A stretch of 64,000 bases of DNA from Candidatus Rokuibacteriota bacterium (GTDB taxonomy: Bacteria; Methylomirabilota; Methylomirabilia; Rokubacteriales; CSP1-6). Position numbers and translations under genes: made by a program. The notes below the pieces were generated by a model that was not told where the DNA came from, made no database searches, and saw only the letters and a program-made list of their open reading frames with translations. Each line of letters opens with the position of its first letter. Position 1 is the first letter of the stretch. Where the stretch lies: assembly GCA_016188005.1 (NCBI GenBank), contig JACPIQ010000095.1, positions 13,066-77,065 on the forward strand, written 5' to 3'. Shown here one piece after another: positions 1 through 64,000 of the stretch.

Positions 1-1
1 C

Positions 2-2584
2 GCTCGCGCGGCCTGGGTCTGGCGGCTCTGGGAGCGGGAGCGGGCGGCCCTGGACGCGGCGGGCCTGCGCGTGCTCTACGAGGAGATCGAGCGGCCGCTG
101 GTGCCCGTCCTCGCCGCCATGGAGCGCCACGGGATCGGCGTGGACCCGGAGCGGCTCACTGAGTTCTCCAAGGAGCTCGAGCGGAGCCTGGAGGCGCTCA
201 CCCGGGAGATCCACGCGCTGGCCGGGGAGGAGTTCAACCTCTCGTCGCCGAAGCAACTCGCCGCGATCCTCTTCGAGAAGCTCAAGCTGCCGCCGGTCAG
301 GAAGACCAAGACCGGCTATTCCACCGACGCCGATGTGCTGGAGAAGCTGGCCTTGGCGCACCCGCTGCCGGCAAAGCTCATCGAGCACCGGATCCTCGCC
401 AAGCTCAAGTCCACCTACGCGGATGCGCTCCCGACCCTGATCAATCACCGCACCGGCCGCATCCACACGTCGTTCAACCAGCTCGTGGCGGCCACGGGGA
501 GATTGTCGTGCCTTCCGGCGGGAAGCCTCGTGAACACTCAGCGCGGGCTGGTAGGGATAGAGGAGATCTGCCCGGGTGATCTCGTGCGCACCGCCCAGGG
601 ACCACGACGGGTTCTGGCCTGGGAGCGGACTGGCGTCAAGCCGGTTGTCGCCATACACCTGTCAAGCGGAGTCATCCTGCGGTGTAGCCCGAACCATACG
701 GTCCGAAGTCGGGGCGAGTGGAGAGAAGCCTCCCTTCTCGAGGTCGGCGATCCGGTCTACATGACATTCCGGGAGGGGTTGTTCGGTTCGCGCACAGAAC
801 TGAATGTGGAGATGACCGCCGCCTACAGGACGCGCAAGACGCCAGGCATGCCGGTGGAGTGGTCTGTCGGACTCGCTGAGCTGGTCGGCTACGCAATGGC
901 GGATGGGCACATTGCTCATAGCAACTACAATGGGAAGCCTGCCAAGCTCATCCTGGCCTTCGGCTGGCATGAAGGGGAACTGGTTCGGCACTTCAGCCGG
1001 GCAATCGTCCAGCTCTTCAACAAGTCTCCGAAGTACCGGGTGACTCGCACGTGTCCGGTCCTCGAGGTGTCCGGCGTGGACATCTGCGGGATGTTCGAGC
1101 AAGTCGGGGCTGGCGGGTCATCGAGGGTGATTCAGGTGCCGCCCTCCCTCTTCCGTGCCCCAGTGTCCATCGTGGCCGCATTCCTCAGGGGCTACTTCGA
1201 GGGAGATGGCACCGCGTCGAGCACCCTGTCAGTGAGATCCGTGTCGCGTGACATGCTGGAGGGAGTGCATCACCTGCTTGGGCTCTTCGGCATCCCCTCG
1301 GTCGTGCGAGATGGTGCCCCGGACCCGAGAGGCTACGCGCCCAGGCACACACTCTTCGTGGTCGGCGACCGCTCGAAGCGGGCGTTTCTTAGCCGCATCG
1401 GCTTCATCTCCCCGCGAAAGAGGTCTCAGCTTGAGGCACAGGTGGCTCGCCAGTCGGTCAAGAGCACCGCCGAGGTGCTGACCCTGCCGGAGCCCGCTGA
1501 GATGCTCAGGCTAAAGAGCCCTCTCTACGATGCTGGTCGCCAGGCGGGTGCCCACGGTCTCCAGGCGTTGTACGTGTTCATGCATAGGTTTGTCGCCGGA
1601 CAGTCCACCTGCACCCTGCCGCGTGCGGAGTGGATCGCAGACACACTCCGCGCAACCGGCGCGGAGATGCCATCGTTCCTCGGTGAGGCCGTGGCGGGTC
1701 AGTACTTCGAGGTGAAGGTGGCGGCGATCCAATGGGAGCCCAGTGTTCCCATGTTCGACATCGCCGTCGAGGGAGAGGAGTACGTTGCGGACGGGATAGT
1801 CGTCCACAATTCGTCGGCGCCAAACCTGCAGAACATTCCCATCCGCACCGAGCTCGGCCGGCGGATCCGCGCGGCCTTCGTCCCGGAGCCGGGCTGGCGC
1901 TTCGTGGCGGCTGACTACTCGCAGATCGAGCTGCGCATCCTGGCCCATGTCTCCGGCGAGGAGAGCCTCGTCGAGGCCTTCCGCCGGGGCGAGGACATCC
2001 ACCGGCGCACGGCCTCCGAGGTCTTCGGCGTGCCGCTGGCGGCCGTGACGCAGGAGCAGCGCGACGCGGCGAAGACGACGAACTTCTCGGTGATCTACGG
2101 CGTCACGGCCTTCGGGCTGTCCCGGGGCCTGGCCATCTCCCAGCAGGAGGCGCAGGAGTTCCTCGACCGCTTCTTCGCCCGCCACCCGAGGGTCAAGGCC
2201 TACCTCGAGCGCACCGTCGCCGAGGGGCGCGAGCAGGGCTGGGTCGCCACCCTCACCGGCCGGCGCCGCTGGCTACCCGAGATCAGGAGCGGCAACCCCA
2301 ACCTGCGCGGCTTCGCCGAGCGCATGGCGACCAATGCCCCCATCCAGGGCACCGCCGCCGACCTGATCAAGACCGCCATGGTCAGGCTCCACCGCGAGCT
2401 GGGCGCGCGCGGGCTCGAGAGTCGCATGCTGCTCCAGGTGCATGACGAGCTACTCTTCGAGGCGCCGGAGGCCGAGGTCCTGCCACTGGAGGCGCTTGCC
2501 GCCGAGGTGATGGAGTCCGCCATGACGCTGTCCGTCCCGCTCCGGGTGGACATCAAGGCGGGCACCGACTGGGCCCAGGTATGA
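2..2584 (+). CDS. polA: DNA polymerase I, C-terminal part (5' end outside window), interrupted by an intein
   Basis: Frame is open from the window start. Family-A motifs: HTSFNQLVAATGRLS..SSAPNLQNIP, ADYSQIELRILAH, AKTTNFSVIYG, LLQVHDELLFE. Confidence 0.97.
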   Translation, partial: ARAAWVWRLWERERAALDAAGLRVLYEEIERPLVPVLAAMERHGIGVDPERLTEFSKELERSLEALTREIHALAGEEFNLSSPKQLAAILFEKLKLPPVRKTKTGYSTDADVLEKLALAHPLPAKLIEHRILAKLKSTYADALPTLINHRTGRIHTSFNQLVAATGRLSCLPAGSLVNTQRGLVGIEEICPGDLVRTAQGPRRVLAWERTGVKPVVAIHLSSGVILRCSPNHTVRSRGEWREASLLEVGDPVYMTFREGLFGSRTELNVEMTAAYRTRKTPGMPVEWSVGLAELVGYAMADGHIAHSNYNGKPAKLILAFGWHEGELVRHFSRAIVQLFNKSPKYRVTRTCPVLEVSGVDICGMFEQVGAGGSSRVIQVPPSLFRAPVSIVAAFLRGYFEGDGTASSTLSVRSVSRDMLEGVHHLLGLFGIPSVVRDGAPDPRGYAPRHTLFVVGDRSKRAFLSRIGFISPRKRSQLEAQVARQSVKSTAEVLTLPEPAEMLRLKSPLYDAGRQAGAHGLQALYVFMHRFVAGQSTCTLPRAEWIADTLRATGAEMPSFLGEAVAGQYFEVKVAAIQWEPSVPMFDIAVEGEEYVADGIVVHNSSAPNLQNIPIRTELGRRIRAAFVPEPGWRFVAADYSQIELRILAHVSGEESLVEAFRRGEDIHRRTASEVFGVPLAAVTQEQRDAAKTTNFSVIYGVTAFGLSRGLAISQQEAQEFLDRFFARHPRVKAYLERTVAEGREQGWVATLTGRRRWLPEIRSGNPNLRGFAERMATNAPIQGTAADLIKTAMVRLHRELGARGLESRMLLQVHDELLFEAPEAEVLPLEALAAEVMESAMTLSVPLRVDIKAGTDWAQV
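509..1810 (+). mobile_element. Intein (434 aa) with LAGLIDADG homing endonuclease
   Basis: Begins CLPAGSLV (Cys1), block B SPNH, ends VADGIVVHN followed by Ser+1. LAGLIDADG-like motifs LVGYAMADG and FLRGYFEGDG. Excision restores TGRLS-SSAPNLQNIP. Confidence 0.95.
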
Positions 2585-3213
2585 GGACCTTCCTGCTGGC
2601 GGGGCTCACGGGGAGCATCGGCACCGGCAAGAGCACGGTGAGCGTCATGTTCGCGCAGCTCGGCTGCAAGGTGATCGATGCCGATGTCCTGGCCCGCGAG
2701 GCGGTGGCTCCCGGCCAGCCTGCCTATGCAGCCATCGTGGCCGAGTTCGGTCGCGCGGTCGTGCAGCCGGACGGCTACCTCGACCGCAAGCGCATCGGCG
2801 CCGTCGTGTTCGCCGATCCGGAGCGACGGAAGCGGCTGGAGGGCATCGTCCACCCCGCCGTGCGCGCCCGTCAGGAACGCCTCCTCCGCGCGCTGGAGGA
2901 GGAGCGGTACGAGGGCGTGGTGATCTGGGACGTGCCGCTCCTGTTCGAGGTCGGCGCGGCCGCCAGCATGGACCGGGTCGTCGTCGTCTTCGCCGACGAG
3001 GCGACCCAGCTCGAGCGGCTCATGGCGCGCGACTGGATGCCCGAGGCCGATGCCCGCGCCCGGATCGGCAGCCAGATGCCCGTGGCCGACAAGGCCAGGC
3101 GAGCCCACTACGTGATCGACAACTCCGGGAGCCGGGCCGACACCGAGGCCCAGGTGCGCCAGGTCCACCGCGCCCTCCTCAACGACCTCCGCGCCATGCG
3201 CGCCCGCGCGTGA
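2581..3213 (+). CDS. coaE: Dephospho-CoA kinase
   Basis: GLTGSIGTGKST P-loop, IDADVLAR, LDRKRIGAVVF, DVPLLFE. ATGA overlap with the polA stop. Confidence 0.96.
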   Translation: MRTFLLAGLTGSIGTGKSTVSVMFAQLGCKVIDADVLAREAVAPGQPAYAAIVAEFGRAVVQPDGYLDRKRIGAVVFADPERRKRLEGIVHPAVRARQERLLRALEEERYEGVVIWDVPLLFEVGAAASMDRVVVVFADEATQLERLMARDWMPEADARARIGSQMPVADKARRAHYVIDNSGSRADTEAQVRQVHRALLNDLRAMRARA

Positions 3214-4091
3214 CGCCACGGCGGAACGCCCGCGCCACGGCGCGCCCCGCCGGCGCGGGGCGACCGACCACGGGGCGCCGGCGCGCGCTGGGCCAGCACT
3301 TCCTCCGTGACGAGGGCGTGGCGCGGCGGATCGTGGAACTCTTGCGGCCCGGCCTGTCGGATCTCGTGGTCGAGATCGGGGCGGGGGAGGGGGCGCTGAC
3401 CGGGCTGCTGGCCGTCGCCGCCGGCCGCCTGGTGGCGCTGGAGGTCGACCGCGCGCTCGCGGCCAGGCTTCGCGAGCGTTTCCAGGGCGCGCCGCACGTG
3501 GAGATCCTGGAGGCTGACGCCATCCGCCACGACTACACGGGGCTGCCAGGGCTCAGGCCGGACCCGGCGGGGCGGGTGCTCGTACTGGGCAACCTGCCGT
3601 ACAGCGTTGGCACGGCCATCCTGGCCGCGCTGCTCACGGCCGGGCCAGCCGTCGCCCGCGCGGCGCCCATGGAAATGGCCCTCATGCTCCAGCGCGAGGT
3701 GGCCGAGCGCGTGGCCGCCGCGCCAGGCAGCCGGGCCTATGGCAGCCTCTCGGTGCTGAGCCAGCTGGCGGCCGAGGTGCGCCTGGCCTTCTCCGTGCCG
3801 CCCGGAGCCTTCCGCCCGCCGCCCCAGGTGGACTCGGCGGTGATCCAGGTGCGCGTCCTCGCGGAGCCGCCGGTCGCCGTCGCCGATCGGGAGCGCTTCC
3901 GCGCCGTGGTGCTGGCGGCCTTCTCCCAGCGCCGGAAGACCCTGGCCAATGCGCTGGGCTCGGGGCTCAGGCTGCCGGTAGGGCGGCTGAGGGAGGTCCT
4001 CGTCGCCACCGGCATCGACCCCACCCGCCGCGCCGAGACGCTCAGCCTCGCCGACTTCGCCCGCCTCGCCGCGGCGCTGCCCGGCCCCTGA
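3210..4091 (+). CDS. rsmA: 16S rRNA m6,6A dimethyltransferase KsgA
   Basis: LGQHFL, VVEIGAGEGALT, GNLPYSV, MLQREVAER, FSQRRKTLAN, RRAETLS. Confidence 0.96.
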   Translation: MTPRRNARATARPAGAGRPTTGRRRALGQHFLRDEGVARRIVELLRPGLSDLVVEIGAGEGALTGLLAVAAGRLVALEVDRALAARLRERFQGAPHVEILEADAIRHDYTGLPGLRPDPAGRVLVLGNLPYSVGTAILAALLTAGPAVARAAPMEMALMLQREVAERVAAAPGSRAYGSLSVLSQLAAEVRLAFSVPPGAFRPPPQVDSAVIQVRVLAEPPVAVADRERFRAVVLAAFSQRRKTLANALGSGLRLPVGRLREVLVATGIDPTRRAETLSLADFARLAAALPGP

Positions 4092-4214
4092 GCGGCCCTC
4101 GCCGCGCCTGATCCACGGCAGGAGGGGGATGCGCCCTTCCCCCGTCGCCGTCTGCCGAAGACCCACCGGCGCTGACCCGGCCGTAGGCCACCGGTCCCTG
4201 ACCCGGCCCCGGGG

Positions 4215-5144
4215 CTACATCGGCCGGAAGGTGCGGTTCCAGTAGTCCCGGTTCTTGACGTCCACCTTGATCTTCTTCACTTCCTCGATGAACTCGGCCA
4301 TGATCTCGGCCTTCTTCTGGATGATGCGCTTGCCCTTCTCCGCGGAGGCGGTGAAGGGGTTGCCGGGGCGGCCGATGAGGCCGGTGTCGCTGTACTCCTG
4401 GTGGTCCATGGGCACCCAGGCCACGTCGAGACCGTTCATGGTGAGATAGGGCGAGCCATTGGCCTTGGTGAACTTGTCGCTCACTTCGGTGATCCACTTC
4501 GGCGGATGGGTCCAGTCCTTGTCCGTCCGGTCGAGGTGCACGATCTTCTTGCCGTACAGCCGCTCGAAGTACAGGCACTCGGCGGTCTCCACCTCGCTGC
4601 CGTGCCAGCCGGGCGCCTCCTCGGGCGGGTTCTCGATGAGCCCGGTGCCCTTGAGGAGCCCCGGCGCCGCCTCGGCGTCGTTGCGGTAGCAGCAGATGAA
4701 GGCGTCGGTCTCGTAGCGCAGTGCCCGCAGGGCCGGGTCCACCGCCTTCATGTTGGAGGTGTGCCCGGTGGCGAAGACCAGCTTGTTGAAGCCGTTGTGG
4801 ATGAGGGAGCGGCCGACCTCGTACAGGACGTTCTGATAGGTCGCGGCGCTGAGCGTGACCGTCCCCGACGCCATGCCCGCCGGATGGAGATGCTGCGGCG
4901 AGTACCCGAACGGGATGAGCTGGTAGTAGGGGACGCTGGCCAGCTCTGCGGCGAGCATGCAGGGCAGCTCGGTGGCGATGCTGTCCGTGCACACCGGCAG
5001 GTGCCGCCCGTGCTGCTCCGTGCTCCCCAGCGGGATGAGCACGACGTCCGTCTCCTCCAGCCACTCCCTCACGTCCAGGTAGCCGCACCGGAACAGGTTG
5101 TGGATCTTCTCCTTCTTGACCTCGCCCTTCTCCTGCCATTCCAT
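4215..5144 (-). CDS. Creatininase-family amidohydrolase (309 aa)
   Basis: LIPLGSTEQHGRHLPVCTDS, FGYSPQH and WHGSEVET family motifs. Start placed at MEWQEK within the longer 450-aa ORF. Confidence 0.85.
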   Translation of the reverse strand: MEWQEKGEVKKEKIHNLFRCGYLDVREWLEETDVVLIPLGSTEQHGRHLPVCTDSIATELPCMLAAELASVPYYQLIPFGYSPQHLHPAGMASGTVTLSAATYQNVLYEVGRSLIHNGFNKLVFATGHTSNMKAVDPALRALRYETDAFICCYRNDAEAAPGLLKGTGLIENPPEEAPGWHGSEVETAECLYFERLYGKKIVHLDRTDKDWTHPPKWITEVSDKFTKANGSPYLTMNGLDVAWVPMDHQEYSDTGLIGRPGNPFTASAEKGKRIIQKKAEIMAEFIEEVKKIKVDVKNRDYWNRTFRPM

Positions 5145-5307
5145 GCTGGGCCTCCGGGTGTCGAGAGATTCACGGACCTCGGCGTCGACGATGTCCCGCA
5201 ACGTGTGTCGAGTCGGGGACTCTTGGGCCCGCGCGCGGGTGGCCAGGATAGCACGCCGCGGCGCGCGGCAGGAGCCTCGAGACACGTCGTGGGGGTGCCG
5301 GCCGCTG

Positions 5308-5820
5308 TCAGCGCGGAATGCGGATGGCGCCTTCGTCGTAGTTGCCCTGTTCGGCCCGCAGATGGCAGGCCGGACAGTTCGCCTTGCTGCCGACCGCCTT
5401 CCGCTGCCAGGCGTCGGGCGGCACCTCGCCGGCGTTGTGCTTCCTGAGGAACCGGCCCGTCTCGGTAATCCGCAGCGGCGTGCGGTCGCCCGGGATGCTG
5501 GCCATGAACTTGCCGCCCTCGCGGGTGCGGGTGACGTCGCCGGCATGGCCGGTGAGGTAGGTGACAATGGCCTGGCGGGTCGCCGCCGGCAGGGTGGCCT
5601 TCTCGCCGAAATGGTCGTCGAGGCCGTTCATGAGCGCCACCCACGAGCGCCGGGGCAGCATCTGCGGCGCGAAGGGCATGTGGCAGTCGCCGCATTCCTT
5701 TCGCACCAGCGGGTCGGTGACCGGCGGCAGCGGCTCGCCGGCCCCGGCCTGCCCCGGGGCGACGAAGGCGGTGAGGGCAGCAGTAAGGATGGCGGCAACG
5801 GCAAGAGCGATCGTGCGCAT
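5308..5820 (-). CDS. Dihaem cytochrome c (DHC family)
   Basis: Signal peptide, ECGDCH, LDDHFGEKA, PLRITET, NCPACH. SD-like GGAGA upstream. Confidence 0.9.
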   Translation of the reverse strand: MRTIALAVAAILTAALTAFVAPGQAGAGEPLPPVTDPLVRKECGDCHMPFAPQMLPRRSWVALMNGLDDHFGEKATLPAATRQAIVTYLTGHAGDVTRTREGGKFMASIPGDRTPLRITETGRFLRKHNAGEVPPDAWQRKAVGSKANCPACHLRAEQGNYDEGAIRIPR

Positions 5821-5834
5821 TGGCGTGGTCTCCT

Positions 5835-6266
5835 TCACTGGCTCAGCATGTAGGCGAGGAAGTCGCCCTTCTCCCTGGGCGTGCACTCGCGTCCCAGCAC
5901 GCTCTGGCAATTGCGGCTGAACCACTTGTTGACCTTCTCGGGATCGGTGTAGCGGTGGGCCACCTTTGAGACGGCCATCGGCTCGATCGGCTTGCCGGCG
6001 CGCGTCTGGCCGGACGTCTGCGGGGTGGCGCCGTGGCAGGTGTCGCACGCCGGCGTATCCGGCTTGCCGCCGCCGGGCCGGGCCTTGTAGAAGGCGGCGC
6101 CGCGCGCGGCCGAGAAGCCGGCGAAGCCGGGATCGGCGGCGCGGGCCTGGGCTGCAAGGTCGGCCACGATGCGCTCGCGCGGGCCTTCGGCCCTCGCCGG
6201 CACGCTGCCGAGCAGCAGGAACAGGGACAGGGACAGGGACAGGCAGCGGGCGAGGGTCGTCGTCAT
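5835..6266 (-). CDS. SHP-like (DUF1924) monohaem cytochrome c
   Basis: Signal peptide, ACDTCH, GKPIEPMAVS, KWFSRNCQSVLGRECT (Asn ligand and disulfide pattern of sphaeroides haem protein). Confidence 0.88.
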   Translation of the reverse strand: MTTTLARCLSLSLSLFLLLGSVPARAEGPRERIVADLAAQARAADPGFAGFSAARGAAFYKARPGGGKPDTPACDTCHGATPQTSGQTRAGKPIEPMAVSKVAHRYTDPEKVNKWFSRNCQSVLGRECTPREKGDFLAYMLSQ

Positions 6267-7408
6267 CGCTCTGTCACTCCTTGAGGGATCGCGATCTTCG
6301 GGCCGTGGAAGCCGCCGGTGTCGGCGTCGCGGTGGCAGGCATTGCAGTTGCCGGAGCTGCGCACGGCCTTGCTCCTGAACACGGCCGGCGCGATGTCGGC
6401 GTGCGTGCGCTTCCAGTAGGGGGTGGCGGTGATGCGCAGCGGCTCGGCCGGCGAGCCGTGGCGGAACCCGTTGGCCGCCTTGGTGTCCCAGCTCTCGGCG
6501 GCGTAGGCCTGCAGGAACGCGCCGATGTCGGCGGCGGTGGCGGCCGGCAGGCGGGCGTCCTCGCCGAAATGGTCGGCCAGTCCCGCCATCATCGTCTTCC
6601 ACGAGGCCGCCGGCAGCAGGCTGGGGTGGTAGGCAGGATGGCAGTCGCCGCACTCCTTGGTGTAGGCGACGTGGCGCGGCATATCGGGGACGCCCCTGGG
6701 CGGCAGGGCGGCCAGCGCGCTCAGTCCGCCGCTGCTGACGGCGGCGATGGCGGCGACGCTCAACGCCCCCAGCCACGGGCGGGCCGACTCGAAACGCGGC
6801 GGAGGTGCCTCCCCCGGCAGGCGCTTGAAGCCCGTCACCATGGCCCGCGCGAGGTTCTGGCGCTCCACCACGCTGCTGACGGCGACGCCGGCCACATGCA
6901 GGCCTACCAGGGTGATCAGGGCAGCAGCGAGGCCTGCGTGGAGACTCTGGAAGGCGCGGCCGGCGGCATAGGAGACGACCCCCGCCAGGGGCCCGTGCTT
7001 CTCGACCCCGCCGAAGGCGACGAGGCCGCTGAGCAGCAGCGCGGCGACCGTCCCCAGGAGGGTGTAGATCATCATGGCGCCGGCCGGGTTGTGGCCGAGA
7101 TGGTGCGGCGGGCGCCCCCGCGCCAGATCCCTGAGGTAGGCCACCGCCGCCCGCGGGCGGAGGGGGAAGCTGGCGAAGCGGCTGGTCTCGGGCCCGAACA
7201 CCCCCCACACCAGCCGGAATGCGATCAGGCCGGCGATGGCATAGCCCAGGATGGCATGCGTGCCGAGCATCCACTTCGGCCCGAACCAGCCGATCAGCGC
7301 CGTCGCCAGCAGCAGGCCGGCCAGCGACCAGTGGAGCAGGCGCGTGGGCAGGTCCCACACGCGAACCGAGCGGGTCAGGGTTCCTCGATCGTTACCGTCG
7401 TCGCTCAT
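6263..7408 (-). CDS. Cytochrome b (Ni_hydr_CYTB-like) fused to a dihaem cytochrome c domain
   Basis: VRVWDLPTRLLHW, GHNPAG, HVAGV..NLARAMVTG, followed by ECGDCH..NCNACH. AGGAGG upstream. Confidence 0.9.
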   Translation of the reverse strand: MSDDGNDRGTLTRSVRVWDLPTRLLHWSLAGLLLATALIGWFGPKWMLGTHAILGYAIAGLIAFRLVWGVFGPETSRFASFPLRPRAAVAYLRDLARGRPPHHLGHNPAGAMMIYTLLGTVAALLLSGLVAFGGVEKHGPLAGVVSYAAGRAFQSLHAGLAAALITLVGLHVAGVAVSSVVERQNLARAMVTGFKRLPGEAPPPRFESARPWLGALSVAAIAAVSSGGLSALAALPPRGVPDMPRHVAYTKECGDCHPAYHPSLLPAASWKTMMAGLADHFGEDARLPAATAADIGAFLQAYAAESWDTKAANGFRHGSPAEPLRITATPYWKRTHADIAPAVFRSKAVRSSGNCNACHRDADTGGFHGPKIAIPQGVTER

Positions 7409-7436
7409 GAGTATCCTCCTCGATGCTCGTGTGTGG

Positions 7437-7509
7437 ACCTTAGCGAAGGCCGTGTGAACCGGCGGTGAACGGAGAATTCAGATTCGGTTCATCCGCGGCC
7501 GGCTATGCT
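7437..7509. promoter_or_regulatory. Back-to-back promoters with OmpR/PhoP-type 11-bp-period direct repeats
   Basis: Minus strand: GTTCAC-N5-GTTCAC (7470-7454), then N11, then TAAGGT. Plus strand: ATTCAG-N5-GTTCAT (7476-7492), then N11, then TATGCT. Confidence 0.7.
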
Positions 7510-7515
7510 GGGGCC

Positions 7516-7848
7516 ATGGGTAGACGCGTCCTCGTCGCCGTCCTGGCCGCCTCCCTGCTCGCCATCCCGGGCGTATGGGCCGATGAGCGCCAGGAGGACC
7601 ACGAGCGCGCCCGTGCCGCGCTGGAACGCGGCGAGGTGGCACCGCTGGCCCAGGCCATCGCCAAGGTGCAATCCCTCTACGCCGGCGATGTCGTGGAGAC
7701 CGAGATCGAAAGCGAGCACGGCCGCTTCCGTTACGAGATCAAGCTGCTGACGCCCGAGGGTCGGGTCCTCAAGGTCGTGCTCGACGCCCGCACGCTGGAG
7801 ATCGTCAAGGTCAAGGGCCGCCCCGGCCGCGACGGGCGGAGGAAGTGA
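7516..7848 (+). CDS. PepSY-domain periplasmic protein
   Basis: Signal peptide, DHERARAALERGEVAPL, VVETEIE..YEIKLLTPEGRVLKVVLDARTLEI. Confidence 0.88.
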   Translation: MGRRVLVAVLAASLLAIPGVWADERQEDHERARAALERGEVAPLAQAIAKVQSLYAGDVVETEIESEHGRFRYEIKLLTPEGRVLKVVLDARTLEIVKVKGRPGRDGRRK

Positions 7849-8528
7849 TGCGCATCCTGGTGGTCGAGGACGATCCCGCGCTGGCTCGCCAGCTCAAGGC
7901 GGCCCTGGCCGAGACCGGCTACGCGGTCGACCGCGCCCCCGACGGCGAGGAGGGCGAGTTCCTGGGGGAGACCGAGACGTACGACGCCGTCGTGCTCGAT
8001 CTCGGGCTGCCCAAGGTCGACGGGGTGACCGTCCTCCGGCGCTGGCGGGCGGCGGGGCGGACCATGCCGGTGCTCATCCTCACCGCGCGCGATGGCTGGG
8101 GCGAGAAGGTGGCGGGTTTCGATGCCGGCGCCGACGACTATCTGGGCAAGCCCTTCCACATGGAGGAGCTGCTGGCCCGGCTCCGGGCGCTGATCCGCCG
8201 GAGCGCAGGCCACGCCCAGCCGGTGCTCGACTGCGGGCTGGTGCGCCTCGACACCCGCGCGGGCCGCGTCACCGTGGACGGCACGCCGGTGGAGCTGACG
8301 GCGCACGAGCTGAAGGTGCTCAGCTACCTCATGCATCACCTGGGTCGAGTGGTCTCCCGCAGCGAGCTGACCGAACACGTCTACGCCCAGGATTTCGACC
8401 GCGACTCCAACACCATCGAGGTCTTCGTCGGCCGCCTGCGCCGGAAGCTGGGGGCCGACGTGATCCGTACCTATCGCGGTCGCGGCTACTGCATGGTCGC
8501 CGCCCCCGCCGGCGAGGACGCCCCCTGA
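7848..8528 (+). CDS. OmpR/PhoP-family response regulator
   Basis: RILVVEDD, VLDLGLP, LTARD, GADDYLGKPF, winged helix with NTIEVFVGRLRRKLG. Confidence 0.95.
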   Translation: MRILVVEDDPALARQLKAALAETGYAVDRAPDGEEGEFLGETETYDAVVLDLGLPKVDGVTVLRRWRAAGRTMPVLILTARDGWGEKVAGFDAGADDYLGKPFHMEELLARLRALIRRSAGHAQPVLDCGLVRLDTRAGRVTVDGTPVELTAHELKVLSYLMHHLGRVVSRSELTEHVYAQDFDRDSNTIEVFVGRLRRKLGADVIRTYRGRGYCMVAAPAGEDAP

Positions 8529-8578
8529 GAGCGGCCGATCCGCCCGCTGCCCCCCCGGGGGCACCGGCGGTCGCGCCG

Positions 8579-9916
8579 GTGGGCTCGCTGCTCGCCCGAC
8601 TGGTCGGGGTGGCGGTGCTGTGGATCGCGGTGGCCCTGCTGGCGGCCGGGTTGATCCTGGCCCACCTGTTCCGCGCTCACGTCGAGCGCACCTTCGACGC
8701 GGGGCTGCGCGATCACATGGCCGAGCTGGTGGCATTGGCCGACACCGATGCCGCCGGCCGTCTTCGCCTCAAGCGCCCATCGGTCGATCCCAACTTCGCC
8801 CGGCCGCTGTCGGGCTGGTACTGGCAGATCACGGACTCAACCGGCCGGATCGATCGTTCGCGTTCACTGTGGGACCAGGAGCTGGCGGTCCCCGCGGCGG
8901 GACCGTCGCCCCGCCTCGTCGTCCTCGCCGGGCCGCGGGGCCAAGCCCTGCGCGCCCTGGTGCGCGCCGTCGACCTGCCAGAGGCGCCAGCGCCTTTCGG
9001 CTTCGTGGTGGCCGGCCCCCAGGAGGAGATCGAGAAGGCCGTCCACGGCCTGGTGTCGGTGCTGGCCGTGGCCCTGGTGGTGCTGGGGCTGGGCCTGGTC
9101 GGCGCGGTGGTCGGCCAGGTCGGGGTGGGTCTGCGGCCCTTGCGGCGCCTGCGCCGTGCCGTCGCCTCCGTGCGCGCCGGGCGCGCCGCCCGGGTCGACG
9201 GCGCCTATCCCGCGGAGGTGGCGCCACTGGCCGACGAGATTAACGCGCTCCTGGCCCACGACGCCGAGGTGGTGATGCGGGCACGCACCCAGGCCGGCGA
9301 CCTGGCTCACGCATTGAAGACGCCGCTGGCGGTGCTCGCCAACGAGGCCGCGGGGCTGCCGCCGGAGCGTGCGGCGCTGGTGCGCGGCCAGGCCGATCTC
9401 ATGCGGCGTCACATCGACCGTCATCTCAGCCGCGCCCGCGCCGCCGCCAGCCGCAGCGTGCTGGGTGCCCGCTGTCCGGTCGGGCCCGTGGGTGCTGCCC
9501 TGGTCCGGACCCTGGCGGCGCTGCACCGCGGTCGGACCATCGCCATCACCGTCGACGGGCTGGACGGCCTCGTCTTCGGCGGCGACCGCCACGACCTCGA
9601 GGAGATGCTGGGGAACCTCCTCGACAACGCCTGCAAGTGGGGCCGGACGCAGGTCAGGGCCGCCGGCCGCCTGGTGGCGCGCCCCGACGGCGACCGCCTC
9701 GAGCTGACGGTGGAGGATGACGGCCCTGGCATCCCCGAGGAGGCGCTGGGGGAGGCGCTCGTGCGCGGGCGCCGTCTCGACGAGAGCGTTCCAGGCAGCG
9801 GGTTGGGGCTCGCCATCGTCGACGACGTGGCGGCGCTCTATGGCGGCGGCGTCGCGCTGCGGCGCTCGGAGCTCGGTGGCCTGGCCGCCGTGCTCGATCT
9901 GCCGGCCGCGGGCTAG
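8579..9916 (+). CDS. Sensor histidine kinase
   Basis: Two transmembrane segments, HAMP region, H-box LAHALKTPLAVL, N-box LGNLLDNACKW, DDGPG, GSGLGL. Confidence 0.95.
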   Translation: MGSLLARLVGVAVLWIAVALLAAGLILAHLFRAHVERTFDAGLRDHMAELVALADTDAAGRLRLKRPSVDPNFARPLSGWYWQITDSTGRIDRSRSLWDQELAVPAAGPSPRLVVLAGPRGQALRALVRAVDLPEAPAPFGFVVAGPQEEIEKAVHGLVSVLAVALVVLGLGLVGAVVGQVGVGLRPLRRLRRAVASVRAGRAARVDGAYPAEVAPLADEINALLAHDAEVVMRARTQAGDLAHALKTPLAVLANEAAGLPPERAALVRGQADLMRRHIDRHLSRARAAASRSVLGARCPVGPVGAALVRTLAALHRGRTIAITVDGLDGLVFGGDRHDLEEMLGNLLDNACKWGRTQVRAAGRLVARPDGDRLELTVEDDGPGIPEEALGEALVRGRRLDESVPGSGLGLAIVDDVAALYGGGVALRRSELGGLAAVLDLPAAG

Positions 9917-10033
9917 CCTTCTTCCTCCGGGAGCCGGCGCAGGTCGAGCACTGGGCCGGAACCGCCGGAGGCCTGGGGGCTCTGCGGGTTTGTTGGGCCC
10001 TGTGAGCCCGGGTGATACGATAGCTGCGCCGCC

Positions 10034-11737
10034 GTGAGCACCACGTATCGACCCGAGCCTGTTCCCATCGACAACCCCGTGGAGCCCTGCGTCCGCCTCA
10101 TCCCCCTCGGGGGGCTGGGGGAGATCGGCCTCAACATGATGCTCGTGGAGTCGGGGGAGGACATCGTCGCCGTGGACTGTGGCCTCATGTTCCCCGACGA
10201 CGAGATGCGGGGGGTGGACTACGTGATCCCCGACTTCTCCTACCTCCGCCAGCGGCGCGGAGCTTTCCGGGCGGTGGCGCTGACCCACGGCCACGAGGAC
10301 CACGTCGGCGCGCTCTCCTACCTCCTCCGCGAGTTCGACGTGCCGGTGTACGGCACGCCCTTGACGCTGGCCATCGCCCGCCACCGGCTCAGCGAGCACG
10401 GGCTGGCCGAGCAGGCGGATCTCCGTCCCTATGGGCCCGGCGACGAGATCCGCGCGGGCGCCTTCCGGCTCTTCCCCATCCGCGTCACGCATTCCATCGC
10501 CGACGGCATCGGGCTCTGCATCGAGACGCCGGTGGGCACTCTGGTCCACACGGGCGACTTCAAGCTCGACGCCCATCCCGTCGACGCCCAGCAGCCCGAC
10601 TACGGCGCCTTCGCCGCCCTCGGCGCGCGGGGAGTGCTCGCGCTCTGCTCCGACTCGACCAATGTCGGCCGCCCGGGGCGCACGGGATCCGAGACCGAGG
10701 TGGGCCAGGCGCTGGCCTGGCGCTTCGCCGAGGCGCCCGGGCGGATCATCGTCGCCACCTTCGCCTCGCACATTCACCGTATCCAGCAGCTGCTCGACCT
10801 GGCCGCGGCCGGCTCCCGCAAGGTCGCGCTCCTGGGCAAGAGCATGGCGGCCAACGTCGCGGTGGCTGCCGAGCTGGGCTATCTCAAGGTGCCCGACGGG
10901 CTCCTGGTCACGCTGGACGAGGCGGCGGAGCTGTCCCCGGAGCGCCAGCTCATCCTCTCCACCGGGAGCCAGGGCGAGCCGAACTCGGCGCTGGCCCTCA
11001 TGGCGGCGGGCGAGCACAAGTACTTCGAGGTGGGCCCGGGCGACCTCGTGATCTTCTCCTCGCGCATCATCCCGGGCAACGAGCGGGTCCTGGGGCGGCT
11101 CATCAACGCGCTGCTCCGGCGTGGCGCCGAGGTGCTCTGGGAGGACGTGGCCTTCGTGCATGTCTCCGGCCACGCCAGCCAGGAGGATCTCGAGGAGATG
11201 CTGCGGCTGACCCGGCCGCGCTACTTCGTGCCGGTGCACGGCGAGTACCGCCATCTTCTGCAGCACGCCCGCCTGGCGGAGCGCATGGGGATCCCCGCCT
11301 CCCGCATCTTCCTCCTGGAGGACGGGCTCGGGCTCGAGCTGACCCGGTCCGGCGCGCGCGTCCTGAGCGGCTACCCCGCGGAGCGGGTGTTCGTGGACGG
11401 CAAGGGCGTCGGGGACATCGGGGCAGTGGTCCTGCGGGACAGAGAGATCCTCGCCGAGTCCGGCATGGTCGTGGTGGCACTCACCATCGATAGGCAGACA
11501 GGGGCCATCGTCGCGGGACCGGAGATCGTCTCGCGCGGGTTCGTCTACGTGAAGGAGGCCGACGACCTCATGGCCGAGGTGAAGGAGGCGATCCGTGACG
11601 CGCTGGCCGCCCGGGAGGAGCCGGAGGTGCTCGACAGGGAGCTGTTCGGCGCCATCGTCCGGAGCGCGGTGCGCCGGTTCATCAACCAGCGCTTCCAGCG
11701 CAAGCCCATCGTCCTTCCGGTAATTCTGGAGGTATAG
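10034..11737 (+). CDS. rnj: Ribonuclease J
   Basis: PLGGLGEIGLN, THGHEDHVG, HTGDFK, STGSQGEP, HVSGHA, PVHGEYRH. Extended -10 TGaTACGAT at 10013-10021. Confidence 0.97.
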   Translation: MSTTYRPEPVPIDNPVEPCVRLIPLGGLGEIGLNMMLVESGEDIVAVDCGLMFPDDEMRGVDYVIPDFSYLRQRRGAFRAVALTHGHEDHVGALSYLLREFDVPVYGTPLTLAIARHRLSEHGLAEQADLRPYGPGDEIRAGAFRLFPIRVTHSIADGIGLCIETPVGTLVHTGDFKLDAHPVDAQQPDYGAFAALGARGVLALCSDSTNVGRPGRTGSETEVGQALAWRFAEAPGRIIVATFASHIHRIQQLLDLAAAGSRKVALLGKSMAANVAVAAELGYLKVPDGLLVTLDEAAELSPERQLILSTGSQGEPNSALALMAAGEHKYFEVGPGDLVIFSSRIIPGNERVLGRLINALLRRGAEVLWEDVAFVHVSGHASQEDLEEMLRLTRPRYFVPVHGEYRHLLQHARLAERMGIPASRIFLLEDGLGLELTRSGARVLSGYPAERVFVDGKGVGDIGAVVLRDREILAESGMVVVALTIDRQTGAIVAGPEIVSRGFVYVKEADDLMAEVKEAIRDALAAREEPEVLDRELFGAIVRSAVRRFINQRFQRKPIVLPVILEV

Positions 11738-11770
11738 CGAGGTGTCCACGCGACGGGGGCCACGGGCGTC

Positions 11771-11877
11771 AGGCGCGGGCGGGCGCCAGCCCGGGTGCCC
11801 GCGGCCAGGCGCGGGCGGGCGCCAGCCCGGGTGCCCGCGGCCAGGCGCGGGCGGGCGCCAGCCCGGGTGCCCGCGCC
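11771..11877 (+). repeat. Tandem repeat, 3 x 36 nt, intergenic
   Basis: AGGCGCGGGCGGGCGCCAGCCCGGGTGCCCGCGGCC at 11771, 11807 and 11843. The third copy lacks one G. No spacers. Confidence 0.95.
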
Positions 11878-11890
11878 ATGGTGACATCTG

Positions 11891-14113
11891 ATGGCCGCCA
11901 GAATCGTGGATCCGCGTGCGGAGGACGGCACGGAGACGCTCGCCACGGCCCAGGACGCCCGCCGCCGGCGCACCGTCCGCAAGGCCGCCCGGGAGCACGG
12001 CCGCTGGGTGCGCGAGGTCAAGGGCATCCTCGCGCTGGCGCTGGCCGGGTTCGCCCTGGTGGCGCTCTACGCCTTCGATCCCGCCCGTCACCCGCTGGAT
12101 CAGTCGAGCCCCGTGGGCCCGGTGGGGCTCTGGCTCGGCTCCGCGAGCTTCCAGGTCTTCGGCTATGCCGGCTACCTCTTCCCGCTCCTGCTGGTCTGTT
12201 ACGGCGCGGGCGCCTTCGTCCACTCACGAATCGCGCGAGGGTGGCCCGGTGTGGTGGGACTCGGGCTCCTCCTGGTGAGCGTGGCCGGCATCCTGGCCCG
12301 CGCCTCGGATACGCTGTCGGAGCTCCGCATCCACAAGGGCGGCCTCCTCGGCTGGGCCATCACCGAGGTCCTGCTGCGCTCCGTGGGGACGGTGGGGACG
12401 TGGATTCTTCTCCTGGCGATCATCCCGGTCGGGGCTCTCTTCGTCACCCAGGCCTCCCTGGGACTGGCCTCGCGCGGCGCGGGCGCGCGGCTCGCCGGCC
12501 TCTGGCGGCGGCGTCCCGCCCCCGGCCCGGCGGGCGCCACCCCCTCCCCGAACCCAGGCGAGGGCGTGGGCAGGCCCGAGGACTCCGAGCCGACCGCCCC
12601 GCCGCCCTTCGTGGTCAAGGAGCCGCCCCGGCCCAGGGCTGGGCTCGTGGAGAAGGGACTTGCCTGGCAGGAGACCTTCGACTTCGGCACCGGCGGGGCC
12701 CGGTCCTTCCAGCTGCCGGCGGTCGGGCTCCTGGCGGCCCCCCCCGCCACCGGACTCCAGCGGACGCGGGAGGAGCTCGAGGCCAATGCCAACACGCTCA
12801 AGCGAAAGCTCCAGGACTTCGGCGTCGAGGGGCACATCGTCCAGGCCAGCCCCGGCCCCGTCATCACCTCCTACGAGTTCGAGCCGGCGCCGGGCATCAA
12901 GGTGAGCCAGGTCGTCAACCTCTCCGACGACCTCGCCCTGGCCATGAAGGCCGCCGCCGTGCGCATCGTCGGGCCCATCCCGGGGCGGGGCACCGTGGCG
13001 GTGGAGGTGCCGAACCCGGAGCAGGCCACGGTGTACCTGCGGGAGATCCTGGTCTCCTCGGAGTTCATCGAGTCCAGGGGTAAGCTGCCGCTGGCGCTGG
13101 GCAAGGACACCACCGGCAACCCCGTGGTGTCCGACCTCACCGCCATGCCCCACCTCCTCATCGCCGGCTCGACGGGCAGCGGCAAGAGTGTGGGGCTCAA
13201 CACGATGATCTGCTCGCTGCTCTACAAGGCCACGCCGGCGGATGTGCGCTTCCTCCTCATCGACCCCAAGCGGCTCGAGCTGGGGGTCTACGAGGGCATC
13301 CCCCACCTCCTGGCGCCCGTGGTCACCGACGCCAAGGAGGCGGCCATGCGCCTCAAGTGGATCGTGGGGAAGATGGACGAGCGCTACAAGCTGCTCCAGG
13401 GCAAGGCCGTCCGCAACATCGAGGGCTACAACCGTGAGGTCCCGGCCGAGGAGAAGCTCCCTTACTGGATCGTGGTGGTGGACGAGCTGGCCGACCTCAT
13501 GATGGCCTCGGCCGGCGAGGTGCAGAACTCCCTCGTGCGCCTGGCTCAGATCGCGCGGGCCGTTGGCATTCACCTGATCGTCGCCACCCAGCGGCCGTCG
13601 GTTGACGTGGTGACCGGGCTCATCAAGGCCAATTTCCCCACGCGCATCGCCTTCCAGGTAGCCTCAAAGGTCGACTCGCGCACGGTGCTCGACCAGAACG
13701 GCGCCGAGGGGCTGCTCGGGCGCGGCGACATGATCTTCGTGCCCCCGGGGGCGGCGCGGCCCATGCGCGTGCACGGCTCCTGGGTGGCCGATGGCGAAGT
13801 CAAGGCCATCTGCGAGTTCCTCCGCAAGCAGGGCGCCGCCGTGTACGAGAAGGTGGAGCTGCCGCCCGCGGCGGAGAGCGGCGGCGAGGGCGGTGAGGAC
13901 CGGGACGACATCTACTGGGATGCCGTGAACCTGGTGATCGCCCAGCGCCAGGCCTCCATCTCGTTCCTCCAGCGCCGCCTCGGCCTCGGCTACCCCAAGG
14001 CGGCGCGCTTCATCGACATGATGGAGCAGGACCGGATCATCGGGCCCGGCCAGGGAGCCAAGCCGCGCGAGGTCCTGGTCGGCCCCGACTACCTGACGAA
14101 GCACGGCAGATGA
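11891..14113 (+). CDS. ftsK: DNA translocase FtsK
   Basis: N-terminal transmembrane domain, HLLIAGSTGSGKS, VVDELADLMM, ATQRPSVDV, gamma domain SISFLQRRLGLGYPKAARFID. Confidence 0.97.
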   Translation: MAARIVDPRAEDGTETLATAQDARRRRTVRKAAREHGRWVREVKGILALALAGFALVALYAFDPARHPLDQSSPVGPVGLWLGSASFQVFGYAGYLFPLLLVCYGAGAFVHSRIARGWPGVVGLGLLLVSVAGILARASDTLSELRIHKGGLLGWAITEVLLRSVGTVGTWILLLAIIPVGALFVTQASLGLASRGAGARLAGLWRRRPAPGPAGATPSPNPGEGVGRPEDSEPTAPPPFVVKEPPRPRAGLVEKGLAWQETFDFGTGGARSFQLPAVGLLAAPPATGLQRTREELEANANTLKRKLQDFGVEGHIVQASPGPVITSYEFEPAPGIKVSQVVNLSDDLALAMKAAAVRIVGPIPGRGTVAVEVPNPEQATVYLREILVSSEFIESRGKLPLALGKDTTGNPVVSDLTAMPHLLIAGSTGSGKSVGLNTMICSLLYKATPADVRFLLIDPKRLELGVYEGIPHLLAPVVTDAKEAAMRLKWIVGKMDERYKLLQGKAVRNIEGYNREVPAEEKLPYWIVVVDELADLMMASAGEVQNSLVRLAQIARAVGIHLIVATQRPSVDVVTGLIKANFPTRIAFQVASKVDSRTVLDQNGAEGLLGRGDMIFVPPGAARPMRVHGSWVADGEVKAICEFLRKQGAAVYEKVELPPAAESGGEGGEDRDDIYWDAVNLVIAQRQASISFLQRRLGLGYPKAARFIDMMEQDRIIGPGQGAKPREVLVGPDYLTKHGR

Positions 14114-14303
14114 CTGGCGAGCCGCAGCCGGAGGCGAGGCGAGCGGAGGTGGAGGTCAGGCGAGCGTGAGCGAGCCAGGCGAGCCGCAGCCCGCAGTGCG
14201 AGGCGCAGCCGAAGGCGAGCCGAGTAGAAGGATCGAGAGAGCGCGAAGCGCGCCGAGGCGAGCGGAGATGGAGATGGCCCGAGCGGAGCGAGGGAGCGGA
14301 CTC
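14112..14303 (+). repeat. Purine-rich, internally repetitive intergenic element (GCGAGC/GNA-triloop type)
   Basis: GGCGAGCCGCAGCC at 14116 and 14178. GAGGCGAGCGGAG(G/A)TGGAG at 14136 and 14255. Very few T on the + strand. Confidence 0.6.
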
Positions 14304-14969
14304 ATGACCACAGCGCTCCTGATCACGGCGCTGGTGGCGCTTGTGGGCCTGGGGCCCCCGCCGGCGGACGCCCAGACGATGGAGGAGGTGGTGTCGGGGC
14401 TCGAGGCCACCTATGCCCGGGTGCAGGACCTCCGCGCCGACTTCTCCCAGGTGTCTCACAACCGGAGCCTGGGCCAGGACATCAGGGCGGATGGCACCGT
14501 GTACCTCAAGAAGGGCGGGAAGATGCGCTGGGAGTACCGGAGCCCGTCGGCCCAGCAAATCGTCTCGGACGGCAAGTCCCTCTGGGTCTACACCCCCGAG
14601 CTGAACCAGGTGAACACGGGCGCCGCGCCCGAGGCCCTGGCCGGTCCGGCAGGAAGCTTCCTGGCTGGCCTCGGACGCGTGCGGGAGCAGTTCCACGTGC
14701 GCTTTCTCAACCCGGCCGCCAAGGTGGATACGGCCGGCCGCCCTGTGCTCGACCTCGCCCCGAAGGTACCCACGCCGCTGCTCACCCGGCTCGTGCTCTC
14801 GCTGGACCCGAAAGATTTCGTGGTGCGCCAGGCCGTGCTCTACGACCAGCTCCAGAACACGGTCACCATGACGTTCACCCGCGTGACGATCAACGCCGGG
14901 CTCAGCGATGCGCTCTTCGCCTTCACGCCACCCAAGGGCACGGCGGTGGTGCCGCTCGCGCCCCGGTAG
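14304..14969 (+). CDS. lolA: Outer-membrane lipoprotein carrier protein LolA
   Basis: Signal peptide, LRADFSQ, GTVYLKKGGKMRWEY, QQIVSDGKSLWVYTPELNQV. Follows ftsK. Confidence 0.92.
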   Translation: MTTALLITALVALVGLGPPPADAQTMEEVVSGLEATYARVQDLRADFSQVSHNRSLGQDIRADGTVYLKKGGKMRWEYRSPSAQQIVSDGKSLWVYTPELNQVNTGAAPEALAGPAGSFLAGLGRVREQFHVRFLNPAAKVDTAGRPVLDLAPKVPTPLLTRLVLSLDPKDFVVRQAVLYDQLQNTVTMTFTRVTINAGLSDALFAFTPPKGTAVVPLAPR

Positions 14970-14999
14970 CGCCAGCCAGGAACAAGGGAGGAGACGGCC

Positions 15000-15497
15000 G
15001 TGGCCGCCGAGAACAGCTTCGACATCGCGTGCAAGGTGGACATGCAGGAGGTCGCCAACGCCATCAACCAGGCGAGGAAGGAGATCGAGACCCGCTACGA
15101 CCTGAAGGGGACACGGAACGAGATCGCGCAGGAGAAGATGGAGATCGTCCTGACCTCCGCCGACGAGATGAAACTCCGGGCCGTCCTGGACATCCTGCAG
15201 TCCCGGCTTCACCGGCGCGGCATCGATCTCAAGGCGCTCACCATCGGCGAGCCCGAGCCCGCGGCCGGGGGAACCCTCCGCCAGACGGTTACGCTCCAGG
15301 ACGGCATCCCCGTCGAGAAAGCCAAGGAGATCGTGCGCCTGATCAAGGACTCGAAGATCCGGGTCCAGGCCTCGATCCAGGAGAAGCAGGTGCGCGTCGC
15401 GGGAAAGAACCGAGACGATCTCCAGGCCGTCATCGCGCTGGTCAAGGCCAAGGATCTCGGCGTCGCGCTCCAGTTCACCAACTACCGCTCCACCTGA
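15000..15497 (+). CDS. yajQ: YajQ-family nucleotide/c-di-GMP-binding protein
   Basis: SFDIACKVDMQEV..RYDLKG, KVQASIQ-like RVQASIQ, RVAGKNRDDLQAVI, LQFTNYR. Confidence 0.95.
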   Translation: MAAENSFDIACKVDMQEVANAINQARKEIETRYDLKGTRNEIAQEKMEIVLTSADEMKLRAVLDILQSRLHRRGIDLKALTIGEPEPAAGGTLRQTVTLQDGIPVEKAKEIVRLIKDSKIRVQASIQEKQVRVAGKNRDDLQAVIALVKAKDLGVALQFTNYRST

Positions 15498-15905
15498 TTG
15501 CCTCCGCCACGTGGAGGTGCTGGCCCCCCCAGGTCCGGCGGCAGAGGGCCCGGATACCGGTGGCCGAGGGGCCTCTCCGGTGGTTCCCTGTCGGCGAGCT
15601 TGACAGCAATCCGCCCTGGCCCAGGCTCGGAACGGCACACGACAGGGGAGCTGGGTGGCGCCCAGTTGCTGGTGGCCAGTTCGAGAAGCCCTCTCCGGAC
15701 GCTGGGTTAGCCTGTAGGCCCAGCGGGGGACGGAATGCTCCCGGCGGGCATCCCTCCCCTTCCGGAACCCCGGTCCAGTGACGGCGGTGCCGGGACCGGC
15801 GCCGGCGGGGCGGCCGTGGGCCTTCCGTTTACGAAAGCCCGGACTTCATTGGCGAATACTTGTGATGAGGTCAGAGCTTTGGGTTCCCTCTCGCACCGAG
15901 CGCCA

Positions 15906-15998
15906 TGTCGACGGCGTTGACACCTCACCACATTTCCGTGGACAGCCCATGCCTAAGTCAACGAGATCAGTGAAATTCCTGCGTGGCCCTCCACTTGC
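15906..15998 (+). promoter_or_regulatory. sigma54 promoter with upstream 17-bp box (PEP-CTERM gene 1)
   Basis: TGGCCCTCCACTTGC at 15984-15998. TGTCGACGGCGTTGACA at 15906-15922. Distal TGTCGGCGAGCTTGACA at 15589-15605. Confidence 0.75.
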
Positions 15999-16052
15999 GC
16001 ATCCCGTCAGATGCCAGTGGAAGCCACAAACGGGCTGGCAGGGGGAGAGAAC

Positions 16053-16961
16053 ATGGTGAGCAAGCTGGTCGGAGCCGTGATGGCGCTGCTGGTCGCTGTC
16101 CTGCTCGGGGGGGAGCCGGCCGAGGCGAGTCACCTCGTGCTGGGGAGCGCTGAGGACCTCGCGCTGAGAACCCTTGCGCTGGAGGGGTCAGACGCTACGG
16201 GACTGCATAGGGACACCACCTACACCGGTCAGCTGGGGGCATTCCTGAGGGCTGGCCGTCACGAGCCCATTCTCGTCCTGGGGACCGTGGACCTCGGCTT
16301 CGGCGGACTGGGATTCCCCGGGGACACCGTCTACGTCAGCGAGGCGGGCCTCGCCGCCATCATTGCCGCGGGCGATTTGCACAGGTCCGACTTCAGCGCC
16401 CTCTACATCCAGAGCCCGGGGGCGTGCTGCACGGAGAGACATGCGGGCGCCGCGCCGTTCCAGGCGGACATCGGCGCCTTCTACGGTGAGGGCGGCAGCC
16501 TGGCCATCCAGGACTACGGCGGCCGCGACTGGGGGGCGGCACTGCCATTCCCTACGCCGCCTCCTGGTGCCGTGAGGGGGTTCGACACGGCGGGCGGCAC
16601 CGTCGGTACGTTCTGCTGGGACAGCGAGGTTTTCACGGCCGATGCGCTGGCCAAGGGGTTCACCCAGCCCCCGGTGCTGGGCTGCTGGGCCCATCAGGCG
16701 TATGACACGGCCTACTTCGGGGACGCGTCGGCTCTCGGCCTGTCGGCGGCCTTTCTCAGCCTCGTCGACTCCGGCCCGGCACACCCCCCGGGGTTCTCGA
16801 GCTTCCTCGCTCTCGGCGGCGGCCTCGGGACAGTCGGTGGCTGCCCCACCTGCCCGCCGGGCGACGGAACTCCCGGCGTTCCGGAGCCGGCCACCCTGCT
16901 CCTCCTGGGCGCCGGGCTCCTCGTGCTGGCTTGCTGGCGGAATCTGCGCAGAGTGTTCTAG
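16053..16961 (+). CDS. PEP-CTERM sorting-domain protein 1
   Basis: Signal peptide, C-terminal VPEPATLLLLGAGLLVLACWRNLRR (PEP motif, TM helix, basic tail). Confidence 0.92.
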   Translation: MVSKLVGAVMALLVAVLLGGEPAEASHLVLGSAEDLALRTLALEGSDATGLHRDTTYTGQLGAFLRAGRHEPILVLGTVDLGFGGLGFPGDTVYVSEAGLAAIIAAGDLHRSDFSALYIQSPGACCTERHAGAAPFQADIGAFYGEGGSLAIQDYGGRDWGAALPFPTPPPGAVRGFDTAGGTVGTFCWDSEVFTADALAKGFTQPPVLGCWAHQAYDTAYFGDASALGLSAAFLSLVDSGPAHPPGFSSFLALGGGLGTVGGCPTCPPGDGTPGVPEPATLLLLGAGLLVLACWRNLRRVF

Positions 16962-17069
16962 AGGCCCGATCAGCCGGCTACACGGCATCCTCTCACGGGC
17001 GCCAGGGATGATCCTGGCGCCCGTGGTCTTTCTGTTCTTTGCCGGTACAGGTTTGGTAGGCTGTGCCAC

Positions 17070-19052
17070 GTGCTGGTCATCGCCGCGCTCCTGCTTCTCG
17101 CCGCCGCCAGCCCGGCCGCCGCCGCGGATGGGCAGTCTGCCGGCGAACCGGTCCCGGATGCTTCGACGACCCCCCCCGCGCTCGCCGCCGTCATCGAGTT
17201 GCTGAAGCGGGGGGATGCCGTCGGGGCCCTCGCCGGAGCCCGGGAGTTCGTCAAGAGCCAGCCTGGCTCGGCGGTCGGGCACGAGGTGCACGGGATCGCT
17301 GCCACGGCGAGCCGGCTGCCGCGCGAGGCCTCGGGGGCCTTCTACGAGGCGCTGCGCCTGGAGCCGGGGCGGCTCGGCGTCATGGTGCGGCTCGGGCAGC
17401 TCGCGCTGGATTGGCGCGACCCGCAGCGGGCCGAGAGCTGGTTTCGCAAGGCGCTCGCGGCGAACGCCGATCTCCACACGGCGCGACGCGGCCTCGCGGT
17501 GACCCTGCTCACGCGGCGCCAGCTCGACGCGGCGCTCGCCGAGTTGCGCGAGGTACTGAGGCGCTCGGGCGGACGGGACGTGGAGGCCAAGCGCCTCATC
17601 GGGCAGGTTTACCACGACGCGGGCCGCCCCGCCGAGGCCGAGCCCATCCTCGACGAGGTGCTGGCGGCGAGGCCTGACTCCATGGCCACGATTCTGCTCC
17701 AGGGCCTGGTCAAGCTCGAGCTGGGAAAGGACGCCGAGGCCGAGCGGCTGTTCGAGAAGGTCGTCGAGCGCGATCCCAGGTCCCCCGGGGCGCGCCTGGG
17801 GCTGGCAATGATCCAGCGGTCGCGCGGAGATCTCGCCATGGCCGCGACAGAGATGGAGAGCATCGCCAGGGACAACCCCGCGTGGTCGCTGGCTCACTTC
17901 GAGCTCGGACGCACTCTCGCGGCTCAGCGCGAGCTGGGCGCGGCGCTCCGTGCCTTCGACCGCGCCGAGCAGACCAGCCCCGCCCCTGCCGTGACACGGG
18001 TCCGAGGCGCCCAGGCTCTCTTCGTCGCGGGAGAGGCAGACCGGGCTCTCCTCCGGGCGCGGGCCTCACTCGCCTCCCCGGGCGCGGCGCCCCTCGCCCG
18101 CGCGCTCATCACTCAGATCCACCTGGCGAAGGGGATGCCCGAGACCGCCGAGCGTGAGCTCGTGAAGGCCGCGGCCGTCGCCCCTCAGGACGTGACGGCG
18201 CTCCTGCAGCTGGCCCGCTTCTATCTCGGCCAGCGCCGGCCCGCCGACGCGGCGCGCCGGTTCGAGGAGGCCGCGCAGGCGCGGCCCAACGCCTCCGGGC
18301 CGCTCGCTGGCCTCGTTGACGCCTATATGGCGCTGGGCCAGACCGACCTGGTGCTGGCCACCGGGGAGCGGCTCCTGCGTGCCCAGGGGGAGACCGCTGG
18401 CGCCTACGTGGCCTTTGCCGCGATCAACGAGAAGGCTGGGCGGCCGGCGGAGGCCCTGGCCGCCTATGCGCGCGCCCTCGACAAGGAGCCCCACCACCTG
18501 GCCGCAGCCCGGGCCCGCGCCAGCCTGCTCGAGCGTCAGCAGCGGGTGGCCGAGGCCATTCAGCTCCTCGAGGAAACAGCCCGCGCACACCCGAAGCAGA
18601 CGCTGCTTCTCGTCGAGCTCGGGCGGATCCAGGAACGTGCGGGGAACCCCGCGGCTGCCGCGGCCGCCTACCGCCGCGCTCTCGAGAGCGCGCCCGCCAG
18701 CGCGGAGGTGATGAACAACCTGGCCTACCTCCTCAGTGCCGATCCGGTCAGCCGCGACGAGGCCCTGACGCTGGCCGAGCGGGCGCACGCGCTGGCACCC
18801 CGGAGCCCCGCAATCGCCGACACCCTCGGCTGGCTCCTGTACCAGAAGGGCGACCTGGGGCGGGCCGAGCCCCTCCTCGCGCAGGCTGTCCAGGCCGCGC
18901 CCGGCCTGCCAGCGATCCGCTACCACCTCGGTCTCGTCTATGCCCGCCAGGGCAAGACCGCCGAGGCCAGGCGGCAGCTCAGGGAGGCCCTCGAGGCCCC
19001 TGGCTTCACCGAGGCGGACGCGGCCAGGAAGGCGCTTGAGGCGCTGAAATAG
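17070..19052 (+). CDS. PrsT-like multi-TPR exported protein
   Basis: Signal peptide, many TPR units, C-terminal NNLAYLL..ADTLGWLLYQKG..IRYHLGLVY typical of PEP-CTERM-system TPR proteins. Confidence 0.85.
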   Translation: MLVIAALLLLAAASPAAAADGQSAGEPVPDASTTPPALAAVIELLKRGDAVGALAGAREFVKSQPGSAVGHEVHGIAATASRLPREASGAFYEALRLEPGRLGVMVRLGQLALDWRDPQRAESWFRKALAANADLHTARRGLAVTLLTRRQLDAALAELREVLRRSGGRDVEAKRLIGQVYHDAGRPAEAEPILDEVLAARPDSMATILLQGLVKLELGKDAEAERLFEKVVERDPRSPGARLGLAMIQRSRGDLAMAATEMESIARDNPAWSLAHFELGRTLAAQRELGAALRAFDRAEQTSPAPAVTRVRGAQALFVAGEADRALLRARASLASPGAAPLARALITQIHLAKGMPETAERELVKAAAVAPQDVTALLQLARFYLGQRRPADAARRFEEAAQARPNASGPLAGLVDAYMALGQTDLVLATGERLLRAQGETAGAYVAFAAINEKAGRPAEALAAYARALDKEPHHLAAARARASLLERQQRVAEAIQLLEETARAHPKQTLLLVELGRIQERAGNPAAAAAAYRRALESAPASAEVMNNLAYLLSADPVSRDEALTLAERAHALAPRSPAIADTLGWLLYQKGDLGRAEPLLAQAVQAAPGLPAIRYHLGLVYARQGKTAEARRQLREALEAPGFTEADAARKALEALK

Positions 19053-19192
19053 CGGGTCCCGGCCGAGTCTCCCGCCCGGCAGCCCAGCGTGCGCCCCGCG
19101 GCAAGGCGTAAGAAGGGTCGACACCCTCTGTTCTGACGACCTCTGGCCGGCATGGAGCAACCCGTGGAAAACATTGAGGCCCGGCACGAGCA

Positions 19193-19287
19193 AGTCGGGA
19201 AAGCTTACAGCCCCGCCCCGCGGCGGTGCCACGAAGGAGTGAAGATCTTGTATTTGAATGCGTTTCTTTAAGTGGCACGCCGGCTGC
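19193..19287 (+). promoter_or_regulatory. sigma54 promoter with upstream 17-bp box (PEP-CTERM gene 2)
   Basis: TGGCACGCCGGCTGC at 19273-19287. AGTCGGGAAAGCTTACA at 19193-19209. Inverted copy CGTAAGAAGGGTCGACA at 19107-19123. Confidence 0.8.
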
Positions 19288-19388
19288 AGTGCTTGCGCAC
19301 CAGCTGAATTGGAACGCTCCAACTAACTAGTGCGCCGGATGGTTTGGGCGGGCAGGCCGGACCCAGTCGAACTCGAAAGGAGCAGAGA

Positions 19389-20261
19389 ATGCGACGTGCC
19401 ACTCTCGGGGCAGTTCTGGCGACAACAGTTCTGACCGGGCTCTTCTGGTTCAGCCCGGCGTCAGCCGGAAACATCTGGTTGACAGGCCATGACGCGGATT
19501 TCCACTGCGCGTTCGGTGCTCAGTGCAATCACTTCGGCATCGCGCTAGACTTCGCGCGGCAGGATGCGCCGGACAAGACCAAGCCGCTCCTCTTCCTGGA
19601 CTCGGGGGGCGAGGTCGCCAGCGCAGCGGGATCGGCTGGCGCCAGGGCGAGGAACACCGTCGAAGGCGCAGGCTCTCCGTTCCCATTCGTCGTGGTTGAC
19701 CCCTCGACGCCCGCCTTCGCGGCCTTGGCGCTGACGACCGCGTCGTTCAGCGCCATCGTGATCGCGTCGGACTCAACCTGCGGCGGTTGCGACAACAACG
19801 CCGCGGACATCGCGGCGATCAACGCCAGGACGGCTGACATCACCGACTTCTTCAATGCCGGAGGCGGCTTGGTGTACTTCGCCGGGGCCGCCAACAGGGA
19901 CACCTACTACGACTCGGTGCCGATCCCCGCAGCGGCGGTTGCCGTGTCTCCGCCCTTCAGCCTGACGGCCGACGGGGTTGCGCTCGGCCTGCTGGATCCT
20001 GCGGACACCGACTGCTGCGCCACCCACAACAGCTTCTCGCTTCCTGGGGCCGGCAGTGCGCTCAAGGTGGCCGAGCTCGACTCGCTGGGCTTTGCTGAGA
20101 CCCTGTTCGCCGGCGACGTGACGATCGGCGGCGGCGGCTTCGAGCCCGGCTGCGGCACTGCAACGACTCCGCCCTGCTCAGTGCCTTCTCCCGCTGCGCT
20201 GCTGCTGCTTGGCCCGGCGATCGGCGCCTTTGGATACTGGGAATGGAGGCGCCGCAAGTAA
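19389..20261 (+). CDS. PEP-CTERM-like protein 2 (VPSP variant)
   Basis: Signal peptide, C-terminal VPSPAALLLLGPAIGAFGYWEWRRRK. AAGGAG upstream. Confidence 0.85.
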   Translation: MRRATLGAVLATTVLTGLFWFSPASAGNIWLTGHDADFHCAFGAQCNHFGIALDFARQDAPDKTKPLLFLDSGGEVASAAGSAGARARNTVEGAGSPFPFVVVDPSTPAFAALALTTASFSAIVIASDSTCGGCDNNAADIAAINARTADITDFFNAGGGLVYFAGAANRDTYYDSVPIPAAAVAVSPPFSLTADGVALGLLDPADTDCCATHNSFSLPGAGSALKVAELDSLGFAETLFAGDVTIGGGGFEPGCGTATTPPCSVPSPAALLLLGPAIGAFGYWEWRRRK

Positions 20262-20306
20262 GACGCCTTAGTCGTCAGGGCTGACGATCCGGATGCCGGA
20301 GCGCCT

Positions 20307-20336
20307 GAGCGCCGCGGGGTAACCCCCGCGGCGCTC
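20307..20336. terminator. 13-bp perfect GC hairpin after PEP-CTERM gene 2
   Basis: GAGCGCCGCGGGG-TAAC-CCCCGCGGCGCTC. No U-tract, so a terminator role is uncertain. Confidence 0.45.
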
Positions 20337-20741
20337 GCCCTGTCTGCCTGCTCGGCTCTGGCCTACGTCAACCTCCTGCCGGCCTCCTCCGGACCTCCTT
20401 CCAGGCGCCCAGACGCCGCCTTCCTCTGCAACCGTCGAGTGAGGCTCGGTCCTTGTCGGGCTTGCCCTGAGCGCCCCATAATCGCCCGCGACATCTCTCC
20501 CAGCGCCGTCACCCGGCCGAACCCGAGCAACGAAGCGCACTTGGCCGGAAGTTGGATCTCCGAAGCCTGAGGCGGAGCTGTCGGACCGGTTTACATCAGG
20601 CCGGGGCCTCAACTCAGATGCCGCGCCCGGGAATGAGTCAAACGGGTCAGGGAAGGTAGAGCCGGGGGCCCAGGACGCCGCCCGAGCGGTAGAGATGCCT
20701 GGCGATGAGCCCGTCGGGGATTACCCGAATCGGGCCGGACG

Positions 20742-20834
20742 CGGCACCCAGGTTTACAGCTGCAAAGGGCGTCATGCCTTCCCCCAGGCCAAACGGTTGA
20801 TGCGTCAGGCAATTATCTTCGGCACGATTTCTGC
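20742..20834 (+). promoter_or_regulatory. sigma54 promoter with upstream box and IHF-like site (PEP-CTERM gene 3)
   Basis: CGGCACGATTTCTGC at 20820-20834. CGGCACCCAGGTTTACA at 20742-20758. Distal TGTCGGACCGGTTTACA at 20579-20595. IHF-like CATCAACCGTTTG on the minus strand at 20790-20802. Confidence 0.78.
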
Positions 20835-20896
20835 TAGTGAAGCTTTGCACGAGAGTTCATTGCGAGTGCCCTATTAGTGGGCCAGAGGAGACAACC

Positions 20897-21988
20897 ATGA
20901 TTCGGAAGGCCGGAGCGTTGTGGCTATGCGTGGGGCTGGCTATGGTTCTCGTGGGCGGGTGGGCACCGCTCGCGGGCGCGGGAGGAGTGGTCACCAACGG
21001 CACCGTGACTCTTGGGATCAACGACCATGGGGCGTTGAACTTCGCTGGTACCGGGCTGATCTTCAACGCGACCGGCAACGACAGCACGTTCCCGGGTTGC
21101 ACCTGCGAAGGCTGGGGCGCGGGGATCGTGAGTTCCGGCATCTCGGGATATCAGAACACCGCCTTCGGGGGACCGGTCAACCTGTCTCTGGTGAGCTTCG
21201 TCTCGACCGCCAGCACGGCCACGTCGGTCGTGAACATTAACGACCCGTCAGGTGGCCCGGCGCTGCAGGTCAGCCAGGCCTACCATCCGATCGCCGGTAC
21301 GCCGAACCTGTACCAGGTCGATGTCGCGATCACGAACCTGACCGGCGCCCCTCTCGCCGCCGGAGACCTCGTCTACCGGCGGGTGATGGACTGGGACATC
21401 GAGCCGACGCCGTTCAGTGAATTCGTCACCATCCAGGGCGTGCCAGCGCTGCTGGGCGTCGCCAATGGCAACAACGTCCGGCGCACGGGCAATGACGGTT
21501 TCGACACCGCGAATCCGCTCGCCACGGTGTCCGGCGGTATGATTGGCGGCGGACCGGGGTGCGCGTCCGGCGTTCTCGCCCTGAACAGCAACTTCACCGA
21601 CTGCGGTCCTGCTGACCATGGCTCGGTCTGGGATTTCGAGTTCGAGGCGCTCGCAGCCGGGGCGACCCGTAGCTTCGCCATCTTCTACGGCGCGGCGGCG
21701 ACCGAGGCAGGGGCCGACCTCGCCCGTTCGATGGTCGACGGCGATCCCACGGACGTCGAGATCGGCCTGTTCTCGTACGGTCAGTGCAACAGCGGGTCCA
21801 ATGCCTCCTGCAGCGAGATCACGGGCACGCCCAACACCTTCATCTTCGGCTTCGGTGCAGCGGGCGGCATCCTGCTTCCGCCTCCGCCTCCGCCCACCCC
21901 GGGCGTGCCCGAACCCGCCTCGCTGCTTCTGCTCGGCGCGGGGCTGGTCGCCGCGGCGGCCCTGAAGCGGGCGTATCGCAGGAAGTAG
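20897..21988 (+). CDS. PEP-CTERM sorting-domain protein 3
   Basis: Signal peptide, beta-rich body (YRRVMDWDIEPT), poly-Pro linker, VPEPASLLLLGAGLVAAAALKRAYRRK. GAGGAG upstream. Confidence 0.92.
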   Translation: MIRKAGALWLCVGLAMVLVGGWAPLAGAGGVVTNGTVTLGINDHGALNFAGTGLIFNATGNDSTFPGCTCEGWGAGIVSSGISGYQNTAFGGPVNLSLVSFVSTASTATSVVNINDPSGGPALQVSQAYHPIAGTPNLYQVDVAITNLTGAPLAAGDLVYRRVMDWDIEPTPFSEFVTIQGVPALLGVANGNNVRRTGNDGFDTANPLATVSGGMIGGGPGCASGVLALNSNFTDCGPADHGSVWDFEFEALAAGATRSFAIFYGAAATEAGADLARSMVDGDPTDVEIGLFSYGQCNSGSNASCSEITGTPNTFIFGFGAAGGILLPPPPPPTPGVPEPASLLLLGAGLVAAAALKRAYRRK

Positions 21989-22060
21989 ACGCGCCAGACA
22001 CCTAGTTGCAACGCGGGGCCCTCTTCCCGTAACGTGGCAGGAAACGGGAAGGGGGCCCCG

Positions 22061-24112
22061 ATGGTTTCTGCGCTGATCCCGATCCGGTCCGCCGTTCTGC
22101 TGGTCGCTGTGTCGATGTGGCTGGTCGCCACCGTGCCCCACTCGCTCGCCGCGCCCATGGATATCGGCGCGTCGACCGACCCCAACCTCCGCATCGATCC
22201 GCGAGCGCCCGACAGGCCCGGCGCTGCGCCGTCCCCGAAGCTCGCCGCGGCGCTCCAGGCTTACAAGGGCGGCGATTTCGACAAGGCCCTGTCCCTGGCG
22301 CGAGAGCATGTCAAGGAGCAGCCGCGCTCGGCCGTGGGCCACGAGCTGCGCGGCGCTGCGGCCATGGCCAAGGGACAGCTCAAGGAGGCCGAGGAGGCGC
22401 TCAACGAGGCGCTCCGGATCGAGCCGAAGCGGGCCGCGACCCTGGCCATGCTCGGGGAGCTGTACTACCGGCGCAACGATCCGAGGAGAGCCGAGGACCA
22501 GCTTCGACAGGCGCTGACGATCGACTCGCGGTTGCCAGGCGGTCACCGCTTCCTCGCCCTTGTGCTGTTTCGGCAAGGCAAGGTCGGGCCGGCTGTGGAG
22601 GCCGCGCGAGAGGCGGTGCGGGTCTCGGGCGACGCCGACCCGGAGGCCCATTACGTCCTCGCGTCGATGTACTTCGAGCTGGGCCGGCCGGCCGAGGCCG
22701 AGCCGTTGCTGGCCCGCGCGCTGGCCGGACGCCCCGACTCGGCCCAGACGAACACGCTTCAGGGCTTGGTCAAGCTCCAGCTCCGGAAGATCGACGAGGC
22801 GGCGACATTCCTGCAGAAGGCGGCGGCCAAGGACCCGAGCTCGCCGTGGGTACGCCTGGGCATGGCCCTCGTCCAGCGCTCGCGGGGCAACATGGCGCAG
22901 GCCCGCAGCGACCTCGAGAAGCTGGCCAAGGACCAGCCGGCCTGGCCGCTCGTCAATCTCCAGCTCGGCGAGACGCTGCTGGCCGACAAGCAGGTGGAGG
23001 CGGCCCTGCGTGCCTTCGACGCCGCCGAGAAAGCCAGCCCGAACCGTTCACTGACCCAGTTTCAGGCGGCGCGCGTGCTGCTGGCCTACGGCGAGGCCGA
23101 CCGCGCCATCGCGCGGGCCCGGGGCGCCCTCGAGTCCAAGGAGGTGGCACCCGCGGCGCGCGTCGTGATCGCGCAAGCCTATCTGGCCAAGAAGAGCCCC
23201 GACCTGGCCGAGAAGGAGCTCCAGGTGGCGCTGGCGGCGGCGCCGAAGGACCCCGCGCCCGCGATGCAGCTCGGGAGCTTCTATGTCGGGCAGAAGAAGT
23301 ACGCCGAGGGGCTCCGCCAGTTCGAGAAGGCGGCGAGCCTGCGCCCTGAGGCCTTCGAGCCCCTGGCCGCCCAAGCCGAGACGCGGCTCCTCCTCAAGCA
23401 GGGGGACGAGGCAGTGAAGGTGGCCGAGCGGATGGTCGAGACGCAGAAGGAGGCGCCCGATGCCTACGTCTTCCTCGGTGGCATCCAGGAGCGCGCCGGG
23501 CGCTTCCAGGACGCCGCCAGGAGCTACCAGAAGGCCATGGAGAAGCAGCCGAACCACCTGGGCGCGGCGCTCTCGCTGGCGGCGCTGCACGAGCACGAGA
23601 AGCGCCCCCAGGCGGCCGCCAAGCTGCTCCGCGAGGCCGCCGACGGCCACCCGCAGGCGGCGCTGCCGCTCGTCCGCTTGGGGATCCTCAAGGACCGCGA
23701 GGGCGACAGGCCCGCAGCCGTTGCGGCGTACCGGGCGGCGCTCCAGCGAGACGGTCGCAACGCGGTGGCGCTGAACAACCTCGCCGACGCCCTCGCGAAG
23801 GACCCGAAGACGCGCGACGAGGCGCTGGGGCTCGCCGAGCGCGCCTATCAGGCCGCGCCCCGGAGCCCGGTGATCGCCGATACGCTCGGCTGGCTCCTCT
23901 TCCAGAAGGGGACCCTCGATCGGGCCGAGCAGCTCATCGCCCAGGCGGCTACCGCCCTGCCGGGAAACTCCGAGATCCGCTACCACATGGGTCTGGTCTA
24001 CGCCAAGCGCGGGAAGAAGGTCGAGGCCCGCCGGGAACTGGAGGAGGCACTCAAGTCCCCGTCCTTCCCCGAGGCGGCGGCGGCGCGGAAGGCGCTCGAT
24101 CAGCTCAGGTAG
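22061..24112 (+). CDS. PrsT-like multi-TPR exported protein (paralogue of 17070-19052)
   Basis: Signal peptide, TPR units, near-identical C-terminal block RDEAL.LAERA...APRSP.IADTLGWLL.QKG..AARKAL..L. Confidence 0.85.
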   Translation: MVSALIPIRSAVLLVAVSMWLVATVPHSLAAPMDIGASTDPNLRIDPRAPDRPGAAPSPKLAAALQAYKGGDFDKALSLAREHVKEQPRSAVGHELRGAAAMAKGQLKEAEEALNEALRIEPKRAATLAMLGELYYRRNDPRRAEDQLRQALTIDSRLPGGHRFLALVLFRQGKVGPAVEAAREAVRVSGDADPEAHYVLASMYFELGRPAEAEPLLARALAGRPDSAQTNTLQGLVKLQLRKIDEAATFLQKAAAKDPSSPWVRLGMALVQRSRGNMAQARSDLEKLAKDQPAWPLVNLQLGETLLADKQVEAALRAFDAAEKASPNRSLTQFQAARVLLAYGEADRAIARARGALESKEVAPAARVVIAQAYLAKKSPDLAEKELQVALAAAPKDPAPAMQLGSFYVGQKKYAEGLRQFEKAASLRPEAFEPLAAQAETRLLLKQGDEAVKVAERMVETQKEAPDAYVFLGGIQERAGRFQDAARSYQKAMEKQPNHLGAALSLAALHEHEKRPQAAAKLLREAADGHPQAALPLVRLGILKDREGDRPAAVAAYRAALQRDGRNAVALNNLADALAKDPKTRDEALGLAERAYQAAPRSPVIADTLGWLLFQKGTLDRAEQLIAQAATALPGNSEIRYHMGLVYAKRGKKVEARRELEEALKSPSFPEAAAARKALDQLR

Positions 24113-24127
24113 CCATCGCATCTCGCC

Positions 24128-25438
24128 ATGAAGGTCCATCTCACGACGCTCGGCTGCCCGAAGAACCAGGTGGACTCCGAGCTGATGCTCGGCATGCTGG
24201 CGGGCGCCGGCCACGAGATCACGGAGCGCGCCGAGGCGGCCGAGTGCCTCGTGGTCAACACCTGCGCGTTCATCGACCAGGCGCGCGAGGAGTCAGTCAA
24301 CACGATCCTCGAGCTGGCAGAGCTCAGGGAGCGCGGCCGGGCCCGGGCCCTCATCATCACCGGCTGCCTCACCCAGCGCTATGGCGGGGAGATCCTCACG
24401 GAGATCCCCCAGGTCAGCGCCATCCTCGGCACCTCCGAGCTCCACCGCATCGTCGAGCTGGTGAGCCAGGCCGGCTCGCGCCAGGACTGGGTATCGAGCG
24501 CCCCGCCCGGGTACCTCTACGACGCCACGACGCCCCGCCTCCTCACCAGGGGGGTGCCCTACGCCTACGTGAAGATCGCGGAAGGGTGCGACATGGGTTG
24601 CACCTTCTGCGCCATCCCCCAGTTCCGCGGCCGGCACCGGAGCCGCCCCATCGGCGACATCGTCGCCGAGATCGAGCAGCTGGCCGCGCGCGGCCTCCAG
24701 GAGGCCATCCTGGTCTCCCAGGACACGCTGGCCTATGGCCGTGACCTCCCGGGCGGGGGCGACATCGGTGACCTGCTGCTGGCCCTGTCCGACACGCCCA
24801 TGCCCTGGATCCGCCCCATGTACCTGCACCCGGCCCATGTCACCGACCGGCTCATCGCCCGGTGGGCCCGCGCGCGGGTCGTTCCCTATCTCGACATGCC
24901 GGTGCAGCACGCCGACGACGGGGTCCTCCGCGCCATGCGACGCGGGGTGACCGCCGCGCGCATGATGGACGTCCTGACCCGGTTCCGCGAGGCGATGCCT
25001 GGCGTGACCATCCGGACCACGGTGCTGGTGGGCTTCCCGGGGGAGACCGAGGCGGCCTTCGACCGCCTCCTGGCCTTCGTGGAGGACGCGGCCTTCGACA
25101 GGCTCGGCGTCTTCACCTACTCGGCGGAGGAGGGCACGCAGGCGGCCGGCCTGGGCGCGCAGGTCCCCGCCGAGGTGATGGCCGAGCGCGCGGCGCTCGT
25201 GCAGGAGGTGCAGGACCGGCTGGCCTGGGAGCGGCAGAAGGCGGTCTACGGCACGCGCCAGACGGTGCTCGTGGACGGACCCAGCGCGGACCCCGCCTTC
25301 CCCTTCGAGGGCCGCACGGCGGGGCAGGCGCCGGAGATCGACGGCGTGGTCTATCTGCGCGACGGGGCGCTCACGCCCGGCCGCTTCGCCGAGGTGCGGG
25401 TCGTGGAGGTGGAGGGTTACGAGCTCGTGGGTGAGTAG
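24128..25438 (+). CDS. rimO: Ribosomal protein S12 methylthiotransferase
   Basis: LGCPKNQVDSE, VNTCAFI, radical SAM motif GCDMGCTFCAIP, C-terminal TRAM domain APEIDG. Confidence 0.96.
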   Translation: MKVHLTTLGCPKNQVDSELMLGMLAGAGHEITERAEAAECLVVNTCAFIDQAREESVNTILELAELRERGRARALIITGCLTQRYGGEILTEIPQVSAILGTSELHRIVELVSQAGSRQDWVSSAPPGYLYDATTPRLLTRGVPYAYVKIAEGCDMGCTFCAIPQFRGRHRSRPIGDIVAEIEQLAARGLQEAILVSQDTLAYGRDLPGGGDIGDLLLALSDTPMPWIRPMYLHPAHVTDRLIARWARARVVPYLDMPVQHADDGVLRAMRRGVTAARMMDVLTRFREAMPGVTIRTTVLVGFPGETEAAFDRLLAFVEDAAFDRLGVFTYSAEEGTQAAGLGAQVPAEVMAERAALVQEVQDRLAWERQKAVYGTRQTVLVDGPSADPAFPFEGRTAGQAPEIDGVVYLRDGALTPGRFAEVRVVEVEGYELVGE

Positions 25439-25471
25439 GCCCCGCGTGCCCGGCCCGCGAGGGCAGTTCGC

Positions 25472-25936
25472 CTGAAGCCCGCCGATCGGGCGGCGCTCCT
25501 GATCGCCAGCGGCGTCGGCGCCGGCTATGCGCCCGTCGCCCCGGGCACCGTCGGCAGCGCGGTGACTGTCGGGGCGCTCTGGCTCATTCCCTTCACCCCG
25601 GCAGGCCTCGTCGCCGCGCTGGTCGGCGTCACCGCCGTCGGGCTCTGGGCCGCAGGGCGCGCGGAGCGACTCCTGGGCCACAAGGACCCCGGCGTCATCG
25701 TCATCGACGAGGTGGCGGGCATGATGCTCTCCGTCCTCTTCCTGCCGCGCACGCTTCCCGTCCTCCTCACGGCCTTTCTCCTCTTCCGCCTCTTCGACAT
25801 CTGGAAGCCCTTCCCCGCGCGCGAGAGCCAGGCCCTGAGCGGCGGGCTCGGCGTGATGGTGGACGACCTGGTCGCGGGGCTTTACGCCCTGATCCTCGTG
25901 ATGGGGGCCCGCGCGCTGTTCGGGGTGCCGCCGTGA
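25472..25936 (+). CDS. pgpA: Phosphatidylglycerophosphatase A (probable CTG start)
   Basis: GAGYAPVAPGTVGS, KDPGVIVIDEVAG, FRLFDIWKPFP, GVMVDDLVAG. The N-terminal motif lies upstream of the first GTG at 25562. Confidence 0.88.
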   Translation: MKPADRAALLIASGVGAGYAPVAPGTVGSAVTVGALWLIPFTPAGLVAALVGVTAVGLWAAGRAERLLGHKDPGVIVIDEVAGMMLSVLFLPRTLPVLLTAFLLFRLFDIWKPFPARESQALSGGLGVMVDDLVAGLYALILVMGARALFGVPP

Positions 25937-27168
25937 TCGGTGCCCGCGTCATCACGGTGGGCGCGGCGCAGCTGGCGAGCAGCGAGGATGCGGCGGGGCT
26001 CGCGGTGGCGCGCGCCATCCAGGCCGAGGGGCTGCCGGTGACGGGCCGCGAGGTCGTGGATGAGGACGAAGGAGCACTGGAAGCCGCGCTCCGCCTCGGC
26101 CTCGAGACGCCGGGTGTCGTGGTGGTGCTGGCACCTCCCGGCGGCTCGAGCGGGGAGATCGTGCGCCGGGTGGTGGCGCGGCTCGCCGAGGTGCGACTCG
26201 TCCTGAGCGAGCGGCTCCTGGCTGTCCTCGAGGCGGACTTCTCCCTCCGCGGCCAGGCGATGCCGCGCCGCCTCGACCGGCTGGCCCTCCTGCCCCAGGG
26301 CGCCCACGTCTGGCCAGGTCCTGCGGGTGAGCCGGCCTGGGCCCTGGAGATCGGGAAGACGCTGGTGGCCGTGCTCCCGGCGGACGCCGCCCATCTGCCG
26401 GCCCTGACGGAAGAGCAGCTGCGGCCGGCCCTGCGGCAGCGCCTCGGAGCGGGGGAGGCGGCGATACTGCGCACGCTCAGGACGGCCGGGCTGGCGGCGG
26501 CGGAGGCCGAAGCGCGCCTCGGGCCGTGGCTCGGCAAGGAGGGCCCGGTCTCGGTCTCCTGCGTGCTCGCGGAAGGCGAGATGTGGGTGAGGCTCCTGGC
26601 GCGCGGGGCCTCGCGGGGCCTCGCGGCGGCGGCACTCCAGGCGGTCGAGGACGAGGTGGCCCGGGCGCTCGGCGTGGACTGCTACGGCCGCGACGGAGAG
26701 TCCCTCGAGCAGGCGCTCGGAAGCCTCCTGGTCGCGCGTGGGCTCACGCTCTCGGTGGCGGAGTCCTGCACGGGCGGCCTCCTCGCGAGCCGGCTGACCG
26801 ATGTGCCGGGCTCGTCCCGCTACTTCGACCGGGGCGTGATCGTCTACTCCAACGAGGCGAAGGAGGAACTGCTGGGCGTGCCCCGGGCCCTGCTGCGCGC
26901 CCACGGCGCCGTGAGCGCTCCCGTGGCCGAGGCGATGGTGCGCGGCATCTGCACCGCCTCGAAGTCTCCGTGCGGCCTCGCCGTGACCGGCATCGCCGGG
27001 CCGGACGGCGGCACGCCGGAGAAACCGGTCGGGACCGTGTTCATCGCCGTCGCCTCGCCCGCGGCCGTCGAGGTCAGCCGCTTCCGCTTCGCCGGCTCCC
27101 GCGGGGCGGTCAAGTGGCGGTCCTCCCAGGCGGCGCTCGACGGGCTCCGGCGCCTGCTGCTTCGCTGA
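25933..27168 (+). CDS. cinA: CinA-family protein (C-terminal NMN deamidase, degenerate N-terminal domain)
   Basis: SVAESCTGGLLASRLTDVPGSS, YSNEAK, AVTGIAGPDGGTPEKPVGTV. Confidence 0.9.
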   Translation: MIGARVITVGAAQLASSEDAAGLAVARAIQAEGLPVTGREVVDEDEGALEAALRLGLETPGVVVVLAPPGGSSGEIVRRVVARLAEVRLVLSERLLAVLEADFSLRGQAMPRRLDRLALLPQGAHVWPGPAGEPAWALEIGKTLVAVLPADAAHLPALTEEQLRPALRQRLGAGEAAILRTLRTAGLAAAEAEARLGPWLGKEGPVSVSCVLAEGEMWVRLLARGASRGLAAAALQAVEDEVARALGVDCYGRDGESLEQALGSLLVARGLTLSVAESCTGGLLASRLTDVPGSSRYFDRGVIVYSNEAKEELLGVPRALLRAHGAVSAPVAEAMVRGICTASKSPCGLAVTGIAGPDGGTPEKPVGTVFIAVASPAAVEVSRFRFAGSRGAVKWRSSQAALDGLRRLLLR

Positions 27169-27764
27169 TGCCGCGGGCCTTCGTCGCGCTGCTGATCAGC
27201 GACGAGGCCCGGGGGGCCGTGGCCGCCGAGATCGAGCGGCTGAGACCGCTCTCCCGCGCGGTGGCCTGGGTGCCCCCGCCCAACCTGCACCTCACGCTGC
27301 GCTTCCTCGGGGAGCAGGGTGAGGATGCGCTCCGGCAGGTGCGCGGCGCGCTCGAGGAGGCCGCCGCGACCACGGGGCCCTTCACGCTGGGGCTTCACGG
27401 CCTCGGCGCCTTTCCGGGCTTCGAGCGGCCGCGCATCCTGTGGATCGGCGTTGCCCAGGGCGCGCTCGAGGTGCGCGAGCTCCAGGCGAATGTCGAGCGG
27501 GCCCTCGAGCGCGCGGGGTTCGCCCGCGAGCCGCGCCCGTGGCATCCGCACCTCACCATCGGGCGTGTGTTCGACGAGCGGCGGTGGCGTCGGGAGACGA
27601 GCCTCGAGTTGCGACAGGCCGTGGCCCGGGCGGGCAGCCTCCCCTTCGCCTCCGTGCCCGTCGCGGCGCTGTCCCTCATGCGGAGCGATCTCTCGCCCGC
27701 AGGCGCCCGCTACAGCGAGCTCGCCTCCGTGACGCTCGGATCCGTATCAGATTCGGGACATTGA
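27168..27764 (+). CDS. thpR: RNA 2',3'-cyclic phosphodiesterase
   Basis: Two 2H motifs (HLTLRFLG, HLTIGR), RAFVAL N-terminus, LMRSDL. Confidence 0.92.
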   Translation: MPRAFVALLISDEARGAVAAEIERLRPLSRAVAWVPPPNLHLTLRFLGEQGEDALRQVRGALEEAAATTGPFTLGLHGLGAFPGFERPRILWIGVAQGALEVRELQANVERALERAGFAREPRPWHPHLTIGRVFDERRWRRETSLELRQAVARAGSLPFASVPVAALSLMRSDLSPAGARYSELASVTLGSVSDSGH

Positions 27765-27812
27765 CAGGCGCCCGGCGAGCCCCAAGACTGGCGGTTGAGC
27801 GCCCGCGCTCGA

Positions 27813-27842
27813 TTGACTTTGGGAGGATCGGCCCCCTACAAT
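27813..27842 (+). promoter_or_regulatory. sigma70-type promoter of recA
   Basis: TTGACT-N18-TACAAT. Confidence 0.65.
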
Positions 27843-27926
27843 GTCGCAACCGCGCGTGGAATCGTTTTCTTGCCCCTGCCCCCGCCTCCCGACGGGGAGA
27901 GGTCCGGACGGGTTGAGGAGATCCCA

Positions 27927-28982
27927 ATGGCCGAAGTGAAAAGCGACCGCCGTCAGGCCCTCGAGCTGGCGCTGGCATCCATCGACAGGCAGTTCGGCAA
28001 GGGCGCCATCATGCGCCTCGGCCAGGGTGGGGCGTTCGACGAGATCGCCGTGATCCCGACGGGCGCGCTCTCGCTCGACGTGGCGCTCGGCATTGGCGGC
28101 ATCCCCCGCGGCCGCGTCACCGAGATCTACGGTCCGGAGTCCTCCGGCAAGACGACGCTGGCGCTGCACGTCATCGCGGAAGCGCAGCGCGCCGGCGGCA
28201 CCGCGGCCTTCATCGACGCCGAGCATGCGCTCGACCCGATCTACGCCAAGAACCTCGGCGTCAACACCGACGAGTTGCTCATCTCGCAGCCGGACACGGG
28301 CGAGCAGGCGCTCGAGATCGCCGAGACCCTCGTGCGCTCCAACGCCGTGGACGTCATCGTGATCGACTCCGTCGCCGCCCTCGTGCCGCGCGCCGAGCTC
28401 GACGGTGACATGGGCGACTCGCTGCCGGGGCTGCAGGCGCGCCTCATGTCCCAGGCCCTCCGCAAGCTCACCGCCGCCATCTCGCGCTCCGGCGGCAGCG
28501 TGATCTTCATCAACCAGATCCGCGAGAAGATCGGCGTCATGTTCGGATCGCCCGAGACCACGACGGGCGGGCGCGCGTTGAAGTTCTACTCCTCCATCCG
28601 TCTCGACATCCGCCGGCAGGATACGATCAAGAACGGCACCGAGTCGATCGGCGTGCGTACCAAGGTCAAGGTGGTCAAGAACAAGCTGGCGCCGCCGTTC
28701 CGCGAGGCCGAGTTCGACGTCATCTACGGCGAGGGCATCTCGAAGGAGGGCAGCGTGCTGGACGCGGCCGTCGAGCAGAATGTCGTGGAGAAGTCGGGGA
28801 CCTGGTACACGTACAAGAGCGAGCGGATCGGGCAGGGCCGCGAGAACGCCAAGCGCCACCTCAGGGAGAACCCGAAGACGCTCCTGGACCTGGAGGTCAA
28901 GGTGCGTGCCGCGCTGGGGCTCAGGCCCGCCGGCGGCCCGCCGGCGGCCGCCGCCGACAAGCCCGACAAGCCCGCCCGGTAG
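27927..28982 (+). CDS. recA: Recombinase RecA
   Basis: IEIYG-like [44 protein letters not shown]. No intein. Confidence 0.99.
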
Positions 28983-28991
28983 GAGGCAGGT

Positions 28992-30176
28992 ATGGATCTG
29001 GATGAGCTGCTGACCTTCGCGGTGAAGCGGCAGGCCTCCGATCTCCACCTCAAGGCCAACACGCACCCCGTGCTGCGCATTCACGGCCACCTCGAGGTCC
29101 AGGACGACGTGCCGCCGGTCACGCGGGAGTTCATGCGGCGCACGGCCATGCGGCTCCTCGGCGAGGACCGTTACAACGACCTCATGGGCGGGCAGGAGAA
29201 GGACCTCGGGTACGCGCTCGAGGGGTTCGGCCGCTTCCGCGTGAACCTCTTCCTCTCCCAGGGCGAGGTGCGCGCTGTCCTCCGCCACATCCCCGGGCGC
29301 ATCCCGGCCTTCGAGGAATTGCACCTGCCCAAGGCCCTCGAGCGGCTGGCCATGGAGCGCCGCGGGATGGTGCTGGTCACCGGCATCACCGGCTCAGGCA
29401 AGTCCACCACGCTGGCCGCCATGATCGACTTCATGAACCGGAGCCGGAACGACCACATCGTCACCATCGAGGACCCCATCGAGTTCGTGCACGACGACCG
29501 CAAGTGCGTCATCAGCCAGCGCGAGATCGGCCAGGACTCGACCACCTTCGCCCAGGCGCTCCGGGCCGCCCTGCGCCAGGACCCGGACATCATCCTCGTG
29601 GGCGAGATGCGGGACGCCGAGACCATGGAGGTGGCGCTGCACGCGGCCGAGACCGGGCACCTCGTCCTCTCGACGCTGCACACCCTGAACGCCACGGAGA
29701 CGGTGAACCGCATCATCTCCACCTTCCCGCCTCACCAGGAGGACCAGATCCGCGGCCAGCTCTCGGCGGTGATGCAGGGCATCGTCTCCCAGCGCCTCGT
29801 GGTCCGCGCGGACGGCAAGGGGCGCGTGCCGGCTGTCGAGGTGATGGTCGGCACAGGTCTCATCCGGGAGTGCATCCGTGAGGCGGCCAAGACACCGCAG
29901 CTCCCGGCCGTCATCGCCGCCGGCCAGTCTCAGTACGGCATGCAGACCTTCGACCAGTCGCTCCTCGGTCTCTACCGCGAGGAGATGATCACGTACGAGA
30001 CGGCGCGGGATGCAGCCACCAACCCCGACGACTTCGACCTGAAGGTGAAGGGGATCTTCTCCACCGGCGAGATGACCTGGGAGACGAGCGCCCAGCCGCA
30101 GCCGGCCCCGGGAGCGCCGCCGCCCGGACGCTCGCCCGGCGGGGCGCCGGGGGGGCCGTTCTTCAAGAAGGGGTAG
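28992..30176 (+). CDS. pilT: PilT/PilU-family type IV pilus retraction ATPase
   Basis: ASDLHL, VTGITGSGKSTT, TIEDPIEF, ALRQDPDIILVGEMRD, TGHLVLSTLHT, GMQTFDQ. Confidence 0.93.
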   Translation: MDLDELLTFAVKRQASDLHLKANTHPVLRIHGHLEVQDDVPPVTREFMRRTAMRLLGEDRYNDLMGGQEKDLGYALEGFGRFRVNLFLSQGEVRAVLRHIPGRIPAFEELHLPKALERLAMERRGMVLVTGITGSGKSTTLAAMIDFMNRSRNDHIVTIEDPIEFVHDDRKCVISQREIGQDSTTFAQALRAALRQDPDIILVGEMRDAETMEVALHAAETGHLVLSTLHTLNATETVNRIISTFPPHQEDQIRGQLSAVMQGIVSQRLVVRADGKGRVPAVEVMVGTGLIRECIREAAKTPQLPAVIAAGQSQYGMQTFDQSLLGLYREEMITYETARDAATNPDDFDLKVKGIFSTGEMTWETSAQPQPAPGAPPPGRSPGGAPGGPFFKKG

Positions 30177-30178
30177 CG

Positions 30179-30730
30179 GTGCCGCGGCGGCGGCCGCGCC
30201 GGCCTCCGGACGCGGGGCCCGTACCTCCGATGGACGCGAAGGCCGCCCGGGTGGCGGCCTTCGATCTCCTCGCGCGCAAAGCCTGGAGCGCCCGCGAGCT
30301 GACGGCCCGCCTGGCGCGCCGGGGCGCCCCGGCCGAGGTCGCCCGCGCCGTGGTCGCCGACCTCGAGTCCCGGGGCTACGTCAACGACGAGGACTTCGCG
30401 CGCTGGTGGGCCGAGGTGCGGGCGCGCGGGCGGAAGGTCGGCAGCTTGCGGCTCGCCCGGGAGCTGCGCACCCGTGGGATTGCCCCGGCGCTGGCGGCCG
30501 CGGCGGTGGCTTCGGCCTTCGCCGAGGTGCCGGAGGCGGAACGGGCGCTCGAGGCGGCCCGCCGGCGGCTCCCGGCGCTGCTGCGCGCCCGGCCCGAACG
30601 GGCTCCGGCGCGGCTCGGCGACTACCTGCTCCGGCGCGGCTATCCCGCGCGCGTCGCGCTCGCGACGGTGACGCGGCTGCTCGGGGGGCCCGAGGCGGCG
30701 GAGGAGCCCTGGGACGAGCCCCGCGCGTGA
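30179..30730 (+). CDS. recX: Regulatory protein RecX
   Basis: LLARKAWSARELTARL, GYVNDEDFA, LARELRTRGI, YLLRRGY. Located between recA/pilT and alaS. Alternative start at 30230. Confidence 0.85.
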   Translation: MPRRRPRRPPDAGPVPPMDAKAARVAAFDLLARKAWSARELTARLARRGAPAEVARAVVADLESRGYVNDEDFARWWAEVRARGRKVGSLRLARELRTRGIAPALAAAAVASAFAEVPEAERALEAARRRLPALLRARPERAPARLGDYLLRRGYPARVALATVTRLLGGPEAAEEPWDEPRA

Positions 30731-30779
30731 GCGTGCGTATAATCGGGGAGAGCGAGATCGTGACCCAGTGGGAGCTCAC

Positions 30780-33470
<2,691 letters not shown>

Positions 33471-33597
33471 CCGCCGCCGCCCTCGAACCGGGAGCACCCC
33501 TCATCGGGACACCCTCGATCGCGCGCGCGGCCGGCCCGGTTGGCGCGAGTCGCCCCGGGCGGGCCGCCCTGGCGTCACGCGGGCCCAGCCCCCCACG

Positions 33598-34776
33598 CTA
33601 TAGCCTCTGGAGCAGGAGGCCCGTGAGGTAGCGGCTCTCGGGCACGCTCAGGAGCACGGGGTGGTCGCGGCTCTGGCCGAGGGTGGCGAGCACGCGCACC
33701 ACGATCCCGGCGTCGCCCGCAGCCCCCCGGCAGATCTCCTCGAAGTGTGCCGGGGTGACGTGGTGCGAGCACGAGAAGGTGGCGAGCACCCCGTCCGGCT
33801 CGAGGAGCCGGAGCCCCCGCAGGTTGATCTCCTTGTAGCCGCGGGCAGCGGCCTCCACGGCCTCCTTCCTGCGCGTGAAGGGCGGCGGGTCGAGGACCAC
33901 CAGGCCGAAGCGCTCCCGGCGGGCCTCGAGGCCGCGCAGCTCGTCGAAGGTATTGCCCTCGCGAACAGTTGCGCGCCCGGCGAGACCATTGAGTGCGAGA
34001 TTCCTCGCCGCCCCGGCCAGCGCCTCGGCCGAGGAGTCCAGCAGCAGCGCCTCACCGGCGCCCGCCTTGAGGGCCTGGCAGGCAAAGGCGCCCATGTAGC
34101 AGAAGGCGTCCAGCACCCGGCGGCCGGCTGCGTGGGCTGCCACGAGCCGGCGATTGTCCCGCTGGTCGAGGTAGAGACCTGTCTTCTGGCCCGCGCCGAA
34201 GCTCACCGCGAAGCGGCACTCCCCCTCGCTGACGACAGTCTCCATCCCCTCACCCCCGCCGGCGCCCAGCCAGCCGCGCCGGGGGGCGAAGCCCTCGATG
34301 CGCGCCGCCGTCGGATCGTCGACCCGGTAGATCGGGCGGCGGGGGAAGAGCTGCCCGAGCGCCTCGGCGATCCAGGGCAGGGCCCGTTCCATGCCGAGGG
34401 TCAGCGGCTGGACGACGCTCGCCGGGCCATAGCGGTCCACGACGAGCCCCGGGAGACCGTCGGCCTCGCTCCAGCAGAGCCGATAGGCCTCTGCGACGAG
34501 ACTCGCGGCCTGGCGGTAGCCGAGCGCCGCCCTCAGCCGGCGGAGGAAGAAGGCGCCGTCCACGGGCTCGTCCCGGCGAGTGAGGAGGCGACAGGCGATG
34601 GCCGGGCGGGGGTTGTAGAAGCCCCGGCCCAGGAAGTGGCCGTGCCCGTCCACCACCGTGACCGCCTCGTCGGCGGCCCAGTCGCCCTCGAGGTCGGCGA
34701 TCTCCGAGCGGTAGATCCAGGGGTGGCCGGCTCGCAGCCGCCGGTCACTGCCAGGCTTGAGGACGAGGGCGGTCAC
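33598..34776 (-). CDS. RlmI/RlmK-family SAM-dependent methyltransferase (PUA domain)
   Basis: GHPWIYRSEI, DGLPGLVVDRY, GQKTGLYLDQRDNR, VLDPPPF. Confidence 0.9.
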   Translation of the reverse strand: MTALVLKPGSDRRLRAGHPWIYRSEIADLEGDWAADEAVTVVDGHGHFLGRGFYNPRPAIACRLLTRRDEPVDGAFFLRRLRAALGYRQAASLVAEAYRLCWSEADGLPGLVVDRYGPASVVQPLTLGMERALPWIAEALGQLFPRRPIYRVDDPTAARIEGFAPRRGWLGAGGGEGMETVVSEGECRFAVSFGAGQKTGLYLDQRDNRRLVAAHAAGRRVLDAFCYMGAFACQALKAGAGEALLLDSSAEALAGAARNLALNGLAGRATVREGNTFDELRGLEARRERFGLVVLDPPPFTRRKEAVEAAARGYKEINLRGLRLLEPDGVLATFSCSHHVTPAHFEEICRGAAGDAGIVVRVLATLGQSRDHPVLLSVPESRYLTGLLLQRL

Positions 34777-34797
34777 CGAGCCGGGCTCCGCCGCCGG

Positions 34798-35565
34798 CTA
34801 TCGCCGGCGCAGGGCGACGACCATCAGGAGCGGGTGATGGGCACGGTCCAGCTTGAGGTGTGGCTTGAAGCCGTAGAACCACTCCGCCAGCTCGAAGCCG
34901 CCGGCCAGCGCCACCAGGCTCCGCAGCTCCTGGGGGAACACCATCCGGGAGGCGTGGCGCTGGCGATAGACGCGGCGGCGGCCGTTCTCGTGCGCCTCCA
35001 GCTGCAGTTCCTCGTAGAAGACCTGGGTGACCGGGTTGAGGTCCTTGAGCGCCTCGAAGGTGGCCCGCACCGTGGTCCCGCCGCGCCGCCGCGTCCAGGC
35101 CCAGCGCCGGGCGGGGTCGGTCCACGACGAGCACACGTAGCGGTCGAAGACGTAGAGCCCGCCCGCCCTCACTGCGCCGGCGACGGAGCGGAGGTGGGCC
35201 AGAATGGCCTCGTTGGTGAGGAGATGCCCTTGCGAGTCCTGCATGCAGATGGCCGCGTCCACGGGTCGCGGGAGACGGAAGCGCGTCATGTCGCCCACGT
35301 GGAGGCTCACCCTGAGCCCCTTCTTCGCGGCCCGCGTCCGGAGGAAGTCGATGTTCTGCGGGGAGAGGTCGAGCCCGCTCATCCCGTAGCCGCGCGCGGC
35401 CAGCCGGATGAGATGCGGCCCGGTGCCGCAGGCGATGTCGAGCACGGTCCGGATCGGCCGACGGGCATAGCGGCGGAAGCAGTGGGCGAGGAAGTCCACC
35501 TCCTGCTTCCGGTTCATGTCGAAGGCGATCTCGTAGTCGCGCGGGTCCGAGTACTGTGCACTCAC
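34798..35565 (-). CDS. Class I SAM-dependent methyltransferase
   Basis: VLDIACGTG, GLDLS, GDMTRF. Start placed at GTG 35565 because the longer ORF runs into the repeat. Confidence 0.85.
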   Translation of the reverse strand: MSAQYSDPRDYEIAFDMNRKQEVDFLAHCFRRYARRPIRTVLDIACGTGPHLIRLAARGYGMSGLDLSPQNIDFLRTRAAKKGLRVSLHVGDMTRFRLPRPVDAAICMQDSQGHLLTNEAILAHLRSVAGAVRAGGLYVFDRYVCSSWTDPARRWAWTRRRGGTTVRATFEALKDLNPVTQVFYEELQLEAHENGRRRVYRQRHASRMVFPQELRSLVALAGGFELAEWFYGFKPHLKLDRAHHPLLMVVALRRR

Positions 35566-35575
35566 CGGCCCGGCG

Positions 35576-35723
35576 CCATGCCCAGCATGCCTGGCGGCAT
35601 GCTGGCCGTGGGCCAGAAGGTGGGCGCCACCCGTTTTCACTTCCCCGTCACCATGTCCAACATGCCTGGCGGCATGTTGGCCGTGGGCGAGAGGGTCGGG
35701 GCCACCCGTTTCTCACTTTCCCC
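35576..35723. repeat. Tandem pair of about 72-nt hairpin-containing repeats
   Basis: Copies at 35576-35646 and 35651-35723. Stems CCAGCATGCC/GGCATGCTGG and CCAACATGCC/GGCATGTTGG, loop TGGC. Confidence 0.85.
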
Positions 35724-36570
35724 ACCACGCGAGGATGGCCTCTCGGAGGAGCCAGGAGGCGGTGATGGCGGTCCGGCCGGAGGGGTCCCAGGCCTGGGCC
35801 ACCTCCACCATATCGGTGCCGACCAGGTGGCAGCCCTCCAGGAGCCGGACGATGTCTACCAGTTCCGAGGCACGGAGCCCGCAGGGCTCCGGCGAGCCCG
35901 TGCCAGGCGCCTCCGAGGGATCGAGCACGTCCACGTCGATGGTCACGTAAAGCGGGTGGGGCCGGAGCTCGGGCAGCAGGCGCCGCACGGCTTCCACCGG
36001 AGCCAGGGCATGCGCCGGATAGAGGTGTGCGGCGCCGCGGCGGTACTCCGAGCGGTCGCCCGTGCGCATGCCGACCTGATAGACACGCTCGGGAGGCATC
36101 ACCTCCATCACCCGGGCCATCGCCGAGGCATAGCAGTAACGCTCGCCGAGGAACTCCTCGCGCAGGTCCGGGTGGGCGTCGAGCTGGAGGAGGCGGAGAT
36201 CCGGGATGGCTGGCGCCAGCGCCTCGATGACAGGCAGCGTGGCGGTGTGGTCTCCGCCGAGCATGATGGCCGCGAGGTTAGGCCGCCAGAAGCGCCGGAT
36301 CTCCTCCCGCGCCCGGGCGAGCCGCTCCCGCGGCGGGCCCTCGCCGAGCTCGCAGTCGCCGAGGTCGCAGATCGCGAGATCCTCGAGGTCACGGTCCAGG
36401 GTGGGGGAGTAGGTCTCGATGGAGTCGGAGAGCGCCCGGAGGTCCCGGGGACCGCGGTGGGCGCCCAGGCGCAGGTTCACGGTGCCCTCGAAGGGGATGC
36501 CGAAGAGGACGGCCCGGGCCTCCGGGAGGGAGGCCCGGCAAGCGATGAAGCGGGGGTTCGCCGGGATCAA
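35713..36570 (-). CDS. speB: Agmatinase-family ureohydrolase
   Basis: GIPFEGT, LGGDHTAT, LDAHPDLR, TIDVDVLDPSEAPGTGSPEPCG. TTG start directly after the pdaD stop. Confidence 0.93.
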   Translation of the reverse strand: MIPANPRFIACRASLPEARAVLFGIPFEGTVNLRLGAHRGPRDLRALSDSIETYSPTLDRDLEDLAICDLGDCELGEGPPRERLARAREEIRRFWRPNLAAIMLGGDHTATLPVIEALAPAIPDLRLLQLDAHPDLREEFLGERYCYASAMARVMEVMPPERVYQVGMRTGDRSEYRRGAAHLYPAHALAPVEAVRRLLPELRPHPLYVTIDVDVLDPSEAPGTGSPEPCGLRASELVDIVRLLEGCHLVGTDMVEVAQAWDPSGRTAITASWLLREAILAWWGK

Positions 36571-37053
36571 CTACAGCAGATCGTCGTCGGACAGGAGCGT
36601 CACGGCGGCCAGGGCGCAGCCGGTGCGCTCCACCCGGTGCTCCACGGCGGCGACCTTCATCTGGGCGATCCGCCATCCGCGGGCCCGGAAGGCCTCCTGG
36701 AGCATCTGCACGATCATCGCCTCGGCTTCCTCCCGGGTGGCCTTGTCGTGGAACTCCATGATGACCCCGTTCTTGGCGGGATCGTCGGGGAGCGCCCAAC
36801 CGACGGCCGCCGCCACCACCTCGCCCGGCACCTCGCTGGTCACGGCGGCGTACGCCGTGGGAACGATGGCGCCCGGCTTGATCCGGGGCAAGGAGACGAC
36901 CTCGGCGGCGGGAGGGAAGATGCTCGAGACCTTCACCAGGTTGACGTTGCCGATGCCCGCCGCCAGGAGGGCGTTGTCGAAGGCGTTGAGGGGAGTCGAG
37001 CCTTCCGCGTTGCCAGCCGTCGCGGCCACCTTCGTCACCGGCTTCCAGCCCAT
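36571..37053 (-). CDS. pdaD: Pyruvoyl-dependent arginine decarboxylase
   Basis: AFDNALLAAGIGNVNLVKVSSIFPP (Ser-Ser cleavage site), GVIME. Confidence 0.92.
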   Translation of the reverse strand: MGWKPVTKVAATAGNAEGSTPLNAFDNALLAAGIGNVNLVKVSSIFPPAAEVVSLPRIKPGAIVPTAYAAVTSEVPGEVVAAAVGWALPDDPAKNGVIMEFHDKATREEAEAMIVQMLQEAFRARGWRIAQMKVAAVEHRVERTGCALAAVTLLSDDDLL

Positions 37054-37251
37054 CCGCTCCCTCCTCTCGCCCCACGCGAGGTCGCGCTTCCGGGGCCCCT
37101 CACACGAGGGGAATTTTGATTGCTCATGTTAGCGGCTCGACTCGGGAACGCAAGCAAAAACTTGCCCCGCGCAGCGCTCAGCCGCCGCGCGCTGGGCCCG
37201 CGGCGCGGCGCCCGGAGAGCTCGCCGAGGGGCGCGAAAGCCAATTTTTTTC

Positions 37252-37280
37252 TTGCAATGCCTTTTCGCTGGTCCTACATT
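37252..37280 (+). promoter_or_regulatory. sigma70-type promoter of speD-speE
   Basis: TTGCAA-N17-TACATT preceded by an AATTTTTTT UP-like tract. Confidence 0.65.
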
Positions 37281-37341
37281 GAGCGAAATTCTGCCGCAAG
37301 TTTTTTTCGGCGGAGAGCTACAGGAAGGGAGGAGAGAACGC

Positions 37342-37734
37342 GTGCACGCCTTGGGGCGACACCTGCTGCTCGAGCTGTTCGACTGCGACGCAGAGGCCAT
37401 CAACAGCCTTGAAGTCGTGAAGACGGCGATGGTGGAGGCCGCCCGGCGAGCCCAGGCCACCATCGTGGACGTCGTCTTTCACGAGTTCAACCCGTTCGGC
37501 ATCAGCGGAGTCGTCGTCATCGCCGAGTCGCATCTGGCGATCCACACGTGGCCGGAGTACCGCTACGCGGCGGTGGACGTGTTCTCCTGCGGCGACGTGC
37601 TGCAGCCTCAGGTCGCGGCCGACTACCTCGTGGAGCAGTTCGGCGCCGCGCGGGCGTCGGTCGTTGAGGTCCAGCGGGGTGTCTTCCTGCACGCCGGCAT
37701 GCCGATGCCGCACAAGCCCGTCGCCGTCGCCTGA
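37342..37734 (+). CDS. speD: S-adenosylmethionine decarboxylase proenzyme (SpeH type)
   Basis: LGRHLLLELFDC, FNPFGISGVVVIAESHLAIHTWPEY, DVFSCG. GGAG upstream of the GTG. Confidence 0.95.
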   Translation: MHALGRHLLLELFDCDAEAINSLEVVKTAMVEAARRAQATIVDVVFHEFNPFGISGVVVIAESHLAIHTWPEYRYAAVDVFSCGDVLQPQVAADYLVEQFGAARASVVEVQRGVFLHAGMPMPHKPVAVA

Positions 37735-38654
37735 TGGCGGGTCCCCCGCAGTACAAGTGGTTCTTCGAGACCACTACGCCCGTCGAAGGCCACATGCACG
37801 CCATCTCCCGGACCATCACCAGCCTCCAGACCAAGTTCCAGTTCATGGAGATCATGGAGACCCATTCCTACGGCAAGGTCCTGGTCCTGGACGGGCGGAT
37901 CCAGTCGAGCCAGGCCGACGAGTTCATCTACCACGAGGTCCTGGTCCAGCCCGGCCTCCTGGCCCATCCCCACCCCCGCCGGGCCATGGTCATCGGCGGC
38001 GGAGAGGGGGCAACGGTCAGGGAGGTTCTCCGCCACCGCTCCATCACCGACTGCCTCATGGTGGATATCGACGCCGAGGTGGTCGCCGAGTGTCGCAAGC
38101 ACCTGCCCGAGATGCACCGGGGCGCCTTCGATGACCGGCGCACCCGCCTGCTCCACGAGGACGCCCGGGCGTATCTCGAGAAGACCTCCGACCGCTTCGA
38201 CCTGATCGTGATCGACCTGGTGGAGCCCCTGGAGGAGGGGCCGGCCTGCCTGCTCTTCACCAGGGAGTTCTACGGCCTGGTGCGGGACCGGCTCACCGAC
38301 GAGGGCGTGATGACCATGCAGGCCGGGATGACCAAGGTCAACGAGCTGTTCTTCTTCGGCGCCGTCAACCGCACGCTCCGAGAGGTCTTCCCGGTGGTGG
38401 CACCCTATCAGGGTTTCATCTCCTGCTTCGGGACGCCGTGGGGTTTCGTCCTGGCCTCCAAGGGCGCCGACCCCCGTCGCCAGACGCCGGAGGAGGTCGA
38501 CCGCCTTCTCGCCCTCCGCCTGGACCCGACGGCCCTCGGGTACTGGAACGGAGCTGCTCACCTGCACTCCTTCAATCTCCCCAAGTTCATCACCCGGGCG
38601 ATCGAGACCAACGACCGCATCATCACCGACGCCAATCCCCTCATCGTCTCCTAG
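37734..38654 (+). CDS. speE: Polyamine aminopropyltransferase
   Basis: GKVLVLDGRIQS, EFIYHE, IGGGEGAT, VDID, DARAYL, MQAG. Confidence 0.95.
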   Translation: MAGPPQYKWFFETTTPVEGHMHAISRTITSLQTKFQFMEIMETHSYGKVLVLDGRIQSSQADEFIYHEVLVQPGLLAHPHPRRAMVIGGGEGATVREVLRHRSITDCLMVDIDAEVVAECRKHLPEMHRGAFDDRRTRLLHEDARAYLEKTSDRFDLIVIDLVEPLEEGPACLLFTREFYGLVRDRLTDEGVMTMQAGMTKVNELFFFGAVNRTLREVFPVVAPYQGFISCFGTPWGFVLASKGADPRRQTPEEVDRLLALRLDPTALGYWNGAAHLHSFNLPKFITRAIETNDRIITDANPLIVS

Positions 38655-38663
38655 CCAGCGCCC

Positions 38664-39254
38664 CTGAGCAGCGCGCCCTCGCTGATCCTCGCCTCGGCCT
38701 CGCCCCGCCGCCAGGAGCTGCTTGCCCGGCTGGGGATCCTCTTCACCGTCCGTCCGAGCCATCTCCCCGAGGTGCCGCCGCCGGAGGCCGCTCCGGCCGA
38801 TGCCGTGGTGGCGCTGGCGCTGGCCAAGGCGCGCGCCGTCGCCCTGGCGCTGCCCGCTCCCGGCGGGGTGGTGCTGGGCGCGGACACCGAGGTGGTGATC
38901 GAGGGCGAGCTCCTCGGGAAGCCCGAGGATGCGGCTGACGCGGTCCGCATCCTGCGACGGCTGCGCGGGCGAGTCCACGAGGTCGTCACGGGGCTGGCCC
39001 TCGTCGAGGCGCCTCCAGGCGGGCGGGAGGAGACCGCGTCGGTGACGACGCGCGTCCGGATGGCCGACTACGCCGACGCGGCGATCGAGGCCTATGTCGC
39101 CACCGGCGAGCCCTTCGACAAGGCTGGAGCGTATGGCGTGCAGGGGCTGGGCGGCCGGCTCGTGGCCGAGGTGGACGGGTGCTTCACCAATGTCGTCGGG
39201 CTGCCCGTCTCGACGACACGCCGGCTGCTCCGGGCGTGGGGACTCCTCCCGTGA
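38664..39254 (+). CDS. maf: Maf-family nucleotide pyrophosphatase (probable CTG start)
   Basis: LILASASPRRQELL, VLGADTEV, GKPED, DKAGAYGVQG, NVVGLP. The N-terminal motif lies upstream of the first GTG at 38772. Confidence 0.9.
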   Translation: MSSAPSLILASASPRRQELLARLGILFTVRPSHLPEVPPPEAAPADAVVALALAKARAVALALPAPGGVVLGADTEVVIEGELLGKPEDAADAVRILRRLRGRVHEVVTGLALVEAPPGGREETASVTTRVRMADYADAAIEAYVATGEPFDKAGAYGVQGLGGRLVAEVDGCFTNVVGLPVSTTRRLLRAWGLLP

Positions 39255-39261
39255 GCGGGGG

Positions 39262-40233
39262 CTATCGCGGTCGGGAGGCGAGCACTTCCTCGAGCGCCTC
39301 GGTCCTGAGCAGGCCCGAGAGCGCGCGCGGCAGGCGAACCACCGAGGGGAGGCCAGCCCGCTCGCGCGCCATCTCCACCGCGCGCTCCAGGGCGTCGGCC
39401 GTGACGCGCCCATCGGGCAGCGCGACCCCCCGAGCGGCGGCGAGCCGCGGGGCGAACTCCTCACTGGCGCCCGTCACGGCGCCGGGCAGGCGCGCGCGCA
39501 GCTCGTCGGGCGTTGCCTCCCGGAGCCGTGCCGTGGCTCTCAGCAGGGCGCGGACCAGCGGCGTCAGCTCTCGGGCGCCGAGCCGGCTGTCTGCGCGCAT
39601 GAAGAGGGCGGCGTGAACCGTGAGTCCCCCGAGCCAGCGCGCTGCCTCGTCCGCCCTCCTGAAGTCCGCGAACAGGCGGGCCTGCCGGTCCTCGAGGAGG
39701 CGGCTGGCCCAGGGCTCCCCGATCATCGCGGCGGCGACGGCGCCCGAGCCGATGGCGCCGGCCAGGCCCCGGTCGCCGTGGCTTGTGATGGTCACCCGCT
39801 GGGGCGGAACGCCGGCCCGGGCGAGCAGGAAGTGGAGGAGGGCGGACTCGGGCGTCCCCGGCGACGGGATCCCCACCGTCTTGCCCGCCAGATCGTCGAG
39901 GCCCCGGATGGAGTCGGCCCGACCGGGAGCGATCAGGAGGGCCGCGGGAGACGCCGCGGTGAGGCCGAAGACGAGCCGCGGCGGTTCTCCGCGGAGGTGG
40001 CCGAGCCGGAGCGCGGCCTCCACGGAGGTGGCGGCCAGATCGGTCCGCCCCTGGGCCAGCGCCTCGGCGGCCGCGGGCTCGCCCCGGAGGCTGCGCAGCG
40101 TGACCCGGAGCCCTTCGTCGGCGAAGTAGCCCTCGGCCTCCGCGACCCGGACAGCCAGGTACTCCGGAGAGGTCGGCGGGCCCGCCACGGCGATGCTGAG
40201 CGTGGTCTGCAGCAGGAGCATGAGACCGATCAC
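39262..40233 (-). CDS. ABC transporter substrate-binding protein (NMT1/SsuA/TauA-like)
   Basis: AEAEGYFADEGLRV, DLAGKTVGIPSPG, AAMIGEPWAS. GGAGA upstream of GTG 40233. Confidence 0.8.
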   Translation of the reverse strand: MIGLMLLLQTTLSIAVAGPPTSPEYLAVRVAEAEGYFADEGLRVTLRSLRGEPAAAEALAQGRTDLAATSVEAALRLGHLRGEPPRLVFGLTAASPAALLIAPGRADSIRGLDDLAGKTVGIPSPGTPESALLHFLLARAGVPPQRVTITSHGDRGLAGAIGSGAVAAAMIGEPWASRLLEDRQARLFADFRRADEAARWLGGLTVHAALFMRADSRLGARELTPLVRALLRATARLREATPDELRARLPGAVTGASEEFAPRLAAARGVALPDGRVTADALERAVEMARERAGLPSVVRLPRALSGLLRTEALEEVLASRPR

Positions 40234-40283
40234 GCTGTCTCCTCCGTCACCGCCATGAGTCCCACCAGGGACGGGAGGCATTC

Positions 40284-40973
40284 ATGGGCGCGCTGAAGGC
40301 GTCGCGGGATCCAGTCAAGCGCCGCCTCCTCAGTCTGCACGTGGCGCTTCTCGCGCGATTCGGGCCGCAGCGGTGGTGGCCGGCCCGGGGCCCCTTCGAG
40401 GTCGCCGTGGGCGCCATCTTGACCCAGCATACCGCCTGGAGCGCCGCGGCGCGTGCTGTCGGTAACCTGCGGTCGGCTCGCGCCCTCACGGCCGCCAGGC
40501 TGGCCGCCCTGTCCGCGCCGAGACTTCAACGACTGGTCCGCCCCGCGGGGACGTACCGGCTCAAGGCGCGCCGGCTGCGCGGCTTCACGGCCTGGCTGCT
40601 GGCGCGGCACGCCGGACGCATGGCCGCGCTCGAGGGCGAGCCGCTGGCCAGGCTCAGGGGGGAACTGCTCGCTCTACCCGGGATCGGCCCCGAGACGGCC
40701 GATTCCATCCTCCTCTACGGCGCCGGCCGGCCCGTCTTCGTGGCCGACGCCTATAGCCGGCGCGTTCTCGCCCGCCATCGCCTCGTGGCGCCGGACATCG
40801 GCTACGAGGATCTCCGCCGCTTCCTGGAAGCCCACTTGCCTGGAGATCCTCGGCTCTTCAACGAGCTGCACGCCCTCCTCGTGGCCGTGGGCAAGTCCCA
40901 CTGTGGTGCCCGCCCGCGCTGCGGCGGATGCCCGCTCAGCGGAGACCTCAGGGGCCGACGGCCTCGAGGATGA
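40284..40973 (+). CDS. Endonuclease III-related HhH-GPD glycosylase
   Basis: FEVAVGAILTQHTAW, LLALPGIGPETADSILLY, HALLVAVGKSHC..C..C. Confidence 0.88.
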   Translation: MGALKASRDPVKRRLLSLHVALLARFGPQRWWPARGPFEVAVGAILTQHTAWSAAARAVGNLRSARALTAARLAALSAPRLQRLVRPAGTYRLKARRLRGFTAWLLARHAGRMAALEGEPLARLRGELLALPGIGPETADSILLYGAGRPVFVADAYSRRVLARHRLVAPDIGYEDLRRFLEAHLPGDPRLFNELHALLVAVGKSHCGARPRCGGCPLSGDLRGRRPRG

Positions 40974-42060
40974 GCCGCGCGATGCGGTCCGCGGCATCCG
41001 GCACCGCCAGGCTCCGGGCCCGCTCACCCATGGCGCGCAGCTCGGCAGGGGTCGACAGGAGCGCCGTGATCGCCTCCAGCAGCCGCTCCGGGGTCAGCGA
41101 GACCTGGGGGAGCAGGACGGCTGCCCTCGCGGCCTCGGCCAGGCGCGCATTGGCCGTTTGCTCGTCGCCGCGCGTGCCCGGTAGCGGGATGTAGAGGGCC
41201 GGCCGCCCGAGGTGGCAGCACTCGGTGACCGTGCCGGCCCCGCTCCGGCCCACCACGAGGTCGGCGGCGGCGTAGATGTGCCGAAGCTCGGCGCCGACAT
41301 GGGGCCTGAGGGCGTAGCGGCGGCCGAGCCGCTCGGGCAGCTGCCGGGCTTGCTCCTCGAGCCACTCGAGGTCGCCCGTCTCCAGGTTGGCGCCGGCCTG
41401 GTGGATGATCTGGCCGATCTCCAGCAGCGGACCCAGGGTGGCCCCGACGGTGCGGTTGATCCTGTGCGAGCCCTGCGATCCACCGGTCACATACACCACC
41501 GGCCTGGCCGCGGTCAGGCCGAAGAGCCGGCACCCCTCCTCCCGGGAGCCCCCGAGGAGCTCAGGCCGGATCGGGTTGCCGGTGAGCACGATCCGCTCCC
41601 GGGGGAACTCCTCGCCCGTCAGCGGAAAGGTGAGCGCGATGCGACGGGCGAAGCGGCCCGCGATCCGGTTGGCAAGCCCCGGCACCGCCGTCTGCTCGTG
41701 GACGATCACGGGGACGCCCAGCGAGCGCGCGGCCAGGGCCGGCGGCAGTGCCACGAACCCGCCGGTGGCGAAGAGCAGGTTCGGGGCGAGGCGCCGGAGC
41801 AGCCGCCGCGACTGGAGGAAGCCCGTCGGGACGCGCAGGCCAAGGTCGGTGACGTTGCGCCAGTCCCAGTAGCGGCGCAGCTTGCCGGTGGCGATGGTGT
41901 GATACGCCAGCCCCGCCTCGGGCACGCGCCGGGCCTCGATGCCGTGCCGGCTGCCGATCCATTGCACGTCGGTGATGCCGTGGCGGCCGAGCGCGGCCGC
42001 CACGGCGAGCCCCGCGCTCGTGTGTCCACCCGTCCCGCCTCCGGCAATGACTATCCTCAT
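40948..42060 (-). CDS. murG: UDP-GlcNAc:lipid I GlcNAc transferase
   Basis: IAGGGTGGH, ATGGFVALP, HEQTAVPGLAN, TGGSQGS, GRSGAGTV, EQTANA. Confidence 0.92.
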   Translation of the reverse strand: MRIVIAGGGTGGHTSAGLAVAAALGRHGITDVQWIGSRHGIEARRVPEAGLAYHTIATGKLRRYWDWRNVTDLGLRVPTGFLQSRRLLRRLAPNLLFATGGFVALPPALAARSLGVPVIVHEQTAVPGLANRIAGRFARRIALTFPLTGEEFPRERIVLTGNPIRPELLGGSREEGCRLFGLTAARPVVYVTGGSQGSHRINRTVGATLGPLLEIGQIIHQAGANLETGDLEWLEEQARQLPERLGRRYALRPHVGAELRHIYAAADLVVGRSGAGTVTECCHLGRPALYIPLPGTRGDEQTANARLAEAARAAVLLPQVSLTPERLLEAITALLSTPAELRAMGERARSLAVPDAADRIARLILEAVGP

Positions 42061-42175
42061 CGGGTGCCGGGACCCGAGCCGGGCTCCGCTCCCGCGCTTC
42101 GGACCCTCGCGAGGCGGACACCTGTGCGGCCGATCAGAGCTGTGCTCACCGCGGCTCCCGATCCCTCCACGGCGC

Positions 42176-42988
42176 TCATCCGCACGCTGTCGAGGCGCTC
42201 TGGCCGGCCGCCGGCGCCAGCCCCGTGTAGCTCGCGCGCTCCAGCACGACGCCGGCCCACTCGCGCGCGACCTCCGCGTTGAGGCACGGCTCGGGCGCAA
42301 GGCCGCAGGGGGCGACCACCTCCCCGAGCAGCAGTCGCCGGATGTGCTCGAGCCTCCGCCGGGGATCGTAGCGATCGAGGAGGAACGGGGCGGTCCGGGC
42401 CTCGTGGGGCAGGCGAGAGGCGTTGAAGACCAGCGTGTCGCCCGGCTGTACCGCTTCCTGCAGGTACTGGGACACCTCTCTCCACGGCTCCTTCTGGTCC
42501 CCGCGGTAGTGGTAGAAGGTTCCCAGCGCCAGCACGGCCGCCAGGGCAGGCAGGCCGAGGCGACGCAGCAGCCGCCAGCGGGAGTCGCCGAGAGATCCGA
42601 GGAGCAGCGCCACGGGGACCACCACGACGATGAGCACGCGCTGGATGAGCACGGGCCGTACCATCAGGCTCAGCGCGGAGAGCAGCGCGATCGGAAGCGC
42701 ATAGGCGGCGACCAGGGTGTGTATGGCTCCCCGCCGCTCCCGCTCGGCGCCGGCGCCGGCCCAGACGAGCGCACCCAGCAGCACGGCGAACCACACCCAG
42801 CGGCCGAGGACCTGGCCGGTTTCGAGCCCGAGCTGGTTACGGAGCATGGCCGACAAGGGGGGGATCGGCCTGACGGTGAGGTCGTAGAACGCATCGAGAC
42901 GGTGGACCCGGATGAGGAGGGCACTCACGGTGATGGCCGCGAGGGCGAGAAGCATGGTGGAGCGCCCCGCCGCCGGCCTCGGCGTCAT
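42176..42988 (-). CDS. Membrane protein resembling the N- and C-termini of a GT-C (ArnT/PMT-like) glycosyltransferase, possibly internally deleted
   Basis: LLIRVHRLDA, several transmembrane segments, KEPWREVSQYL..VQPGDTLVF. Only 270 aa. Confidence 0.45.
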   Translation of the reverse strand: MTPRPAAGRSTMLLALAAITVSALLIRVHRLDAFYDLTVRPIPPLSAMLRNQLGLETGQVLGRWVWFAVLLGALVWAGAGAERERRGAIHTLVAAYALPIALLSALSLMVRPVLIQRVLIVVVVPVALLLGSLGDSRWRLLRRLGLPALAAVLALGTFYHYRGDQKEPWREVSQYLQEAVQPGDTLVFNASRLPHEARTAPFLLDRYDPRRRLEHIRRLLLGEVVAPCGLAPEPCLNAEVAREWAGVVLERASYTGLAPAAGQSASTACG

Positions 42989-42998
42989 GGCGGGCGGG

Positions 42999-44123
42999 TC
43001 AGCGGCGTTCGAGCGCCAGATCGATGAGCCGCGAGATGAGCGCGGAGTAGGAGAGGCCCGAGGCCTCCCAGAGCCGCGGGTAGGCGGAGGTGGCGGTGAA
43101 ACCGGGGATCGTGTTGATCTCGTTCACCAGCGCCCGGTCGTCGTCCTCGACGAAGAAGTCCACGCGCGCCATGCCGGCGCAGTCGATGGCCTGGAAGGCC
43201 TGCACGGCGAGCGCCCGCACGCGCGCCGTGGTCTCCGCCGACAGCGGGGCGGGGATCTGGAAGGTCGTCTGCCCGGCGCCGTACTTGGTCTCGTAGTCGT
43301 ACCATTCGCCGGCATAGCAGACCTGGCCCGGGAGCGAGGCCTCGGGCCTGTCGTTGCCGAGGACGGCGACCTCCACCTCGCGCCCGGAGACGGCGCGCTC
43401 CACGAGAATGCGGCGGTCATGACGGGCGGCCGCGGCCAGCGCCGCGGGGAGCACCTCGAGCGCCTTGACCTTGCTGATGCCGACGCTCGAACCCAGGTTG
43501 GCGGGTTTCACGAAGCAGGGGAAGCCAATCTGCTGTCCCAGGGCGCGTGCCACGCTGCCGGGATCGGCCGCCAACTCGTGGCGCCGCACCACCGCGTACT
43601 CGACCACCGGCAGCCCATGGGCCCTGAACATGTCCTTCATGGCGGCCTTGTCCATGCCCACGGCCGAGGCCAGCACGCCAGCCCCCACATAGGGCAGCCC
43701 CGCCAGCTCCAGGAGCCCCTGGATGGTGCCGTCCTCACCGCGGGGCCCGTGGAGCATGATCCAGACCACGTCGAGCTCGCGGGCGAGCCCGGGGGGCAGG
43801 GCCTCGCTGGTCTCGACCCGCGCCAGCGACCGGGGCTCGGCCGCTCCCGTGGCTCGCTCGGCCAGCGCGCGCTTGACGCCGGCCTCCTGTCCGCCCGCGG
43901 TGAGCGCCCGGCGCGCGGCCTCCTCGGAGAGCGCCCGGAGCGGGTCGCCGCCCACGAGCCAGCCTCCGGCCAGCGTGATGCCGATGGGGACGGGCTCGAA
44001 GCGGTCGCGGTCCATGGCCGCCATCACCGAGGCGGCCCCCGCGAGGGACACCTCGTGCTCCCCTGACTTGCCGCCGAAGATGACCCCGACCCGAAGCCTC
44101 CTGCCGCGGTGGCTTCCGCCCAT
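42999..44123 (-). CDS. ddl: D-alanine--D-alanine ligase
   Basis: FGGKSGEHEVS, LHGPRGEDG, MDKAAMK, KPANLGSSVG, WYDYETKY, NEINTIPGFT. Confidence 0.97.
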   Translation of the reverse strand: MGGSHRGRRLRVGVIFGGKSGEHEVSLAGAASVMAAMDRDRFEPVPIGITLAGGWLVGGDPLRALSEEAARRALTAGGQEAGVKRALAERATGAAEPRSLARVETSEALPPGLARELDVVWIMLHGPRGEDGTIQGLLELAGLPYVGAGVLASAVGMDKAAMKDMFRAHGLPVVEYAVVRRHELAADPGSVARALGQQIGFPCFVKPANLGSSVGISKVKALEVLPAALAAAARHDRRILVERAVSGREVEVAVLGNDRPEASLPGQVCYAGEWYDYETKYGAGQTTFQIPAPLSAETTARVRALAVQAFQAIDCAGMARVDFFVEDDDRALVNEINTIPGFTATSAYPRLWEASGLSYSALISRLIDLALERR

Positions 44124-44135
44124 GGCTCCCTTGTA

Positions 44136-45401
44136 TCAGATCCGCCGGGGAGTGCGGGAGAGATCCCTGAAGCCCACTGCGATGGGGCCCAGGAGGGCGC
44201 CAGCGCCCAGGAGACCGAAGCCCCAGATCCATGCGCCGTCAGCCGAGGCGCCGAACCGCGGCGCCCAGTCCAGCGCCACCCCGAAGGCCACGGGCCCCAG
44301 CGCGCCGAGGCTGAAGCCCACCGTGGATTGCAGCGCCATGGTGCGCCCGAGGTACACGGGCTCGGCGTGATCGGCCACTCCGGTGGAGATGATGGCGGAC
44401 TCGGCGGTGACGAGGATGCCGTAGAGCAGCCCCAGCGCCACGAGCGCTCCCCACGACCAGGAGAGCGCCCAGCCCATGGTGAGCGAGCAGGCCGCCGAGA
44501 GCAGCATGAAGGCGCTGATGGGCCTGGCGCGTCCCAGGCGGTCCGACAGGAGCCCGGAGAAGGGATGGGGCAGCGCCCCCACCGCCAGCACCGCCGAGCC
44601 CGCCAGGGCCGCCGTGCGCGTGGCCTCGGCGAGATCGGCCCCCTTGGCCACGAGACTCGCGGTGAAGAAGGGCACGATCCAGCCGCGCATGCCCATGAGC
44701 TCCCAGGTGTGGCCGCCATAGGCCGCGATGAGCCGGACGGCCGAGTGATTCCTCAGCACAGGCCCCAGTCCGGCTCGCGGCTGGCCCTCGGCTGAGGCGG
44801 GCTTCGGCACCACGGCCATGCCCCGGGGCAACACGAACCAGGCGATGATCCCCCCGGCCAGCGGTCCCATGCCGGTGACGGCGAAGGCCCAGCGCCACCC
44901 CCAGTGCGCATACGCCCAGGCCGTGACGAGGAGCGAGACGGAGGTGCCGATGGTGAAGGCGCCGATGTAGCAGCCCATGGCGAAGCCGCGGCGGCCCGAG
45001 GCGAAGCGCTCGGCCACCAGCCGCATGCCCGGCATATAGGTGCCGGCCAGCCCGAGCCCCACCAGCCCGCGCAGCGCCAGGGCCGACACGAAGCCCTCAG
45101 CCCAGAAGGCGAAGGCCACGCTCGTGAGGCCGGCCCAGAGCGCGCTCAGGAGGTAGATCCGCCGCGGCGGCATGTAATCCGTGAGCGTGGCCAGGATCGC
45201 CACGGCCGCGATGTAGCCGACCTGGTAGAAGCCCGTGATGGTCCCAGCCTGGGTGTCGGAGAGGCGCCATTCCAGCTTGAGGAGCGGCAGCAGCGCGGTG
45301 AAGTTCGAGAAGACGAGGAGCGTGCCGAGCTCGGAGGCGCAAACGGCGGCGAGCCACGGGCCGCGGCTCACCGGCGGCCCCGCGCCCGCTGCTCCCTCCA
45401 C
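44136..45401 (-). CDS. MFS transporter
   Basis: About 12 transmembrane segments, [22 protein letters not shown]. Confidence 0.9.
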
Positions 45402-46708
45402 TGGCGGAGCCGCGCCGCCAGCTCCTTCTCGAGGCCGCGCTCCGTCGGGCGGTAGTAGATATGCCCGCGGAGCGCCTCGGGCAGGTGCTCCTGGTCCACC
45501 TGCGCGTCGGGGGCGTCGTGGGCGTACTGGTAGCCCTGGCCGTAGCCGAGATTGGCCATCAGCCCCGTGGGCGCGTTGCGGAGATGCAGCGGCACAGGCT
45601 CCGACGGCCTGTCACGGATGTCGTCCTTGACCTGGTTGTAGGCGACGTAGATGGCGTTGGACTTGGGCGCCAGCGCCAGATAGCAAGCCGCCTGCGCCAG
45701 CGCCAGCTCCCCCTCGGGGGTCCCGAGGAAGTGATAGGCCTCCCTGGCGTCGAGCGTGACCCGGAGCGCCTGGGGGTCGGCATTGCCCACGTCCTCCGAG
45801 GCGAAACGCACGAGCCGCCGGGCGACGTAGAGGGGATCCTCGCCCGAGTCCAGCATGCGCCCGAGCCAGTACAGCGCGCCGTCCGGATCCGAGTCGCGCA
45901 GGGACTTGTGCAGGGCGGAGATGAGGTTGTAGTGCTCCTCGCCCGACTTGTCGTAAAGGAGCGCCTTCCGCTGGGCGGCTTCCTGGATGGCGGCCTCGGT
46001 GATCCGCCCGCAGGATGTGCCGGCCGGCCGGGCCGATTCCAGCGCCACCGCCAGCTCGAGGATGTTGAGCGCGCTCCTGGCGTCGCCATTGGCGAGCCGG
46101 GCGACAAGCCGGAGGGCGGCGGGGTCGGCCACGACGGCGCTCTTCCCCAGGCCGCGGTCGGCGTCGCCGAGGGCGCGCTCGAGGAGGCCCACCACCACGT
46201 CCTCGCCGAGGGGATGAAGGACGTAGACGCGGCAGCGGGAGAGCAGGGCGGCGTTCACCTCGAAGGACGGGTTCTCCGTGGTGGCGCCCACGAGCACGAG
46301 GCTGCCCTTCTCCACGTGGGGGAGGAAAGCGTCCTGCTGGGCCCGGTTGAAGCGGTGGATCTCGTCCACGAAGAGGATGGTGCGCCGCCCCGCGCGCTGG
46401 CGCTCGATCTCGGCCTCGGCGGTCACCTGGCGGATCTCCTTGACGCCGGAGAGCACCGCCGAGAAGGTGGCGAAACGCGCGCCCGCCACCTCGGCCGTGA
46501 GCAGCGCGAGCGTCGTCTTGCCGGTGCCCGGCGGGCCCCAGAGGATCATGGAGTGCAGCGAGCCCTCCTCGAGCGCGCGGCGCAGGACCTTTCCGGGGCC
46601 CAGGAGATGGTCTTGTCCCACCACCTCGTCGAGCCCACGTGGGCGCATGCGGTCGGCCAGCGGGGCAGGCGGGGGCGTACGGGGCGCCGGCGGGTCGAAG
46701 AGATCCAC
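45368..46708 (-). CDS. rarA: Replication-associated recombination protein A
   Basis: [57 protein letters not shown]. Confidence 0.96.
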
Positions 46709-46731
46709 GCCGGGATTATACCCGCCGGCAC

Positions 46732-47367
46732 TCAAGCGAGCGCGGCGGCGAGATCCAGCAGGGAGGCGATGGACGCGGTGATGGCGACACCGCGGCGGGC
46801 CAGCTCGGCGTGGTCGCTCCGGTAGGCGATGAAAGGCACGCCGCCGGCCTGGGCGGCGAGCCCATCCACCCAGGAGTCGCCCACCATGACGATGCGCTTG
46901 GCCCCGGGCCAGCGCTCCCGCACCACGCGGAGGCCGTCGGGATCGGGCTTGAGGTGGCGCACGTCGTCGCGCGTGACGATCAGGTCGAGGTGCCTGCCGA
47001 GGCCGAAGCGGGACAGGACAAAGTCGGCCGCGACGCGATCGTTGTTGGTCCAGACGGCCGTGGCGAAGCCGACAGCCTTCATGGCCGCCACGGCCTCGAC
47101 CGCGAAAGGCTCGAGGCTCGCCTCCTGCATGGCGCGCCGCTCGTGGGCGACGGGGATGGCGAGCACGTCGGCCTCCAGCTCGGGCGCCTCGCGCCGGACC
47201 AACGTCAGCAGCTCGGGCGCCGACCAGCGCAGCTCGCGCGCCGGGACGGCGAGGCCCCGGGCGCGCATCAGCGCCTCCATCTCCCGGCCCACCGCGCGCA
47301 GGTCCAGCGGCGAGGAGACGAGGGTGTGGTCGAGATCGAAGACGCAGACGGCAGCCGGAGCGAGCAC
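46732..47367 (-). CDS. HAD-superfamily hydrolase
   Basis: [24 protein letters not shown]. Confidence 0.9.
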
Positions 47368-47466
47368 GCCAACAGGGTAGCAGATTTCCCGGCCGGGGCG
47401 GGGGGCCCTCCCCGCGGAACACGCTGAGTCGCCACGCGCGTCAGCTCTCGAGAGGGGATGCGGGCT

Positions 47467-48714
47467 CTAGCGGGGGATCAGGGAGGCGCCCGCGCCGCCG
47501 GCTGCCGTGAGCAGGACGACGAGCCAGGCCGGCGCTTTCCAGAACGCCAGCATGCCGAAGGCTGCTAGGGCGAGGGCCACATCGGCCGGGGCCCGGATCG
47601 CGCTCGTCCATACCGGCTGGTACAGGGCGGCCAAGAGGAGCCCGACCACGGCTGCATTGATGCCGCGGAGCGCCGCCTGGAAGCCCGATCGGCCGCGGAG
47701 GTCATCCCAGAAGGGGAGCGCCCCGATGATCAGGAGGAAGGAGGGCAGGAACACCGCCGCCAGGGCCAGCGCGGCGCCCGCGACCCCGCTGGGCGCTGGT
47801 GCCATCACCGCGCCGAGGTAGGCGGCGAAAGTGAAGAGGGGGCCGGGCACGGCCTGGGCGGCGCCATAGCCAGCGACGAACTGCTCGCCCGCCACCCAGC
47901 CGGGCGGGACGACCTCGGCCTGGAGGAGCGGGAGGACCACGTGGCCCCCGCCGAAGACCAGAGATCCGGCGCGGAAGAAGCTCTCGAACACCGCCAGCGC
48001 GTGGCTCGGCACGAGCTGGCGCGCGATCGGCAGCGCGACCAGCAGGCCAAAGAACAGCACGAGCGCGGAGGTGCCCAGCCGGCGGCTGACAGGCGGTGGC
48101 GCCTGCGCGGAGGCGGGGGGGCCGGTGCCTGGCAGCAGCCGCAACCCCACGAGGGCCGCGACCCCGATGATGGTGACCTGCCCGATGCCTGTGGGCCACA
48201 GGACGGCCCCGATGGCGGACAGGAGCGCGATGGTGGCCCGCCCGCGGTCCGGCGCGAGCGCTCGCGCCATTCCCCAGACCGCCAGGGCCACGACGGCGAC
48301 AGCGACCACCTTGAGTCCGTGCAGCCAGCCGGCATCAGCCACCCCGAGCCCGCGCATGCCGTAGGCGAAGGCCACCAGCGCGATGGCCGAGGGCAACGTG
48401 AAGCCGAGCCAGGCCGCCAGGCCGCCCACCAGGCCCGCCCGCGACACGCCGATGGCGATGCCGACCTGGCTGCTGGCCGGGCCGGGGAGGAACTGGCAGA
48501 GCGCCACCAGATCAGCGTATGTCGCCTCATCGAGCCACCGGCGCCGGACCACGTACTCCTCGCGGAAATAGCCGAGGTGCGCGATCGGGCCGCCGAACGA
48601 GGTCAGCCCCAGGCGCGCCGCGATGCCCAGCACCTCCGGGACATGGGAGGCGTGTCGCCGCCACGCGGGGCCGGCCTGCGCTTCCGCGCCCGGCGCCGCG
48701 TCCTGCCCGCTCAC
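47467..48714 (-). CDS. chrA: Chromate efflux transporter
   Basis: LGLTSFGGPIAHLGYF, CQFLPGPASSQ, GSLVFGGGHVVLPLL, AQAVPGPLFT. Confidence 0.95.
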   Translation of the reverse strand: MSGQDAAPGAEAQAGPAWRRHASHVPEVLGIAARLGLTSFGGPIAHLGYFREEYVVRRRWLDEATYADLVALCQFLPGPASSQVGIAIGVSRAGLVGGLAAWLGFTLPSAIALVAFAYGMRGLGVADAGWLHGLKVVAVAVVALAVWGMARALAPDRGRATIALLSAIGAVLWPTGIGQVTIIGVAALVGLRLLPGTGPPASAQAPPPVSRRLGTSALVLFFGLLVALPIARQLVPSHALAVFESFFRAGSLVFGGGHVVLPLLQAEVVPPGWVAGEQFVAGYGAAQAVPGPLFTFAAYLGAVMAPAPSGVAGAALALAAVFLPSFLLIIGALPFWDDLRGRSGFQAALRGINAAVVGLLLAALYQPVWTSAIRAPADVALALAAFGMLAFWKAPAWLVVLLTAAGGAGASLIPR

Positions 48715-49100
48715 CGGCGAGCGACTCCGCTCTTGTGTCGCCGTCCGCGCGCCCCGCTCGACGAAGGCCGGGAGGGCAACGGCGGAGACGAGGGCTGGCG
48801 GGGCGGCCCGAGCACCTCCCCCACCAGCTCCATGACTTGCCTGCGCGCGGCGGCCAGCGCCCGCTGGCCGCGGGCGGTGCTCGTGTAGTACTTGCGGACC
48901 CGTCCGCCCACCACGCGCGCCTCCAGGCGGAGGTATCCAGCCTCGGCCAGACCGTGGAGGATCGGGTAGAGCGTGCCCGGGCTCAGCGCGTACCCGTGGC
49001 GCCGGAGCTCCTCGATCAGCGAGAGCCCGAAGACGGGCTGCTCCGCCGCATGGTGGAGGACGTGGATCCGGACGAAGCCGAGGAAGAAGTCACGGAACAT
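48711..49100 (-). CDS. PadR-family transcriptional regulator
   Basis: IHVLHHA, SPGTLYPILH, RKYYTSTARG. Overlaps the chrA start. Confidence 0.9.
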   Translation of the reverse strand: MFRDFFLGFVRIHVLHHAAEQPVFGLSLIEELRRHGYALSPGTLYPILHGLAEAGYLRLEARVVGGRVRKYYTSTARGQRALAAARRQVMELVGEVLGPPRQPSSPPLPSRPSSSGARGRRHKSGVARR

Positions 49101-49249
49101 TTACGCTGGCCGATATCGGCAATACGTATAGCATCCGCCACCTGCCGGTGCAAGTCCGGCGAACGGGAGCGCCCGAGAGGGCATTGCCAGGACACAGCCG
49201 CTCATGTATCGTATGCCGATAACGAAGACCGATAAACAGGAGCCCGCCC

Positions 49250-50044
49250 GTGGACTACGTGGTGATCTGCGGGGCAGCGCTGATCGTGGCCGCCCTGACA
49301 CTGTTCTCCGGCTTCGGCCTGGGGACCCTCCTGATGCCCGTGTTCGCCCTGTTCTTTCCCGTCCAGGTGGCCGTCGCGGCGACGGCATGCGTCCACCTGG
49401 CCAACAACATCTTCAAGGTGTTCCTGGTGGGCCGGCATGCCGACTTCGCGGTCGTCGCGAGATTCGGCCTCCCGGCCGCCCTGGCCGCCGTGGGCGGGGC
49501 GCTGCTCCTGGAGCGCCTCGCGGGCGCCGAGCCGCTCGCGCGGTACAGCCTCGGCCAGGGCACCCACGTCGTGACACCGGTGAAGCTCCTGGTCGCCGCG
49601 CTGATCGTCGCCTTCGCCGCGCTGGAGCTGATGCCACGCTTCGCCACGTTCGCCTTCGACAGGAAGCTCATCCCGCTGGGCGGAGCGCTGTCGGGTTTCT
49701 TCGGCGGCCTGTCCGGTCACCAGGGCGCCCTGCGCACCGCCTTCTTGATCCGCGCGGGTCTCGCGAAGGAGGCCTTCATCGGCACGATGGTCCTGTCGGC
49801 CGTCGTGGTCGACGTCTCCCGCCTCATCGTCTACGGGCGCGCCGGCCTGGCCGGCTCCCTCGGGGCCGTCGCCGGGAGCGGCGCCAGCGTCTGGGGCCTC
49901 GTGGCGGCCGGGTCGCTGGCCGCCTTCGCGGGCTCGCTCATCGGCGCGCGCCTGGTGAAGAGCGTCACCATGCACACCATCCAGGGGCTTGTCGGGGCGC
50001 TCCTGCTGCTGCTGGGGATCGCGCTGGGGACGGGGCTCGTCTGA
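49250..50044 (+). CDS. TauE/SafE-family sulfite exporter-like membrane protein
   Basis: SGFGLGTLLMP, GFFGGLSGHQGALR, duplicated transmembrane halves. Confidence 0.85.
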   Translation: MDYVVICGAALIVAALTLFSGFGLGTLLMPVFALFFPVQVAVAATACVHLANNIFKVFLVGRHADFAVVARFGLPAALAAVGGALLLERLAGAEPLARYSLGQGTHVVTPVKLLVAALIVAFAALELMPRFATFAFDRKLIPLGGALSGFFGGLSGHQGALRTAFLIRAGLAKEAFIGTMVLSAVVVDVSRLIVYGRAGLAGSLGAVAGSGASVWGLVAAGSLAAFAGSLIGARLVKSVTMHTIQGLVGALLLLLGIALGTGLV

Positions 50045-50066
50045 GCGCCCATCCATTCCCCCGCGC

Positions 50067-51077
50067 TTACGCCGGGTCTGCGGGGAGCCGCGTCAGGAGG
50101 TCGCGCAGCATCTCGAGGCCGCCGCGGTCGAGCGCGCGGTACGAGACGATCACCTCCACGTCAGGGGGCAGCCTGCCGGCCATCCGGGTCGCGCCCTGCT
50201 CCGAGCACACCACCGTGCGCGTCCGGGCGAGCATGCGGTCGATTGACCAGGGATCGTCCACGGAGGCGAGCACGGGTGTCAGGTGCGACAGGCCGGCTGC
50301 CTGGAGGGAGCGGAGCAGATTCTGACTGCCGGTGGCCGTGTTGCAGACGAGCCCGACGGTGGTGCCCTCCGGCAGCTCGGTGAGTCGCAGCAGGGCCGAG
50401 ATATTGGCTTCGGAGAGCAGCGCCACCACCGGCGGCCCGTCCGGCCCCACCATGTGCTTGACCTCGTGGACGTGGAAGAAGGTCGTGACCACGATCCGGT
50501 AGCCCCCGAGGTCGCCGGTCTCCTGGGTCAGTCGGTCCGGCAGCTCGTCCACGAGGATCCGGTCCACGCTGAGCGGCAGCGCGGCCTCGATCTCATCGCG
50601 GTAGCGATTGAGCTCCTCCCAGTTGCACTCGACGAGGAGCGCACGCGCCCTGACGGGCGTGCCCGGGCGGCCCCTGTCACCGGGGCCCCGGGCGGCCACG
50701 GTGGCGAGCACCTCGTCCTGGGTGAAGCCGAGCTGGCGCGCGCGCGCGAGCATCTCGGCGACCAGGCGCTCGAGCGAGAGCGCGGCCCGCCCCTCCCGTG
50801 ACGGTGAGCGCTCCACCACGAAGGTGCCGCGGCCCGGGCGGCTCTCGAGATAGCCGTCCCTGTGCAGGTCGGCGAGCGCCCGGGCCGCGGTGTTCCGGTT
50901 GATCCTGAGGAAGCCGGCGAGCTGGCGCACCGTCGGCAGCTGCATGCCGGACCTGAGCCCGCCGGTCTCGATCAGATGGCGGATCTGGGTCGTGAGCTGC
51001 GCATGCACCGATACCGCGCTCTGGCGGTTGACCCGGAGGCTCGGGGGCGGTGTGATCTGCGCGGGCTCACGAACCAT
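50067..51077 (-). CDS. GntR-family regulator with a large C-terminal domain
   Basis: LPTVRQLAGFLRINRNTAARA..L..DGYL..RPGRGTFV HTH. C-terminal VTTFFHVHEV domain not assigned. Confidence 0.88.
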   Translation of the reverse strand: MVREPAQITPPPSLRVNRQSAVSVHAQLTTQIRHLIETGGLRSGMQLPTVRQLAGFLRINRNTAARALADLHRDGYLESRPGRGTFVVERSPSREGRAALSLERLVAEMLARARQLGFTQDEVLATVAARGPGDRGRPGTPVRARALLVECNWEELNRYRDEIEAALPLSVDRILVDELPDRLTQETGDLGGYRIVVTTFFHVHEVKHMVGPDGPPVVALLSEANISALLRLTELPEGTTVGLVCNTATGSQNLLRSLQAAGLSHLTPVLASVDDPWSIDRMLARTRTVVCSEQGATRMAGRLPPDVEVIVSYRALDRGGLEMLRDLLTRLPADPA

Positions 51078-51089
51078 CGATCGGGTTCC

Positions 51090-51299
51090 CTAGGCCGTGG
51101 CGGCGCGCTTGGGCTCGCCGGCAGCGCGCGGGGCGTGCCCCGCCAGCCATCGCCCGATCCTGATCAGGCTGAGCCCCAGGAAGACCCGCACCGGCCGGCG
51201 CGCGGGTCGGAGAGACTGAAGGACGGCCTGTCGGGCCGCGAATGCCCGGGCCTCCTCAAGCCGCTCTCTGACCAGCCAGGCCTCCAGGTGCGTGTTCAT
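51090..51299 (-). CDS. Small hypothetical protein (69 aa) upstream of the GntR gene
   Basis: ATG with AGGAGG SD, sequence MNTHLEAWLVRERLEEAR..LGLSLIRIGRWL, and a promoter upstream. Confidence 0.7.
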   Translation of the reverse strand: MNTHLEAWLVRERLEEARAFAARQAVLQSLRPARRPVRVFLGLSLIRIGRWLAGHAPRAAGEPKRAATA

Positions 51300-51353
51300 C
51301 GTCGTTCCTCCTTCTGGCCCATCGCTTTCGGGTCGGGCCATGTGGTTCTCTTA

Positions 51354-51392
51354 TGTCCTAGTACACTATGACACTCTATTGGATGCTGTCAA
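51354..51392 (-). promoter_or_regulatory. Promoter and palindromic GntR-type operator
   Basis: TTGACA-N18-TAGTGT on the minus strand. TGTC-C-TAGT-AC-ACTA-T-GACA palindrome (51354-51373) overlaps the -10. Confidence 0.7.
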
Positions 51393-51500
51393 CCACTAAG
51401 TCGTCGCGTCCCTATGACACTTCCTAAACTACGTACTCTAGAGGCTTTACTACCCTTGTCTCATTCACGCCATGGGCCGGGCGTGCCCATTTTCTCCTCA

Positions 51501-51528
51501 GGAACTTCCCGATGGCGCTAAGGTCTAA
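51501..51528 (+). promoter_or_regulatory. ECF (sigmaE-like) promoter
   Basis: GGAACTT-N15-GTCTAA immediately upstream of the ECF gene. Confidence 0.75.
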
Positions 51529-51530
51529 CC

Positions 51531-52091
51531 GTGACGGAGGAGGCCCCGAGAGATGAGGAGAGGATGGTGGCGCGACTCCGCGCCGGTGAGGCGGAGGCCT
51601 TCGAGGATCTGGTGAAGCGCTACCAGCACAGGGTATTCGGCGTGGCGCTCCGGATGCTCGGCAGCCAAGCCGAGGCCGAGGAGATCGCCCAGGAGGTGTT
51701 CCTACGGGTGCACCAGAGCATCGCTGGCTTCCGGGGAGACTCGAAGCTCTCGACCTGGCTCTATGCCATCGCCTCTCGCCTCTGTCTGAACCGTCTGGCC
51801 ACGGCCGAGCGGCGGATGGGCCGTCGCGGGGAGGAGGCGCTTGGCCGCCTCAGCGCGACGGGCGCAGGGCCGGCTGGGGACCTTGAGCGCAGCGAGGTCG
51901 AGGCCGCGCTGTCACGGGCCATCGCCGAGCTGCCGGAGGACCGGCGCATCGTGGTGGTGCTGCGCGATCTGGAAGGGCTCTCGTACGAGGAGATCGCCCA
52001 GGCGCTCGCGCTCGAGCTGGGCACGGTTCGGTCGCGGCTGCACCGGGCGCGGATGGACCTCAAGGAGAAGCTGGAGCGCTTCTTTCCATGA
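51531..52091 (+). CDS. ECF RNA polymerase sigma factor
   Basis: AEEIAQEVFLRV, KLSTWLYAIA, region 4 LSYEEIA..GTVRSRLHRAR. Alternative start ATG 51564. Confidence 0.95.
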   Translation: MTEEAPRDEERMVARLRAGEAEAFEDLVKRYQHRVFGVALRMLGSQAEAEEIAQEVFLRVHQSIAGFRGDSKLSTWLYAIASRLCLNRLATAERRMGRRGEEALGRLSATGAGPAGDLERSEVEAALSRAIAELPEDRRIVVVLRDLEGLSYEEIAQALALELGTVRSRLHRARMDLKEKLERFFP

Positions 52092-53065
52092 CCTGCCACG
52101 ACGCGCGCGAGCACTTCTCGGCGCTCCTGGACGAGGCCCTCGCAGGCCAGGAGCGGGCCGCCGTGGACCGTCACCTGGAAGGTTGCGCGGAGTGCCGCCA
52201 AGAGCTCGGGCGCTTCCAGCGCACCGTGGCTCTGATCCATGGGCTGGCGCCGGCGCGTGCCCCCGTCGGCTTCGTGGACCGAGTGCTCGCGGCGGCGCGA
52301 CCGACCTCGTGGCACGAGCGCGTTGGCCGGCGTCTGCTCGGGCCCTGGCGCCAGAGGGTCCCGCTGGGGGCCGCGGCCCTCCTGCTTGTCGCCGGCGCGG
52401 CTGTCTACGTCTTTCAGAAGACGCCCGAGCTCCAGCAGGCGGCTCGCCCGGAAGCCCCAGTGGCGCCGCCTCCTGTCGCGCCCTCGCCGGCCGTACCCCC
52501 GAAAACGGCCCCGGTCACGCCCGAGGCGGCTCCGGCTCAAGCCCGGCCGGTTCCGGCGCCTCCCGCCGCAAGGAGCAAGGTCGCGGAACGAGCGCGGGAC
52601 AAGGTAGGGGCCGTCACGGCTCCGCCCCGAAGTGATGAGGAGAGCCGGGTCGGCAAGAAGGGCGAGAGCCAGGAGGGAGCGGCCCCGCGCGCGGAGCAGC
52701 CGGCCACCTCCGGCGCCGCCGCGGAACCCGAGGCCGCGCCAAAGGAGCAGAAGGATGCGTCCCGGCAGAGTCCGGCGGCCACGGTGCCGGCAGCGATCCA
52801 GGGGGCCCCGGAGATCATGGGCCGGCTGGCGGTGGCCGACCGCGCCGAGGCCATGCGAGCCCTGACCGAGCTGGCCGCCAGGGTGGGGGCCAGCGAGGCC
52901 TCCCGGCCCGCGGAGGGTGACGAGAGTTTCATCGAGCTCTGGCTGCCCCGCGAGGCTTATCCCGCGCTGGTCGAGGGCCTGGGGCGCATCGGCCGGTGGA
53001 CGGTCGAGCGCGAGCCCACCCCGCTCCCCGCCCGGCTCCGCATCGGCATCCGGCTCACCGGCTGA
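52088..53065 (+). CDS. Zinc-finger anti-sigma factor
   Basis: MTC..HLEGCAEC (HxxxCxxC), one transmembrane helix, Pro/Ala-rich periplasmic region. Confidence 0.9.
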   Translation: MTCHDAREHFSALLDEALAGQERAAVDRHLEGCAECRQELGRFQRTVALIHGLAPARAPVGFVDRVLAAARPTSWHERVGRRLLGPWRQRVPLGAAALLLVAGAAVYVFQKTPELQQAARPEAPVAPPPVAPSPAVPPKTAPVTPEAAPAQARPVPAPPAARSKVAERARDKVGAVTAPPRSDEESRVGKKGESQEGAAPRAEQPATSGAAAEPEAAPKEQKDASRQSPAATVPAAIQGAPEIMGRLAVADRAEAMRALTELAARVGASEASRPAEGDESFIELWLPREAYPALVEGLGRIGRWTVEREPTPLPARLRIGIRLTG

Positions 53066-53076
53066 CAGTTCATCCG

Positions 53077-53104
53077 GGAACTTTCCCGGCCTCGTCCTGT
53101 CCTA
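53077..53104 (+). promoter_or_regulatory. Second ECF promoter, upstream of the DUF4139 gene
   Basis: GGAACTT-N15-GTCCTA, same spacing as 51501-51528. Confidence 0.7.
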
Positions 53105-53148
53105 CCGGGCAGAGGCACCAGAGCCCGATCAGACAGGAGGACGGATCC

Positions 53149-54558
53149 ATGAAGACGCGATGGCTGGCACTCACCCTGCTGTGCGCTCTTGCAGTCGCTC
53201 CGGCGGCCGCCGCAGGGCCTCTCCCCATCACCCGCCAGACACAGAAGGAGGTCATGGTGACGATCTACAACGGCAACCTGGGCCTCGTGAAGGACCTCCG
53301 CGAGGTCCGCCTCCCGGCGGGCATGATCGAGGTCCACTTCATGGACGTGGCCGCGCAGATCGATCCCACCACGGTCCATCTCAAGTCCCTCACCGATCCC
53401 GCCGGGCTCAAGATCCTCGAGCAGAACTACGAGTACGACCTCCTGTCGAGCCAGAAGCTCATGGAGAAATACGTCGGCCGGAAGGTGCGGCTCTACCAGG
53501 GGAACGGCTCCTATCAGGAGGCGACCCTGCTCTCGACCAACGGCCCCGTCTACGAGATCAACGGGCAGATCCACATGGGTCACTACGGCAACGTCGTGCT
53601 GCCCGCGCTGCCGGAGAACCTCGTCTCCCAGCCCACGCTGGCGTGGCTCCTGCGCAGCCAGGCCGACCGCTTGCAGCGCGTCGAGGCCTCGTACCTCACC
53701 GGCGGGATCAACTGGAAGGCCGACTACGTCATGGTGATCAACTCCGCTGACACGCGGACGGACGTCACCGGGTGGGTGACCGTCAACAACCGAAGTGGGG
53801 CCAGCTACGGCAATGCCACGCTCAAGCTCGTCGCGGGCGACGTGAACCGGGCCGCGGACCGGCCTCGCCAGGGGCGGGTGCTCGAGATCGCGGCCAAGGC
53901 CACCTCGCTGGCCGATGCCCGTCGCGAGTTCGCCTCCGAGGGCTTCTTCGAGTACCACCTCTACACGCTGGACGGCCGGACGACGATCAAGGACAACCAG
54001 ACCAAGCAGCTCGCCCTGATGTCGGCCGCCGAGGTGCCCGTCGAGAAGCAGCTCCTCTACTACGGGGCCGAGGAGTACTACCGCAACGCCTACGGCATGC
54101 CCATCTCGACGCAGAAGGTCCAGGTCTACCTCCAGCTGCGCAACAGCAAGGAGAACCGCCTCGGGGTGCCCCTGCCCAAGGGCAAGATCCGGGTCTACAA
54201 GGCCGACAGGTCCGGCAGCCAGCAGTTCATCGGCGAGGACTGGATCGACCACACGCCCAAGGACGAGCGCGTCAAGATCAAGATGGGCAACGCCTTCGAC
54301 GTGGTCGCCGAGCGCACCCAGAAGGACTGGCGGAAGATCGCCCCCGGCCTCTACGAGGTGGAGTGGGAGATCGCGCTCCGCAACCACAAGAAGGAGGAGC
54401 AGACCGTGACGGTCATCGAGCCCGTGCCCGGCGACTGGCAGGTGCTCCACGCCAGCCACCGCGGCGACAAGGTCGAGGCCCACACGCTCCGGTTCCAGGT
54501 GCCGGTGGGGCCCGAGGGGGCGGCCAAGCTCACCTACCGTGTCCGCCTGAGGTTCTAG
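53149..54558 (+). CDS. DUF4139-domain exported protein
   Basis: Signal peptide, VTIYNGNLGLVKD, LEQNYEYDL, YLTGGINWKADY, YHLYTL, PLPKGKIRVY. AGGAGG SD. Confidence 0.85.
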   Translation: MKTRWLALTLLCALAVAPAAAAGPLPITRQTQKEVMVTIYNGNLGLVKDLREVRLPAGMIEVHFMDVAAQIDPTTVHLKSLTDPAGLKILEQNYEYDLLSSQKLMEKYVGRKVRLYQGNGSYQEATLLSTNGPVYEINGQIHMGHYGNVVLPALPENLVSQPTLAWLLRSQADRLQRVEASYLTGGINWKADYVMVINSADTRTDVTGWVTVNNRSGASYGNATLKLVAGDVNRAADRPRQGRVLEIAAKATSLADARREFASEGFFEYHLYTLDGRTTIKDNQTKQLALMSAAEVPVEKQLLYYGAEEYYRNAYGMPISTQKVQVYLQLRNSKENRLGVPLPKGKIRVYKADRSGSQQFIGEDWIDHTPKDERVKIKMGNAFDVVAERTQKDWRKIAPGLYEVEWEIALRNHKKEEQTVTVIEPVPGDWQVLHASHRGDKVEAHTLRFQVPVGPEGAAKLTYRVRLRF

Positions 54559-54581
54559 ACGCTCACGTCCCGTCTGCACCT

Positions 54582-54631
54582 GGGGTCAGGTCTTGCATTA
54601 CGACAAGTGCTGGATTGCAAGACCTGACCCC
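54582..54631. repeat. REP/MITE-like inverted repeat, copy 1
   Basis: GGGGTCAGGTCTTGCA-18 nt-TGCAAGACCTGACCCC. Confidence 0.9.
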
Positions 54632-54749
54632 ACCGCGGGACCCGCACGCCTCGCGGGTCGCCCTTCGCGAGAGCCCCGGGCCAGCCTGGGCGGGAGGAGC
54701 CTCGCTCCCGCCCCAGGGTGCGGAGGATTCGTGGTAGGGTGAGCCTGTC

Positions 54750-56144
54750 ATGGGGTTCTCGATGTGCCGGGCCGCCGTGGTCCTTCTCGTCGTGCTCGCA
54801 TGCGCAGGCCTCGACGCCCCGCCAGCCGCAGCCCTCGAGGAGCGTGAGCGCCTCCTCCTGGTGGGCGAGCGCGCCTTCCAGGACAGGCTCCACGCCCTCT
54901 CCCGCCAGGCGCTGGAGCGTTTCCTCGAGCGCTACCCCTCTGACGCCCGCGCGCCCGAGGCCACGCTGCTCCTGGGCAAGGCGAGGCTGGCCCTCGGTGC
55001 CCTCGACGCGGCGCTGGACGCCTTCCGTCGGGCCCAGGGCTTCTCCCCGCCGCCGGGCCAGCCCGAGGAGGCCCGCTTCTGGGAAGGAGAAACGCTCTTC
55101 CGACTGCGGCGCTTCGAGGCCGCGCGCGCCGTCTACGACCGGCTCCTGGCCGACAACGCCGCCTCCCCCCTGGCTCCCGACGCGCTGTACGGCCTCGGGT
55201 GGGCGCAGCTCGAGCTCAAGCAGCGCGAGGCGGCCATCACCGCCTTCCGGCAGCTCATCGAGGCGTTCCCCGAACATTCCAGCGTTCCTTCGGCGACCGT
55301 CTATCTCGCGCGGACGCTCGTGGAGGCCAAGCGCTTCGAGGAGGCGGCCGGGCTCCTGAGCTCCTTCCCCGAGCGCCATCCCAACCACGCGCTCGTGCCC
55401 GATGCCCGCTACCTGCTGGGCTATGCGCGGGTCTCCGGGGGCCACACCTCGCAGGGGCTGGCCGACCTCCGCGCCTTCATCGCCGCCCACCCGGGGCACG
55501 AGCTGGCCGTGCAGGCCCGGCGCATGGTCGTGGCCGCCGTCGTGCGCGGGGGGCGGAAGGACGAGCTGGCCCAGGAGTACAGCAGCCTCATGGCGCAGTC
55601 CCCGCGCACGGCCGAGGCCCTGTACGACGCGGGCCTCGTGGCCTCTCAGCTCGGGCGCCCGCGCGATGCCGAGAGCGCCTGGGCGGCATTGCGGACCGAG
55701 TTCCCCAAGCACGCCCTGGCTGCCCGCGCCTCCCTCGATCTGTCGCAGAGCGCCTTCGGGCGCAGCGCCTTCAAGGACGCGCTGGCGCTGGCGCGGGCCG
55801 CGGCGCGGAGCGAGGAGGGGCCGCTCCGGGCGCAGGCCTTCCTGCTCGCCGGCGAGAGCGAGCTCAAGCTCAAGCATTACCCGCAGGCGCACCAGGCCTT
55901 CCAGTCGGCGGTGGAGTTGGCGGGCGAGGATGCGGTCGTTCGCTTCCGCGCGCTGGCCGGAAGCGGGCTGGCCCTCGAGGAGCAGGGGCAGTGGCAGCAG
56001 GCCGCGCGCCACTACGACCAGGTCGCCGCGGGCAGTCCCGACAAGGAACTCCAGCGCTGGGCGAAGGGGCGCCGCGCCGCGCTCGCCCCGAAGCTCAAGC
56101 CCGCCGCCAAGAAGCCGGCGGCCGGAAAGGCACGGAAGCCATGA
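54750..56144 (+). CDS. Exported TPR-repeat protein (BamD/CpoB-like repeats)
   Basis: Signal peptide, repeated F...YP....A..A..LLG units. Confidence 0.8.
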   Translation: MGFSMCRAAVVLLVVLACAGLDAPPAAALEERERLLLVGERAFQDRLHALSRQALERFLERYPSDARAPEATLLLGKARLALGALDAALDAFRRAQGFSPPPGQPEEARFWEGETLFRLRRFEAARAVYDRLLADNAASPLAPDALYGLGWAQLELKQREAAITAFRQLIEAFPEHSSVPSATVYLARTLVEAKRFEEAAGLLSSFPERHPNHALVPDARYLLGYARVSGGHTSQGLADLRAFIAAHPGHELAVQARRMVVAAVVRGGRKDELAQEYSSLMAQSPRTAEALYDAGLVASQLGRPRDAESAWAALRTEFPKHALAARASLDLSQSAFGRSAFKDALALARAAARSEEGPLRAQAFLLAGESELKLKHYPQAHQAFQSAVELAGEDAVVRFRALAGSGLALEEQGQWQQAARHYDQVAAGSPDKELQRWAKGRRAALAPKLKPAAKKPAAGKARKP

Positions 56145-59143
56145 GCTGCAGGATCGGGAGCAAGGGTGCGGCGGCCGCCGCGCTGGCACTCGTCGCGGCG
56201 CTGGCCTCGGGCGCGCGCGCGGCCGATCCGCCGCTGCTCCCGGCCCCCGAGCTCGGGGTCCTCCTCCGGCCGGTGTCACCGGCGCTGGAGAAACCGTCCG
56301 TGCCCCCGCCCGCGCTGCCGCTGCCCGAGGGGCCCCGCCCCTTCCCCCAGCTGCCGCCGCCGCGGATCGCCTCCGATCCAGCGCTCAGGCCCACGGCCCC
56401 CCTCGCCTCGCCCCGCCTGCTCGCGTGCAACCCCCTCGGCAGCGTCTTCGGCGTGGCCTCGGAGCTGGTCGAGTGCGGCAAGGCCCGCTACCAGAAGGGC
56501 GAGCTCGAGCAGGCCCAGGTGGAGCTGTCGATCGCGGTCCAGAAGGGGACCGACCGGTCAACGCTGCGCGAGGCGCGCTACTGGCTGGCCGAGACCCGCC
56601 TCCGGCTGAAGCGCGGGGAGGCCGTCGAGGTCTACCTCTCCCTTGTCGCCCAGGACGACCCTCGGGATGTGCTGGGTCTGTTCGCGACCCACTCGCTCGC
56701 GTGGGTGATGCTCGAGCGCGGCGAGGCCTCCCGCGCCCTCCCCACCTTCGAGGGCCTCCTCAGGGGCAGCGTGCCGCCCGAGATCATCCCCTGGGCGCGG
56801 CACGGCCACGCGCTGGCGCTCTACGCGCTCGGGCGCCACACCGAGGCGCGGGACGAGTGGATGACTCTCCTCAACCGGAGCGTGCCCGCGCCGCTCGCCG
56901 CCGAGGGCGCCTTCTGGCTCGGCGAGACCCTCGGCCGGCTGGGCGACGCGCGCGGTGCCGCGGCCCGGCTCCAGGTCTTCACCGCGGCGGGGCCGCAGCT
57001 CCTGATCGAGACGGGCCTCCTGCGGCTGGGCTGGTGGCGCCGCGCCGCCGGCCAGCCCCTCGAGGCCGTGAAGATCTACCGCGGCCTCCTCACCGCCTAC
57101 CCGCAGATGACGGAGCGGCTCTGGGCGCGCGCCGGGCTCGTGCAGGCCCTCCTCGACCTCGACGACGGGGCCGGCGCCGCCGCCGAGGCGAGCCAGCTCG
57201 ACGCTGCCGACCGGAAGGGGACGCTGGCCCTGCCGGCTGCGCTCCTCGTCGGCCGCTGGGCCGCCGAGCGGCAGCGGCCGGACGAGGCGCAGGCCGTTCT
57301 GCAGGAGCTCCTCGGTCGGAGCCTCGAGCCCGACGTCCGCGCCTACGTGCTGGTGCTCAGCGGGGAGGTCGCGCGCCGCGCGGGGCAACTCGCCGAGGCG
57401 CGCGAGCGCTTCGAAGCCGCGCGCCAGGTCGCGGCGCCGCCAGCCCTCTCCGCCCACGCGGGACTGAGACTCGCCCAGATGGATCTCGACGGGCGAGAGT
57501 TTGGCCGGGCCGCGACCCAGGCCCAGGCGCTCCTGAAGGAGCCGCTCCCGCCGGCGCTACGCGCCGGTGCCCTCATCGTGGAGGGGGAGTCGGCGTACTG
57601 GCTCCGGCAGTACGAGCGCGCGGCGGAGACCTACGCCCGCCTCCTCGCGGACTTCTCCGGCGAGCCGCTCGCTTCCCCCGCCCTCCTGGCGCTTGGCTGG
57701 GCCGAGTATCGCCGCGGCCGGTTCGAAGCAGCCCGCGAGAGCTGGACGCGCTTCGCGGGGCAGGCGGGAGCCGCTGACGCGCGGGCGCCGGGGGCGCTCC
57801 TCCTGGCGGCCGAGCTCAGAGCCCAGGCGGGAGACGAGTCGGGCGCGCTCCAGATGCTCGACGGGCTCCTCGCGCGCTTCCCGGAGAGCGAGCACGCGGC
57901 CGCCGCCGCGCTCAATCGCGCGATCCTCACGGTGCGCGCCGGGCGCGCGCCGGACGGGCTTCGCGAGCTGAGCGAGCTCCTGGACCGCACCCCCCACTCC
58001 CCGTATCGAGGGCGCATGCGTCTGGCGCGCGGGACGGCACTGGTCGCGGCGGGGCGCCCCTCGGAGGCGGCGGCCGACTTCCGGGCAGCGCTCGCCGAGG
58101 GCGAGGATGTCGCACGGCTCGGGCTCGGCGTGGTCGCTCTGGAGCGCAAGCAGTGGGGCGAGGCCGCGCGCGAGCTGGCGGCCGCGCGGGATGTCGGGTC
58201 GGGCTCCGTCGCGGCCACCGCTGAGTATGGCCTGGCCGCCGTGGCCTTCGGTGAGGGCAAGAAGGCCGAGTTCGAGCGGCTCGCCGCCCCGCTGCTCGCC
58301 GGGCCCCCGTCACCGGCCACGACGCCCCACCTGCTCCATGCGCTGGCCTTCCTCGCCGGCGAGGAGAAGAAGTGGGTAGAGGCCCGGACGCTCGCGGGGA
58401 GGCTTGCGAGGGAGTTCCCCGCTCACCCGGCAACGTCGGCGGCCCTGGCCGGGCTCGCCGAGGCCGCGGCCCGCGACGGCCAGTGGCCGGTGGCGCGCGA
58501 GGCCTACCAGATGCTGGCCGCCCGCGATCCGTCGCACCTGGCTCACCAGGCGGGGCGGCTGGACTTCGCCGAGGCGCTGCTTCGCACGGGCGCGGCGCAC
58601 GAGGCCCGGCGCCGGCTCGAGGGATTCGTCACGCTTCATGCGGGCGATCCGCGCATGGCGCGCGCGCTGCTGCTCCTCGCCCAGGCCCAGGAGGCTGTGG
58701 GCGATCGCGCCGCTGCCGTGGCGACCTACGGCCGGCTTCGCCAGGAGCATCCCTCCGCCCCGGGCGCCGAGCAGGTGACGCTGTCTCACGGACGGTTGCT
58801 GCAGGCCGAGGGCCGATGGGACGAGGCCCGCCCGCTCCTGCTCAAGGGGCTCGACGCCCCGGATCCAGCCGGGGCGGCCGAGGCCGGCTTCAGGCTCGGG
58901 GAGGGATATCGCGCGGCCAGCCAGCACCAGGACGCCGTCGAGGCGTTCATGACGGCCGCCTACCTCGCGCCCGACTCACCCTGGGCGCGACGCGCCCTCG
59001 CGGGGGCGGGCCAGTCCTTCGCCGCCCTCAAGCAGCGGGAGTCGGCCGCCATCGTCTACCGGAAGCTCCAGAGCGCCAGCGGCGTGGAGCCGGAGCTGGC
59101 GGAGGCTGCGCGCAGGGGACTGAAGGCGCTCGGCGTCAACTGA
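56141..59143 (+). CDS. Large exported TPR-repeat protein (1000 aa)
   Basis: ATG 56141 overlaps the previous stop. Signal peptide, Pro-rich linker, continuous TPR-like helical repeats. Confidence 0.8.
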   Translation: MSCRIGSKGAAAAALALVAALASGARAADPPLLPAPELGVLLRPVSPALEKPSVPPPALPLPEGPRPFPQLPPPRIASDPALRPTAPLASPRLLACNPLGSVFGVASELVECGKARYQKGELEQAQVELSIAVQKGTDRSTLREARYWLAETRLRLKRGEAVEVYLSLVAQDDPRDVLGLFATHSLAWVMLERGEASRALPTFEGLLRGSVPPEIIPWARHGHALALYALGRHTEARDEWMTLLNRSVPAPLAAEGAFWLGETLGRLGDARGAAARLQVFTAAGPQLLIETGLLRLGWWRRAAGQPLEAVKIYRGLLTAYPQMTERLWARAGLVQALLDLDDGAGAAAEASQLDAADRKGTLALPAALLVGRWAAERQRPDEAQAVLQELLGRSLEPDVRAYVLVLSGEVARRAGQLAEARERFEAARQVAAPPALSAHAGLRLAQMDLDGREFGRAATQAQALLKEPLPPALRAGALIVEGESAYWLRQYERAAETYARLLADFSGEPLASPALLALGWAEYRRGRFEAARESWTRFAGQAGAADARAPGALLLAAELRAQAGDESGALQMLDGLLARFPESEHAAAAALNRAILTVRAGRAPDGLRELSELLDRTPHSPYRGRMRLARGTALVAAGRPSEAAADFRAALAEGEDVARLGLGVVALERKQWGEAARELAAARDVGSGSVAATAEYGLAAVAFGEGKKAEFERLAAPLLAGPPSPATTPHLLHALAFLAGEEKKWVEARTLAGRLAREFPAHPATSAALAGLAEAAARDGQWPVAREAYQMLAARDPSHLAHQAGRLDFAEALLRTGAAHEARRRLEGFVTLHAGDPRMARALLLLAQAQEAVGDRAAAVATYGRLRQEHPSAPGAEQVTLSHGRLLQAEGRWDEARPLLLKGLDAPDPAGAAEAGFRLGEGYRAASQHQDAVEAFMTAAYLAPDSPWARRALAGAGQSFAALKQRESAAIVYRKLQSASGVEPELAEAARRGLKALGVN

Positions 59144-59154
59144 GCGCGAGGCTC

Positions 59155-59685
59155 TCAGGCGAGCGCGGCGAGAACATCCTCGATCGAGGGGTGGTCGCCG
59201 GGGAAGCGGTCGCGCCACTCGAAGCGCACCGTCGCCCCGGGCCCCAGCACGAAGGTGCCGCCCTGCTGCAGGATGTGCCCGCGGGCAGGCCCCTGCCTGA
59301 AGCCGGACAGCAGCGCGGCGAGAAGGCGCGGCACGGCGCGGGGATCGAAGGTCCTGGCCTTGCCGTAGGCGAGGCCTGCCGTCTTGAAGGTGAGGAGCGA
59401 GGGGTCCACCAGGAGCGGCCCCGCGTAGCCCGTCGCCGCGCGGAAGCCCAGGATCGCCTCGGGCGGGGCGCTACCCACCACCACGAGCCCGCCGCCCAGC
59501 GAGTCGATCAGCGGCAGCGCCGTCTTGAGGCCAGCCAGCTGCTGGCGGCAGAAGAGTCAGCCGAAGTGGCGGACGAAGCCGAGGACGGCCGGGCGGTCCT
59601 TCCAGAACGTTCCCAGGGCCACGGGGGCGCGCTTCTCGTCGAGCGTGGTCAGCGTCGCCAGGCGGGTTGCCACGGTGTCGCTCAT
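59155..59685 (-). CDS. AhpC/TSA-like (PRXL2/SelU-like) selenoprotein, UGA at 59557-59559 read as Sec (176 aa)
   Basis: VLGFVRHFG-UGA-LFCRQQ places UGA at the first Cys of the family RHxxCxxC motif. The frame continues to QQGGTFVLGPG..DHP. Hairpin downstream of the UGA. Confidence 0.85.
59530..59546 (-). promoter_or_regulatory. Putative bacterial SECIS hairpin
   Basis: GCCAGC-AGCUG-GCUGGC at +11 to +27 after the UGA, with G in the second loop position. Confidence 0.55.
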
Positions 59686-59751
59686 GGCCTCGATCCTATC
59701 TGATATCATGGGCCGCCGACAGACGGACGGCGCGGCGCGTCCCCGGACGAG

Positions 59752-61575
59752 GTGACGATGCGAGGGTACGGCGGGCGGATCCTCTTCGTGGACGCGACGA
59801 GCGGCCGGAGCCGGGTGGAGGCCGTTTCCGAGGAGATGGCGCGGAGCCTCGTGGGGGGGAACGGCTTCGCCGCACGCCTCCTCCTCGACGGCGTGCCGCC
59901 CGGCGTGGATGCCTACGACCCTGCCAACGCGGTGGTCTTCGCGGTGGGGCCCGTGACGGACACGAGCGTGCCCGGCAACAGCCGGGCCTGCGTCGCCTCC
60001 AAGTCCCCGCTCACCGGCCTCTTCTTCGACTCCACCTTCGGCGGCCGCTTCCCCGCCACCATGAAGCGCACGGGCTTCGACGCTGTCGTCATCACTGGCC
60101 GCGCGGGCGAGCCCGTGTACGTGCGCGTCACCGAGCAGGGCGCCGAGCTGCGGCCAGCGCGCGAGCTCTGGGGGAAGACGACGCGCGAGGCCGTCGCCGC
60201 CATCCAGGCCGCGGAGGGCGGTCAGGCCGACGCCATCGCCATCGGCCCGGCGGGCGAGCGGCTCGTGCGCTTCGCCAGCATGGCGACCTACTGGAAGAAC
60301 CGCGAGGGAGTGGCCGGCCGCGGCGGCATCGCGGCCGTGCTGGGGTCGAAGCACGTCAAGGCGGTGAGCGTGGCGGGCACACGGAAGACGGAGGTCGCCG
60401 ATCCGGCCGGGCTCAAGACGCTCCTCGACGAGCGCCGCGAGCCCCTGGCGACGGGCACCAAGGCGCTGTCCACCTACGGGACGTCCTTCCTCGTGAGGCC
60501 CATCAACGCGCTGGGCGCGCTGGGCGCCTATAACCTCCGCCAGGAGACCTTTGCCGAGGCCGCGGCCATCTCCGGCGAGGAGATGCACGCCCGCTACCAC
60601 GCCCGGGACACCACGTGTCTCAAGTGCTCCGTGGCCTGCGGCAAGCAGTACGAGATCCGCGACGGCGAGCTGCTGGGGATCCGGGCCAAGATGCCCGAGT
60701 ACGAGACCATCTTCGCCCTCGGCTCCATGCTCGGCAATGCGCATCCTGGCTCGCTCGCCCGCGCCAATGACCTCTGTGACCTCCTGGGCCTGGACACGAT
60801 CAGCATGGGCGTGACCCTCGCCTTCGCCGCGGAGGCGCTCGAGCGTGGCTGGCTCACTGCGGCCGAGGTGGGCCTGCCCTTCGGCTGGGGCGACTGGCGC
60901 GGCATGCTGCGTCTGGTGGAGATGACGGCGGTGCGCGAAGGGTTCGGCGACCGGCTGGCCGAGGGCGCCTGGCGACTGGCCGAGAGCGTGCACCCGGAGG
61001 CCACGAAGAGCGTGTACGCGGTCAAGCGCCTCGAGCTGCCGGCCCATTCGGCGCGCGCGCTCAAGGGCATGTCCATCGGGTACGCGACGGCCACCCGCGG
61101 CGGCAGCCACCACGACACGCGCCCCACGCCCCAGTACGCCCAGGGCTTCGATCGCCGCTCCCCCGACGGCAAGTCTGAGTTCGCCGCGCGCAGCCAGCAC
61201 GCCACGGCGCTCGGCGACTCGCTCGTCCTCTGCCGCTTCACCGCCGAGCGCGGCTTCGGCCTCTACGTGGAGGAGCCTTACGCGCGGATGCTGCGCGCCA
61301 TCACGGGCTGGGACGCGGGCGTGGAGGAGCTCGAACGCGTCGGCGAGCGCGTCATCAACCTCGAGCGGCTCTTCAACGTGCGCGAGGGCGTGGGCCGCGC
61401 GGCCGATGTCCTGCCCTGGCGCGTGATGCACGAGCCCATCCCCGATGGCCCCTCGGCCGGCATGCGCTGTCCCCCGGAGGAGCTGTCGGCGATGCTCGAC
61501 CGCTACTACGCCTTCCGCGGCTGGGACGCGGACGGTGTCCCGACGCCGGGGCGCCTCACCGCTCTCGGGCTATAA
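59752..61575 (+). CDS. Aldehyde:ferredoxin oxidoreductase family protein (W/Mo-pterin, 4Fe-4S)
   Basis: SKSPLTG, AIGPAGERLVRFA, AGRGGIAAVLGSK, CLKCSVAC, PEYETI, GLDTISMG, TRGGSH. Confidence 0.93.
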   Translation: MTMRGYGGRILFVDATSGRSRVEAVSEEMARSLVGGNGFAARLLLDGVPPGVDAYDPANAVVFAVGPVTDTSVPGNSRACVASKSPLTGLFFDSTFGGRFPATMKRTGFDAVVITGRAGEPVYVRVTEQGAELRPARELWGKTTREAVAAIQAAEGGQADAIAIGPAGERLVRFASMATYWKNREGVAGRGGIAAVLGSKHVKAVSVAGTRKTEVADPAGLKTLLDERREPLATGTKALSTYGTSFLVRPINALGALGAYNLRQETFAEAAAISGEEMHARYHARDTTCLKCSVACGKQYEIRDGELLGIRAKMPEYETIFALGSMLGNAHPGSLARANDLCDLLGLDTISMGVTLAFAAEALERGWLTAAEVGLPFGWGDWRGMLRLVEMTAVREGFGDRLAEGAWRLAESVHPEATKSVYAVKRLELPAHSARALKGMSIGYATATRGGSHHDTRPTPQYAQGFDRRSPDGKSEFAARSQHATALGDSLVLCRFTAERGFGLYVEEPYARMLRAITGWDAGVEELERVGERVINLERLFNVREGVGRAADVLPWRVMHEPIPDGPSAGMRCPPEELSAMLDRYYAFRGWDADGVPTPGRLTALGL

Positions 61576-61582
61576 TCGTCGC

Positions 61583-61658
61583 AGGCGGGTAGCTCAGCTG
61601 GGAGAGCACGGCCCTTACAAGGCCGGGGTCGCGAGTTCGAGCCTCGCCCCGCCTACCA
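61583..61658 (+). tRNA. tRNA-Val(TAC)
   Basis: Acceptor stem AGGCGGG/CCCGCCT, D-arm AGCTCAGCTGGGAGAGC, anticodon arm CGGCC-CTTACAA-GGCCG, GTTCGAG T-loop, encoded CCA. TATAAT at 61571. Confidence 0.97.
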
Positions 61659-61827
61659 CCTCCATCCGGCCCCCGGTCCGGAGCCTGCGGTCGTGCCCGC
61701 GCGCCCGGGTCCGGGGCTGACGGCGATGACGGCGGCGCCCGGCCGAACGGGATTTCCCTCGGCACCGAGAGGTGCTACCCTGGCGGCATCAGCTGACCGG
61801 CTTGGCGCGGATCGGAAAAGGAGCCCT

Positions 61828-63183
61828 GTGCGTCCACTGGCCTGGTGCTACCGGATGTTGCCCCCCCTGCTCCTCCTGACCCTGGTCCCGGCGCCGCACG
61901 CCGTGGCCGCCCAGACGGCGCGTGAGCTGGCCCGGTCCGTCTTCCCCTCCGTGGTGTCCCTGGTCATGAGCAGCGGCCTGCAAAGCAGCCGATCCGGGGG
62001 CTACCTGATCGTGCGCGAGCCGAGAAGCCTCGGCAGCGGCTTCTTCGTGCGCGAGCCGAGAAGCCTCGGCAGCGGCTTCTTCGTGCGCGAGGACGTGGTG
62101 GCCACCAATGCCCACGTCATCCAGGGCGCCGTCAGCGGCTACGTGAAGTTCATCGGCCAGGAGACGAAGCACGAGATCGTCGGTGTGGTGGGCATCGACA
62201 TCCAGCACGACCTGGCCCTCGTGAAGATCTCCCACATGAAAGCCCGACCCCTCCCGCTGGGTGATCCGGCCCAGGTGGCCGTGGGCGAGCAGATCTACGC
62301 CGTGGGGACTCCCCAGGGGCTCGAGGGGACCTTCTCGCCCGGCCTCGTGAGCGGAATCCGCACGGCGGAGACGGGCACGCTCTACCAGATCAGCGCTCCC
62401 ATCTCGCCGGGTAGCAGCGGCGGTCCCGTCCTCACCCAGGACGGCAAGGTCATCGGCGTGGCCATGGGCGCCCTCAGCGCGGGCCAGAACCTCAACTTCG
62501 CTGTTCCTGTCACCTACCTGTTCTCGCTGCTGGCGCAGCCCCCGCGACTGATCTCGCTCGACAAGGTCCCCAGCGAAAGGCCGGCGTCCCCCCCGAGCCC
62601 CTCGCAGCCGGCCGCCGCCGAGGCTGCCCCGCAAGGGCCTGCCATCGAGACGGTCTTCACGCCGCGGGACCGGGCGGCCGAGGCGCGGGCCGAGTTCGAG
62701 CGCCAGTTCCAGGCCGTCGTCAAGCAGGCCCGCCTGCTCGCCGGTCTCCTCGACCCTGGCACGAGCCGCGAGCAGTGGCGCCCCCCGTTCCAGGATTTCG
62801 AGCGCCGCTACCACCATTTCAGAGCGCGCTACCAAGTCCACCTGGCGGCCACGGCCCGGGAGCGGGAGATCCTGACAAAGCTGCTCAAGGCCTCCGACCT
62901 GCTCCTCGCGGCGGAGGAAACCTGGGCCAAGGAGATCGCCGCCACCACCGAGCTCGAGAACAGCCGGCGCGCCCGCGAGGCGGCCCAGGCACATCACGCC
63001 CGGCGACAGTCGGCCGTCACCCAGGTGGAGCTGGACATCGCCGAGGAGAATCTGTCCAGGGCCAGGCGCAGCCAGGAGCACGCGGCGACGGAGCGGAAGA
63101 AGCAGTGGGCGGTCGCGGCGCCGGCGCTCAAGGCCGTTGAGCCGCTCACCCCGTCGAACGAGCCCGCCGCGCCCTCTCGCTGA
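61828..63183 (+). CDS. Trypsin-like (S1) serine protease with a helical C-terminal extension
   Basis: Catalytic triad motifs ATNAHV, HDLAL, SPGSSGGP. AAAGGAG SD before GTG 61828. Signal-like N-terminus. Confidence 0.88.
   Translation: MRPLAWCYRMLPPLLLLTLVPAPHAVAAQTARELARSVFPSVVSLVMSSGLQSSRSGGYLIVREPRSLGSGFFVREPRSLGSGFFVREDVVATNAHVIQGAVSGYVKFIGQETKHEIVGVVGIDIQHDLALVKISHMKARPLPLGDPAQVAVGEQIYAVGTPQGLEGTFSPGLVSGIRTAETGTLYQISAPISPGSSGGPVLTQDGKVIGVAMGALSAGQNLNFAVPVTYLFSLLAQPPRLISLDKVPSERPASPPSPSQPAAAEAAPQGPAIETVFTPRDRAAEARAEFERQFQAVVKQARLLAGLLDPGTSREQWRPPFQDFERRYHHFRARYQVHLAATAREREILTKLLKASDLLLAAEETWAKEIAATTELENSRRAREAAQAHHARRQSAVTQVELDIAEENLSRARRSQEHAATERKKQWAVAAPALKAVEPLTPSNEPAAPSR
62009..62091 (+). 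repeat. In-frame 36-nt tandem duplication within the protease gene
   Basis: TCGTGCGCGAGCCGAGAAGCCTCGGCAGCGGCTTCT twice, plus TCGTGCGCGAG, giving VREPRSLGSGFF x2. Confidence 0.95.
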
Positions 63184-63191
63184 ACCTGCGG

Positions 63192-63240
63192 GGGGTCAGG
63201 TCTTGCATTCCGACAATGCGTGATTGCAAGACCTGACCCC
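63192..63240. repeat. REP/MITE-like inverted repeat, copy 2
   Basis: GGGGTCAGGTCTTGCA-17 nt-TGCAAGACCTGACCCC, arms identical to copy 1. Confidence 0.9.
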
Positions 63241-63294
63241 GAACCGGTGGTGCTCCGGGAGATCGCGGAGCGGAGGGCTTGCTGGCCAGATGCG

Positions 63295-64000
63295 TCAGCG
63301 GGCGGGGCCGCCATCGCCGACGACGAAGAACGCCGCCCACGCGAAGGGGTGGGCGAAGTAGGCCGTGGTTCCTCCCGCGCGCGCGACCAGCGCCAGCATG
63401 CCCTGCCGCAGGGCCTCAGCGCGCGGGAGCGAGGGGGCGCTCGCGTAGCGGCGGAACACCTCGGTCATGAGGGCTGCCGTCGCGCGGTCCTCCACGCTCC
63501 AGTGGGAGACCAGCAGCGCCGGTGCCCCCGCGAAGAAGAACGCGCGAACGAGTGGAGCGCATGGGCGCCGTCCACATCGAAGGGGGTGAGGCGTCCCGCC
63601 GGGAGATCGGGGTTTGTGCTCTGGTCAAGACTCGACCGGACGCGGGCCACCAGCACGCTGAGGTCTCGTCTCCTGACGGCGATGTCCCGGTATGCCGGGG
63701 CCCGTTCCGGGCGGATCAGCCAGGCCAGGAGGCGGTCCTCCATGGTGTGAAAGCTCAGCAGCGCCTCCCCCGGGCGCAAGAGCCGAGCAGTCCCGTTGAG
63801 ATCGATCGGCTCCGGGGCCGCCAGCTCGGCATAGCGCGGGAAGGCAGCGAACAGGCGTCTGCTGGCTTCGGTGAGGGCACCCTCGGCCTCGGCCGCGGCC
63901 CGCCGGAGCGCCACCAGGCGCGCCCCGCTTCCGGGCGAGGGGGCTCGCGCCCGCTCGGCCGCGAGCTGCCTCCAGAGCGCCGCTCGCCGCTGGCGCAGCT
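63295..64000 (-). pseudogene. CHAT-domain protein gene, internally deleted and frameshifted (5' end outside window)
   Basis: Pre-CHAT segment (FPRYAELAAPEP..LLRPGEALLSF..FDVDGAHAL) joins out of frame at about 63552 to the CHAT C-terminus (VRAFFFAGAPALLVSHWSVED..AEALRQGM..AHPFAWAAFFVVGDG). Confidence 0.75.

Follow-up and report, generated by a model that had tools for sequence, protein, structure and literature searches.

An intact, probably active intein in DNA polymerase I of an uncultured Rokubacteria bacterium, and the polA-site family to which it belongs

The polA gene at the start of the window (the whole 64,000-nucleotide stretch of DNA that was analysed) is interrupted in frame by 434 codons. 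This raises the question of what the insert is, whether it may still splice and home, and how it came to split a conserved polymerase motif. The host gene is the chromosomal bacterial DNA polymerase I of a groundwater Methylomirabilota (Rokubacteria) bacterium. Its full precursor (P0002, 1279 aa) combines 5'-3' exonuclease domains with a DNA_pol_A domain (Pfam E=5e-156, the match being interrupted by the insert), and scores 950 bits against NCBIfam PRK05755 (PolA equivalog cut-off 720) and 904 bits against TIGR00593 (cut-off 600). The 3'-5' exonuclease domain PF01612 has no match among the recorded domain hits of this protein. The gene and the insert are laid out as follows.

2..2584, + strand: polA reading frame, open at the 5' edge of the window
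2..508, + strand: C-terminal 169 codons of the polA N-extein, ending in TGRLS, truncated by the 5' edge of the window
509..1810, + strand: class-1 intein, in frame, Cys1 to Asn434, 434 aa
1811..2584, + strand: polA C-extein, 257 codons plus stop, beginning with Ser+1 of SSAPNLQN

In translation the junctions read VAATGRLS / CLPAGSLV...(434 aa)...DGIVVHN / SSAPNLQNIP, with TGC (Cys1) at 509-511, AAT (Asn434) at 1808-1810 and TCG (Ser+1) at 1811-1813. The motif TGRLS/SSAPNLQN is split exactly, and the C-extein retains the polymerase motifs DYSQIELR, KxxNFxxxYG and QVHDE. With numbering transferred through alignment of the motif, the insertion point would fall between the equivalents of Ser670 and Ser671 in the TGRLSS motif of E. 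coli Pol I. The reading frame and motifs bear out the first-pass annotation, which had described an insert with Cys1, a terminal His-Asn followed by Ser+1 and two LAGLIDADG motifs at this position. Its view that Pol I depends on splicing holds as well, given that the TGRLSS motif is absent from Pol I until the intein leaves. No second intein of the same family was found within the window.

The splicing (Hint) domain is recognizable at both ends of the insert.

509..808, + strand: N-terminal half of the Hint domain, residues 1-100, with block A (Cys1) and block B
683-697, + strand: block B, C59-S60-P-N-H63
1700..1810, + strand: C-terminal part of the Hint domain, residues 398-434, with block F (PMFDIAV) and block G (GIVVHN)

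Cys1, Ser60 and His63 are invariant in the 66 members of the polA-site intein family, and His433 and Asn434 are likewise kept in 66/66. Block B has the form SxxH, with Ser in place of the Thr found in most inteins. No His is seen at the customary block F position, and inteins that lack this residue are still able to splice (PMC4031507). The Pfam matches to Hint_2 (24 bits vs 28.4) and Intein_splicing (25 bits vs 35.8) lie below their gathering scores. A profile built from the family matches solved inteins, namely the VMA inteins, PI-MtuI, PI-PkoII, PI-PfuI and gp41-1, with the PI-MtuI and gp41-1 structures matched over the N-terminal half of the Hint domain. The AlphaFold model of the intein (pLDDT 86.6, pTM 0.89) has a predicted fold whose best Foldseek match is the TliVMA intein 7qss (TM 0.68, E=2e-22), with further matches to PhoVMA, PI-PfuI, PI-PkoII and PI-SceI. 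The in-frame insertion, the Cys1 nucleophile, block B, the His-Asn pair followed by Ser+1 and the match to the Hint fold together place the insert in class 1. From the intact catalytic residues and the need of the organism for a functional Pol I, we infer that the precursor is spliced, and the insert is a real, intact and probably active intein.

Between the two halves of the splicing domain lies a putative homing endonuclease, whose predicted target would be the coding DNA of the uninterrupted motif.

872..910, + strand: first LAGLIDADG motif, LAELVGYAMADGH, with the catalytic-position Asp132 at 902-904
1175..1210, + strand: second LAGLIDADG motif, AAFLRGYFEGDG, with the catalytic-position Asp233 at 1205-1207
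494..508, + strand: predicted homing site, left half, ACGGGGAGATTGTCG, with the codons of TGRLS; followed directly by 1811 onward where an allele lacks the intein
1811..1835, + strand: predicted homing site, right half, with the codons of SSAPNLQN

The cores of the two motifs are LVGYAMADG (Asp132) and FLRGYFEGDG (Asp233); the first Asp is kept in 65 of the 66 family members and the second in all 66. Residues 221-298 match the Pfam domain LAGLIDADG_3 (E=3e-15, 56.7 bits vs a cut-off of 22.5), and Foldseek matches the modelled endonuclease core to I-DmoI with a TM (by target) of about 0.7. With an acidic residue in both motifs and matches by profile and by fold, the domain has the marks of a monomeric two-motif LAGLIDADG homing endonuclease. 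Conservation in the family alignment is 0.75 for the endonuclease core vs 0.72-0.73 for the splicing halves. The enzyme may recognize the TGRLS/SSAPNLQN coding DNA.

The empty counterpart of this site exists. Three intein-less relatives (L052-L054) carry the exact empty site 508/1811, and a contig from run X5, which belongs to another groundwater study, aligns to 1-508 and then to 1811-1942; the joined flanks of the window have the sequence of these four. The gene order polA-coaE-rsmA is common to the window, L052 and L053, and L054, which ends within coaE, has polA-coaE.

The filled site is widespread. Homologous inteins (50-71% identity) occupy it in at least 65 PolA protein clusters and in at least 20 species-representative genomes, from at least six phyla when the clusters are included, and the insertion site is identical in 65/65 intein-bearing PolA proteins and the 20 species genomes. 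All of these relatives reside in chromosomal bacterial polA with 5'-3' exonuclease domains. The nearest intein to the copy in the window is only 71% identical, and the 16 closest PolA relatives of the host gene (85-92% identity) all lack an intein. Since many other uncultured bacteria carry this element at this very position, the intein described here is an ordinary addition to the polA-site family. The first-pass annotation had implied that an intein in polA is rare, which does not stand, Pol I being a host already on record; it had also proposed a search of the insertion site and named a common site, with an intein tree congruent with that of the host, as the outcome that would make the intein less novel, and this is the outcome obtained.

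We consider it very likely that 509-1810 is a canonical class-1 intein with a LAGLIDADG homing endonuclease, which splices, homes and belongs to a polA-specific family. No observation runs counter to the identification as such. In this scenario, polA would be translated into the 1279-aa precursor, the Hint domain would excise itself by means of Cys1, Ser60/His63 of block B, His433-Asn434 and Ser+1, and the exteins would be ligated into an 845-aa Pol I in which the TGRLSS motif is restored. The freed intein could then cut intein-less polA across the TGRLS/SS coding DNA, and repair would copy the intein into the cut allele. The family may have been long resident in several phyla of soil and groundwater besides Methylomirabilota itself, mostly tracking host lineages with repeated gain and loss.

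The metagenomic source of the assembly, and an insert GC below that of the flanks, could suggest a chimera or sequence from another organism of the metagenome. Runs X1 and X2 nevertheless share a 1447-base contig that covers both junctions (406-1852) with one base difference, and its depth (about 60 and 41, respectively) equals that of the contigs on either side, so that the insert is no product of chimeric assembly. The reading frame is also intact, and at least 65 independent PolA sequences have the same architecture; an assembly artefact can be discarded, and we regard the chance of either origin as negligible. Descent from the gene of a phage family-A DNA polymerase, the source that the first-pass annotation had in mind, is very improbable. 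It would agree with the frequency of inteins in phage polymerases and with the lower GC3 of the intein (0.77 vs 0.95 in the exteins and neighbouring genes). Against it, a tblastn search of GenBank phages (50,697 records) with the intein gave matches of at most 28% identity, which sit in methylase, terminase and helicase genes and never in polA, and a profile-seeded scan of IMG/VR viral contigs gave nothing above 26%. None of the 2236 phage records that matched an intein-bearing family-A polymerase by tblastn covers the intein part of this query, and the relatives at 50-71% identity are all chromosomal. With no related intein in any phage polA of GenBank phages or IMG/VR, we rejected this origin. 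Improbable too is a role as a conditional switch that gates Pol I maturation, for instance by redox- or stress-dependent splicing. Other inteins in replication and repair proteins have been documented to splice conditionally (PMC5874633), and the non-catalytic Cys59 next to block B is conserved in 65 of the 66 family members; however, the intein is missing from most close relatives, and a regulatory role that the host needs fits poorly with such frequent presence/absence polymorphism.

Whether the intein is homing at present or is a resident relic is the harder choice. The relic reading, which we find doubtful, holds that the element still splices while its endonuclease no longer homes, that it descended vertically from an old Methylomirabilota ancestor, and that repeated loss made it patchy. 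The intein tree is in its favour, in that it recovers host groups (Methylomirabilota 100, Acidobacteriota 95, Bacteroidota/Rhodothermota 100), and the AU test does not reject congruence when the window intein is grouped with those of its extein clade (p=0.228). Separate phylogenies of intein and extein, as the first-pass annotation had advised, therefore show an intein tree that follows host groups, and on the AU result we gave up incongruence as proof of horizontal transfer. The ratio of intein to extein distance between the window and P0013 is 1.34, which fits the phylum-wide trend, and the GC3 of the intein partly tracks that of the host; all of this would suit a relic. A slightly reduced GC upstream of the intein is seen in the intein-less L052 as well. 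The flanks point the same way. Right at the junction they share 95-97% identity with L052, the nearest intein-less allele, and over the 60 bases to either side they differ from it at 4 positions vs roughly 8-37 for every sampled intein-bearing allele. A co-conversion tract was considered and rejected, as none is detectable in these comparisons and the flanks are closer to L052 than to any sampled intein-bearing allele. With no such tract and no close donor (the nearest intein being 71% identical), recent homing into the genome of the window is unsupported.

Other evidence speaks against a relic. The endonuclease core equals the splicing domain in conservation, with its catalytic Asp residues retained across phyla in 65-66 of 66 members. 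On the extein tree of Methylomirabilota, intein gain or loss switched at least 14 times, and at least nine of these switches are forced by well-supported branches. P0004, with the intein, and P0190, without it, have exteins that are 99.3% identical, which indicates that the family is mobile now or was so recently. The window is the sole intein carrier in a well-supported extein clade of 17, and a relic would need three or four separate precise losses to explain this. The suggestion of a mobile allele possibly drawn from phage polA is thus retained for its first half, a patchy, mobile-looking family, and abandoned for the phage source. A bolder version of the preferred reading, put forward tentatively and in our view rather unlikely as a whole, is that this polA intein family is homing today, both inside and across uncultured phyla of soil and groundwater and with no help from phages, that the copy in the window reached its Rokubacteria clade, otherwise free of the intein, fairly recently, and that synonymous recoding of the target in L053 reflects host escape from cleavage. 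The intein/extein distance ratio is 0.55 between phyla vs 1.2-2.7 within the phylum, that is, between phyla the inteins are more similar than their exteins. If homing is under way, the near-universal TGRLSS-xPNLQN target could account for this.

These analyses document that the main repair polymerase in uncultured Methylomirabilota/Rokubacteria can carry an intein which, as read from its sequence, is intact and probably active, and show that one polA site, Ser670/Ser671 in E. coli numbering, houses a single intein family across at least six phyla. Given its presence/absence polymorphism, the family could serve to trace gene flow through communities of soil and groundwater, and it may provide a new LAGLIDADG enzyme whose predicted target is long and highly conserved. 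The significance is modest, and general knowledge of inteins is unchanged.

Inteins have been recorded in bacterial Pol I before. Novikova et al. 2016 count 'primary repair DNA polymerase I' as one of the bacterial hosts of inteins (PMC4760082), and Table 1 of a review includes 'Bacterial DNA polymerase I (PolA)' (PMC5874633). These catalogued inteins share host protein and element type with the one in the window. In the portions of both sources at hand, PolA lies outside the top 15 intein hosts, with fewer than 12 inteins at that time, and Methylomirabilota is absent from the taxa named; the inteins are given there without site, sequence or taxon, so that a match to the site or family described here is not established. 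Our literature search found no paper on 'PolA intein' or on inteins in Rokubacteria.

Among solved structures, TliVMA and PhoVMA (7qss, 7qst), PI-PfuI (1dq3), PI-PkoII (2cw7) and PI-SceI (1vde) combine a Hint domain with a two-motif LAGLIDADG endonuclease, as the window intein does, and match its model with Foldseek E=2e-22 to 2e-12 and TM 0.5-0.68. Cys1, the His-Asn pair and the +1 nucleophile are common to the window intein and solved class-1 inteins. However, identity to the solved endonuclease inteins is only 11-17%, their hosts are archaeal or yeast V-ATPase, RNR and PolB rather than PolA, and they have TxxH in block B whereas the window intein has SxxH, with Ser at +1.

Another homing element in a family-A polymerase is the group I intron with a homing endonuclease in the DNA polymerase gene of the Bacillus phage SPO1, which lies between Asn675 and Leu676 (PMC2814812). 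It falls in the same conserved motif, by our motif alignment five codons downstream of Ser670/Ser671. The SPO1 element is a phage RNA-splicing intron, whereas that of the window is a chromosomal protein-splicing intein, and the two have no sequence relationship. A closer counterpart occurs in three Pyrinomonadaceae MAGs (P0079, P0080 and P0082), in a second, shorter family-A polymerase with a 3'-5' exonuclease domain but none of the 5'-3' exonuclease domains. Their inteins are 30-34% identical to the window intein by pairwise local alignment (25-29% by BLASTP) and are followed by Cys rather than Ser at +1, but they share its architecture and interrupt the polymerase at the same motif position (TGRFA/C...VHN/C).

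The reading frame from base 2 of the window to the stop at 2584 on the + strand encodes the last 860 residues of a DNA polymerase I precursor, in which ...NQLVAATGRLS is followed by a 434-residue insert (CLPAGSLVNT... to ...YVADGIVVHN) and then by SSAPNLQNIPIRTEL. The full precursor (1279 aa) matches PolA at equivalog level in NCBIfam, with 950 bits against a cut-off of 720. In Pfam, DNA_pol_A is matched in two pieces (E=5e-156), LAGLIDADG_3 lies above its cut-off (E=3e-15), and Hint_2 and Intein_splicing are both matched, each below its own cut-off. The first-pass annotation described an endonuclease-bearing intein in chromosomal polA, and this was confirmed by the motifs, the fold, the equivalog match and a gene order common to intein-less relatives. 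All details of the anatomy, including the split TGRLS motif and the terminal His-Asn before Ser+1, are as claimed.

Features of the intein and its downstream junction
509-511, + strand: Cys1 codon TGC (translation of the window)
872-910, + strand: LAGLIDADG motif 1, LAELVGYAMADGH
1175-1210, + strand: LAGLIDADG motif 2, AAFLRGYFEGDG
1808-1810, + strand: Asn434 codon AAT (translation of the window)
1811-1813, + strand: Ser+1 codon TCG (translation of the window)

A sequence profile built from ten family members matches inteins of known structure (VMA inteins, PI-MtuI, PI-PkoII, PI-PfuI and gp41-1). In the AlphaFold model of the intein (pLDDT 86.6, pTM 0.89), residues 1-100 and 398-434 form a beta-rich Hint domain whose two parts flank an alpha/beta LAGLIDADG core plus a helical region. 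The best Foldseek matches are endonuclease-bearing inteins, namely TliVMA (7qss, E=2e-22, TM 0.68), PhoVMA, PI-PfuI, PI-PkoII and PI-SceI, and the endonuclease core is also matched by I-DmoI. Cys1, Ser60, His63, His433 and Asn434 are invariant among 66 family members, with Asp132 kept in 65 and Asp233 in all. Mean column conservation across these members is 0.75 in the endonuclease core, 0.72 and 0.73 in the splicing halves, and looser (0.54) only in the helical region 301-397. The insert has the anatomy of a class-1 intein whose in-frame endonuclease is still under selection. Block B of the window's intein reads SxxH rather than TxxH, and no His was seen at the usual position of block F; according to a review, the block F His is dispensable in some inteins (PMC4031507).

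The limits of the insert are evident from alleles that lack it. In the three closest relatives with DNA fetched (loci L052, L053 and L054; exteins 89-92% identical to those of the window), TGRLSS is unbroken. L052 and L053 keep the polA-coaE-rsmA order of the window; L054, whose locus stops inside coaE, keeps polA-coaE. Within 60 bases of the insert to left and right, the window has only four mismatches to L052. An exact empty site, with window 1-508 joined directly to 1811, is present in a contig (record 17) from the public groundwater run X5, which belongs to another study. From runs X1 and X2, also groundwater, a 1447-base contig covers window 406-1852, and thus both junctions, with one base different from the window and a depth equal to that of flanking contigs. 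Because the window was probably assembled from X1 and X2 themselves, these runs lend no independent support. An assembly chimera is excluded by the contig across both junctions. The X1/X2 contigs have T at window 848, where the window has A, changing Met114 (ATG) to Leu (TTG). Leu occupies this position in five of the nine other members of the ten-sequence alignment, and the change reflects either strain variation or the assembly consensus.

The precursor architecture, intact catalytic residues, fold, exact empty site, and family-wide conservation and patchiness are direct observations. By established intein chemistry, splicing would proceed through an N-S acyl shift at Cys1 and transesterification to Ser+1, followed by Asn434 cyclisation and an O-N shift. 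The predicted product, a Pol I of 845 aa, would have its TGRLSS motif whole again. This motif holds Arg668 (E. coli numbering), a primer-terminus contact, and Pol I polymerase activity would therefore depend on splicing. The freed LAGLIDADG enzyme may cut intein-less alleles across the point of insertion, and the intein would then be copied into them during repair whenever the two kinds of allele meet through DNA exchange.

The 16 closest PolA proteins found with the spliced extein (836-873 aa, 85-92% identical), including those of Rokubacteria GWC2_70_24, GWF2_70_14 and GWA2_70_23, are intein-less. The names of these closest proteins are the basis for assigning the window to Methylomirabilota/Rokubacteria. 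In the maximum-likelihood extein tree (108 rows; like all trees, built with a quick LG+G4 setting), the window alone carries the intein among the 17 members of its well-supported clade. Over this tree, intein presence or absence changed at least 14 times, at least nine of them forced by starred branches. Exteins with and without the intein are 99.3% identical in one pair of PolA proteins (P0004, with intein, and P0190, without) and 96.4% in another (P0013 and P0162); in some lineages, gain or loss of the family is therefore very recent. The proposal of a mobile allele thus holds for the family, but the intein tree follows the hosts, recovering Methylomirabilota (100), Acidobacteriota (95) and Bacteroidota/Rhodothermota (100), all starred, and a tree that groups the window's copy with the inteins carried by its extein clade was not rejected in an AU test (p=0.228). 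Inside the window's phylum, intein distances exceed those of the extein, which indicates faster evolution (ratio 2.7 falling to 1.2); the ratio of 0.55 between host groups could reflect cross-phylum transfer or saturation. The window's intein stands alone on its branch, separated by 0.65-1.04 substitutions per site from all other inteins of Methylomirabilota, and no donor was found among sampled inteins, the nearest being 71% identical (5.8-billion-protein collection).

Several loci in this set have irregularities of their own. The polA of L005 ('Candidatus Nitrosocosmicus sp.', an archaeon) and L001 ('Deferrimicrobiaceae') nests in Methylomirabilota in both extein and intein trees, and these contigs are probably mis-binned. 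The intein at L019:3001-4301, on an 812-kb contig of a Rokubacteria genome, has 1301 bases, not a multiple of three, and three stops, probably from a long-read assembly indel. At the Acidobacteria locus L010:4342-6375, the post-intein frame has 678 codons instead of the usual ~257, owing to a missing polA stop, to fusion with the next gene or to a sequence error.

The GC3 of the window's intein is 0.77, whereas its exteins reach 0.95 and the neighbouring coaE and rsmA 0.93. Intein GC3 falls short of the value in the adjoining extein by 0.06-0.32 in all 15 loci considered (the window and 14 others), at any host GC, while roughly tracking the host level. This pattern fits an element long resident in its lineage that never fully reached host composition, and the systematic lag may stem, for instance, from continual re-introduction, from weaker selection on codons or from bias in the donor pool. 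Identity over 242-508 and 1811-1850 is mosaic: upstream of the intein (~242-480) the window is closer to L053 (95-100%) than to L052 (82-90%), and at the junction this order reverses (0.95-0.97 to L052, 0.78-0.82 to L053). The mosaic suggests that polA alleles have recombined close to the insertion site, although the window flanks show no co-conversion tract traceable to an intein-bearing allele in the sample. Relative to window 494-508 and 1811-1822, the intein-less L053 (~4750-4790) carries seven synonymous changes in 12 bases at the insertion point (GGA CGG CTG AGC/AGC versus GGG AGA TTG TCG/TCG). The intein-bearing L018 has the upstream codons of L053 except for glycine codon GGC. The recoded site in L053 may represent a target that resists cleavage, or ordinary codon drift.

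A phage polA had been suggested as the source, which the phage collections do not support. Among 50,697 GenBank phage records, the best intein matches reach no more than 28% identity and fall within genes for methylases, terminases and helicases; in IMG/VR, identity does not exceed 26%. An intein-bearing family-A polymerase matched 2236 phage records, none of them across its intein part.

The rarity implied by the first-pass annotation is likewise not what we found. With the intein part alone as query, the 5.8-billion-protein collection yielded ~75 PolA clusters with a homologous intein (50-71% identity), named hosts being Methylomirabilota, Acetothermia, Pyrinomonadaceae and Patescibacteria. 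The insertion site, TGR[LI]S/C...HN/S, is identical in all 65 clusters that have both junctions. A scan of GTDB (one genome per species) found 20 genomes with an intein at this polA site, labelled Methylomirabilota/Rokubacteria, Acidobacteriota, Chloroflexota (Anaerolineae, Oscillochloris, Roseiflexaceae), Acetothermia, Fraserbacteria, Rhodothermales/Rubrivirga/Bacteroidota and Saccharibacteria. With a recurrent site and an intein tree that recovers host groups, the window's polA intein is one more case of an already known element type. Bacterial Pol I is already among the intein hosts named in the text of PMC4760082 and in Table 1 of PMC5874633, neither of which states the insertion site. A more distant intein (30-34% identity in pairwise alignments, 25-29% by BLASTP) occupies the homologous motif position, TGRFA/C...HN/C with Cys at +1, in a second, shorter family-A polymerase (~1036-1053 aa, 3'-5' exonuclease and polymerase) of Pyrinomonadaceae metagenome-assembled genomes (P0079, P0080 and P0082). 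The polymerase of phage SPO1 has an intron at Asn675/Leu676 (PMC2814812), five codons downstream of the window's intein site. Given that this intron and the PolA inteins fall in one motif, the motif is a known landing zone for homing elements.

Follow-up and report, generated by a model that had tools for sequence, protein, structure and literature searches.

Sigma-54 promoters with PEP-CTERM boxes predicted upstream of three signal-peptide protein genes in a Methylomirabilota bacterium

In a 64-kb stretch of DNA from a Methylomirabilota bacterium (hereinafter the window), three genes for signal-peptide proteins, PEP1, PEP2 and PEP3, are likely transcribed from enhancer-dependent sigma-54 promoters with PrsR-type control via PEP-CTERM boxes, as judged from the arrangement of their upstream elements. 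Together they probably constitute a working PrsR/RpoN-type PEP-CTERM-box regulon under purifying selection in this (Rokubacteriales-like) lineage. A variable island inserted between yajQ and rimO would carry it, with a cargo most like betaproteobacterial genes. The mechanism itself is not new; a known regulatory module is now found in a second phylum. If this reading is correct, it would be the first PrsR/RpoN-type PEP-CTERM-box regulon outside the Proteobacteria, and the cis sites, the cargo genes and the (unseen) activator would have moved between phyla together. Its local variant would consist of short non-lipoprotein paralogues of PrsT and of promoters with two boxes, or with a distant box and a half-site.

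The gene cluster and its host

Housekeeping genes on the contig place the host in the Methylomirabilota/Rokubacteria: RecA, PilT and YajQ cluster, at 90% identity or higher, with proteins from Methylomirabilota, Rokubacteria and NC10, bearing out the non-proteobacterial lineage suggested by the preliminary description. The window as a whole has a GC content of 71.6%, and the PEP genes are lower in both GC and third-position GC than the neighboring genes. Two conserved genes, yajQ and rimO, flank their cluster. A relative (L173) that shares the flanking genes lacks the PEP genes and shows zero boxes across 21.5 kb. The cluster contains the following features:

16053..16961, + strand: PEP1, 302-aa protein with signal peptide and PEP-CTERM tail (gathering score of PF07589 exceeded at 28.2 bits, TIGR02595 cut-off of 16 exceeded at 20.4 bits)
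16993..17036, + strand: intrinsic-terminator-like hairpin and T-run after PEP1 (15-bp stem with 11 G-C pairs, tail TCTTTCTGTT)
17070..19052, + strand: TPR1, short PrsT-like TPR protein, 660 aa (TIGR02917 279 bits, below the cut-off of 312.2)
19389..20261, + strand: PEP2, 290-aa protein with signal peptide and variant VPSP sorting tail (C-terminal end VPSPAALLLLG...RRRK)
20897..21988, + strand: PEP3, 363-aa protein with signal peptide and PEP-CTERM tail (gathering score of PF07589 exceeded at 24.9 bits; 20.7 bits with TIGR02595)
22061..24112, + strand: TPR2, short PrsT-like TPR protein, 683-692 aa (TIGR02917 281.6 bits, below the cut-off of 312.2; 72 nt after PEP3)

All three had been described as PEP-CTERM genes, which holds for PEP1 and PEP3 with both PF07589 and TIGR02595. 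The VPSP tail of PEP2, in contrast, passes neither the PEP-CTERM model (it gives no hit and is below the TIGR02595 threshold) nor the IPTL-CTERM model, to which its match is weak; other members of the PEP2 family have tails of either PF07589 or PF18203 (PEP-CTERM or IPTL-CTERM). PEP1 and PEP2 have remotely homologous passenger domains (98.7% probability in hhalign). The structure model of PEP1 is confident and displays an alpha/beta fold with no significant match in the PDB. The closest homologs of PEP3 are betaproteobacterial, with 51-62% identity.

TPR1 and TPR2 share 47% identity and group with P0227-P0232 as a short PrsT-like subfamily. An assignment to PrsT proper (TIGR02917) was rejected: both score below 312.2, they span 660-692 aa as against about 900, and their N-termini have signal-peptide character without the cysteine of a lipobox. 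That these proteins fall under the PrsT cut-off weighs against our main reading. No terminator is predicted between 21988 and 22061, and PEP3 and TPR2 are probably co-transcribed; the pairing of a PEP3 homolog with a PrsT gene is seen again in Proteobacteria and at L019, a Methylomirabilota locus. Also counting against the main reading, the sigma-54 activator, rpoN, prsK and the exosortase are all missing from the 64-kb window and from the related loci that were fetched: PrsR (TIGR02915) and PrsK (TIGR02916) are absent from the approximately 55 window ORFs scanned, RpoN and an exosortase (EpsH/XrtA) are not encoded in the window, and neither the window nor any of 172 fetched loci has a GAFTGA-type protein. 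The lack of an activator gene in the window accords with the preliminary description, which placed it elsewhere.

PEP-CTERM boxes and sigma-54 elements

The regions upstream of the three PEP genes contain the following elements:

15589..15605, + strand: distal PEP-CTERM box, promoter 1 (TGTCGGCGAGCTTGACA; 0 mismatches; 17.6 bits; 378 nt upstream of the -24 element)
15906..15922, + strand: proximal PEP-CTERM box, promoter 1 (TGTCGACGGCGTTGACA; 0 mismatches; 11.1 bits; spacer 61 nt)
15984..15999, + strand: sigma-54 -24/-12 element, promoter 1 (TGGCCCTCCACTTGCG; predicted transcription start near 16010)
19107..19123, - strand: distal inverted PEP-CTERM box, promoter 2 (TGTCGACCCTTCTTACG on the - strand; 1 mismatch; 16.7 bits; 86 bp upstream of the proximal box)
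19193..19209, + strand: proximal PEP-CTERM box, promoter 2 (AGTCGGGAAAGCTTACA; 17.8 bits, the top matrix match of the window; spacer 63 nt)
19273..19288, + strand: sigma-54 -24/-12 element, promoter 2 (TGGCACGCCGGCTGCA; 1 mismatch; predicted start near 19299)
20579..20595, + strand: full PEP-CTERM box, promoter 3 (TGTCGGACCGGTTTACA; 0 mismatches; 16.3 bits; 224 nt upstream of the -24 element)
20742..20758, + strand: degenerate proximal site, promoter 3 (CGGCACCCAGGTTTACA; matrix score -1.6 bits; spacer 61 nt)
20790..20802, - strand: IHF-like match, promoter 3 only (CATCAACCGTTTG; 1 mismatch to WATCAANNNNTTR)
20820..20835, + strand: sigma-54 -24/-12 element, promoter 3 (CGGCACGATTTCTGCT; predicted start near 20846)

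With at most one mismatch allowed, the pattern TGTCGRN5YTKACA matches the window five times (15589, 15906, 19107 on the - strand, 19193 and 20579) as compared to 0.58 expected. Of 100 shuffles, 0 reach five, and no match lies outside the three intergenic regions. The additional boxes proposed earlier at 15589, 19107 (inverted) and 20579 were all recovered. The promoters of 42 proteobacterial PEP3 orthologs were subjected to an EM motif search, run unseeded (random seeds) and with no input from the window, which yielded the consensus TGTCGGAAATTTTTACA, with spacers that have their mode at 62-64 nt and form other groups at 70-75, 86-103 and 163-165 nt. The ortholog spacer classes, at about 63, 73, 86-88, 98-103 and 165 nt, may hint at a preferred helix face. 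Scored with this Proteobacteria-trained matrix, the window boxes reach 11.1-17.8 bits, with those at 19193, 15589, 19107 and 20579 being the top four of 128,000 window positions and that at 15906 the sixth. Matches of at least 14 bits number four in the window against 0.17 expected.

Haft et al. 2006 (PMC1569441) reported, in Proteobacteria only, a 17-nt motif 1 with the 3' end TTTACA upstream of PEP-CTERM genes, separated by a mean of 62.8 ± 10.6 nt (range 32-92) from a sigma-54 site, their motif 2, which lies 71 ± 38.5 nt before the start codon. The ends and spacing of the EM motif agree with this account, which supports placing the window box in the published module, an equivalence that the preliminary description had left to be checked and that we judge from the text of that article rather than its logo. 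That Haft et al. found the motif solely in Proteobacteria weighs against the main reading. The restriction does not hold in our data, given the window itself and a box with a sigma-54 site at L019, a locus of a Methylomirabilota MAG; it is an observed distribution and not a mechanistic requirement.

The GG-N10-GC sites described upstream of the three signal-peptide genes were confirmed, all on the + strand, at 15985-15998, 19274-19287 and 20821-20834. The corresponding 16-mers TGGCCCTCCACTTGCG, TGGCACGCCGGCTGCA and CGGCACGATTTCTGCT have two, one and two mismatches, respectively, to TGGCAC-N5-TTGCW and end 53, 100 and 61 nt before the starts of PEP1, PEP2 and PEP3, which are preceded by good Shine-Dalgarno sequences. 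Thus, all three promoters combine a -24 GG and a -12 GC with a distance to the start codon in the range of about 71 ± 38 nt. The promoter 3 element, at 17.3 bits, is the top match of a sigma-54 matrix built from orthologous promoters. The two mismatches at promoters 1 and 3 speak against the main reading, as does the lack of enrichment of sigma-54-like sites alone in two scans of the window (9 against 7.9 expected; 15 against 11.9 ± 3.6). The signal resides instead in the composite of box and sigma-54 site, and in conservation: two strong composites with 55-70 nt between box and site are present in the window as compared to 0.06 expected.

Measured from the box end to the T/C of the -24 hexamer, promoters 1 and 2 have spacers of 61 and 63 nt, respectively, close to the published value of about 63 nt (range 32-92), and the proximal site of promoter 3 has one of 61 nt. 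The arithmetic behind the 62, 64 and 62 bp given previously is therefore right, but the third site is a half-site, and the fixed spacing claimed for the set holds for promoters 1 and 2 but not for promoter 3, whose full box at 224 nt exceeds the 32-92 range. As a full box, 20742-20758 was rejected, with -1.6 bits on the Proteobacteria-trained matrix and only its right half conserved: GTTTACA (20752-20758) is retained 7/7 in L166, L090 and L086 at an equal distance from the promoter. This reduction of the proximal site of promoter 3 to a half-site also counts against the main reading.

An IHF-like element had been included in the architecture and is not borne out. The IHF pattern is not enriched (1.67 matches expected, 3 observed in the window), the match at 20790..20802 keeps 7/13 and 5/13 identities in relatives, and it is probably non-functional; a single one-mismatch match that is neither enriched nor conserved led us to discard an IHF-assisted sigma-54 promoter. 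The intervening DNA, said to be AT-rich, is so relative to the 71.6% GC window but not in absolute terms, with spacers of 52-56% GC.

Conservation of the elements

Between the window and the syntenic locus L166, the motifs of promoters 1 and 2 are 90% and 94% identical as compared to 52% and 66%, respectively, for the remaining intergenic DNA, while the motifs of promoter 3 stand out less from their surroundings (73% against 56%). At promoter 1, the 15589 box is identical at 16/17 positions in L166 amid surrounding DNA of 52% identity, the 15906 box is kept at 15/17 in L166/L167, and the sigma-54 element at 14/16 in L166; the block directly upstream of the latter (15963-15983) is conserved as well. 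At promoter 2, the inverted 19107 box is kept at 15/17 in L166, and L166, L167, L162 and L170 likewise have an inverted box that precedes the proximal one by 85-91 bp. The 19193 box is identical at 17/17 positions in L166, with boxes at equal spacing in L162 and L163, and the sigma-54 element is kept at 15/16 in L166 and 13/16 in both L162 and L163. At promoter 3, the 20579 box is retained at 15/17 in L166/L090 with a spacer of 223 nt, and the sigma-54 element at 13-14/16 in L166 and L086. The elements are also kept in L162, L163 and L086, the flanks of which are 27-43% identical.

A survey covered 131 upstream regions of PEP3 homologs. Nearly all homologs with at least 46% identity have both box and sigma-54 site, the exceptions being L086, L013, L026, L113 and L118, which have a sigma-54-like site without a box. 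Below 46% identity, those from Actinobacteria, Chloroflexi and cyanobacteria have neither, while the proteobacterial homolog L042 (45% identity) has both. The module is likewise present at the loci of PEP1 homologs (L168-L171). Together, the homolog survey and the footprints argue for selection on these sites within the lineage.

Proposed regulation, alternatives and related systems

We propose that each of PEP1, PEP2 and PEP3 (the last probably with TPR2) has its own enhancer-dependent sigma-54 promoter, which would remain silent until a PrsR-type response regulator of the NtrC family, presumably phosphorylated by a PrsK-type kinase and encoded outside the window, binds the 17-bp boxes (TGTCGR-N5-YTTACA). 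The bound regulator would loop to the RpoN holoenzyme at GG-N10-GC and use ATP for promoter opening. It would have two sites per promoter. Promoters 1 and 2 each offer a full box about 61-63 nt from the -24 element and a further box upstream (at promoter 2 inverted and 86 bp away), and promoter 3 a full box at 224 nt along with a half-site that is conserved at the canonical distance of 61 nt. The products bear Sec signal peptides and, at the C-terminus, sorting tails of the PEP type, so that export and processing by an exosortase can be presumed. The sequence comparisons show the cis elements, their match to the proteobacterial motif, their conservation in the lineage and the lineage itself, whereas the activator, RpoN, the transcription starts and what becomes of the proteins are inferred.

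It is also conceivable, albeit unlikely, that the same cis architecture serves an activator that is not a PrsR ortholog, with Methylomirabilota lacking PrsK/PrsR and another NtrC-family protein recognizing the 17-bp box. The absence of PrsR from the window and the fetched loci, the TPR partners forming a distinct short subfamily under the PrsT cut-off, and the lack of a link between PrsR and Methylomirabilota in the literature searched are in line with this. However, the search for PrsR spanned the window and fetched loci and is no genome-wide negative, and the box consensus, the spacing and the pairing of PEP and PrsT-like genes match those of Proteobacteria, for which an orthologous DNA-binding domain is the simplest explanation.

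We regard it as very improbable that the promoters are inert relics of genes transferred from Betaproteobacteria, with any expression coming from other promoters. Such a transfer would fit the betaproteobacterial affinities of PEP3, the absence of the yajQ-rimO cluster from L173 and the GC and third-position GC values, which are lower in the PEP genes than in their neighbors, but relics would decay at the rate of their flanks. The boxes and -24/-12 elements do not, staying 90-94% identical at two promoters where intergenic DNA is down to 52-66%, and persisting in L162, L163 and L086 despite their divergent flanks; moreover, no sigma-70-type promoter is predicted before PEP1 or PEP2. Chance matches, or a reading of the TTGACA/TTTACA box ends as sigma-70 -35 hexamers, would be scarcely credible: two boxes do end in TTGACA and GG-N10-GC sites are not enriched in the GC-rich window, but no -10 partner accompanies the box positions, the elements are conserved across genomes, and the box counts, composite counts and matrix ranks, all far above their nulls, already contradict it.

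Enhancers of the NtrC type pair strong and weak sites (e.g., glnAp2), and some sigma-54 promoters (e.g., nifH and Pu) are assisted by IHF. The window promoters resemble these in having two predicted activator sites each, in the distances of 60-380 nt over which these would act and in the relatively AT-rich DNA between enhancer and promoter, but differ from the IHF-assisted ones in having no conserved IHF site.

The module of PMC1569441 shares with the window a 17-nt, sometimes repeated box with a TTTACA/TTGACA end, the spacer (61-63 nt here, 62.8 ± 10.6 nt published), a GG/GC sigma-54 element (53-100 nt from the start codon here, 71 ± 38.5 nt published), large intergenic regions before mostly single-gene PEP-CTERM units and an adjoining PrsT-like TPR gene. 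In contrast to its proteobacterial hosts, the host here belongs to the Methylomirabilota; the window boxes have a GC-rich center of 5 nt in place of an A/T-rich one; the TPR proteins have 660-692 aa as against a model of 899 positions, with scores below the PrsT cut-off and no lipobox cysteine; PrsK/PrsR, part of the published system, are not among the window genes; and one promoter would depend on a box 224 nt away and a half-site. In Aquincola tertiaricarbonis, pepA is RpoN-dependent (RpoN1), with its start mapped at a TGGCAC/CTGCTT promoter and prsT downstream (PMC9850573). While RpoN dependence and the transcription start were measured there, they are predicted from sequence here, in a different phylum and in a cluster of three cargo genes and two TPR paralogs. 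In both systems, a TPR gene of the prsT type comes after a PEP-CTERM gene and an enhancer (predicted here) lies upstream, and TGGCAC...CTGCTT is close to CGGCAC...CTGCT of promoter 3. The same article cites related floc genes of Zoogloea. In our comparison, Zoogloea homologs of PEP3 (51-54% identity) are preceded by TGTCGACGATTTTTACA at a 63-nt spacer.

The gene cluster and its promoters

The promoters lie in a cluster of five genes, all on the + strand, flanked by the housekeeping genes ftsK-lolA-yajQ (11891-15497) and rimO-pgpA-cinA-recA-pilT (24128 onward). Three of these genes (PEP1, PEP2 and PEP3, found 3′ of promoters 1, 2 and 3, respectively) code for proteins with signal-peptide-like N-termini (3/3), while the other two (TPR1 and TPR2) are PrsT-like TPR genes and paralogues of each other (47% identity).

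Genes of the cluster
16053-16961, + strand: PEP1; passes the PF07589 and TIGR02595 models
17070-19052, + strand: TPR1; 279 bits against TIGR02917, below the cut-off of 312.2
19389-20261, + strand: PEP2; tail VPSPAALLLLG...RRRK, fails the PEP-CTERM and IPTL-CTERM models
20897-21988, + strand: PEP3; passes PF07589 and TIGR02595
22061-24112, + strand: TPR2; 282 bits against TIGR02917, below the cut-off of 312.2

PEP1 is followed by a strong hairpin resembling a terminator (16993-17026), and no terminator is predicted in the gap between PEP3 and TPR2; the latter two genes are probably co-transcribed. The GC content of the window is 71.6%, with local dips to ~0.59-0.62 around each promoter. The three -24/-12 elements (GG-N10-GC) of the preliminary description were recovered at 15984, 19273 and 20820. 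Sigma-54-like sites on their own are not enriched in the window (9 versus 7.9 expected; 15 versus 11.9 in a second count). The upstream box, a 17-mer of the form TGTCGR-N5-YTKACA, has five matches with at most one mismatch versus 0.58 expected, a count reached in none of 100 shuffles.

Boxes in the window, all in the three intergenic regions
15589, + strand
15906, + strand
19107, - strand
19193, + strand
20579, + strand

Strong boxes followed after 55-70 nt by a sigma-54 site form two composites versus 0.06 expected. Box ends and -24 elements are as far apart as originally reported, corresponding to spacers of 61, 63 and 61 nt, but the third proximal "box" (20742-20758, CGGCACCCAGGTTTACA) does not qualify as one at any threshold (-1.6 bits). 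The intervening DNA, earlier called AT-rich, is so only relative to the genome, since the spacers are 52-56% GC. The IHF-like site assigned to promoter 3 is rejected, being neither conserved (7/13 and 5/13 identities in relatives) nor part of an enriched pattern (3 window matches versus 1.67 expected). A sigma-54 matrix trained on PEP3 orthologues only ranked promoter 3 first and missed promoters 1 and 2; because this matrix is too specific, with a TTGCTT bias, consensus-mismatch scoring was adopted.

The sequence and fold searches assigned no function to the cargo proteins. PEP1 and PEP2 have only the tail in common by BLASTP and are remotely homologous by hhalign (probability 98.7%, E 2.9e-16), motifs common to their families including a conserved CC pair and L(E/T)G(S/H)DA..H. 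Their confident structure models (pLDDT 84-86) show an alpha/beta fold that has no significant match in the PDB (best E-values 0.02-0.09), with a weak, non-significant resemblance to class-I glutamine amidotransferases and peptidase E. In the PEP2 family (P0050-P0168), one passenger domain is joined to a PEP-CTERM (PF07589) tail in some members and to an IPTL-CTERM (PF18203) tail in others, an example of sorting-tail swapping on a single cargo; the window PEP2 and its 86-89% identical relatives match neither model.

Correspondence to the proteobacterial motif

The text of Haft et al. 2006 (PMC1569441) describes proteobacterial PEP-CTERM genes as preceded by a 17-nt motif 1, with the 3′ end TTTACA and sometimes repeated, which is separated by 62.8 +/- 10.6 nt from a 17-nt sigma-54 motif 2, itself 71 +/- 38.5 nt from the start codon. 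We ran a randomly seeded expectation-maximization motif search on the 200 nt that precede the sigma-54 sites of 42 promoter regions of proteobacterial PEP3 orthologues; neither the window nor any Methylomirabilota-like locus obtained by then was among them. It returned TGTCGGAAATTTTTACA, with spacers of 61-64 nt in 19 of the 42 regions and further groups at 70-75, 86-103 and 163-165 nt. This motif matches both the consensus of the preliminary description and the published motif as worded in the text of Haft et al. Over the window, the independent matrix places the boxes at 19193, 15589, 19107 (- strand) and 20579 in ranks 1-4 (16.3-17.8 bits) and that at 15906 in rank 6, with four matches of at least 14 bits versus 0.17 expected. 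Thus, the cis elements of the window match the proteobacterial motif.

The same architecture also precedes closer homologues of PEP3, for which 160 loci were collected from genome and metagenome collections. The closest named homologues are betaproteobacterial, at 51-62% identity (Pelomicrobium, Thiobacillus, Zoogloea and Rhodocyclaceae). At 46% identity and above, nearly all have a box followed by a sigma-54 site (131 non-redundant upstream regions), the exceptions being five loci with a sigma-54-like site but without a box (L086, L013, L026, L113 and L118). Below 46%, homologues from Actinobacteria, Chloroflexi and cyanobacteria have neither element, and a proteobacterial one at 45% (L042) has kept both.

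The promoters belong to the PEP-CTERM-box/sigma-54 module that Haft et al. described in 2006, for which RpoN dependence has been measured and a transcription start mapped in Aquincola (PMC9850573). The window differs from the published cases in its phylum, in the GC-rich center of its boxes, in its short PrsT-like paralogues that lack a lipobox and score below the PrsT cut-off, in having one promoter whose sole full box is 224 nt away, and in its cluster, apparently a variable island that lies between yajQ and rimO and whose cargo most resembles betaproteobacterial genes.

Lineage and conservation

Of the window, only positions 11893-40310 are identical to contig JACPUB010000478.1 (28,418 bp) of assembly GCA_016192485.1, whose RecA, PilT and YajQ fall in clusters of at least 90% identity with named members labeled "Methylomirabilota bacterium", "Candidatus Rokubacteria bacterium" and "candidate division NC10 bacterium". 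Because these three proteins share a contig with the PEP cluster, a binning artefact is ruled out, and the non-proteobacterial lineage proposed earlier is borne out. A second, longer contig (77,380 bp) is also recorded as carrying these proteins and is probably the source of the window. In L019, a locus from a MAG labeled Methylomirabilota, a PrsT-like gene comes after a PEP3 homologue, and both a perfect box and a sigma-54 site are present. In the literature searched, no paper connects this phylum with PrsR, PEP-CTERM or exosortase. The intact and conserved state of the module in this lineage suggests that the regulon, together with its regulator, passed between Betaproteobacteria and Methylomirabilota; the neighbor-joining tree built on PEP3 homologues has too much noise to give the direction of transfer.

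Searching for exact protein matches to homologues of PEP1 and PEP2 supplied loci of relatives. Two contigs with the same cluster order (L166, which extends to rimO, and L167) have a PEP1 that is 83% identical. Between the window and L166, the motif columns are 90%, 94% and 73% identical at promoters 1, 2 and 3, respectively, as against 52%, 66% and 56% for the remainder; in intergenic alignments with more distant loci (L162, L163, L164 and L086), the motifs are 60-66% identical versus 27-43% elsewhere. At promoter 3, the distal full box is kept (224 nt upstream in the window, 223 nt in the relatives L090 and L166), as are the -24/-12 element and, at exactly the canonical distance, a proximal right half-site GTTTACA (7/7 in three relatives). 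The distal box of promoter 2 is in inverted orientation, 86 bp upstream of its proximal partner, and L166, L167, L162 and L170 have the same inverted arrangement with 85-91 bp between the two boxes. The PEP1-homologue loci L168-L171 have a box and sigma-54 site before each PEP-CTERM gene. Judged from these alignments, the cis elements are evidently under selection within the lineage.

A natural negative control is provided by L173, a locus without PEP genes and without a box in its 21.5 kb. Its positions 1-21505 share with window positions 71-27168 the gene order polA-coaE-rsmA...RNase J-ftsK-lolA-yajQ ... rimO-pgpA-cinA, with a lone PrsT-like TPR gene after yajQ and only a fragment of rimO; several of its genes seem to be broken up, perhaps through errors in assembly. 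As L173 retains the flanks but has neither PEP genes nor boxes, we regard the PEP/TPR cluster as a variable island.

Other stretches are also conserved. Between the distal box and half-site of promoter 3 are a GAATGAG block (20631-20637) and a palindromic CCCGAATCGGGCCGG (20724-20738), the latter of the form CCCG-N3-CGGG in all relatives; these could be a site for a second regulator. Just upstream of the promoter 1 -24 element, 15963-15983 (GAGATCAGTGAAATTCCTGCG) is almost invariant in L166 and L167, which is more than expected of a plain spacer, and is a poor IHF match. PEP3 and its L166 counterpart (5925-7016) share no more than 63% identity, against 83% for PEP1 in that relative, and PEP3 is about as close to the Pelomicrobium homologue (62%). 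The sorting tails of PEP3 in the window and L166 are nearly identical; its passenger domain has undergone either fast evolution or replacement.

Proposed regulatory mechanism and the wider window

Most likely, the known PEP-CTERM-box/sigma-54 mechanism operates here. RpoN holoenzyme would form a closed complex at the GG-N10-GC element, and a phosphorylated PrsR-type activator of the NtrC family, bound at the boxes, would contact it by DNA looping and use ATP to open the promoter. Transcription is predicted to start near 16010, 19299 and 20846, and the products would be exported and processed by an exosortase. Chance occurrence of the elements is excluded, with box counts, composite counts and matrix matches all above expectation. 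Reading TTGACA as a sigma-70 element is likewise excluded, as no -10 partner accompanies it. Dead promoters brought in by gene transfer are an unlikely explanation, since the motifs persist beside flanks that have decayed.

The PEP-CTERM-box/sigma-54 mechanism implies an activator and RpoN, which this system presumably possesses. Comparison of ~55 window ORFs with Pfam or NCBIfam recovered no sigma-54 activator, RpoN, PrsK or exosortase, and a six-frame search of the window and 172 loci for GAFTGA, ESELFGH and Walker A signatures gave no relevant match and no GAFTGA-type protein. Searches of plasmids by tblastn with PEP3 and TPR2 retrieved unrelated TPR proteins only, and the Azospirillum region inspected has no PEP-CTERM genes. 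An exact look-up of the window's last protein, aimed at sequence beyond its end, gave no match. An activator encoded outside the window, as the preliminary description supposed, is a proposal that would fit these data.

The promoters reveal no new mechanism and are mechanistically unsurprising. Their interest lies in the module being among the few cis-regulatory codes readable straight from sequence, one that flags genes for exosortase-sorted proteins tied to flocs and biofilms. Its intact, conserved presence in uncultured Rokubacteria-like soil and groundwater bacteria opens the way to listing the matrix-protein regulon of the phylum from sequence, and predicts RpoN and a PrsK/PrsR pair (kinase and NtrC-family regulator) in these genomes.

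Elsewhere in the window, the best sigma-54-like site outside the cluster (53165-53180, TGGCACTCACCCTGCT, one mismatch) lies within signal-peptide codons (W-L-A-L-T-L-L) of a DUF4139 gene and is a coding coincidence, and a weak composite on the - strand (42720/42648) was dismissed as it is inside a coding region. The DUF4139 gene, for a secreted protein, is in a row with genes for an ECF sigma factor and a zf-HC2 anti-sigma factor (51531-54558), after which come large TPR proteins (54750-59143). The window further codes for a polyamine set (35713-38654: agmatinase, pyruvoyl-dependent arginine decarboxylase, SAM decarboxylase and spermidine synthase) and a tungsten-type aldehyde:ferredoxin oxidoreductase (59752-61575). 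Rfam detects tRNA only, with a tRNA-Val at 61583-61658.

Follow-up and report, generated by a model that had tools for sequence, protein, structure and literature searches.

PrsT-like TPR genes interleaved with sigma-54-type PEP-CTERM units between yajQ and rimO of a Rokubacterium

Between yajQ and rimO of a Rokubacterium, three genes for PEP-CTERM-type proteins are interleaved with two genes for large TPR proteins. We wondered whether each TPR protein is the partner of the PEP protein encoded directly before it. A preliminary description of this DNA had proposed as much: repeated cassettes of a PEP-CTERM cargo and its own cargo-specific TPR chaperone or scaffold, co-expressed, inserted between yajQ and rimO and duplicating as a module, in a form not known to have been described before. 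We examined this proposal in the window (the whole 64-kb stretch of DNA that was analysed) and in related loci.

Gene content of the block

The block and its flanking genes are all encoded on the + strand, in the order yajQ, PEP1, TPR1, PEP2, PEP3, TPR2, rimO:

15000..15497, +, yajQ (c-di-GMP-binding YajQ family; NF003819, 210 bits; synteny with L002, L003, L035, L089 and L090)
16053..16961, +, PEP1, 302 aa: signal peptide, domain of unknown function and PEP-CTERM tail (VPEPATLLLLGAGLLVLACWRNLRRVF)
17070..19052, +, TPR1, 660 aa: predicted secreted PrsT-like TPR solenoid (TIGR02917, 279.0 bits; cut-off 312.2)
19389..20261, +, PEP2, 290 aa: signal peptide, conserved alpha/beta domain and divergent VPSP tail
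20897..21988, +, PEP3, 363 aa: signal peptide, domain of unknown function and PEP-CTERM tail (public gene call)
22061..24112, +, TPR2, 683 aa: second predicted secreted PrsT-like TPR solenoid (TIGR02917, 281.6 bits; cut-off 312.2)
24128..25438, +, rimO (TIGR01125, 465.7 bits)

ORF calls and profile matches bear out the proposed gene order PEP1-TPR1-PEP2-PEP3-TPR2, with a PEP gene directly before each TPR gene (PEP1 before TPR1, PEP3 before TPR2), as dedicated pairs would have it. GC3 is of coding type in all five ORFs (0.80-0.91), and the coordinates of PEP1 agree with the public gene call. The longest ORF for TPR2 begins at GTG 22034, but this codon sits within a 17-bp hairpin; the ATG at 22061 yields the 683-aa protein and is likewise the start in the public gene call for the contig. 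The flanking genes are anchors of a conserved row, ftsK-lolA-yajQ-TPR-rimO, yajQ upstream and rimO downstream. Exosortase and EPS genes had been reported absent from the block, and a scan of ~55 ORFs found none, nor any PrsK or PrsR gene, in the entire window. PEP-CTERM-like tails occur on only three coding-like ORFs in the 64 kb, all of them in this one 8-kb block, so their clustering is not due to chance.

The tails of PEP1 and PEP3 score above the cut-offs of both sorting-domain models, PF07589 (28.2 and 24.9 bits, respectively; cut-off 20.7) and TIGR02595 (20.4 and 20.7 bits; cut-off 16). PEP2 matches no PEP-CTERM model, its sole tail match being IPTL-CTERM at 16.3 bits, below the cut-off of 20.8. 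Its homologues end in either PF07589 or PF18203 tails, so we regard the PEP2 tail as a divergent one of exosortase type. The PEP2 domain contains the motifs TGHDxDxHC, CGGCD and CCxTHNSF, and its predicted structure (pLDDT 84) has no significant match in the PDB (best, a GATase-like domain, E = 0.015). Outside the C-terminal tail, pairwise comparison shows PEP1, PEP2 and PEP3 to be mutually unrelated. The PepA model NF033554 matches only the tail of PEP1 (16.4 bits; cut-off 80) and neither PEP2 nor PEP3.

The two TPR proteins are paralogues, as had been proposed: they share 47% identity and are collinear end to end (E = 3e-171). PrsT (TIGR02917) is the best family for both, at ~280 bits versus ≤141 bits for any other family, although both remain under its cut-off. 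They also differ from PrsT in other respects. Neither has a Cys in its N-terminal region, where Sec-type signals end AAA/AD in TPR1 and SLA/AP in TPR2, while a lipobox cysteine is present in the comparison proteins P0010 (LSGC), P0049 (LVGC) and the PrsT of L007 (AGGC). Both are well short of the ~900 aa of full-length PrsT and align to the C-terminal ~580-630 aa of P0010, a PrsT of 926 aa whose N-terminal third has no counterpart in them. The structure predicted for TPR2, with a 2-sequence alignment as input, has a disordered N-terminus containing the signal peptide, followed by a long solenoid of ~36 helices, or 18 repeats, in residues 59-683. A fold search with this model returned only generic TPR solenoids (Ctr9, TTC21B, OGT), which are uninformative as to specific function, and an exact-sequence look-up of TPR1 gave no match. 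TPR1 and TPR2 are old paralogues in a short PrsT-like family of ~660 aa, with a Sec signal, no lipobox and ~18 repeats.

Signals around the PEP genes

Haft et al. (2006) have described a PEP-CTERM box, in which a motif 1 ending in TTTACA is followed, after a spacer of 62.8 ± 10.6 nt, by a sigma-54 motif, with the start codon ~71 nt on (PMC1569441). The genes so marked are mostly single-gene operons behind long non-coding regions, and the motif is sometimes repeated (PMC1569441). In the window, the following elements surround the PEP genes:

15590..15605, +, distal motif 1 of PEP1 (exact)
15907..15922, +, proximal motif 1 of PEP1; spacer to the sigma-54 site, 61 nt
15984..15999, +, sigma-54-type -24/-12 element of PEP1 (TGGCCCTCCACTTGCG); ATG 16053 lies 53 nt on
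16993..17036, +, intrinsic-terminator-like hairpin in the PEP1/TPR1 gap (14-15 bp stem, 4-6 nt loop, T-rich tail)
19194..19209, +, motif 1 of PEP2; spacer to the sigma-54 site, 63 nt
19273..19288, +, sigma-54-type -24/-12 element of PEP2 (TGGCACGCCGGCTGCA), with one consensus mismatch; the start codon lies 100 nt on
20307..20336, +, 13-bp GC hairpin after PEP2, without a T tract (z = -3.4)
20580..20595, +, distal motif 1 of PEP3
20743..20758, +, proximal motif 1 of PEP3 (GGCACCCAGGTTTACA), an imperfect match; spacer to the sigma-54 site, 61 nt
20820..20835, +, sigma-54-type -24/-12 element of PEP3 (CGGCACGATTTCTGCT); ATG 20897 lies 61 nt on
22014..22060, +, 17-bp hairpin in the PEP3/TPR2 gap, spanning GTG 22034 (z = -3.5; 0 of 200 shuffles as good)

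Exact matches to our motif 1 consensus (GTCG-N7-TKACA) occur four times in the 64 kb, against a chance expectation of 0.43, and all are on the + strand upstream of PEP genes. All three PEP genes carry the complete box, with spacers of 61, 63 and 61 nt and starts 53, 100 and 61 nt on, as judged against the textual description in the paper and not its sequence logo. The hairpin between PEP1 and TPR1 folds with z = -3.9, a value reached by none of 200 shuffles. These features recur beyond the window. In the window and related loci together, 18 PEP genes have an intact 5' end, and 15 of them are preceded by a sigma-54 site (expected, 0.048 per upstream region). Motif 1 has 23 matches when all loci are combined, of which 16 precede a recognised PEP gene, mostly with spacers of 52-63 nt and once with a spacer of 87 nt. 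Hairpins also lie 3' of PEP genes in L002, L088, L091, L092 and L005.

Each PEP gene would thus be a unit of its own. Its ORF, which encodes a signal peptide and a tail of exosortase type, is preceded by one or two enhancer boxes of PrsR type, with a sigma-54 promoter 61-63 nt past the proximal one, and its stop codon is followed by a hairpin. Given the boxes and promoters on every unit, the PEP genes are probably switched on by a PrsR-type sigma-54 activator, which would be encoded elsewhere. No sigma-54 site was found before TPR1 or TPR2, and a sigma-70 promoter scan gave nothing useful for them. The TPR genes are probably expressed along with their neighbours, less strongly and more steadily; the TPR2 stop codon lies 15 nt ahead of rimO. 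The supposed co-expression of PEP and TPR genes fits poorly with separate enhancer boxes, sigma-54 promoters and strong hairpins on the PEP genes, the hairpin after PEP1 being terminator-like. A point in its favour is that TPR1 starts 33 nt past the PEP1 terminator tail with no promoter found between, so TPR1 may rely on transcription reading through from PEP1, in which case the two would be co-expressed in a way.

Resident TPR genes and variable PEP genes

In related Rokubacteria (L035/L086, L003 and L089/L090), yajQ, TPR and rimO follow one another without a PEP gene. At these empty sites, 6-10 nt separate the yajQ stop codon from the TPR start, where the window and L002 hold a PEP unit of 1.3-1.6 kb. 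TPR1 has an orthologue at the yajQ-rimO site of L035 (76% identity) and another at that of L002 (63%), and orthologues of TPR2 (86-87% identity) lie directly before rimO in L004 and L081-L083. The TPR gene is therefore the resident and the PEP unit the inserted part, which revises the earlier picture of whole cassettes inserted at this site. Neither flanking repeats nor a target-site duplication were found on comparing empty with filled yajQ-TPR sites.

The same loci argue against cognate pairing. TPR1 orthologues are preceded by no PEP gene (L035, L089/L090) or by one unrelated to PEP1 (L002, L088). The TPRs of L098 and L107 are 93% identical, yet the PEPs that follow them are only 36% identical. 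None of the three PEP2 homologues examined (L162, L163 and L164) adjoins a family TPR; a 687-aa protein encoded beside the one in L163 was considered and rejected, as its sequence is unrelated to the family. The order PEP then TPR does recur, in L002, L088 and L091, as dedicated pairs would predict, but TPR then PEP, or a convergent arrangement, is commoner elsewhere. Family TPRs outside yajQ-rimO are also flanked by PEP genes, in mixed orientation (L005, L084, L092, L095, L098, L107, L108 and L110). The arrangement of clade E looks more like a stable TPR-PEP pair: here the TPR is followed by one PEP family, and the combination is kept over deep divergence, down to ~44% TPR identity. As for duplication of a PEP+TPR module, a repeat search of the block found similarity only within the two TPR genes (64-70% DNA identity). 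The PEP genes are unrelated and share no DNA similarity, so no duplication of the unit is visible at the DNA level.

We then asked how often PEP-CTERM genes lie near members of the short TPR family. In 40 loci picked solely by TPR homology, the 120 kb of sequence no more than 2.5 kb from a family TPR contain 19 PEP-CTERM ORFs, and the 185 kb farther away contain only 2. This is an enrichment of ~15-fold, whose P value is overstated because many of the loci come from related metagenomes. The 117 loci of canonical-type distant PrsT relatives display no enrichment (0.27 per 10 kb near versus 0.24 far). Judged by these gene neighbourhoods, the functional link between the short TPR family and PEP-CTERM genes appears strong. 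What survives of the proposed PEP-TPR link is an adjacency that differs from that of canonical PrsT; dedicated pairs, co-expression and inserted cassettes are not supported.

Interpretation and known systems

We favour, with a probability of about 0.6, the reading that PrsT-like TPR genes are here interleaved with three self-contained, sigma-54-controlled PEP genes, as a variant of the pepA-prsT arrangement and not as dedicated cargo-chaperone pairs. The short TPR family is a resident of the Rokubacteriales housekeeping row ftsK-lolA-yajQ-TPR-rimO-pgpA-cinA, beside which the PEP genes would have accumulated as independent single-gene expression units. The TPR solenoids are most likely general periplasmic components of the PEP-CTERM/exosortase system, whether as scaffolds or adaptors that serve PEP-CTERM proteins or as partners of the Prs machinery, and presumably not one-to-one chaperones of the adjacent gene product; such a general role is in line with the need for prsT in floc formation by Aquincola. 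We assume that the source organism has a complete exosortase/Prs system, by analogy with other Rokubacteria in which an exosortase gene is followed by a true PrsT gene and which encode a sigma-54 activator and an EPS exporter close by (in L007, the exosortase gene has a PrsR-like sigma-54 activator gene in its vicinity).

It is possible, if unlikely, that the short TPR proteins are instead regulatory: periplasmic partners of a PrsK-type sensor kinase which would modulate the activation of adjacent PEP genes by PrsR and sigma-54 and would not handle PEP proteins. PrsT was defined by a phylogenetic profile common to PrsK, PrsR and the PEP-CTERM box, not to exosortase (PMC1569441); the box is present on all three PEP genes, and the TPR genes adjoin these regulated targets. 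However, this reading gives no clear reason for at least two paralogues per genome, and the TPR genes have no kinase or activator gene next to them, either in the window or at the yajQ-rimO loci. In L005, two-component genes do adjoin the TPR gene; they were tried as PrsK/PrsR and rejected, as the kinases are generic (PrsK, 83 bits versus a 300-bit cut-off).

More doubtfully, the short PrsT-like proteins could be substrate-class adaptors that receive PEP-CTERM proteins for exosortase, with each clade (TPR1 type, TPR2 type, D and E) specialised on adjacent cargo sets. If so, adjacency would reflect a real though loose cognate relation and would provide a first handle on PrsT-type function.

We consider it improbable that each TPR protein is the dedicated chaperone or scaffold of the upstream PEP protein. 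The strong overall adjacency of the family to PEP genes and the constancy of clade E speak for it; the exchange of PEP genes beside conserved TPRs, the self-contained PEP units, the unrelatedness of the three PEP proteins and the PEP:TPR gene count of 3:2 speak against it. Very improbable, and already disfavoured, is that the TPR proteins merely serve ordinary envelope biogenesis, as part of the lolA-yajQ-rimO row, and are unrelated to PEP-CTERM, with PEP genes present by chance or at an insertion-tolerant site: the conserved housekeeping synteny, in which 6-15 nt separate TPR genes from yajQ and rimO, several relatives without a PEP gene at the site and generic structural matches would fit, but the wide margin of PrsT over other families, the PEP-flanked members outside yajQ-rimO, the PEP enrichment and the true PrsT in the same cluster of L084 would not.

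PrsT was named in 2006 and is needed for flocs in Aquincola, and the literature searched gave no account of what it does at the molecular level. The short PrsT-like proteins emerge as a distinct family that lacks a lipid anchor. Unlike canonical prsT, the genes of this family consistently adjoin those for exosortase substrates, which speaks for a function linked directly to these substrates; the compact TPR/PEP gene sets lend themselves to binding or complementation tests. The PrsR/sigma-54 PEP-CTERM box, found in the earlier study only in Proteobacteria (PMC1569441), extends to Rokubacteriales. PEP-CTERM genes would act as self-contained units of enhancer, promoter, ORF and terminator, gained and lost at a fixed chromosomal site, which should help in the annotation of surface proteins and their regulons in uncultured bacteria of soil and groundwater.

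Canonical PrsT proteins of the same phylum have the same repeat type and share 26-30% identity with TPR1 and TPR2 across the C-terminal ~600 residues. They pass the TIGR02917 cut-off (L007, 391 bits; L021, 329; L084, 462) and are 728-1069 aa long. Those of L007 and L021 are encoded directly after exosortase, unlike TPR1 and TPR2, and that of L084 has two short-family TPR genes and three PEP genes as neighbours.

Closest to the block among known systems is the pepA-terminator-prsT arrangement of Aquincola, together with the PrsK/PrsR/PrsT PEP-CTERM box regulon. The latter resembles the present block in its single-gene PEP units, TTTACA-type motif, spacer of ~63 nt, sigma-54 site and start codon (here ~50-100 nt on), and in having a TPR protein as part of the system. 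PrsT was described with a lipoprotein signal sequence including the lipobox cysteine, and prsT is in tandem with prsK and prsR in 4 of 13 genomes (Haft et al. 2006, PMC1569441). In the window, by contrast, the box occurs in Rokubacteriales (Methylomirabilota), and the PrsT-like genes adjoin the regulated PEP genes with no prsK or prsR nearby.

In Aquincola tertiaricarbonis RN12, a stem-loop terminator separates a sigma-54-dependent pepA (-24/-12 promoter) from the prsT gene behind it, as described experimentally; prsT is RpoN-independent, less transcribed than pepA and required for floc formation (PMC9850573). The block thus has a precedent, contrary to the earlier claim: at the sequence level this layout appears twice in the window, as PEP1-TPR1 and PEP3-TPR2. 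It differs in that the organism is an uncultured Rokubacterium known here from sequence alone, in that none of PEP1, PEP2 and PEP3 is PepA, and in that TPR1 and TPR2 are ~240 aa below the PrsT model length, have no lipobox and score under the TIGR02917 cut-off. The window also has two paralogous TPR genes with three PEP genes, and its TPR genes lie inside the housekeeping row yajQ-rimO.

Gene row between yajQ and rimO

The three surface-protein genes with exosortase-type C-terminal tails (PEP1, PEP2 and PEP3) and the two PrsT-like TPR-repeat genes (TPR1 and TPR2) occupy a gene row which we derived from reading-frame G+C and ORF calls in a window of ~70% G+C. From yajQ to rimO, its order and content are as the preliminary description had them.

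Genes of the row (window positions)
11891-14113, +, ftsK
14166-14969, +, lolA
15000-15497, +, yajQ
16053-16961, +, PEP1
17070-19052, +, TPR1
19389-20261, +, PEP2
20897-21988, +, PEP3
22061-24112, +, TPR2
24128-25438, +, rimO
3' of rimO, +, pgpA, cinA, a 2'-5' RNA ligase-type gene (a public gene call), recA and a PilT-like ATPase gene

No exosortase, PrsK, PrsR or polysaccharide genes were found across the whole 64 kb window, and a PEP-CTERM-like tail was found on none of its coding-like ORFs besides PEP1-3. In public data the PEP2 gene lies on contig JACPUB010000478.1 of NCBI assembly GCA_016192485.1. The nearest related loci belong to MAGs labelled Candidatus Rokubacteria, Rokuibacteriota or Methylomirabilota.

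Three other regions of the window drew attention. A DNA polymerase I ORF (71-2584) is matched by its model in two stretches; its residues ~180-583 have weak matches to intein-containing proteins, and an insertion or low-complexity sequence may account for this. The segment 51531-56144 encodes an ECF sigma factor, a zf-HC2 anti-sigma factor, a DUF4139 protein and a further TPR protein with a weak YfiO/BamD-like match, all unrelated to the PrsT-like family. RecA (27795-28982) has no insertion; that of related locus L004 (6596-8785) is a 729-aa ORF with RecA homology in two blocks ~1 kb apart, which suggests an intein-like insertion.

A short PrsT-like family adjacent to PEP-CTERM genes

TPR1 and TPR2 are 47% identical end to end. 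PrsT (TIGR02917) is by far the top family for both, with scores of 279 and 282 bits that fall short of the curated 312-bit threshold. Both correspond to the last ~600 residues of canonical PrsT proteins, and are without the N-terminal third and lipobox cysteine present in those. A search of 5.8 billion proteins returned only six close relatives (42-54% identity, 595-678 aa), beyond which the matches fall to ~25% identity with PrsT proteins of ~920 aa, so TPR1 and TPR2 are members of a small and distinct family (alignment A2). TPR1 and TPR2 fall into separate clades of a neighbour-joining tree, with several others apart, and their duplication is therefore old, predating this genome rather than having arisen within it. 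The AlphaFold model of TPR2 (pLDDT 87, built from two sequences only) predicts a disordered N-terminus, comprising signal peptide and linker, followed by ~36 helices that make up 18 repeats. The structures most similar to it are long TPR scaffolds of a generic kind, and any function assigned to the short PrsT-like family is putative.

The preliminary description had proposed a functional link between TPR and PEP genes, and this is borne out: the link is real, and specific to the short family rather than to PrsT generally. TPR homology was the sole criterion for picking comparison loci out of genome and metagenome collections. The window and 39 loci contain 19 PEP-CTERM ORFs no more than 2.5 kb from a family TPR gene (120 kb of sequence) and only 2 at a greater distance (185 kb), both within the multi-TPR island L084. 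The enrichment is ~15-fold, and near-duplicates among the loci make its formal P value look stronger than it is; PEP tails were first found by pattern, and most were confirmed by curated models. Around distant canonical-type PrsT relatives (117 loci) there is no PEP enrichment, with 0.27 ORFs near vs 0.24 far per 10 kb. The arrangement of the neighbours varies: PEP precedes TPR in L002, L088 and L091, TPR precedes PEP in L005, L092, L095, L098, L106, L107 and L110, convergent pairs occur in L001, L085 and L108, and divergent ones in L092 and L096.

A true PrsT gene (462 bits) in L084 has two TPR genes of the short family and three PEP genes as neighbours. Rokubacteria loci L007 and L021 have an exosortase gene directly followed by true PrsT, in L007 with a sigma-54 activator and an EPS exporter nearby. 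The phylum therefore has the full PEP-CTERM system, to which the short TPR family adds a further component. The L084 island (1-17630) runs from a PEP gene through the 1069-aa true PrsT, a TPR gene of the short family and a MacB-like permease to two more PEP genes and a second short-family TPR gene of another clade, and two of its three PEP genes have IPNP tails.

The PEP proteins are mutually unrelated outside their tails. Both PEP-CTERM models recognise PEP1 and PEP3, and neither recognises PEP2, which has a VPSP tail. PEP2 belongs to a family of >400 homologues of ~290 aa which bear PEP-CTERM or IPTL-CTERM tails on the same domain (a few with SLH or other additions), so the VPSP tail is best read as a divergent sorting signal of exosortase type. 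No Pfam domain was found in this family, in which the motifs TGHDxDxHC, CGGCD and CCxTHNSF are invariant (alignment A3). The structure model of PEP2 predicts an alpha/beta fold with no significant relative among solved structures.

Sigma-54-type units of the PEP genes

GG-N10-GC elements start at 15984, 19273 and 20820, which is 53, 100 and 61 nt before the start codons of PEP1, PEP2 and PEP3. Including related loci, a sigma-54-type site is found upstream of 15/18 PEP genes with intact 5' ends, against a chance expectation of 0.048 per upstream region. Each PEP sigma-54-type site is preceded at 61-63 nt by a 16-nt motif, GTCG-N7-TKACA. The 64 kb contain exactly four sequences that fit this motif perfectly (0.43 expected by chance), all on the + strand upstream of PEP1-3; the proximal copy at PEP3 is imperfect. 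In related loci 16 of 23 matches are upstream of recognised PEP genes, and three more precede over-called or cut-off PEP genes. Motif, spacer and sigma-54 site together are the "PEP-CTERM box" of Haft et al. 2006, described as a motif 1 that ends in TTTACA and is sometimes repeated, a spacer of 62.8 +/- 10.6 nt and a sigma-54 motif (PMC1569441). In that study the box genes were mostly single-gene operons, and the box was found in Proteobacteria only, with a phylogenetic profile matching PrsK, PrsR and PrsT (PMC1569441).

Each PEP gene is also followed by a strong hairpin, and similar terminators lie 3' of PEP genes in five related loci.

Hairpins 3' of the PEP genes
16993-17036, canonical terminator hairpin 3' of PEP1
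3' of PEP2, 13-bp GC hairpin
3' of PEP3, 17-bp hairpin, its last base one before the TPR2 start codon

Judged from sequence, the PEP genes are self-contained, sigma-54-type units. The co-expression with TPR genes that the preliminary description envisaged does not fit these signals, which indicate separate transcription units. PEP-gene terminators of different genomes share a GGGCGCC...GGCGCCC core though the PEP proteins are unrelated (window 16993-17026; L002 9890-9995; L088 427-540; L092 10175-10290; L005 12233-12350, with GGGCGUC on one arm).

Resident TPR genes, variable PEP genes and the Aquincola comparison

Within the yajQ-rimO slot, the TPR gene is the resident and the PEP genes are the variable part. 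Several loci read yajQ-TPR-rimO with no PEP gene (L035/L086, from Rokubacteria GWA2_70_23 with a TPR 76% identical to TPR1; L003; L089/L090), and there only 6-10 nt separate the yajQ stop from the TPR start. Exactly where PEP1 lies here, L002 and L088 carry a PEP gene for a protein unrelated to PEP1. TPR2 orthologues (86-87% identity) lie directly 5' of rimO in L004 and L081-L083, on contigs that all end within the TPR gene. Two of the loci are irregular. In L004 (750-3000), the 5' end of rimO, whose start is duplicated, contains a 2.1-kb insert with toxin-antitoxin-like genes (by eye, their translations look Phd/YefM-like and MqsA-like), and the insert holds a 60-nt remnant that shares 97% identity with the region of the PEP3 tail (window 21925-21984). 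In L109 (1-1614) a yajQ C-terminus fragment comes after the C-terminal part of a TPR1-type gene; this reversal of the usual order reflects either rearrangement or chimeric assembly of the contig.

The link between TPR and PEP genes stands, but its interpretation as dedicated, co-expressed and duplicating cassettes does not. Orthologous TPR genes have an unrelated upstream PEP gene or none, two TPRs with 93% identity have downstream PEPs that share only 36%, PEP2 homologues of three other lineages are without a family TPR in their vicinity, and a duplicated PEP+TPR unit has left no DNA-level trace. A weaker form of pairing is kept alive: clade E of the family retains TPR followed by one PEP family down to ~44% TPR identity, and TPR1 starts only 33 nt past the T-rich tail of the PEP1 terminator, with no promoter-like site found in the PEP1-TPR1 gap (window 16961-17070), so read-through is possible and TPR1 may rely on it.

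Among the papers listed by a full-text search of one literature library, none pairs "PEP-CTERM" with Rokubacteria, Methylomirabilota or Methylomirabilis. New here are four points: the short PrsT-like family is a separate one; its genes lie tightly and specifically beside those of exosortase substrates; it resides in the yajQ-rimO row, where PEP units are present or absent; and the PEP-CTERM box occurs beyond Proteobacteria. The nearest described case is pepA-prsT of Aquincola tertiaricarbonis RN12: pepA has a mapped, RpoN1-dependent -24/-12 promoter and a 3' stem-loop terminator, while the downstream prsT, needed for floc formation, has lower, RpoN1-independent transcription (PMC9850573). As far as sequence can tell, the window repeats this layout in a different phylum and within a housekeeping row, but with a PrsT-like paralogue that is shorter, lacks the lipid anchor and is present in two copies, and with three mutually unrelated cargo genes.

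Follow-up and report, generated by a model that had tools for sequence, protein, structure and literature searches.

The 64,000-nucleotide stretch of Candidatus Rokuibacteriota DNA analysed here (the window) carries on its minus strand, from 59685 to 59155, what is very probably a single gene for a PRX-like2 oxidoreductase of the AhpC-TSA_2 / SELENOU-PRXL2 type, in which the UGA at codon 43 is read as selenocysteine (Sec). That the redoxin family to which it belongs encodes Sec at this codon is held with greater confidence still. Confidence in efficient Sec insertion by the window copy itself is lower than for the family, because the copy carries a variant base in the loop of the RNA hairpin that follows the UGA. 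The features of the gene and its surroundings are collected in Table 1.

Table 1. Redoxin gene, its predicted functional elements and the flanking genes, in window coordinates.
Feature	Coordinates	Strand	Remarks
Redoxin CDS	59155..59685	minus	176 codons including the in-frame TGA, plus stop; ~175 residues; PRX-like2 / AhpC-TSA_2
In-frame UGA, codon 43, predicted selenocysteine	59557..59559	minus	First residue of U-x-x-C
Cys46 codon TGC, predicted resolving cysteine of U-x-x-C	59548..59550	minus	Conserved; PRXL2B alignment
Bacterial SECIS-type hairpin in CDS	59530..59546	minus	+11..+27 after the UGA
Loop position +19, C (Leu50 CUG)	59538	minus	G (GUN, Val) in every other UGA form
Ala51 codon GCU, third base pairing with A(+14) in the stem	59533..59535	minus	Synonymous site under RNA-level constraint
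Arg130 codon, G-F-R-Q motif, candidate active-site arginine	59296..59298	minus	Invariant in alignments
Large TPR-repeat protein	56144..59143	plus	Pfam TPR families; synteny; convergent with redoxin
Aldehyde:ferredoxin oxidoreductase (AOR) gene	59752..61575	plus	Pfam AFOR_N + AFOR_C; divergent from redoxin
tRNA-Val	61583..61658		Just beyond the AOR gene

Translation of the minus strand from the ATG at 59685..59683 gives 42 sense codons ending in VRHFG, the in-frame TGA, the residues LFCRQQ and then 127 codons to the TGA stop at 59157..59155. The TGA at codon 43 is the single internal stop of the frame and lies in the context V-R-H-F-G-U-L-F-C-R-Q-Q. An earlier note on this DNA had described the same frame, from the ATG through VRHFG and TGA to LFCRQQ, and its reading is confirmed by the translation; the note counted 130 further codons after LFCRQQ, and of this the open frame stands and the number is corrected to 127. 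Its statement that open reading frame tracks cut the gene in two is likewise borne out by the mechanical list of open reading frames, in which the N-terminal part is fused into a long spurious frame (59557..61431) and the C-terminal part is a 109-aa frame (59155..59484). NCBI entries from related metagenome-assembled genomes (MAGs) show only the C-terminal ~127 aa as a 'peroxiredoxin-like family protein', with the active site missing. Gene finders routinely split selenoproteins of this known class.

With the TGA read through, the redoxin aligns end to end and without gaps with full-length Cys orthologues. The second residue of the redox motif, Cys46, is kept in all Methylomirabilota-type homologues and matches, in the alignment with human PRXL2B, the second Cys of CxxC. 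Arg130 and Gln131 are invariant across the redoxin alignments. A conserved Arg is a feature of peroxiredoxin-fold enzymes, and by analogy Arg130, within the invariant GFRQ motif, probably contributes to active-site activation in the redoxin.

The family assignment comes from profile, sequence and structure comparisons. With the Sec residue replaced by Cys, the redoxin matches Pfam AhpC-TSA_2 (PF13911) above the gathering threshold (4.5e-15; 56.5 bits, cutoff 27). It scores under the cutoff of Pfam AhpC-TSA (PF00578; 24.3 bits, cutoff 26) and just below the threshold of the Redoxin Pfam model. The typical peroxiredoxin motif PxxxT/SxxC is absent, the corresponding residues being H-F-G-U with neither Thr nor Ser at position -3. 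The sole NCBIfam match is NF040769, 'SelL-related redox protein', which covers the whole length at 105 bits, below its cutoff of 120 bits. Orthologues score between 102 and 124 bits with this model and one alone (L001) passes, such that the clade straddles the model boundary; one Cys orthologue carries the name 'SelL-related redox protein' at NCBI.

The best sequence match in the PDB is human PRXL2B (prostamide/prostaglandin F synthase, 9us9; E = 5e-11), in which R-R-F-G-C-V-V-C aligns on R-H-F-G-U-L-F-C of the redoxin. A Cys orthologue 57% identical to the window redoxin (P0004) served as a proxy for structure modelling, and its model (pLDDT 82, pTM 0.80) contains a strand at residues 33–38, Cys43, and then a helix at residues 44–55. 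The model has a thioredoxin fold, and its first long helix carries the redox motif at the N-terminal end. Foldseek searches with this model return PRXL2B first (TM 0.76–0.82), and next Bcp/PrxQ peroxiredoxins and ResA. The PF13911 match and the PRXL2B matches in sequence and structure agree with the PRXL2/SelU-like identity that had been proposed from the letters of the DNA.

Protein searches return two classes of relatives: full-length proteins of ~180 aa with H-L-G-C-I-F-C at the redox motif, and many fragments of ~127 aa that begin just past the CxxC region. One of these fragments begins with 'MFCRQQ', its start being the codon that follows the presumed Sec. The nucleotide sequences behind these relatives form a Sec/Cys pair at the codon-43 column. 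Among 23 species-representative genome loci, 15 have TGA in this column and the other 8 have TGC or TGT. The nearest relatives (7 contigs, 76–89% identical) have TGA in all seven cases and the same split into frames of 42 and 127 codons. An exact-pattern scan finds TGA in 71 further metagenome contigs, and all 49 of the complete ones have an open frame of 44 or more codons upstream and of 133–152 codons downstream of the TGA. In total TGA is present at the same column in 94 loci (23 fetched UGA forms including the window, plus the 71 metagenome contigs), and Cys is encoded there in 8 genomic orthologues and 35 protein clusters. A more distant homologue from a cultured organism, Desulfatibacillum alkenivorans, is 40% identical and has both the UGA and the hairpin, with a U-V-F-A motif. 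A TGA unique to this strain, which the earlier note named as a refuting outcome, is thus not what the comparison shows, and the alignment of homologues gives the mixture of Cys and UGA expected of a Sec position.

Nei-Gojobori dN/dS ratios of the window gene against its relatives are 0.21–0.58 for the 42-codon stretch ahead of the TGA and 0.32–0.71 after it; being below 1 and alike on the two sides, they indicate that both pieces are under similar purifying selection. Apart from a local frameshift in the redoxin of one locus (L011), the relatives contain no random stops or frameshifts.

The hairpin downstream of the UGA consists of GCCAGC (59546..59541), the loop AGCUG (59540..59536) and GCUGGC (59535..59530), and corresponds to the 6-bp hairpin noticed earlier 11–27 nt downstream. 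The local fold of the window RNA is no better than that of dinucleotide shuffles (z = -0.22), and since a single sequence does not stand out from shuffles in ~72% GC DNA (71.6% for the window), the significance of the hairpin rests on comparison with relatives. The UGA forms share the consensus C-C-A-G-C / A-G-G-U-N / G-C-U-G-G from +12 to +26, with the exception of the window at +19, and the five core pairs are intact in each of the 19 distinct UGA forms. In the Desulfatibacillum hairpin a C-G pair is replaced by G-C through a compensatory change. Among the Cys forms the A-U pair of the stem is broken in 7 of 8, and the mean hairpin energy is -6.5 kcal/mol as against -9.6 kcal/mol in the UGA forms. 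Classical covariation is thin (four of the six pairs never vary, and each of the other two has one compensatory event) because the encoded residues Q-Q-V-A-G dictate the remaining bases of the stem.

The base that makes or breaks the A-U pair is the synonymous third base of the Ala51 codon. This codon is GCT in 16 of 16 UGA forms and in 1 of 8 Cys forms (Fisher p = 2e-5), and it is GCT also in all seven near relatives. Elsewhere GCT is rare, making up 3.2% of the Ala codons in the window genes and 2.6% of the remaining Ala codons in these redoxin genes. These sequence comparisons support the hairpin as a putative SECIS held by constraint at a synonymous site.

Published rules for bacterial SECIS elements (bSECIS; PMC13188914) describe a loop of 3–9 nt, a stem of 4–16 bp, a G as first or second base of the loop, a UGA-to-loop spacing of 16–37 nt and a minimum free energy of -7.5 kcal/mol or lower, together with a frequent G[G|U] loop pattern. 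The window hairpin lies within these limits (loop 5 nt, stem 6 bp, G at position 2, spacing 16 nt, -11.1 kcal/mol). The G[G|U] pattern is present in all UGA relatives; in the window the G precedes C instead.

Base 59538 in the SECIS loop, and not the TGA, sets this strain apart. The loop is AGGUN in 22 of the 22 other fetched UGA forms as against AGCUG in the window, and in public metagenome contigs the window variant occurs in none and the consensus in 71. The G to C change at 59538 removes the GpU of the apical loop. SelB contacts the loop GpU in the E. coli and Moorella systems. The change also favours a competing hairpin, GCCAG-CAG-CUGGC, which in a 48-nt context has a predicted probability of 0.64 versus 0.36 for the canonical hairpin; in the same context the closest relative (L024) has 0.12 for the competing and 0.55 for the canonical structure. 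The change may be tolerated, it may weaken Sec insertion relative to that in related genes, or the loop base may be an assembly error.

It is conceivable, if rather unlikely, that the family is a true selenoprotein family and the window copy is impaired, with Sec insertion weakened or lost and the gene becoming a pseudogene, or that 59538 is a sequencing or assembly error. Besides the uniqueness of the loop and the predicted advantage of the competing hairpin, this reading draws on a C-terminal dN/dS against the closest relatives that is somewhat higher, at 0.57–0.66; at such short distances dN/dS is noisy. Against it, the window copy keeps all six stem pairs and the second-position G of the loop and still lies within the bSECIS limits, the replacement of Val by Leu is conservative, and apart from the loop base the gene has no further defect.

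The remaining alternatives deny Sec decoding altogether, and each is very improbable. A dead gene interrupted by a plain nonsense mutation would fit the behaviour of gene callers, which split it, and of the public annotation, which gives the ~127-aa C-terminal piece alone. It is contradicted by the recurrence of the same TGA in 94 loci, by frames that are open and under purifying selection on either side of it, and by a linked RNA hairpin maintained through a rare synonymous codon; the earlier view that this is not a pseudogene is upheld by these data, as it is by the Cys orthologues and the undisrupted frame. Hardly more credible is a pair of products, a 42-residue peptide and an independently initiated C-terminal protein of ~127 residues. 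Start-like codons do occur soon after the TGA and are used by callers, but the split would fall within the CxxC active site of one thioredoxin-fold domain, the starts chosen vary among relatives (the codon after the TGA, a Val/Leu codon, or a later GTG), and the Cys orthologues are continuous. Low-level read-through of UGA exists in bacteria, and the codon could in principle be read without selenium, by near-cognate insertion of Trp or Cys or under a reassigned code. The chances of this are equally slight: TGA is an ordinary stop that ends 20 of the 38 Pfam-supported genes in the window, the redoxin gene included, which excludes genome-wide reassignment, and a SECIS-type hairpin combined with Sec/Cys alignment is the signature of Sec decoding. 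The evidence thus continues to favour one gene with Sec at codon 43.

The redoxin gene lies in a conserved neighbourhood. The AOR gene, which encodes an aldehyde oxidoreductase of the tungsten type, is directly upstream and divergent, with ~82% aa identity, in every locus that extends far enough, that of Desulfatibacillum (L021) excepted. The redoxin converges on two large TPR genes, and the order AOR / redoxin / TPR / TPR is conserved. This shared arrangement identifies the loci as orthologous loci of one lineage, and most of the syntenic loci are labelled Methylomirabilota or Rokubacteria, to which the window too most likely belongs. A distribution of the redoxin across phyla was considered and rejected, as the oddly labelled contigs are fully syntenic with those of Rokubacteria and have AOR genes ~82% identical; judging from these sequences, the labels Nitrosotalea, Verrucomicrobiia, Dormiibacterota, Limnocylindria, Acidoferrum and Deferrimicrobiaceae probably reflect mis-binning. 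In Desulfatibacillum the neighbour is instead a YeeE/YedE sulfur-transport selenoprotein gene, itself interrupted by an in-frame UGA that lies in the known GUxSG motif.

The other genes of the window are housekeeping in character and include those for PolA with an intein, CoaE, RNase J, FtsK, LolA, RecA, RecX, AlaRS, MurG, Ddl and RarA, and a polyamine cluster. No second TGA-interrupted gene was found in the window, where adjacent open reading frames in the same frame are separate complete genes. Neither selA, selB, selD nor tRNA-Sec was found in the 64-kb window by Rfam, ARAGORN, Pfam searches of its ~40 genes and inspection of the gaps; tRNA-Val is the only hit of Rfam and ARAGORN on the window. 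ARAGORN and tblastn with E. coli SelA, SelB and SelD return nothing from the 734 kb of related loci that were searched.

Two reports bear on Sec use in this phylum. Deng et al. 2026, as cited in PMC13188914, report 63 predicted selenoprotein genes in one Methylomirabilota MAG, and PMC13582414 describes Sec-type group 4 hydrogenases from Methylomirabilota genomes that are enriched for selABCD. The assumption of the earlier note that the organism uses Sec is in this way supported indirectly, by the constrained SECIS hairpin and by the selenoprotein-rich phylum; the window and the 734 kb of related DNA are without Sec machinery.

The bacterial Sec pathway comprises SelA, SelB, SelC and SelD (PMC13188914). 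Under a model built on this pathway, SelB-GTP with Sec-tRNA(Sec) would bind the hairpin while the ribosome sits on the UGA, and Sec would be delivered at codon 43 in competition with release factor 2. Sec43 would head the first long helix, where CxxC motifs classically lie. From CxxC/UxxC chemistry and the likeness to PRXL2B, the selenolate of Sec43 would be expected to attack an oxidised substrate, either a peroxide or of a disulfide type. Cys46 would then resolve the intermediate as a selenenylsulfide, and a thioredoxin-type reductant would recycle the redoxin.

The Sec and Cys forms are intermingled in phylogenies of the locus. When the motif columns are masked, neighbour-joining of the redoxin recovers the Cys forms as one monophyletic group in 0 of 300 bootstraps, and parsimony on these trees requires at least 3 Sec/Cys switches in 297 of 300 bootstraps with Sec as the root state. 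A tree of the AOR, an independent marker from the same loci, has the same nesting with at least 5 switches, and Cys monophyly is recovered in 0 of 200 bootstraps.

Two other residues follow the state of codon 43. The residue at -2 is Phe in 94 of 94 UGA forms and Leu in all Cys forms (8/8 genomic and 35/35 protein clusters). Residue 132, two after Arg130, is never Gly in Cys forms and is Gly in most presumed Sec forms. A strict coupling of Gly132 to Sec was entertained and is weakened by 17 presumed Sec-form clusters with Ala or Val at this position. The tracking of Phe/Leu at -2 and of residue 132 may be a real coupling, or it may result from small-scale recombination of a Cys-type allele. 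We put forward only tentatively, as somewhat less than an even prospect, that this one syntenic locus has undergone at least 3–5 Sec/Cys switches, each accompanied by a change between Phe(-2) and Leu(-2) and, in Cys forms, by loss of Gly132, with the coupling acting either structurally or mechanistically in the protein or at the level of the mRNA and ribosome.

Sec forms of the redoxin superfamily are already described, among them eukaryotic SELENOU, SelL, the bacterial Prx-like UxxC proteins from marine metagenomes (PMC2398784) and the cd02970 'AhpC/TSA family' UxxS selenoprotein tabulated in PMC13188914. SELENOU comprises PRXL2A, PRXL2B and PRXL2C, and has Sec at this position in fishes and birds with repeated conversion to Cys (bioRxiv 10.1101/2025.05.29.656587). 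The window redoxin shares with this group the Pfam family AhpC-TSA_2, the fold, the replacement of the first Cys by Sec in some members and the recurrence of Sec-to-Cys conversions, with R-x-F-G-C-x-x-C of PRXL2B corresponding to R-H-F-G-U-L-F-C. They differ in that identity is only ~24%, and in that SELENOU depends on a eukaryotic SECIS in the 3'-UTR whereas the redoxin has a bacterial SECIS within the open reading frame.

The published predicted bacterial selenoprotein of PRX-like2 type also has Sec as the first residue of its redox motif, and the U-V-F-A motif of Desulfatibacillum resembles the published form. The window clade is distinguished from it by the full U-x-x-C and by the conserved AOR/TPR neighbourhood, a comparison made at the level of motifs and gene order. 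SelL (SELENOL) has a UxxU diselenide motif, whereas the window redoxin has one Sec. The SECIS of E. coli fdhF is likewise a hairpin within the open reading frame that begins 11 nt after the UGA, and the AGGUN consensus of the redoxin family carries the GGU/GpU; the redoxin stem differs in being short (5–6 bp) and without the bulged U, and the AGCUG loop of the window is without the GpU.

The redoxin gene is in itself unsurprising. With it, a phylum of soil and groundwater whose richness in selenoproteins has come to light only recently gains one more UxxC redoxin in its selenoproteome. The main practical value lies in the correction of annotation, as ~100 relatives have the same truncation problem. 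The loop mutation of the window copy is a ready-made test of the loop specificity of SelB outside model organisms. A secondary point of interest is the orthologous Sec/Cys series, which together with the accompanying Phe/Leu change and the decay of the SECIS in Cys forms offers a clean system for the gain and loss of Sec codons. If the coupling is structural or mechanistic, with a pocket tuned for selenium or sulfur, the series would be a natural replicated experiment on Sec/Cys exchange in a thioredoxin-fold enzyme, and if the codon at -2 acts on UGA recoding at the level of the mRNA or ribosome it would reveal a new way in which sequence context governs Sec insertion in bacteria.

The redoxin orthologues in the related loci carry either an in-frame UGA (Sec forms) or a Cys codon (Cys forms) at codon 43. 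The redoxin tree and that of the adjacent aldehyde:ferredoxin oxidoreductase (AOR) gene both nest Cys forms among Sec forms, which implies at least 3–5 switches and Sec as the root state. Six of the related contigs (L001, L002, L003, L012, L015 and L020) come from metagenome-assembled genomes (MAGs) labelled Acidoferrum, Deferrimicrobiaceae, Dormiibacterota, Limnocylindria, Verrucomicrobiia and even the archaeon Nitrosotalea; these contigs are fully syntenic with Rokubacteria/Methylomirabilota contigs and their AOR is ~82% identical, and they probably represent binning contamination of those public MAGs. The UGA-form orthologue in L011 has a frameshift that ruins the invariant QQGGTFVLGPG motif (the sequence there is GRSGTAGRHLRARTGD); this reflects either misassembly or the decay of this copy.

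Features of the window and related loci
Feature	Locus	Coordinates	Strand	Remarks
DNA polymerase I (family A) gene, partial	window	2..2584	+	extends past window start
PEP-CTERM-type secreted proteins (n=3)	window	15957..16961, 19308..20261, 20801..21988		
S-adenosylmethionine decarboxylase-like ORF	window	37120..37734		
Redoxin residue 132 codon	window	59290..59292		
Redoxin residue 41 codon	window	59563..59565		
Trypsin-like protease gene	window	61693..63183	+	
UGA-form redoxin orthologue	L011	4494..5018		local frameshift
YeeE/YedE (Sulf_transp) half-protein gene	L021 (Desulfatibacillum alkenivorans DSM 16219)	10628..11167		in-frame TGA 11027..11029

Elsewhere in the window, an intein splits the DNA polymerase I gene: LAGLIDADG_3, Hint_2 and Intein_splicing match at residues ~170–603 of the partial ORF. 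The three PEP-CTERM-type proteins alternate with two TPR proteins of ~700 aa each (15957..24112), and additional large TPR genes lie beside the redoxin (54738..59143). A compact polyamine biosynthesis cluster with genes on both strands (35713..38654) contains an agmatinase/arginase family member, a pyruvoyl-dependent arginine decarboxylase, the S-adenosylmethionine decarboxylase-like ORF and a spermidine synthase. In translation, the trypsin-like protease has a perfect 11-residue tandem duplication (REPRSLGSGFFV twice; ~61990..62060, +) immediately ahead of its protease domain.

In the Desulfatibacillum locus L021 the redoxin homologue has the motif U-V-F-A, without the resolving Cys, and directly downstream is the YeeE/YedE gene, whose TGA falls within L-A-G-G-U-P-S-G-H-G and fits the known 'GUxSG' predicted selenoprotein family; L021 thus contains two neighbouring Sec genes.

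Comparison of L001–L030 with the window at residues 41 (two before Sec/Cys 43) and 132 (two past the invariant Arg130) shows that residue 41 is Phe in 94/94 UGA forms and Leu in all Cys forms, and that no Cys form has Gly at residue 132. That this pattern holds despite the nesting of the Cys forms suggests that either the substitutions are coupled or alleles have been transferred on a small scale.
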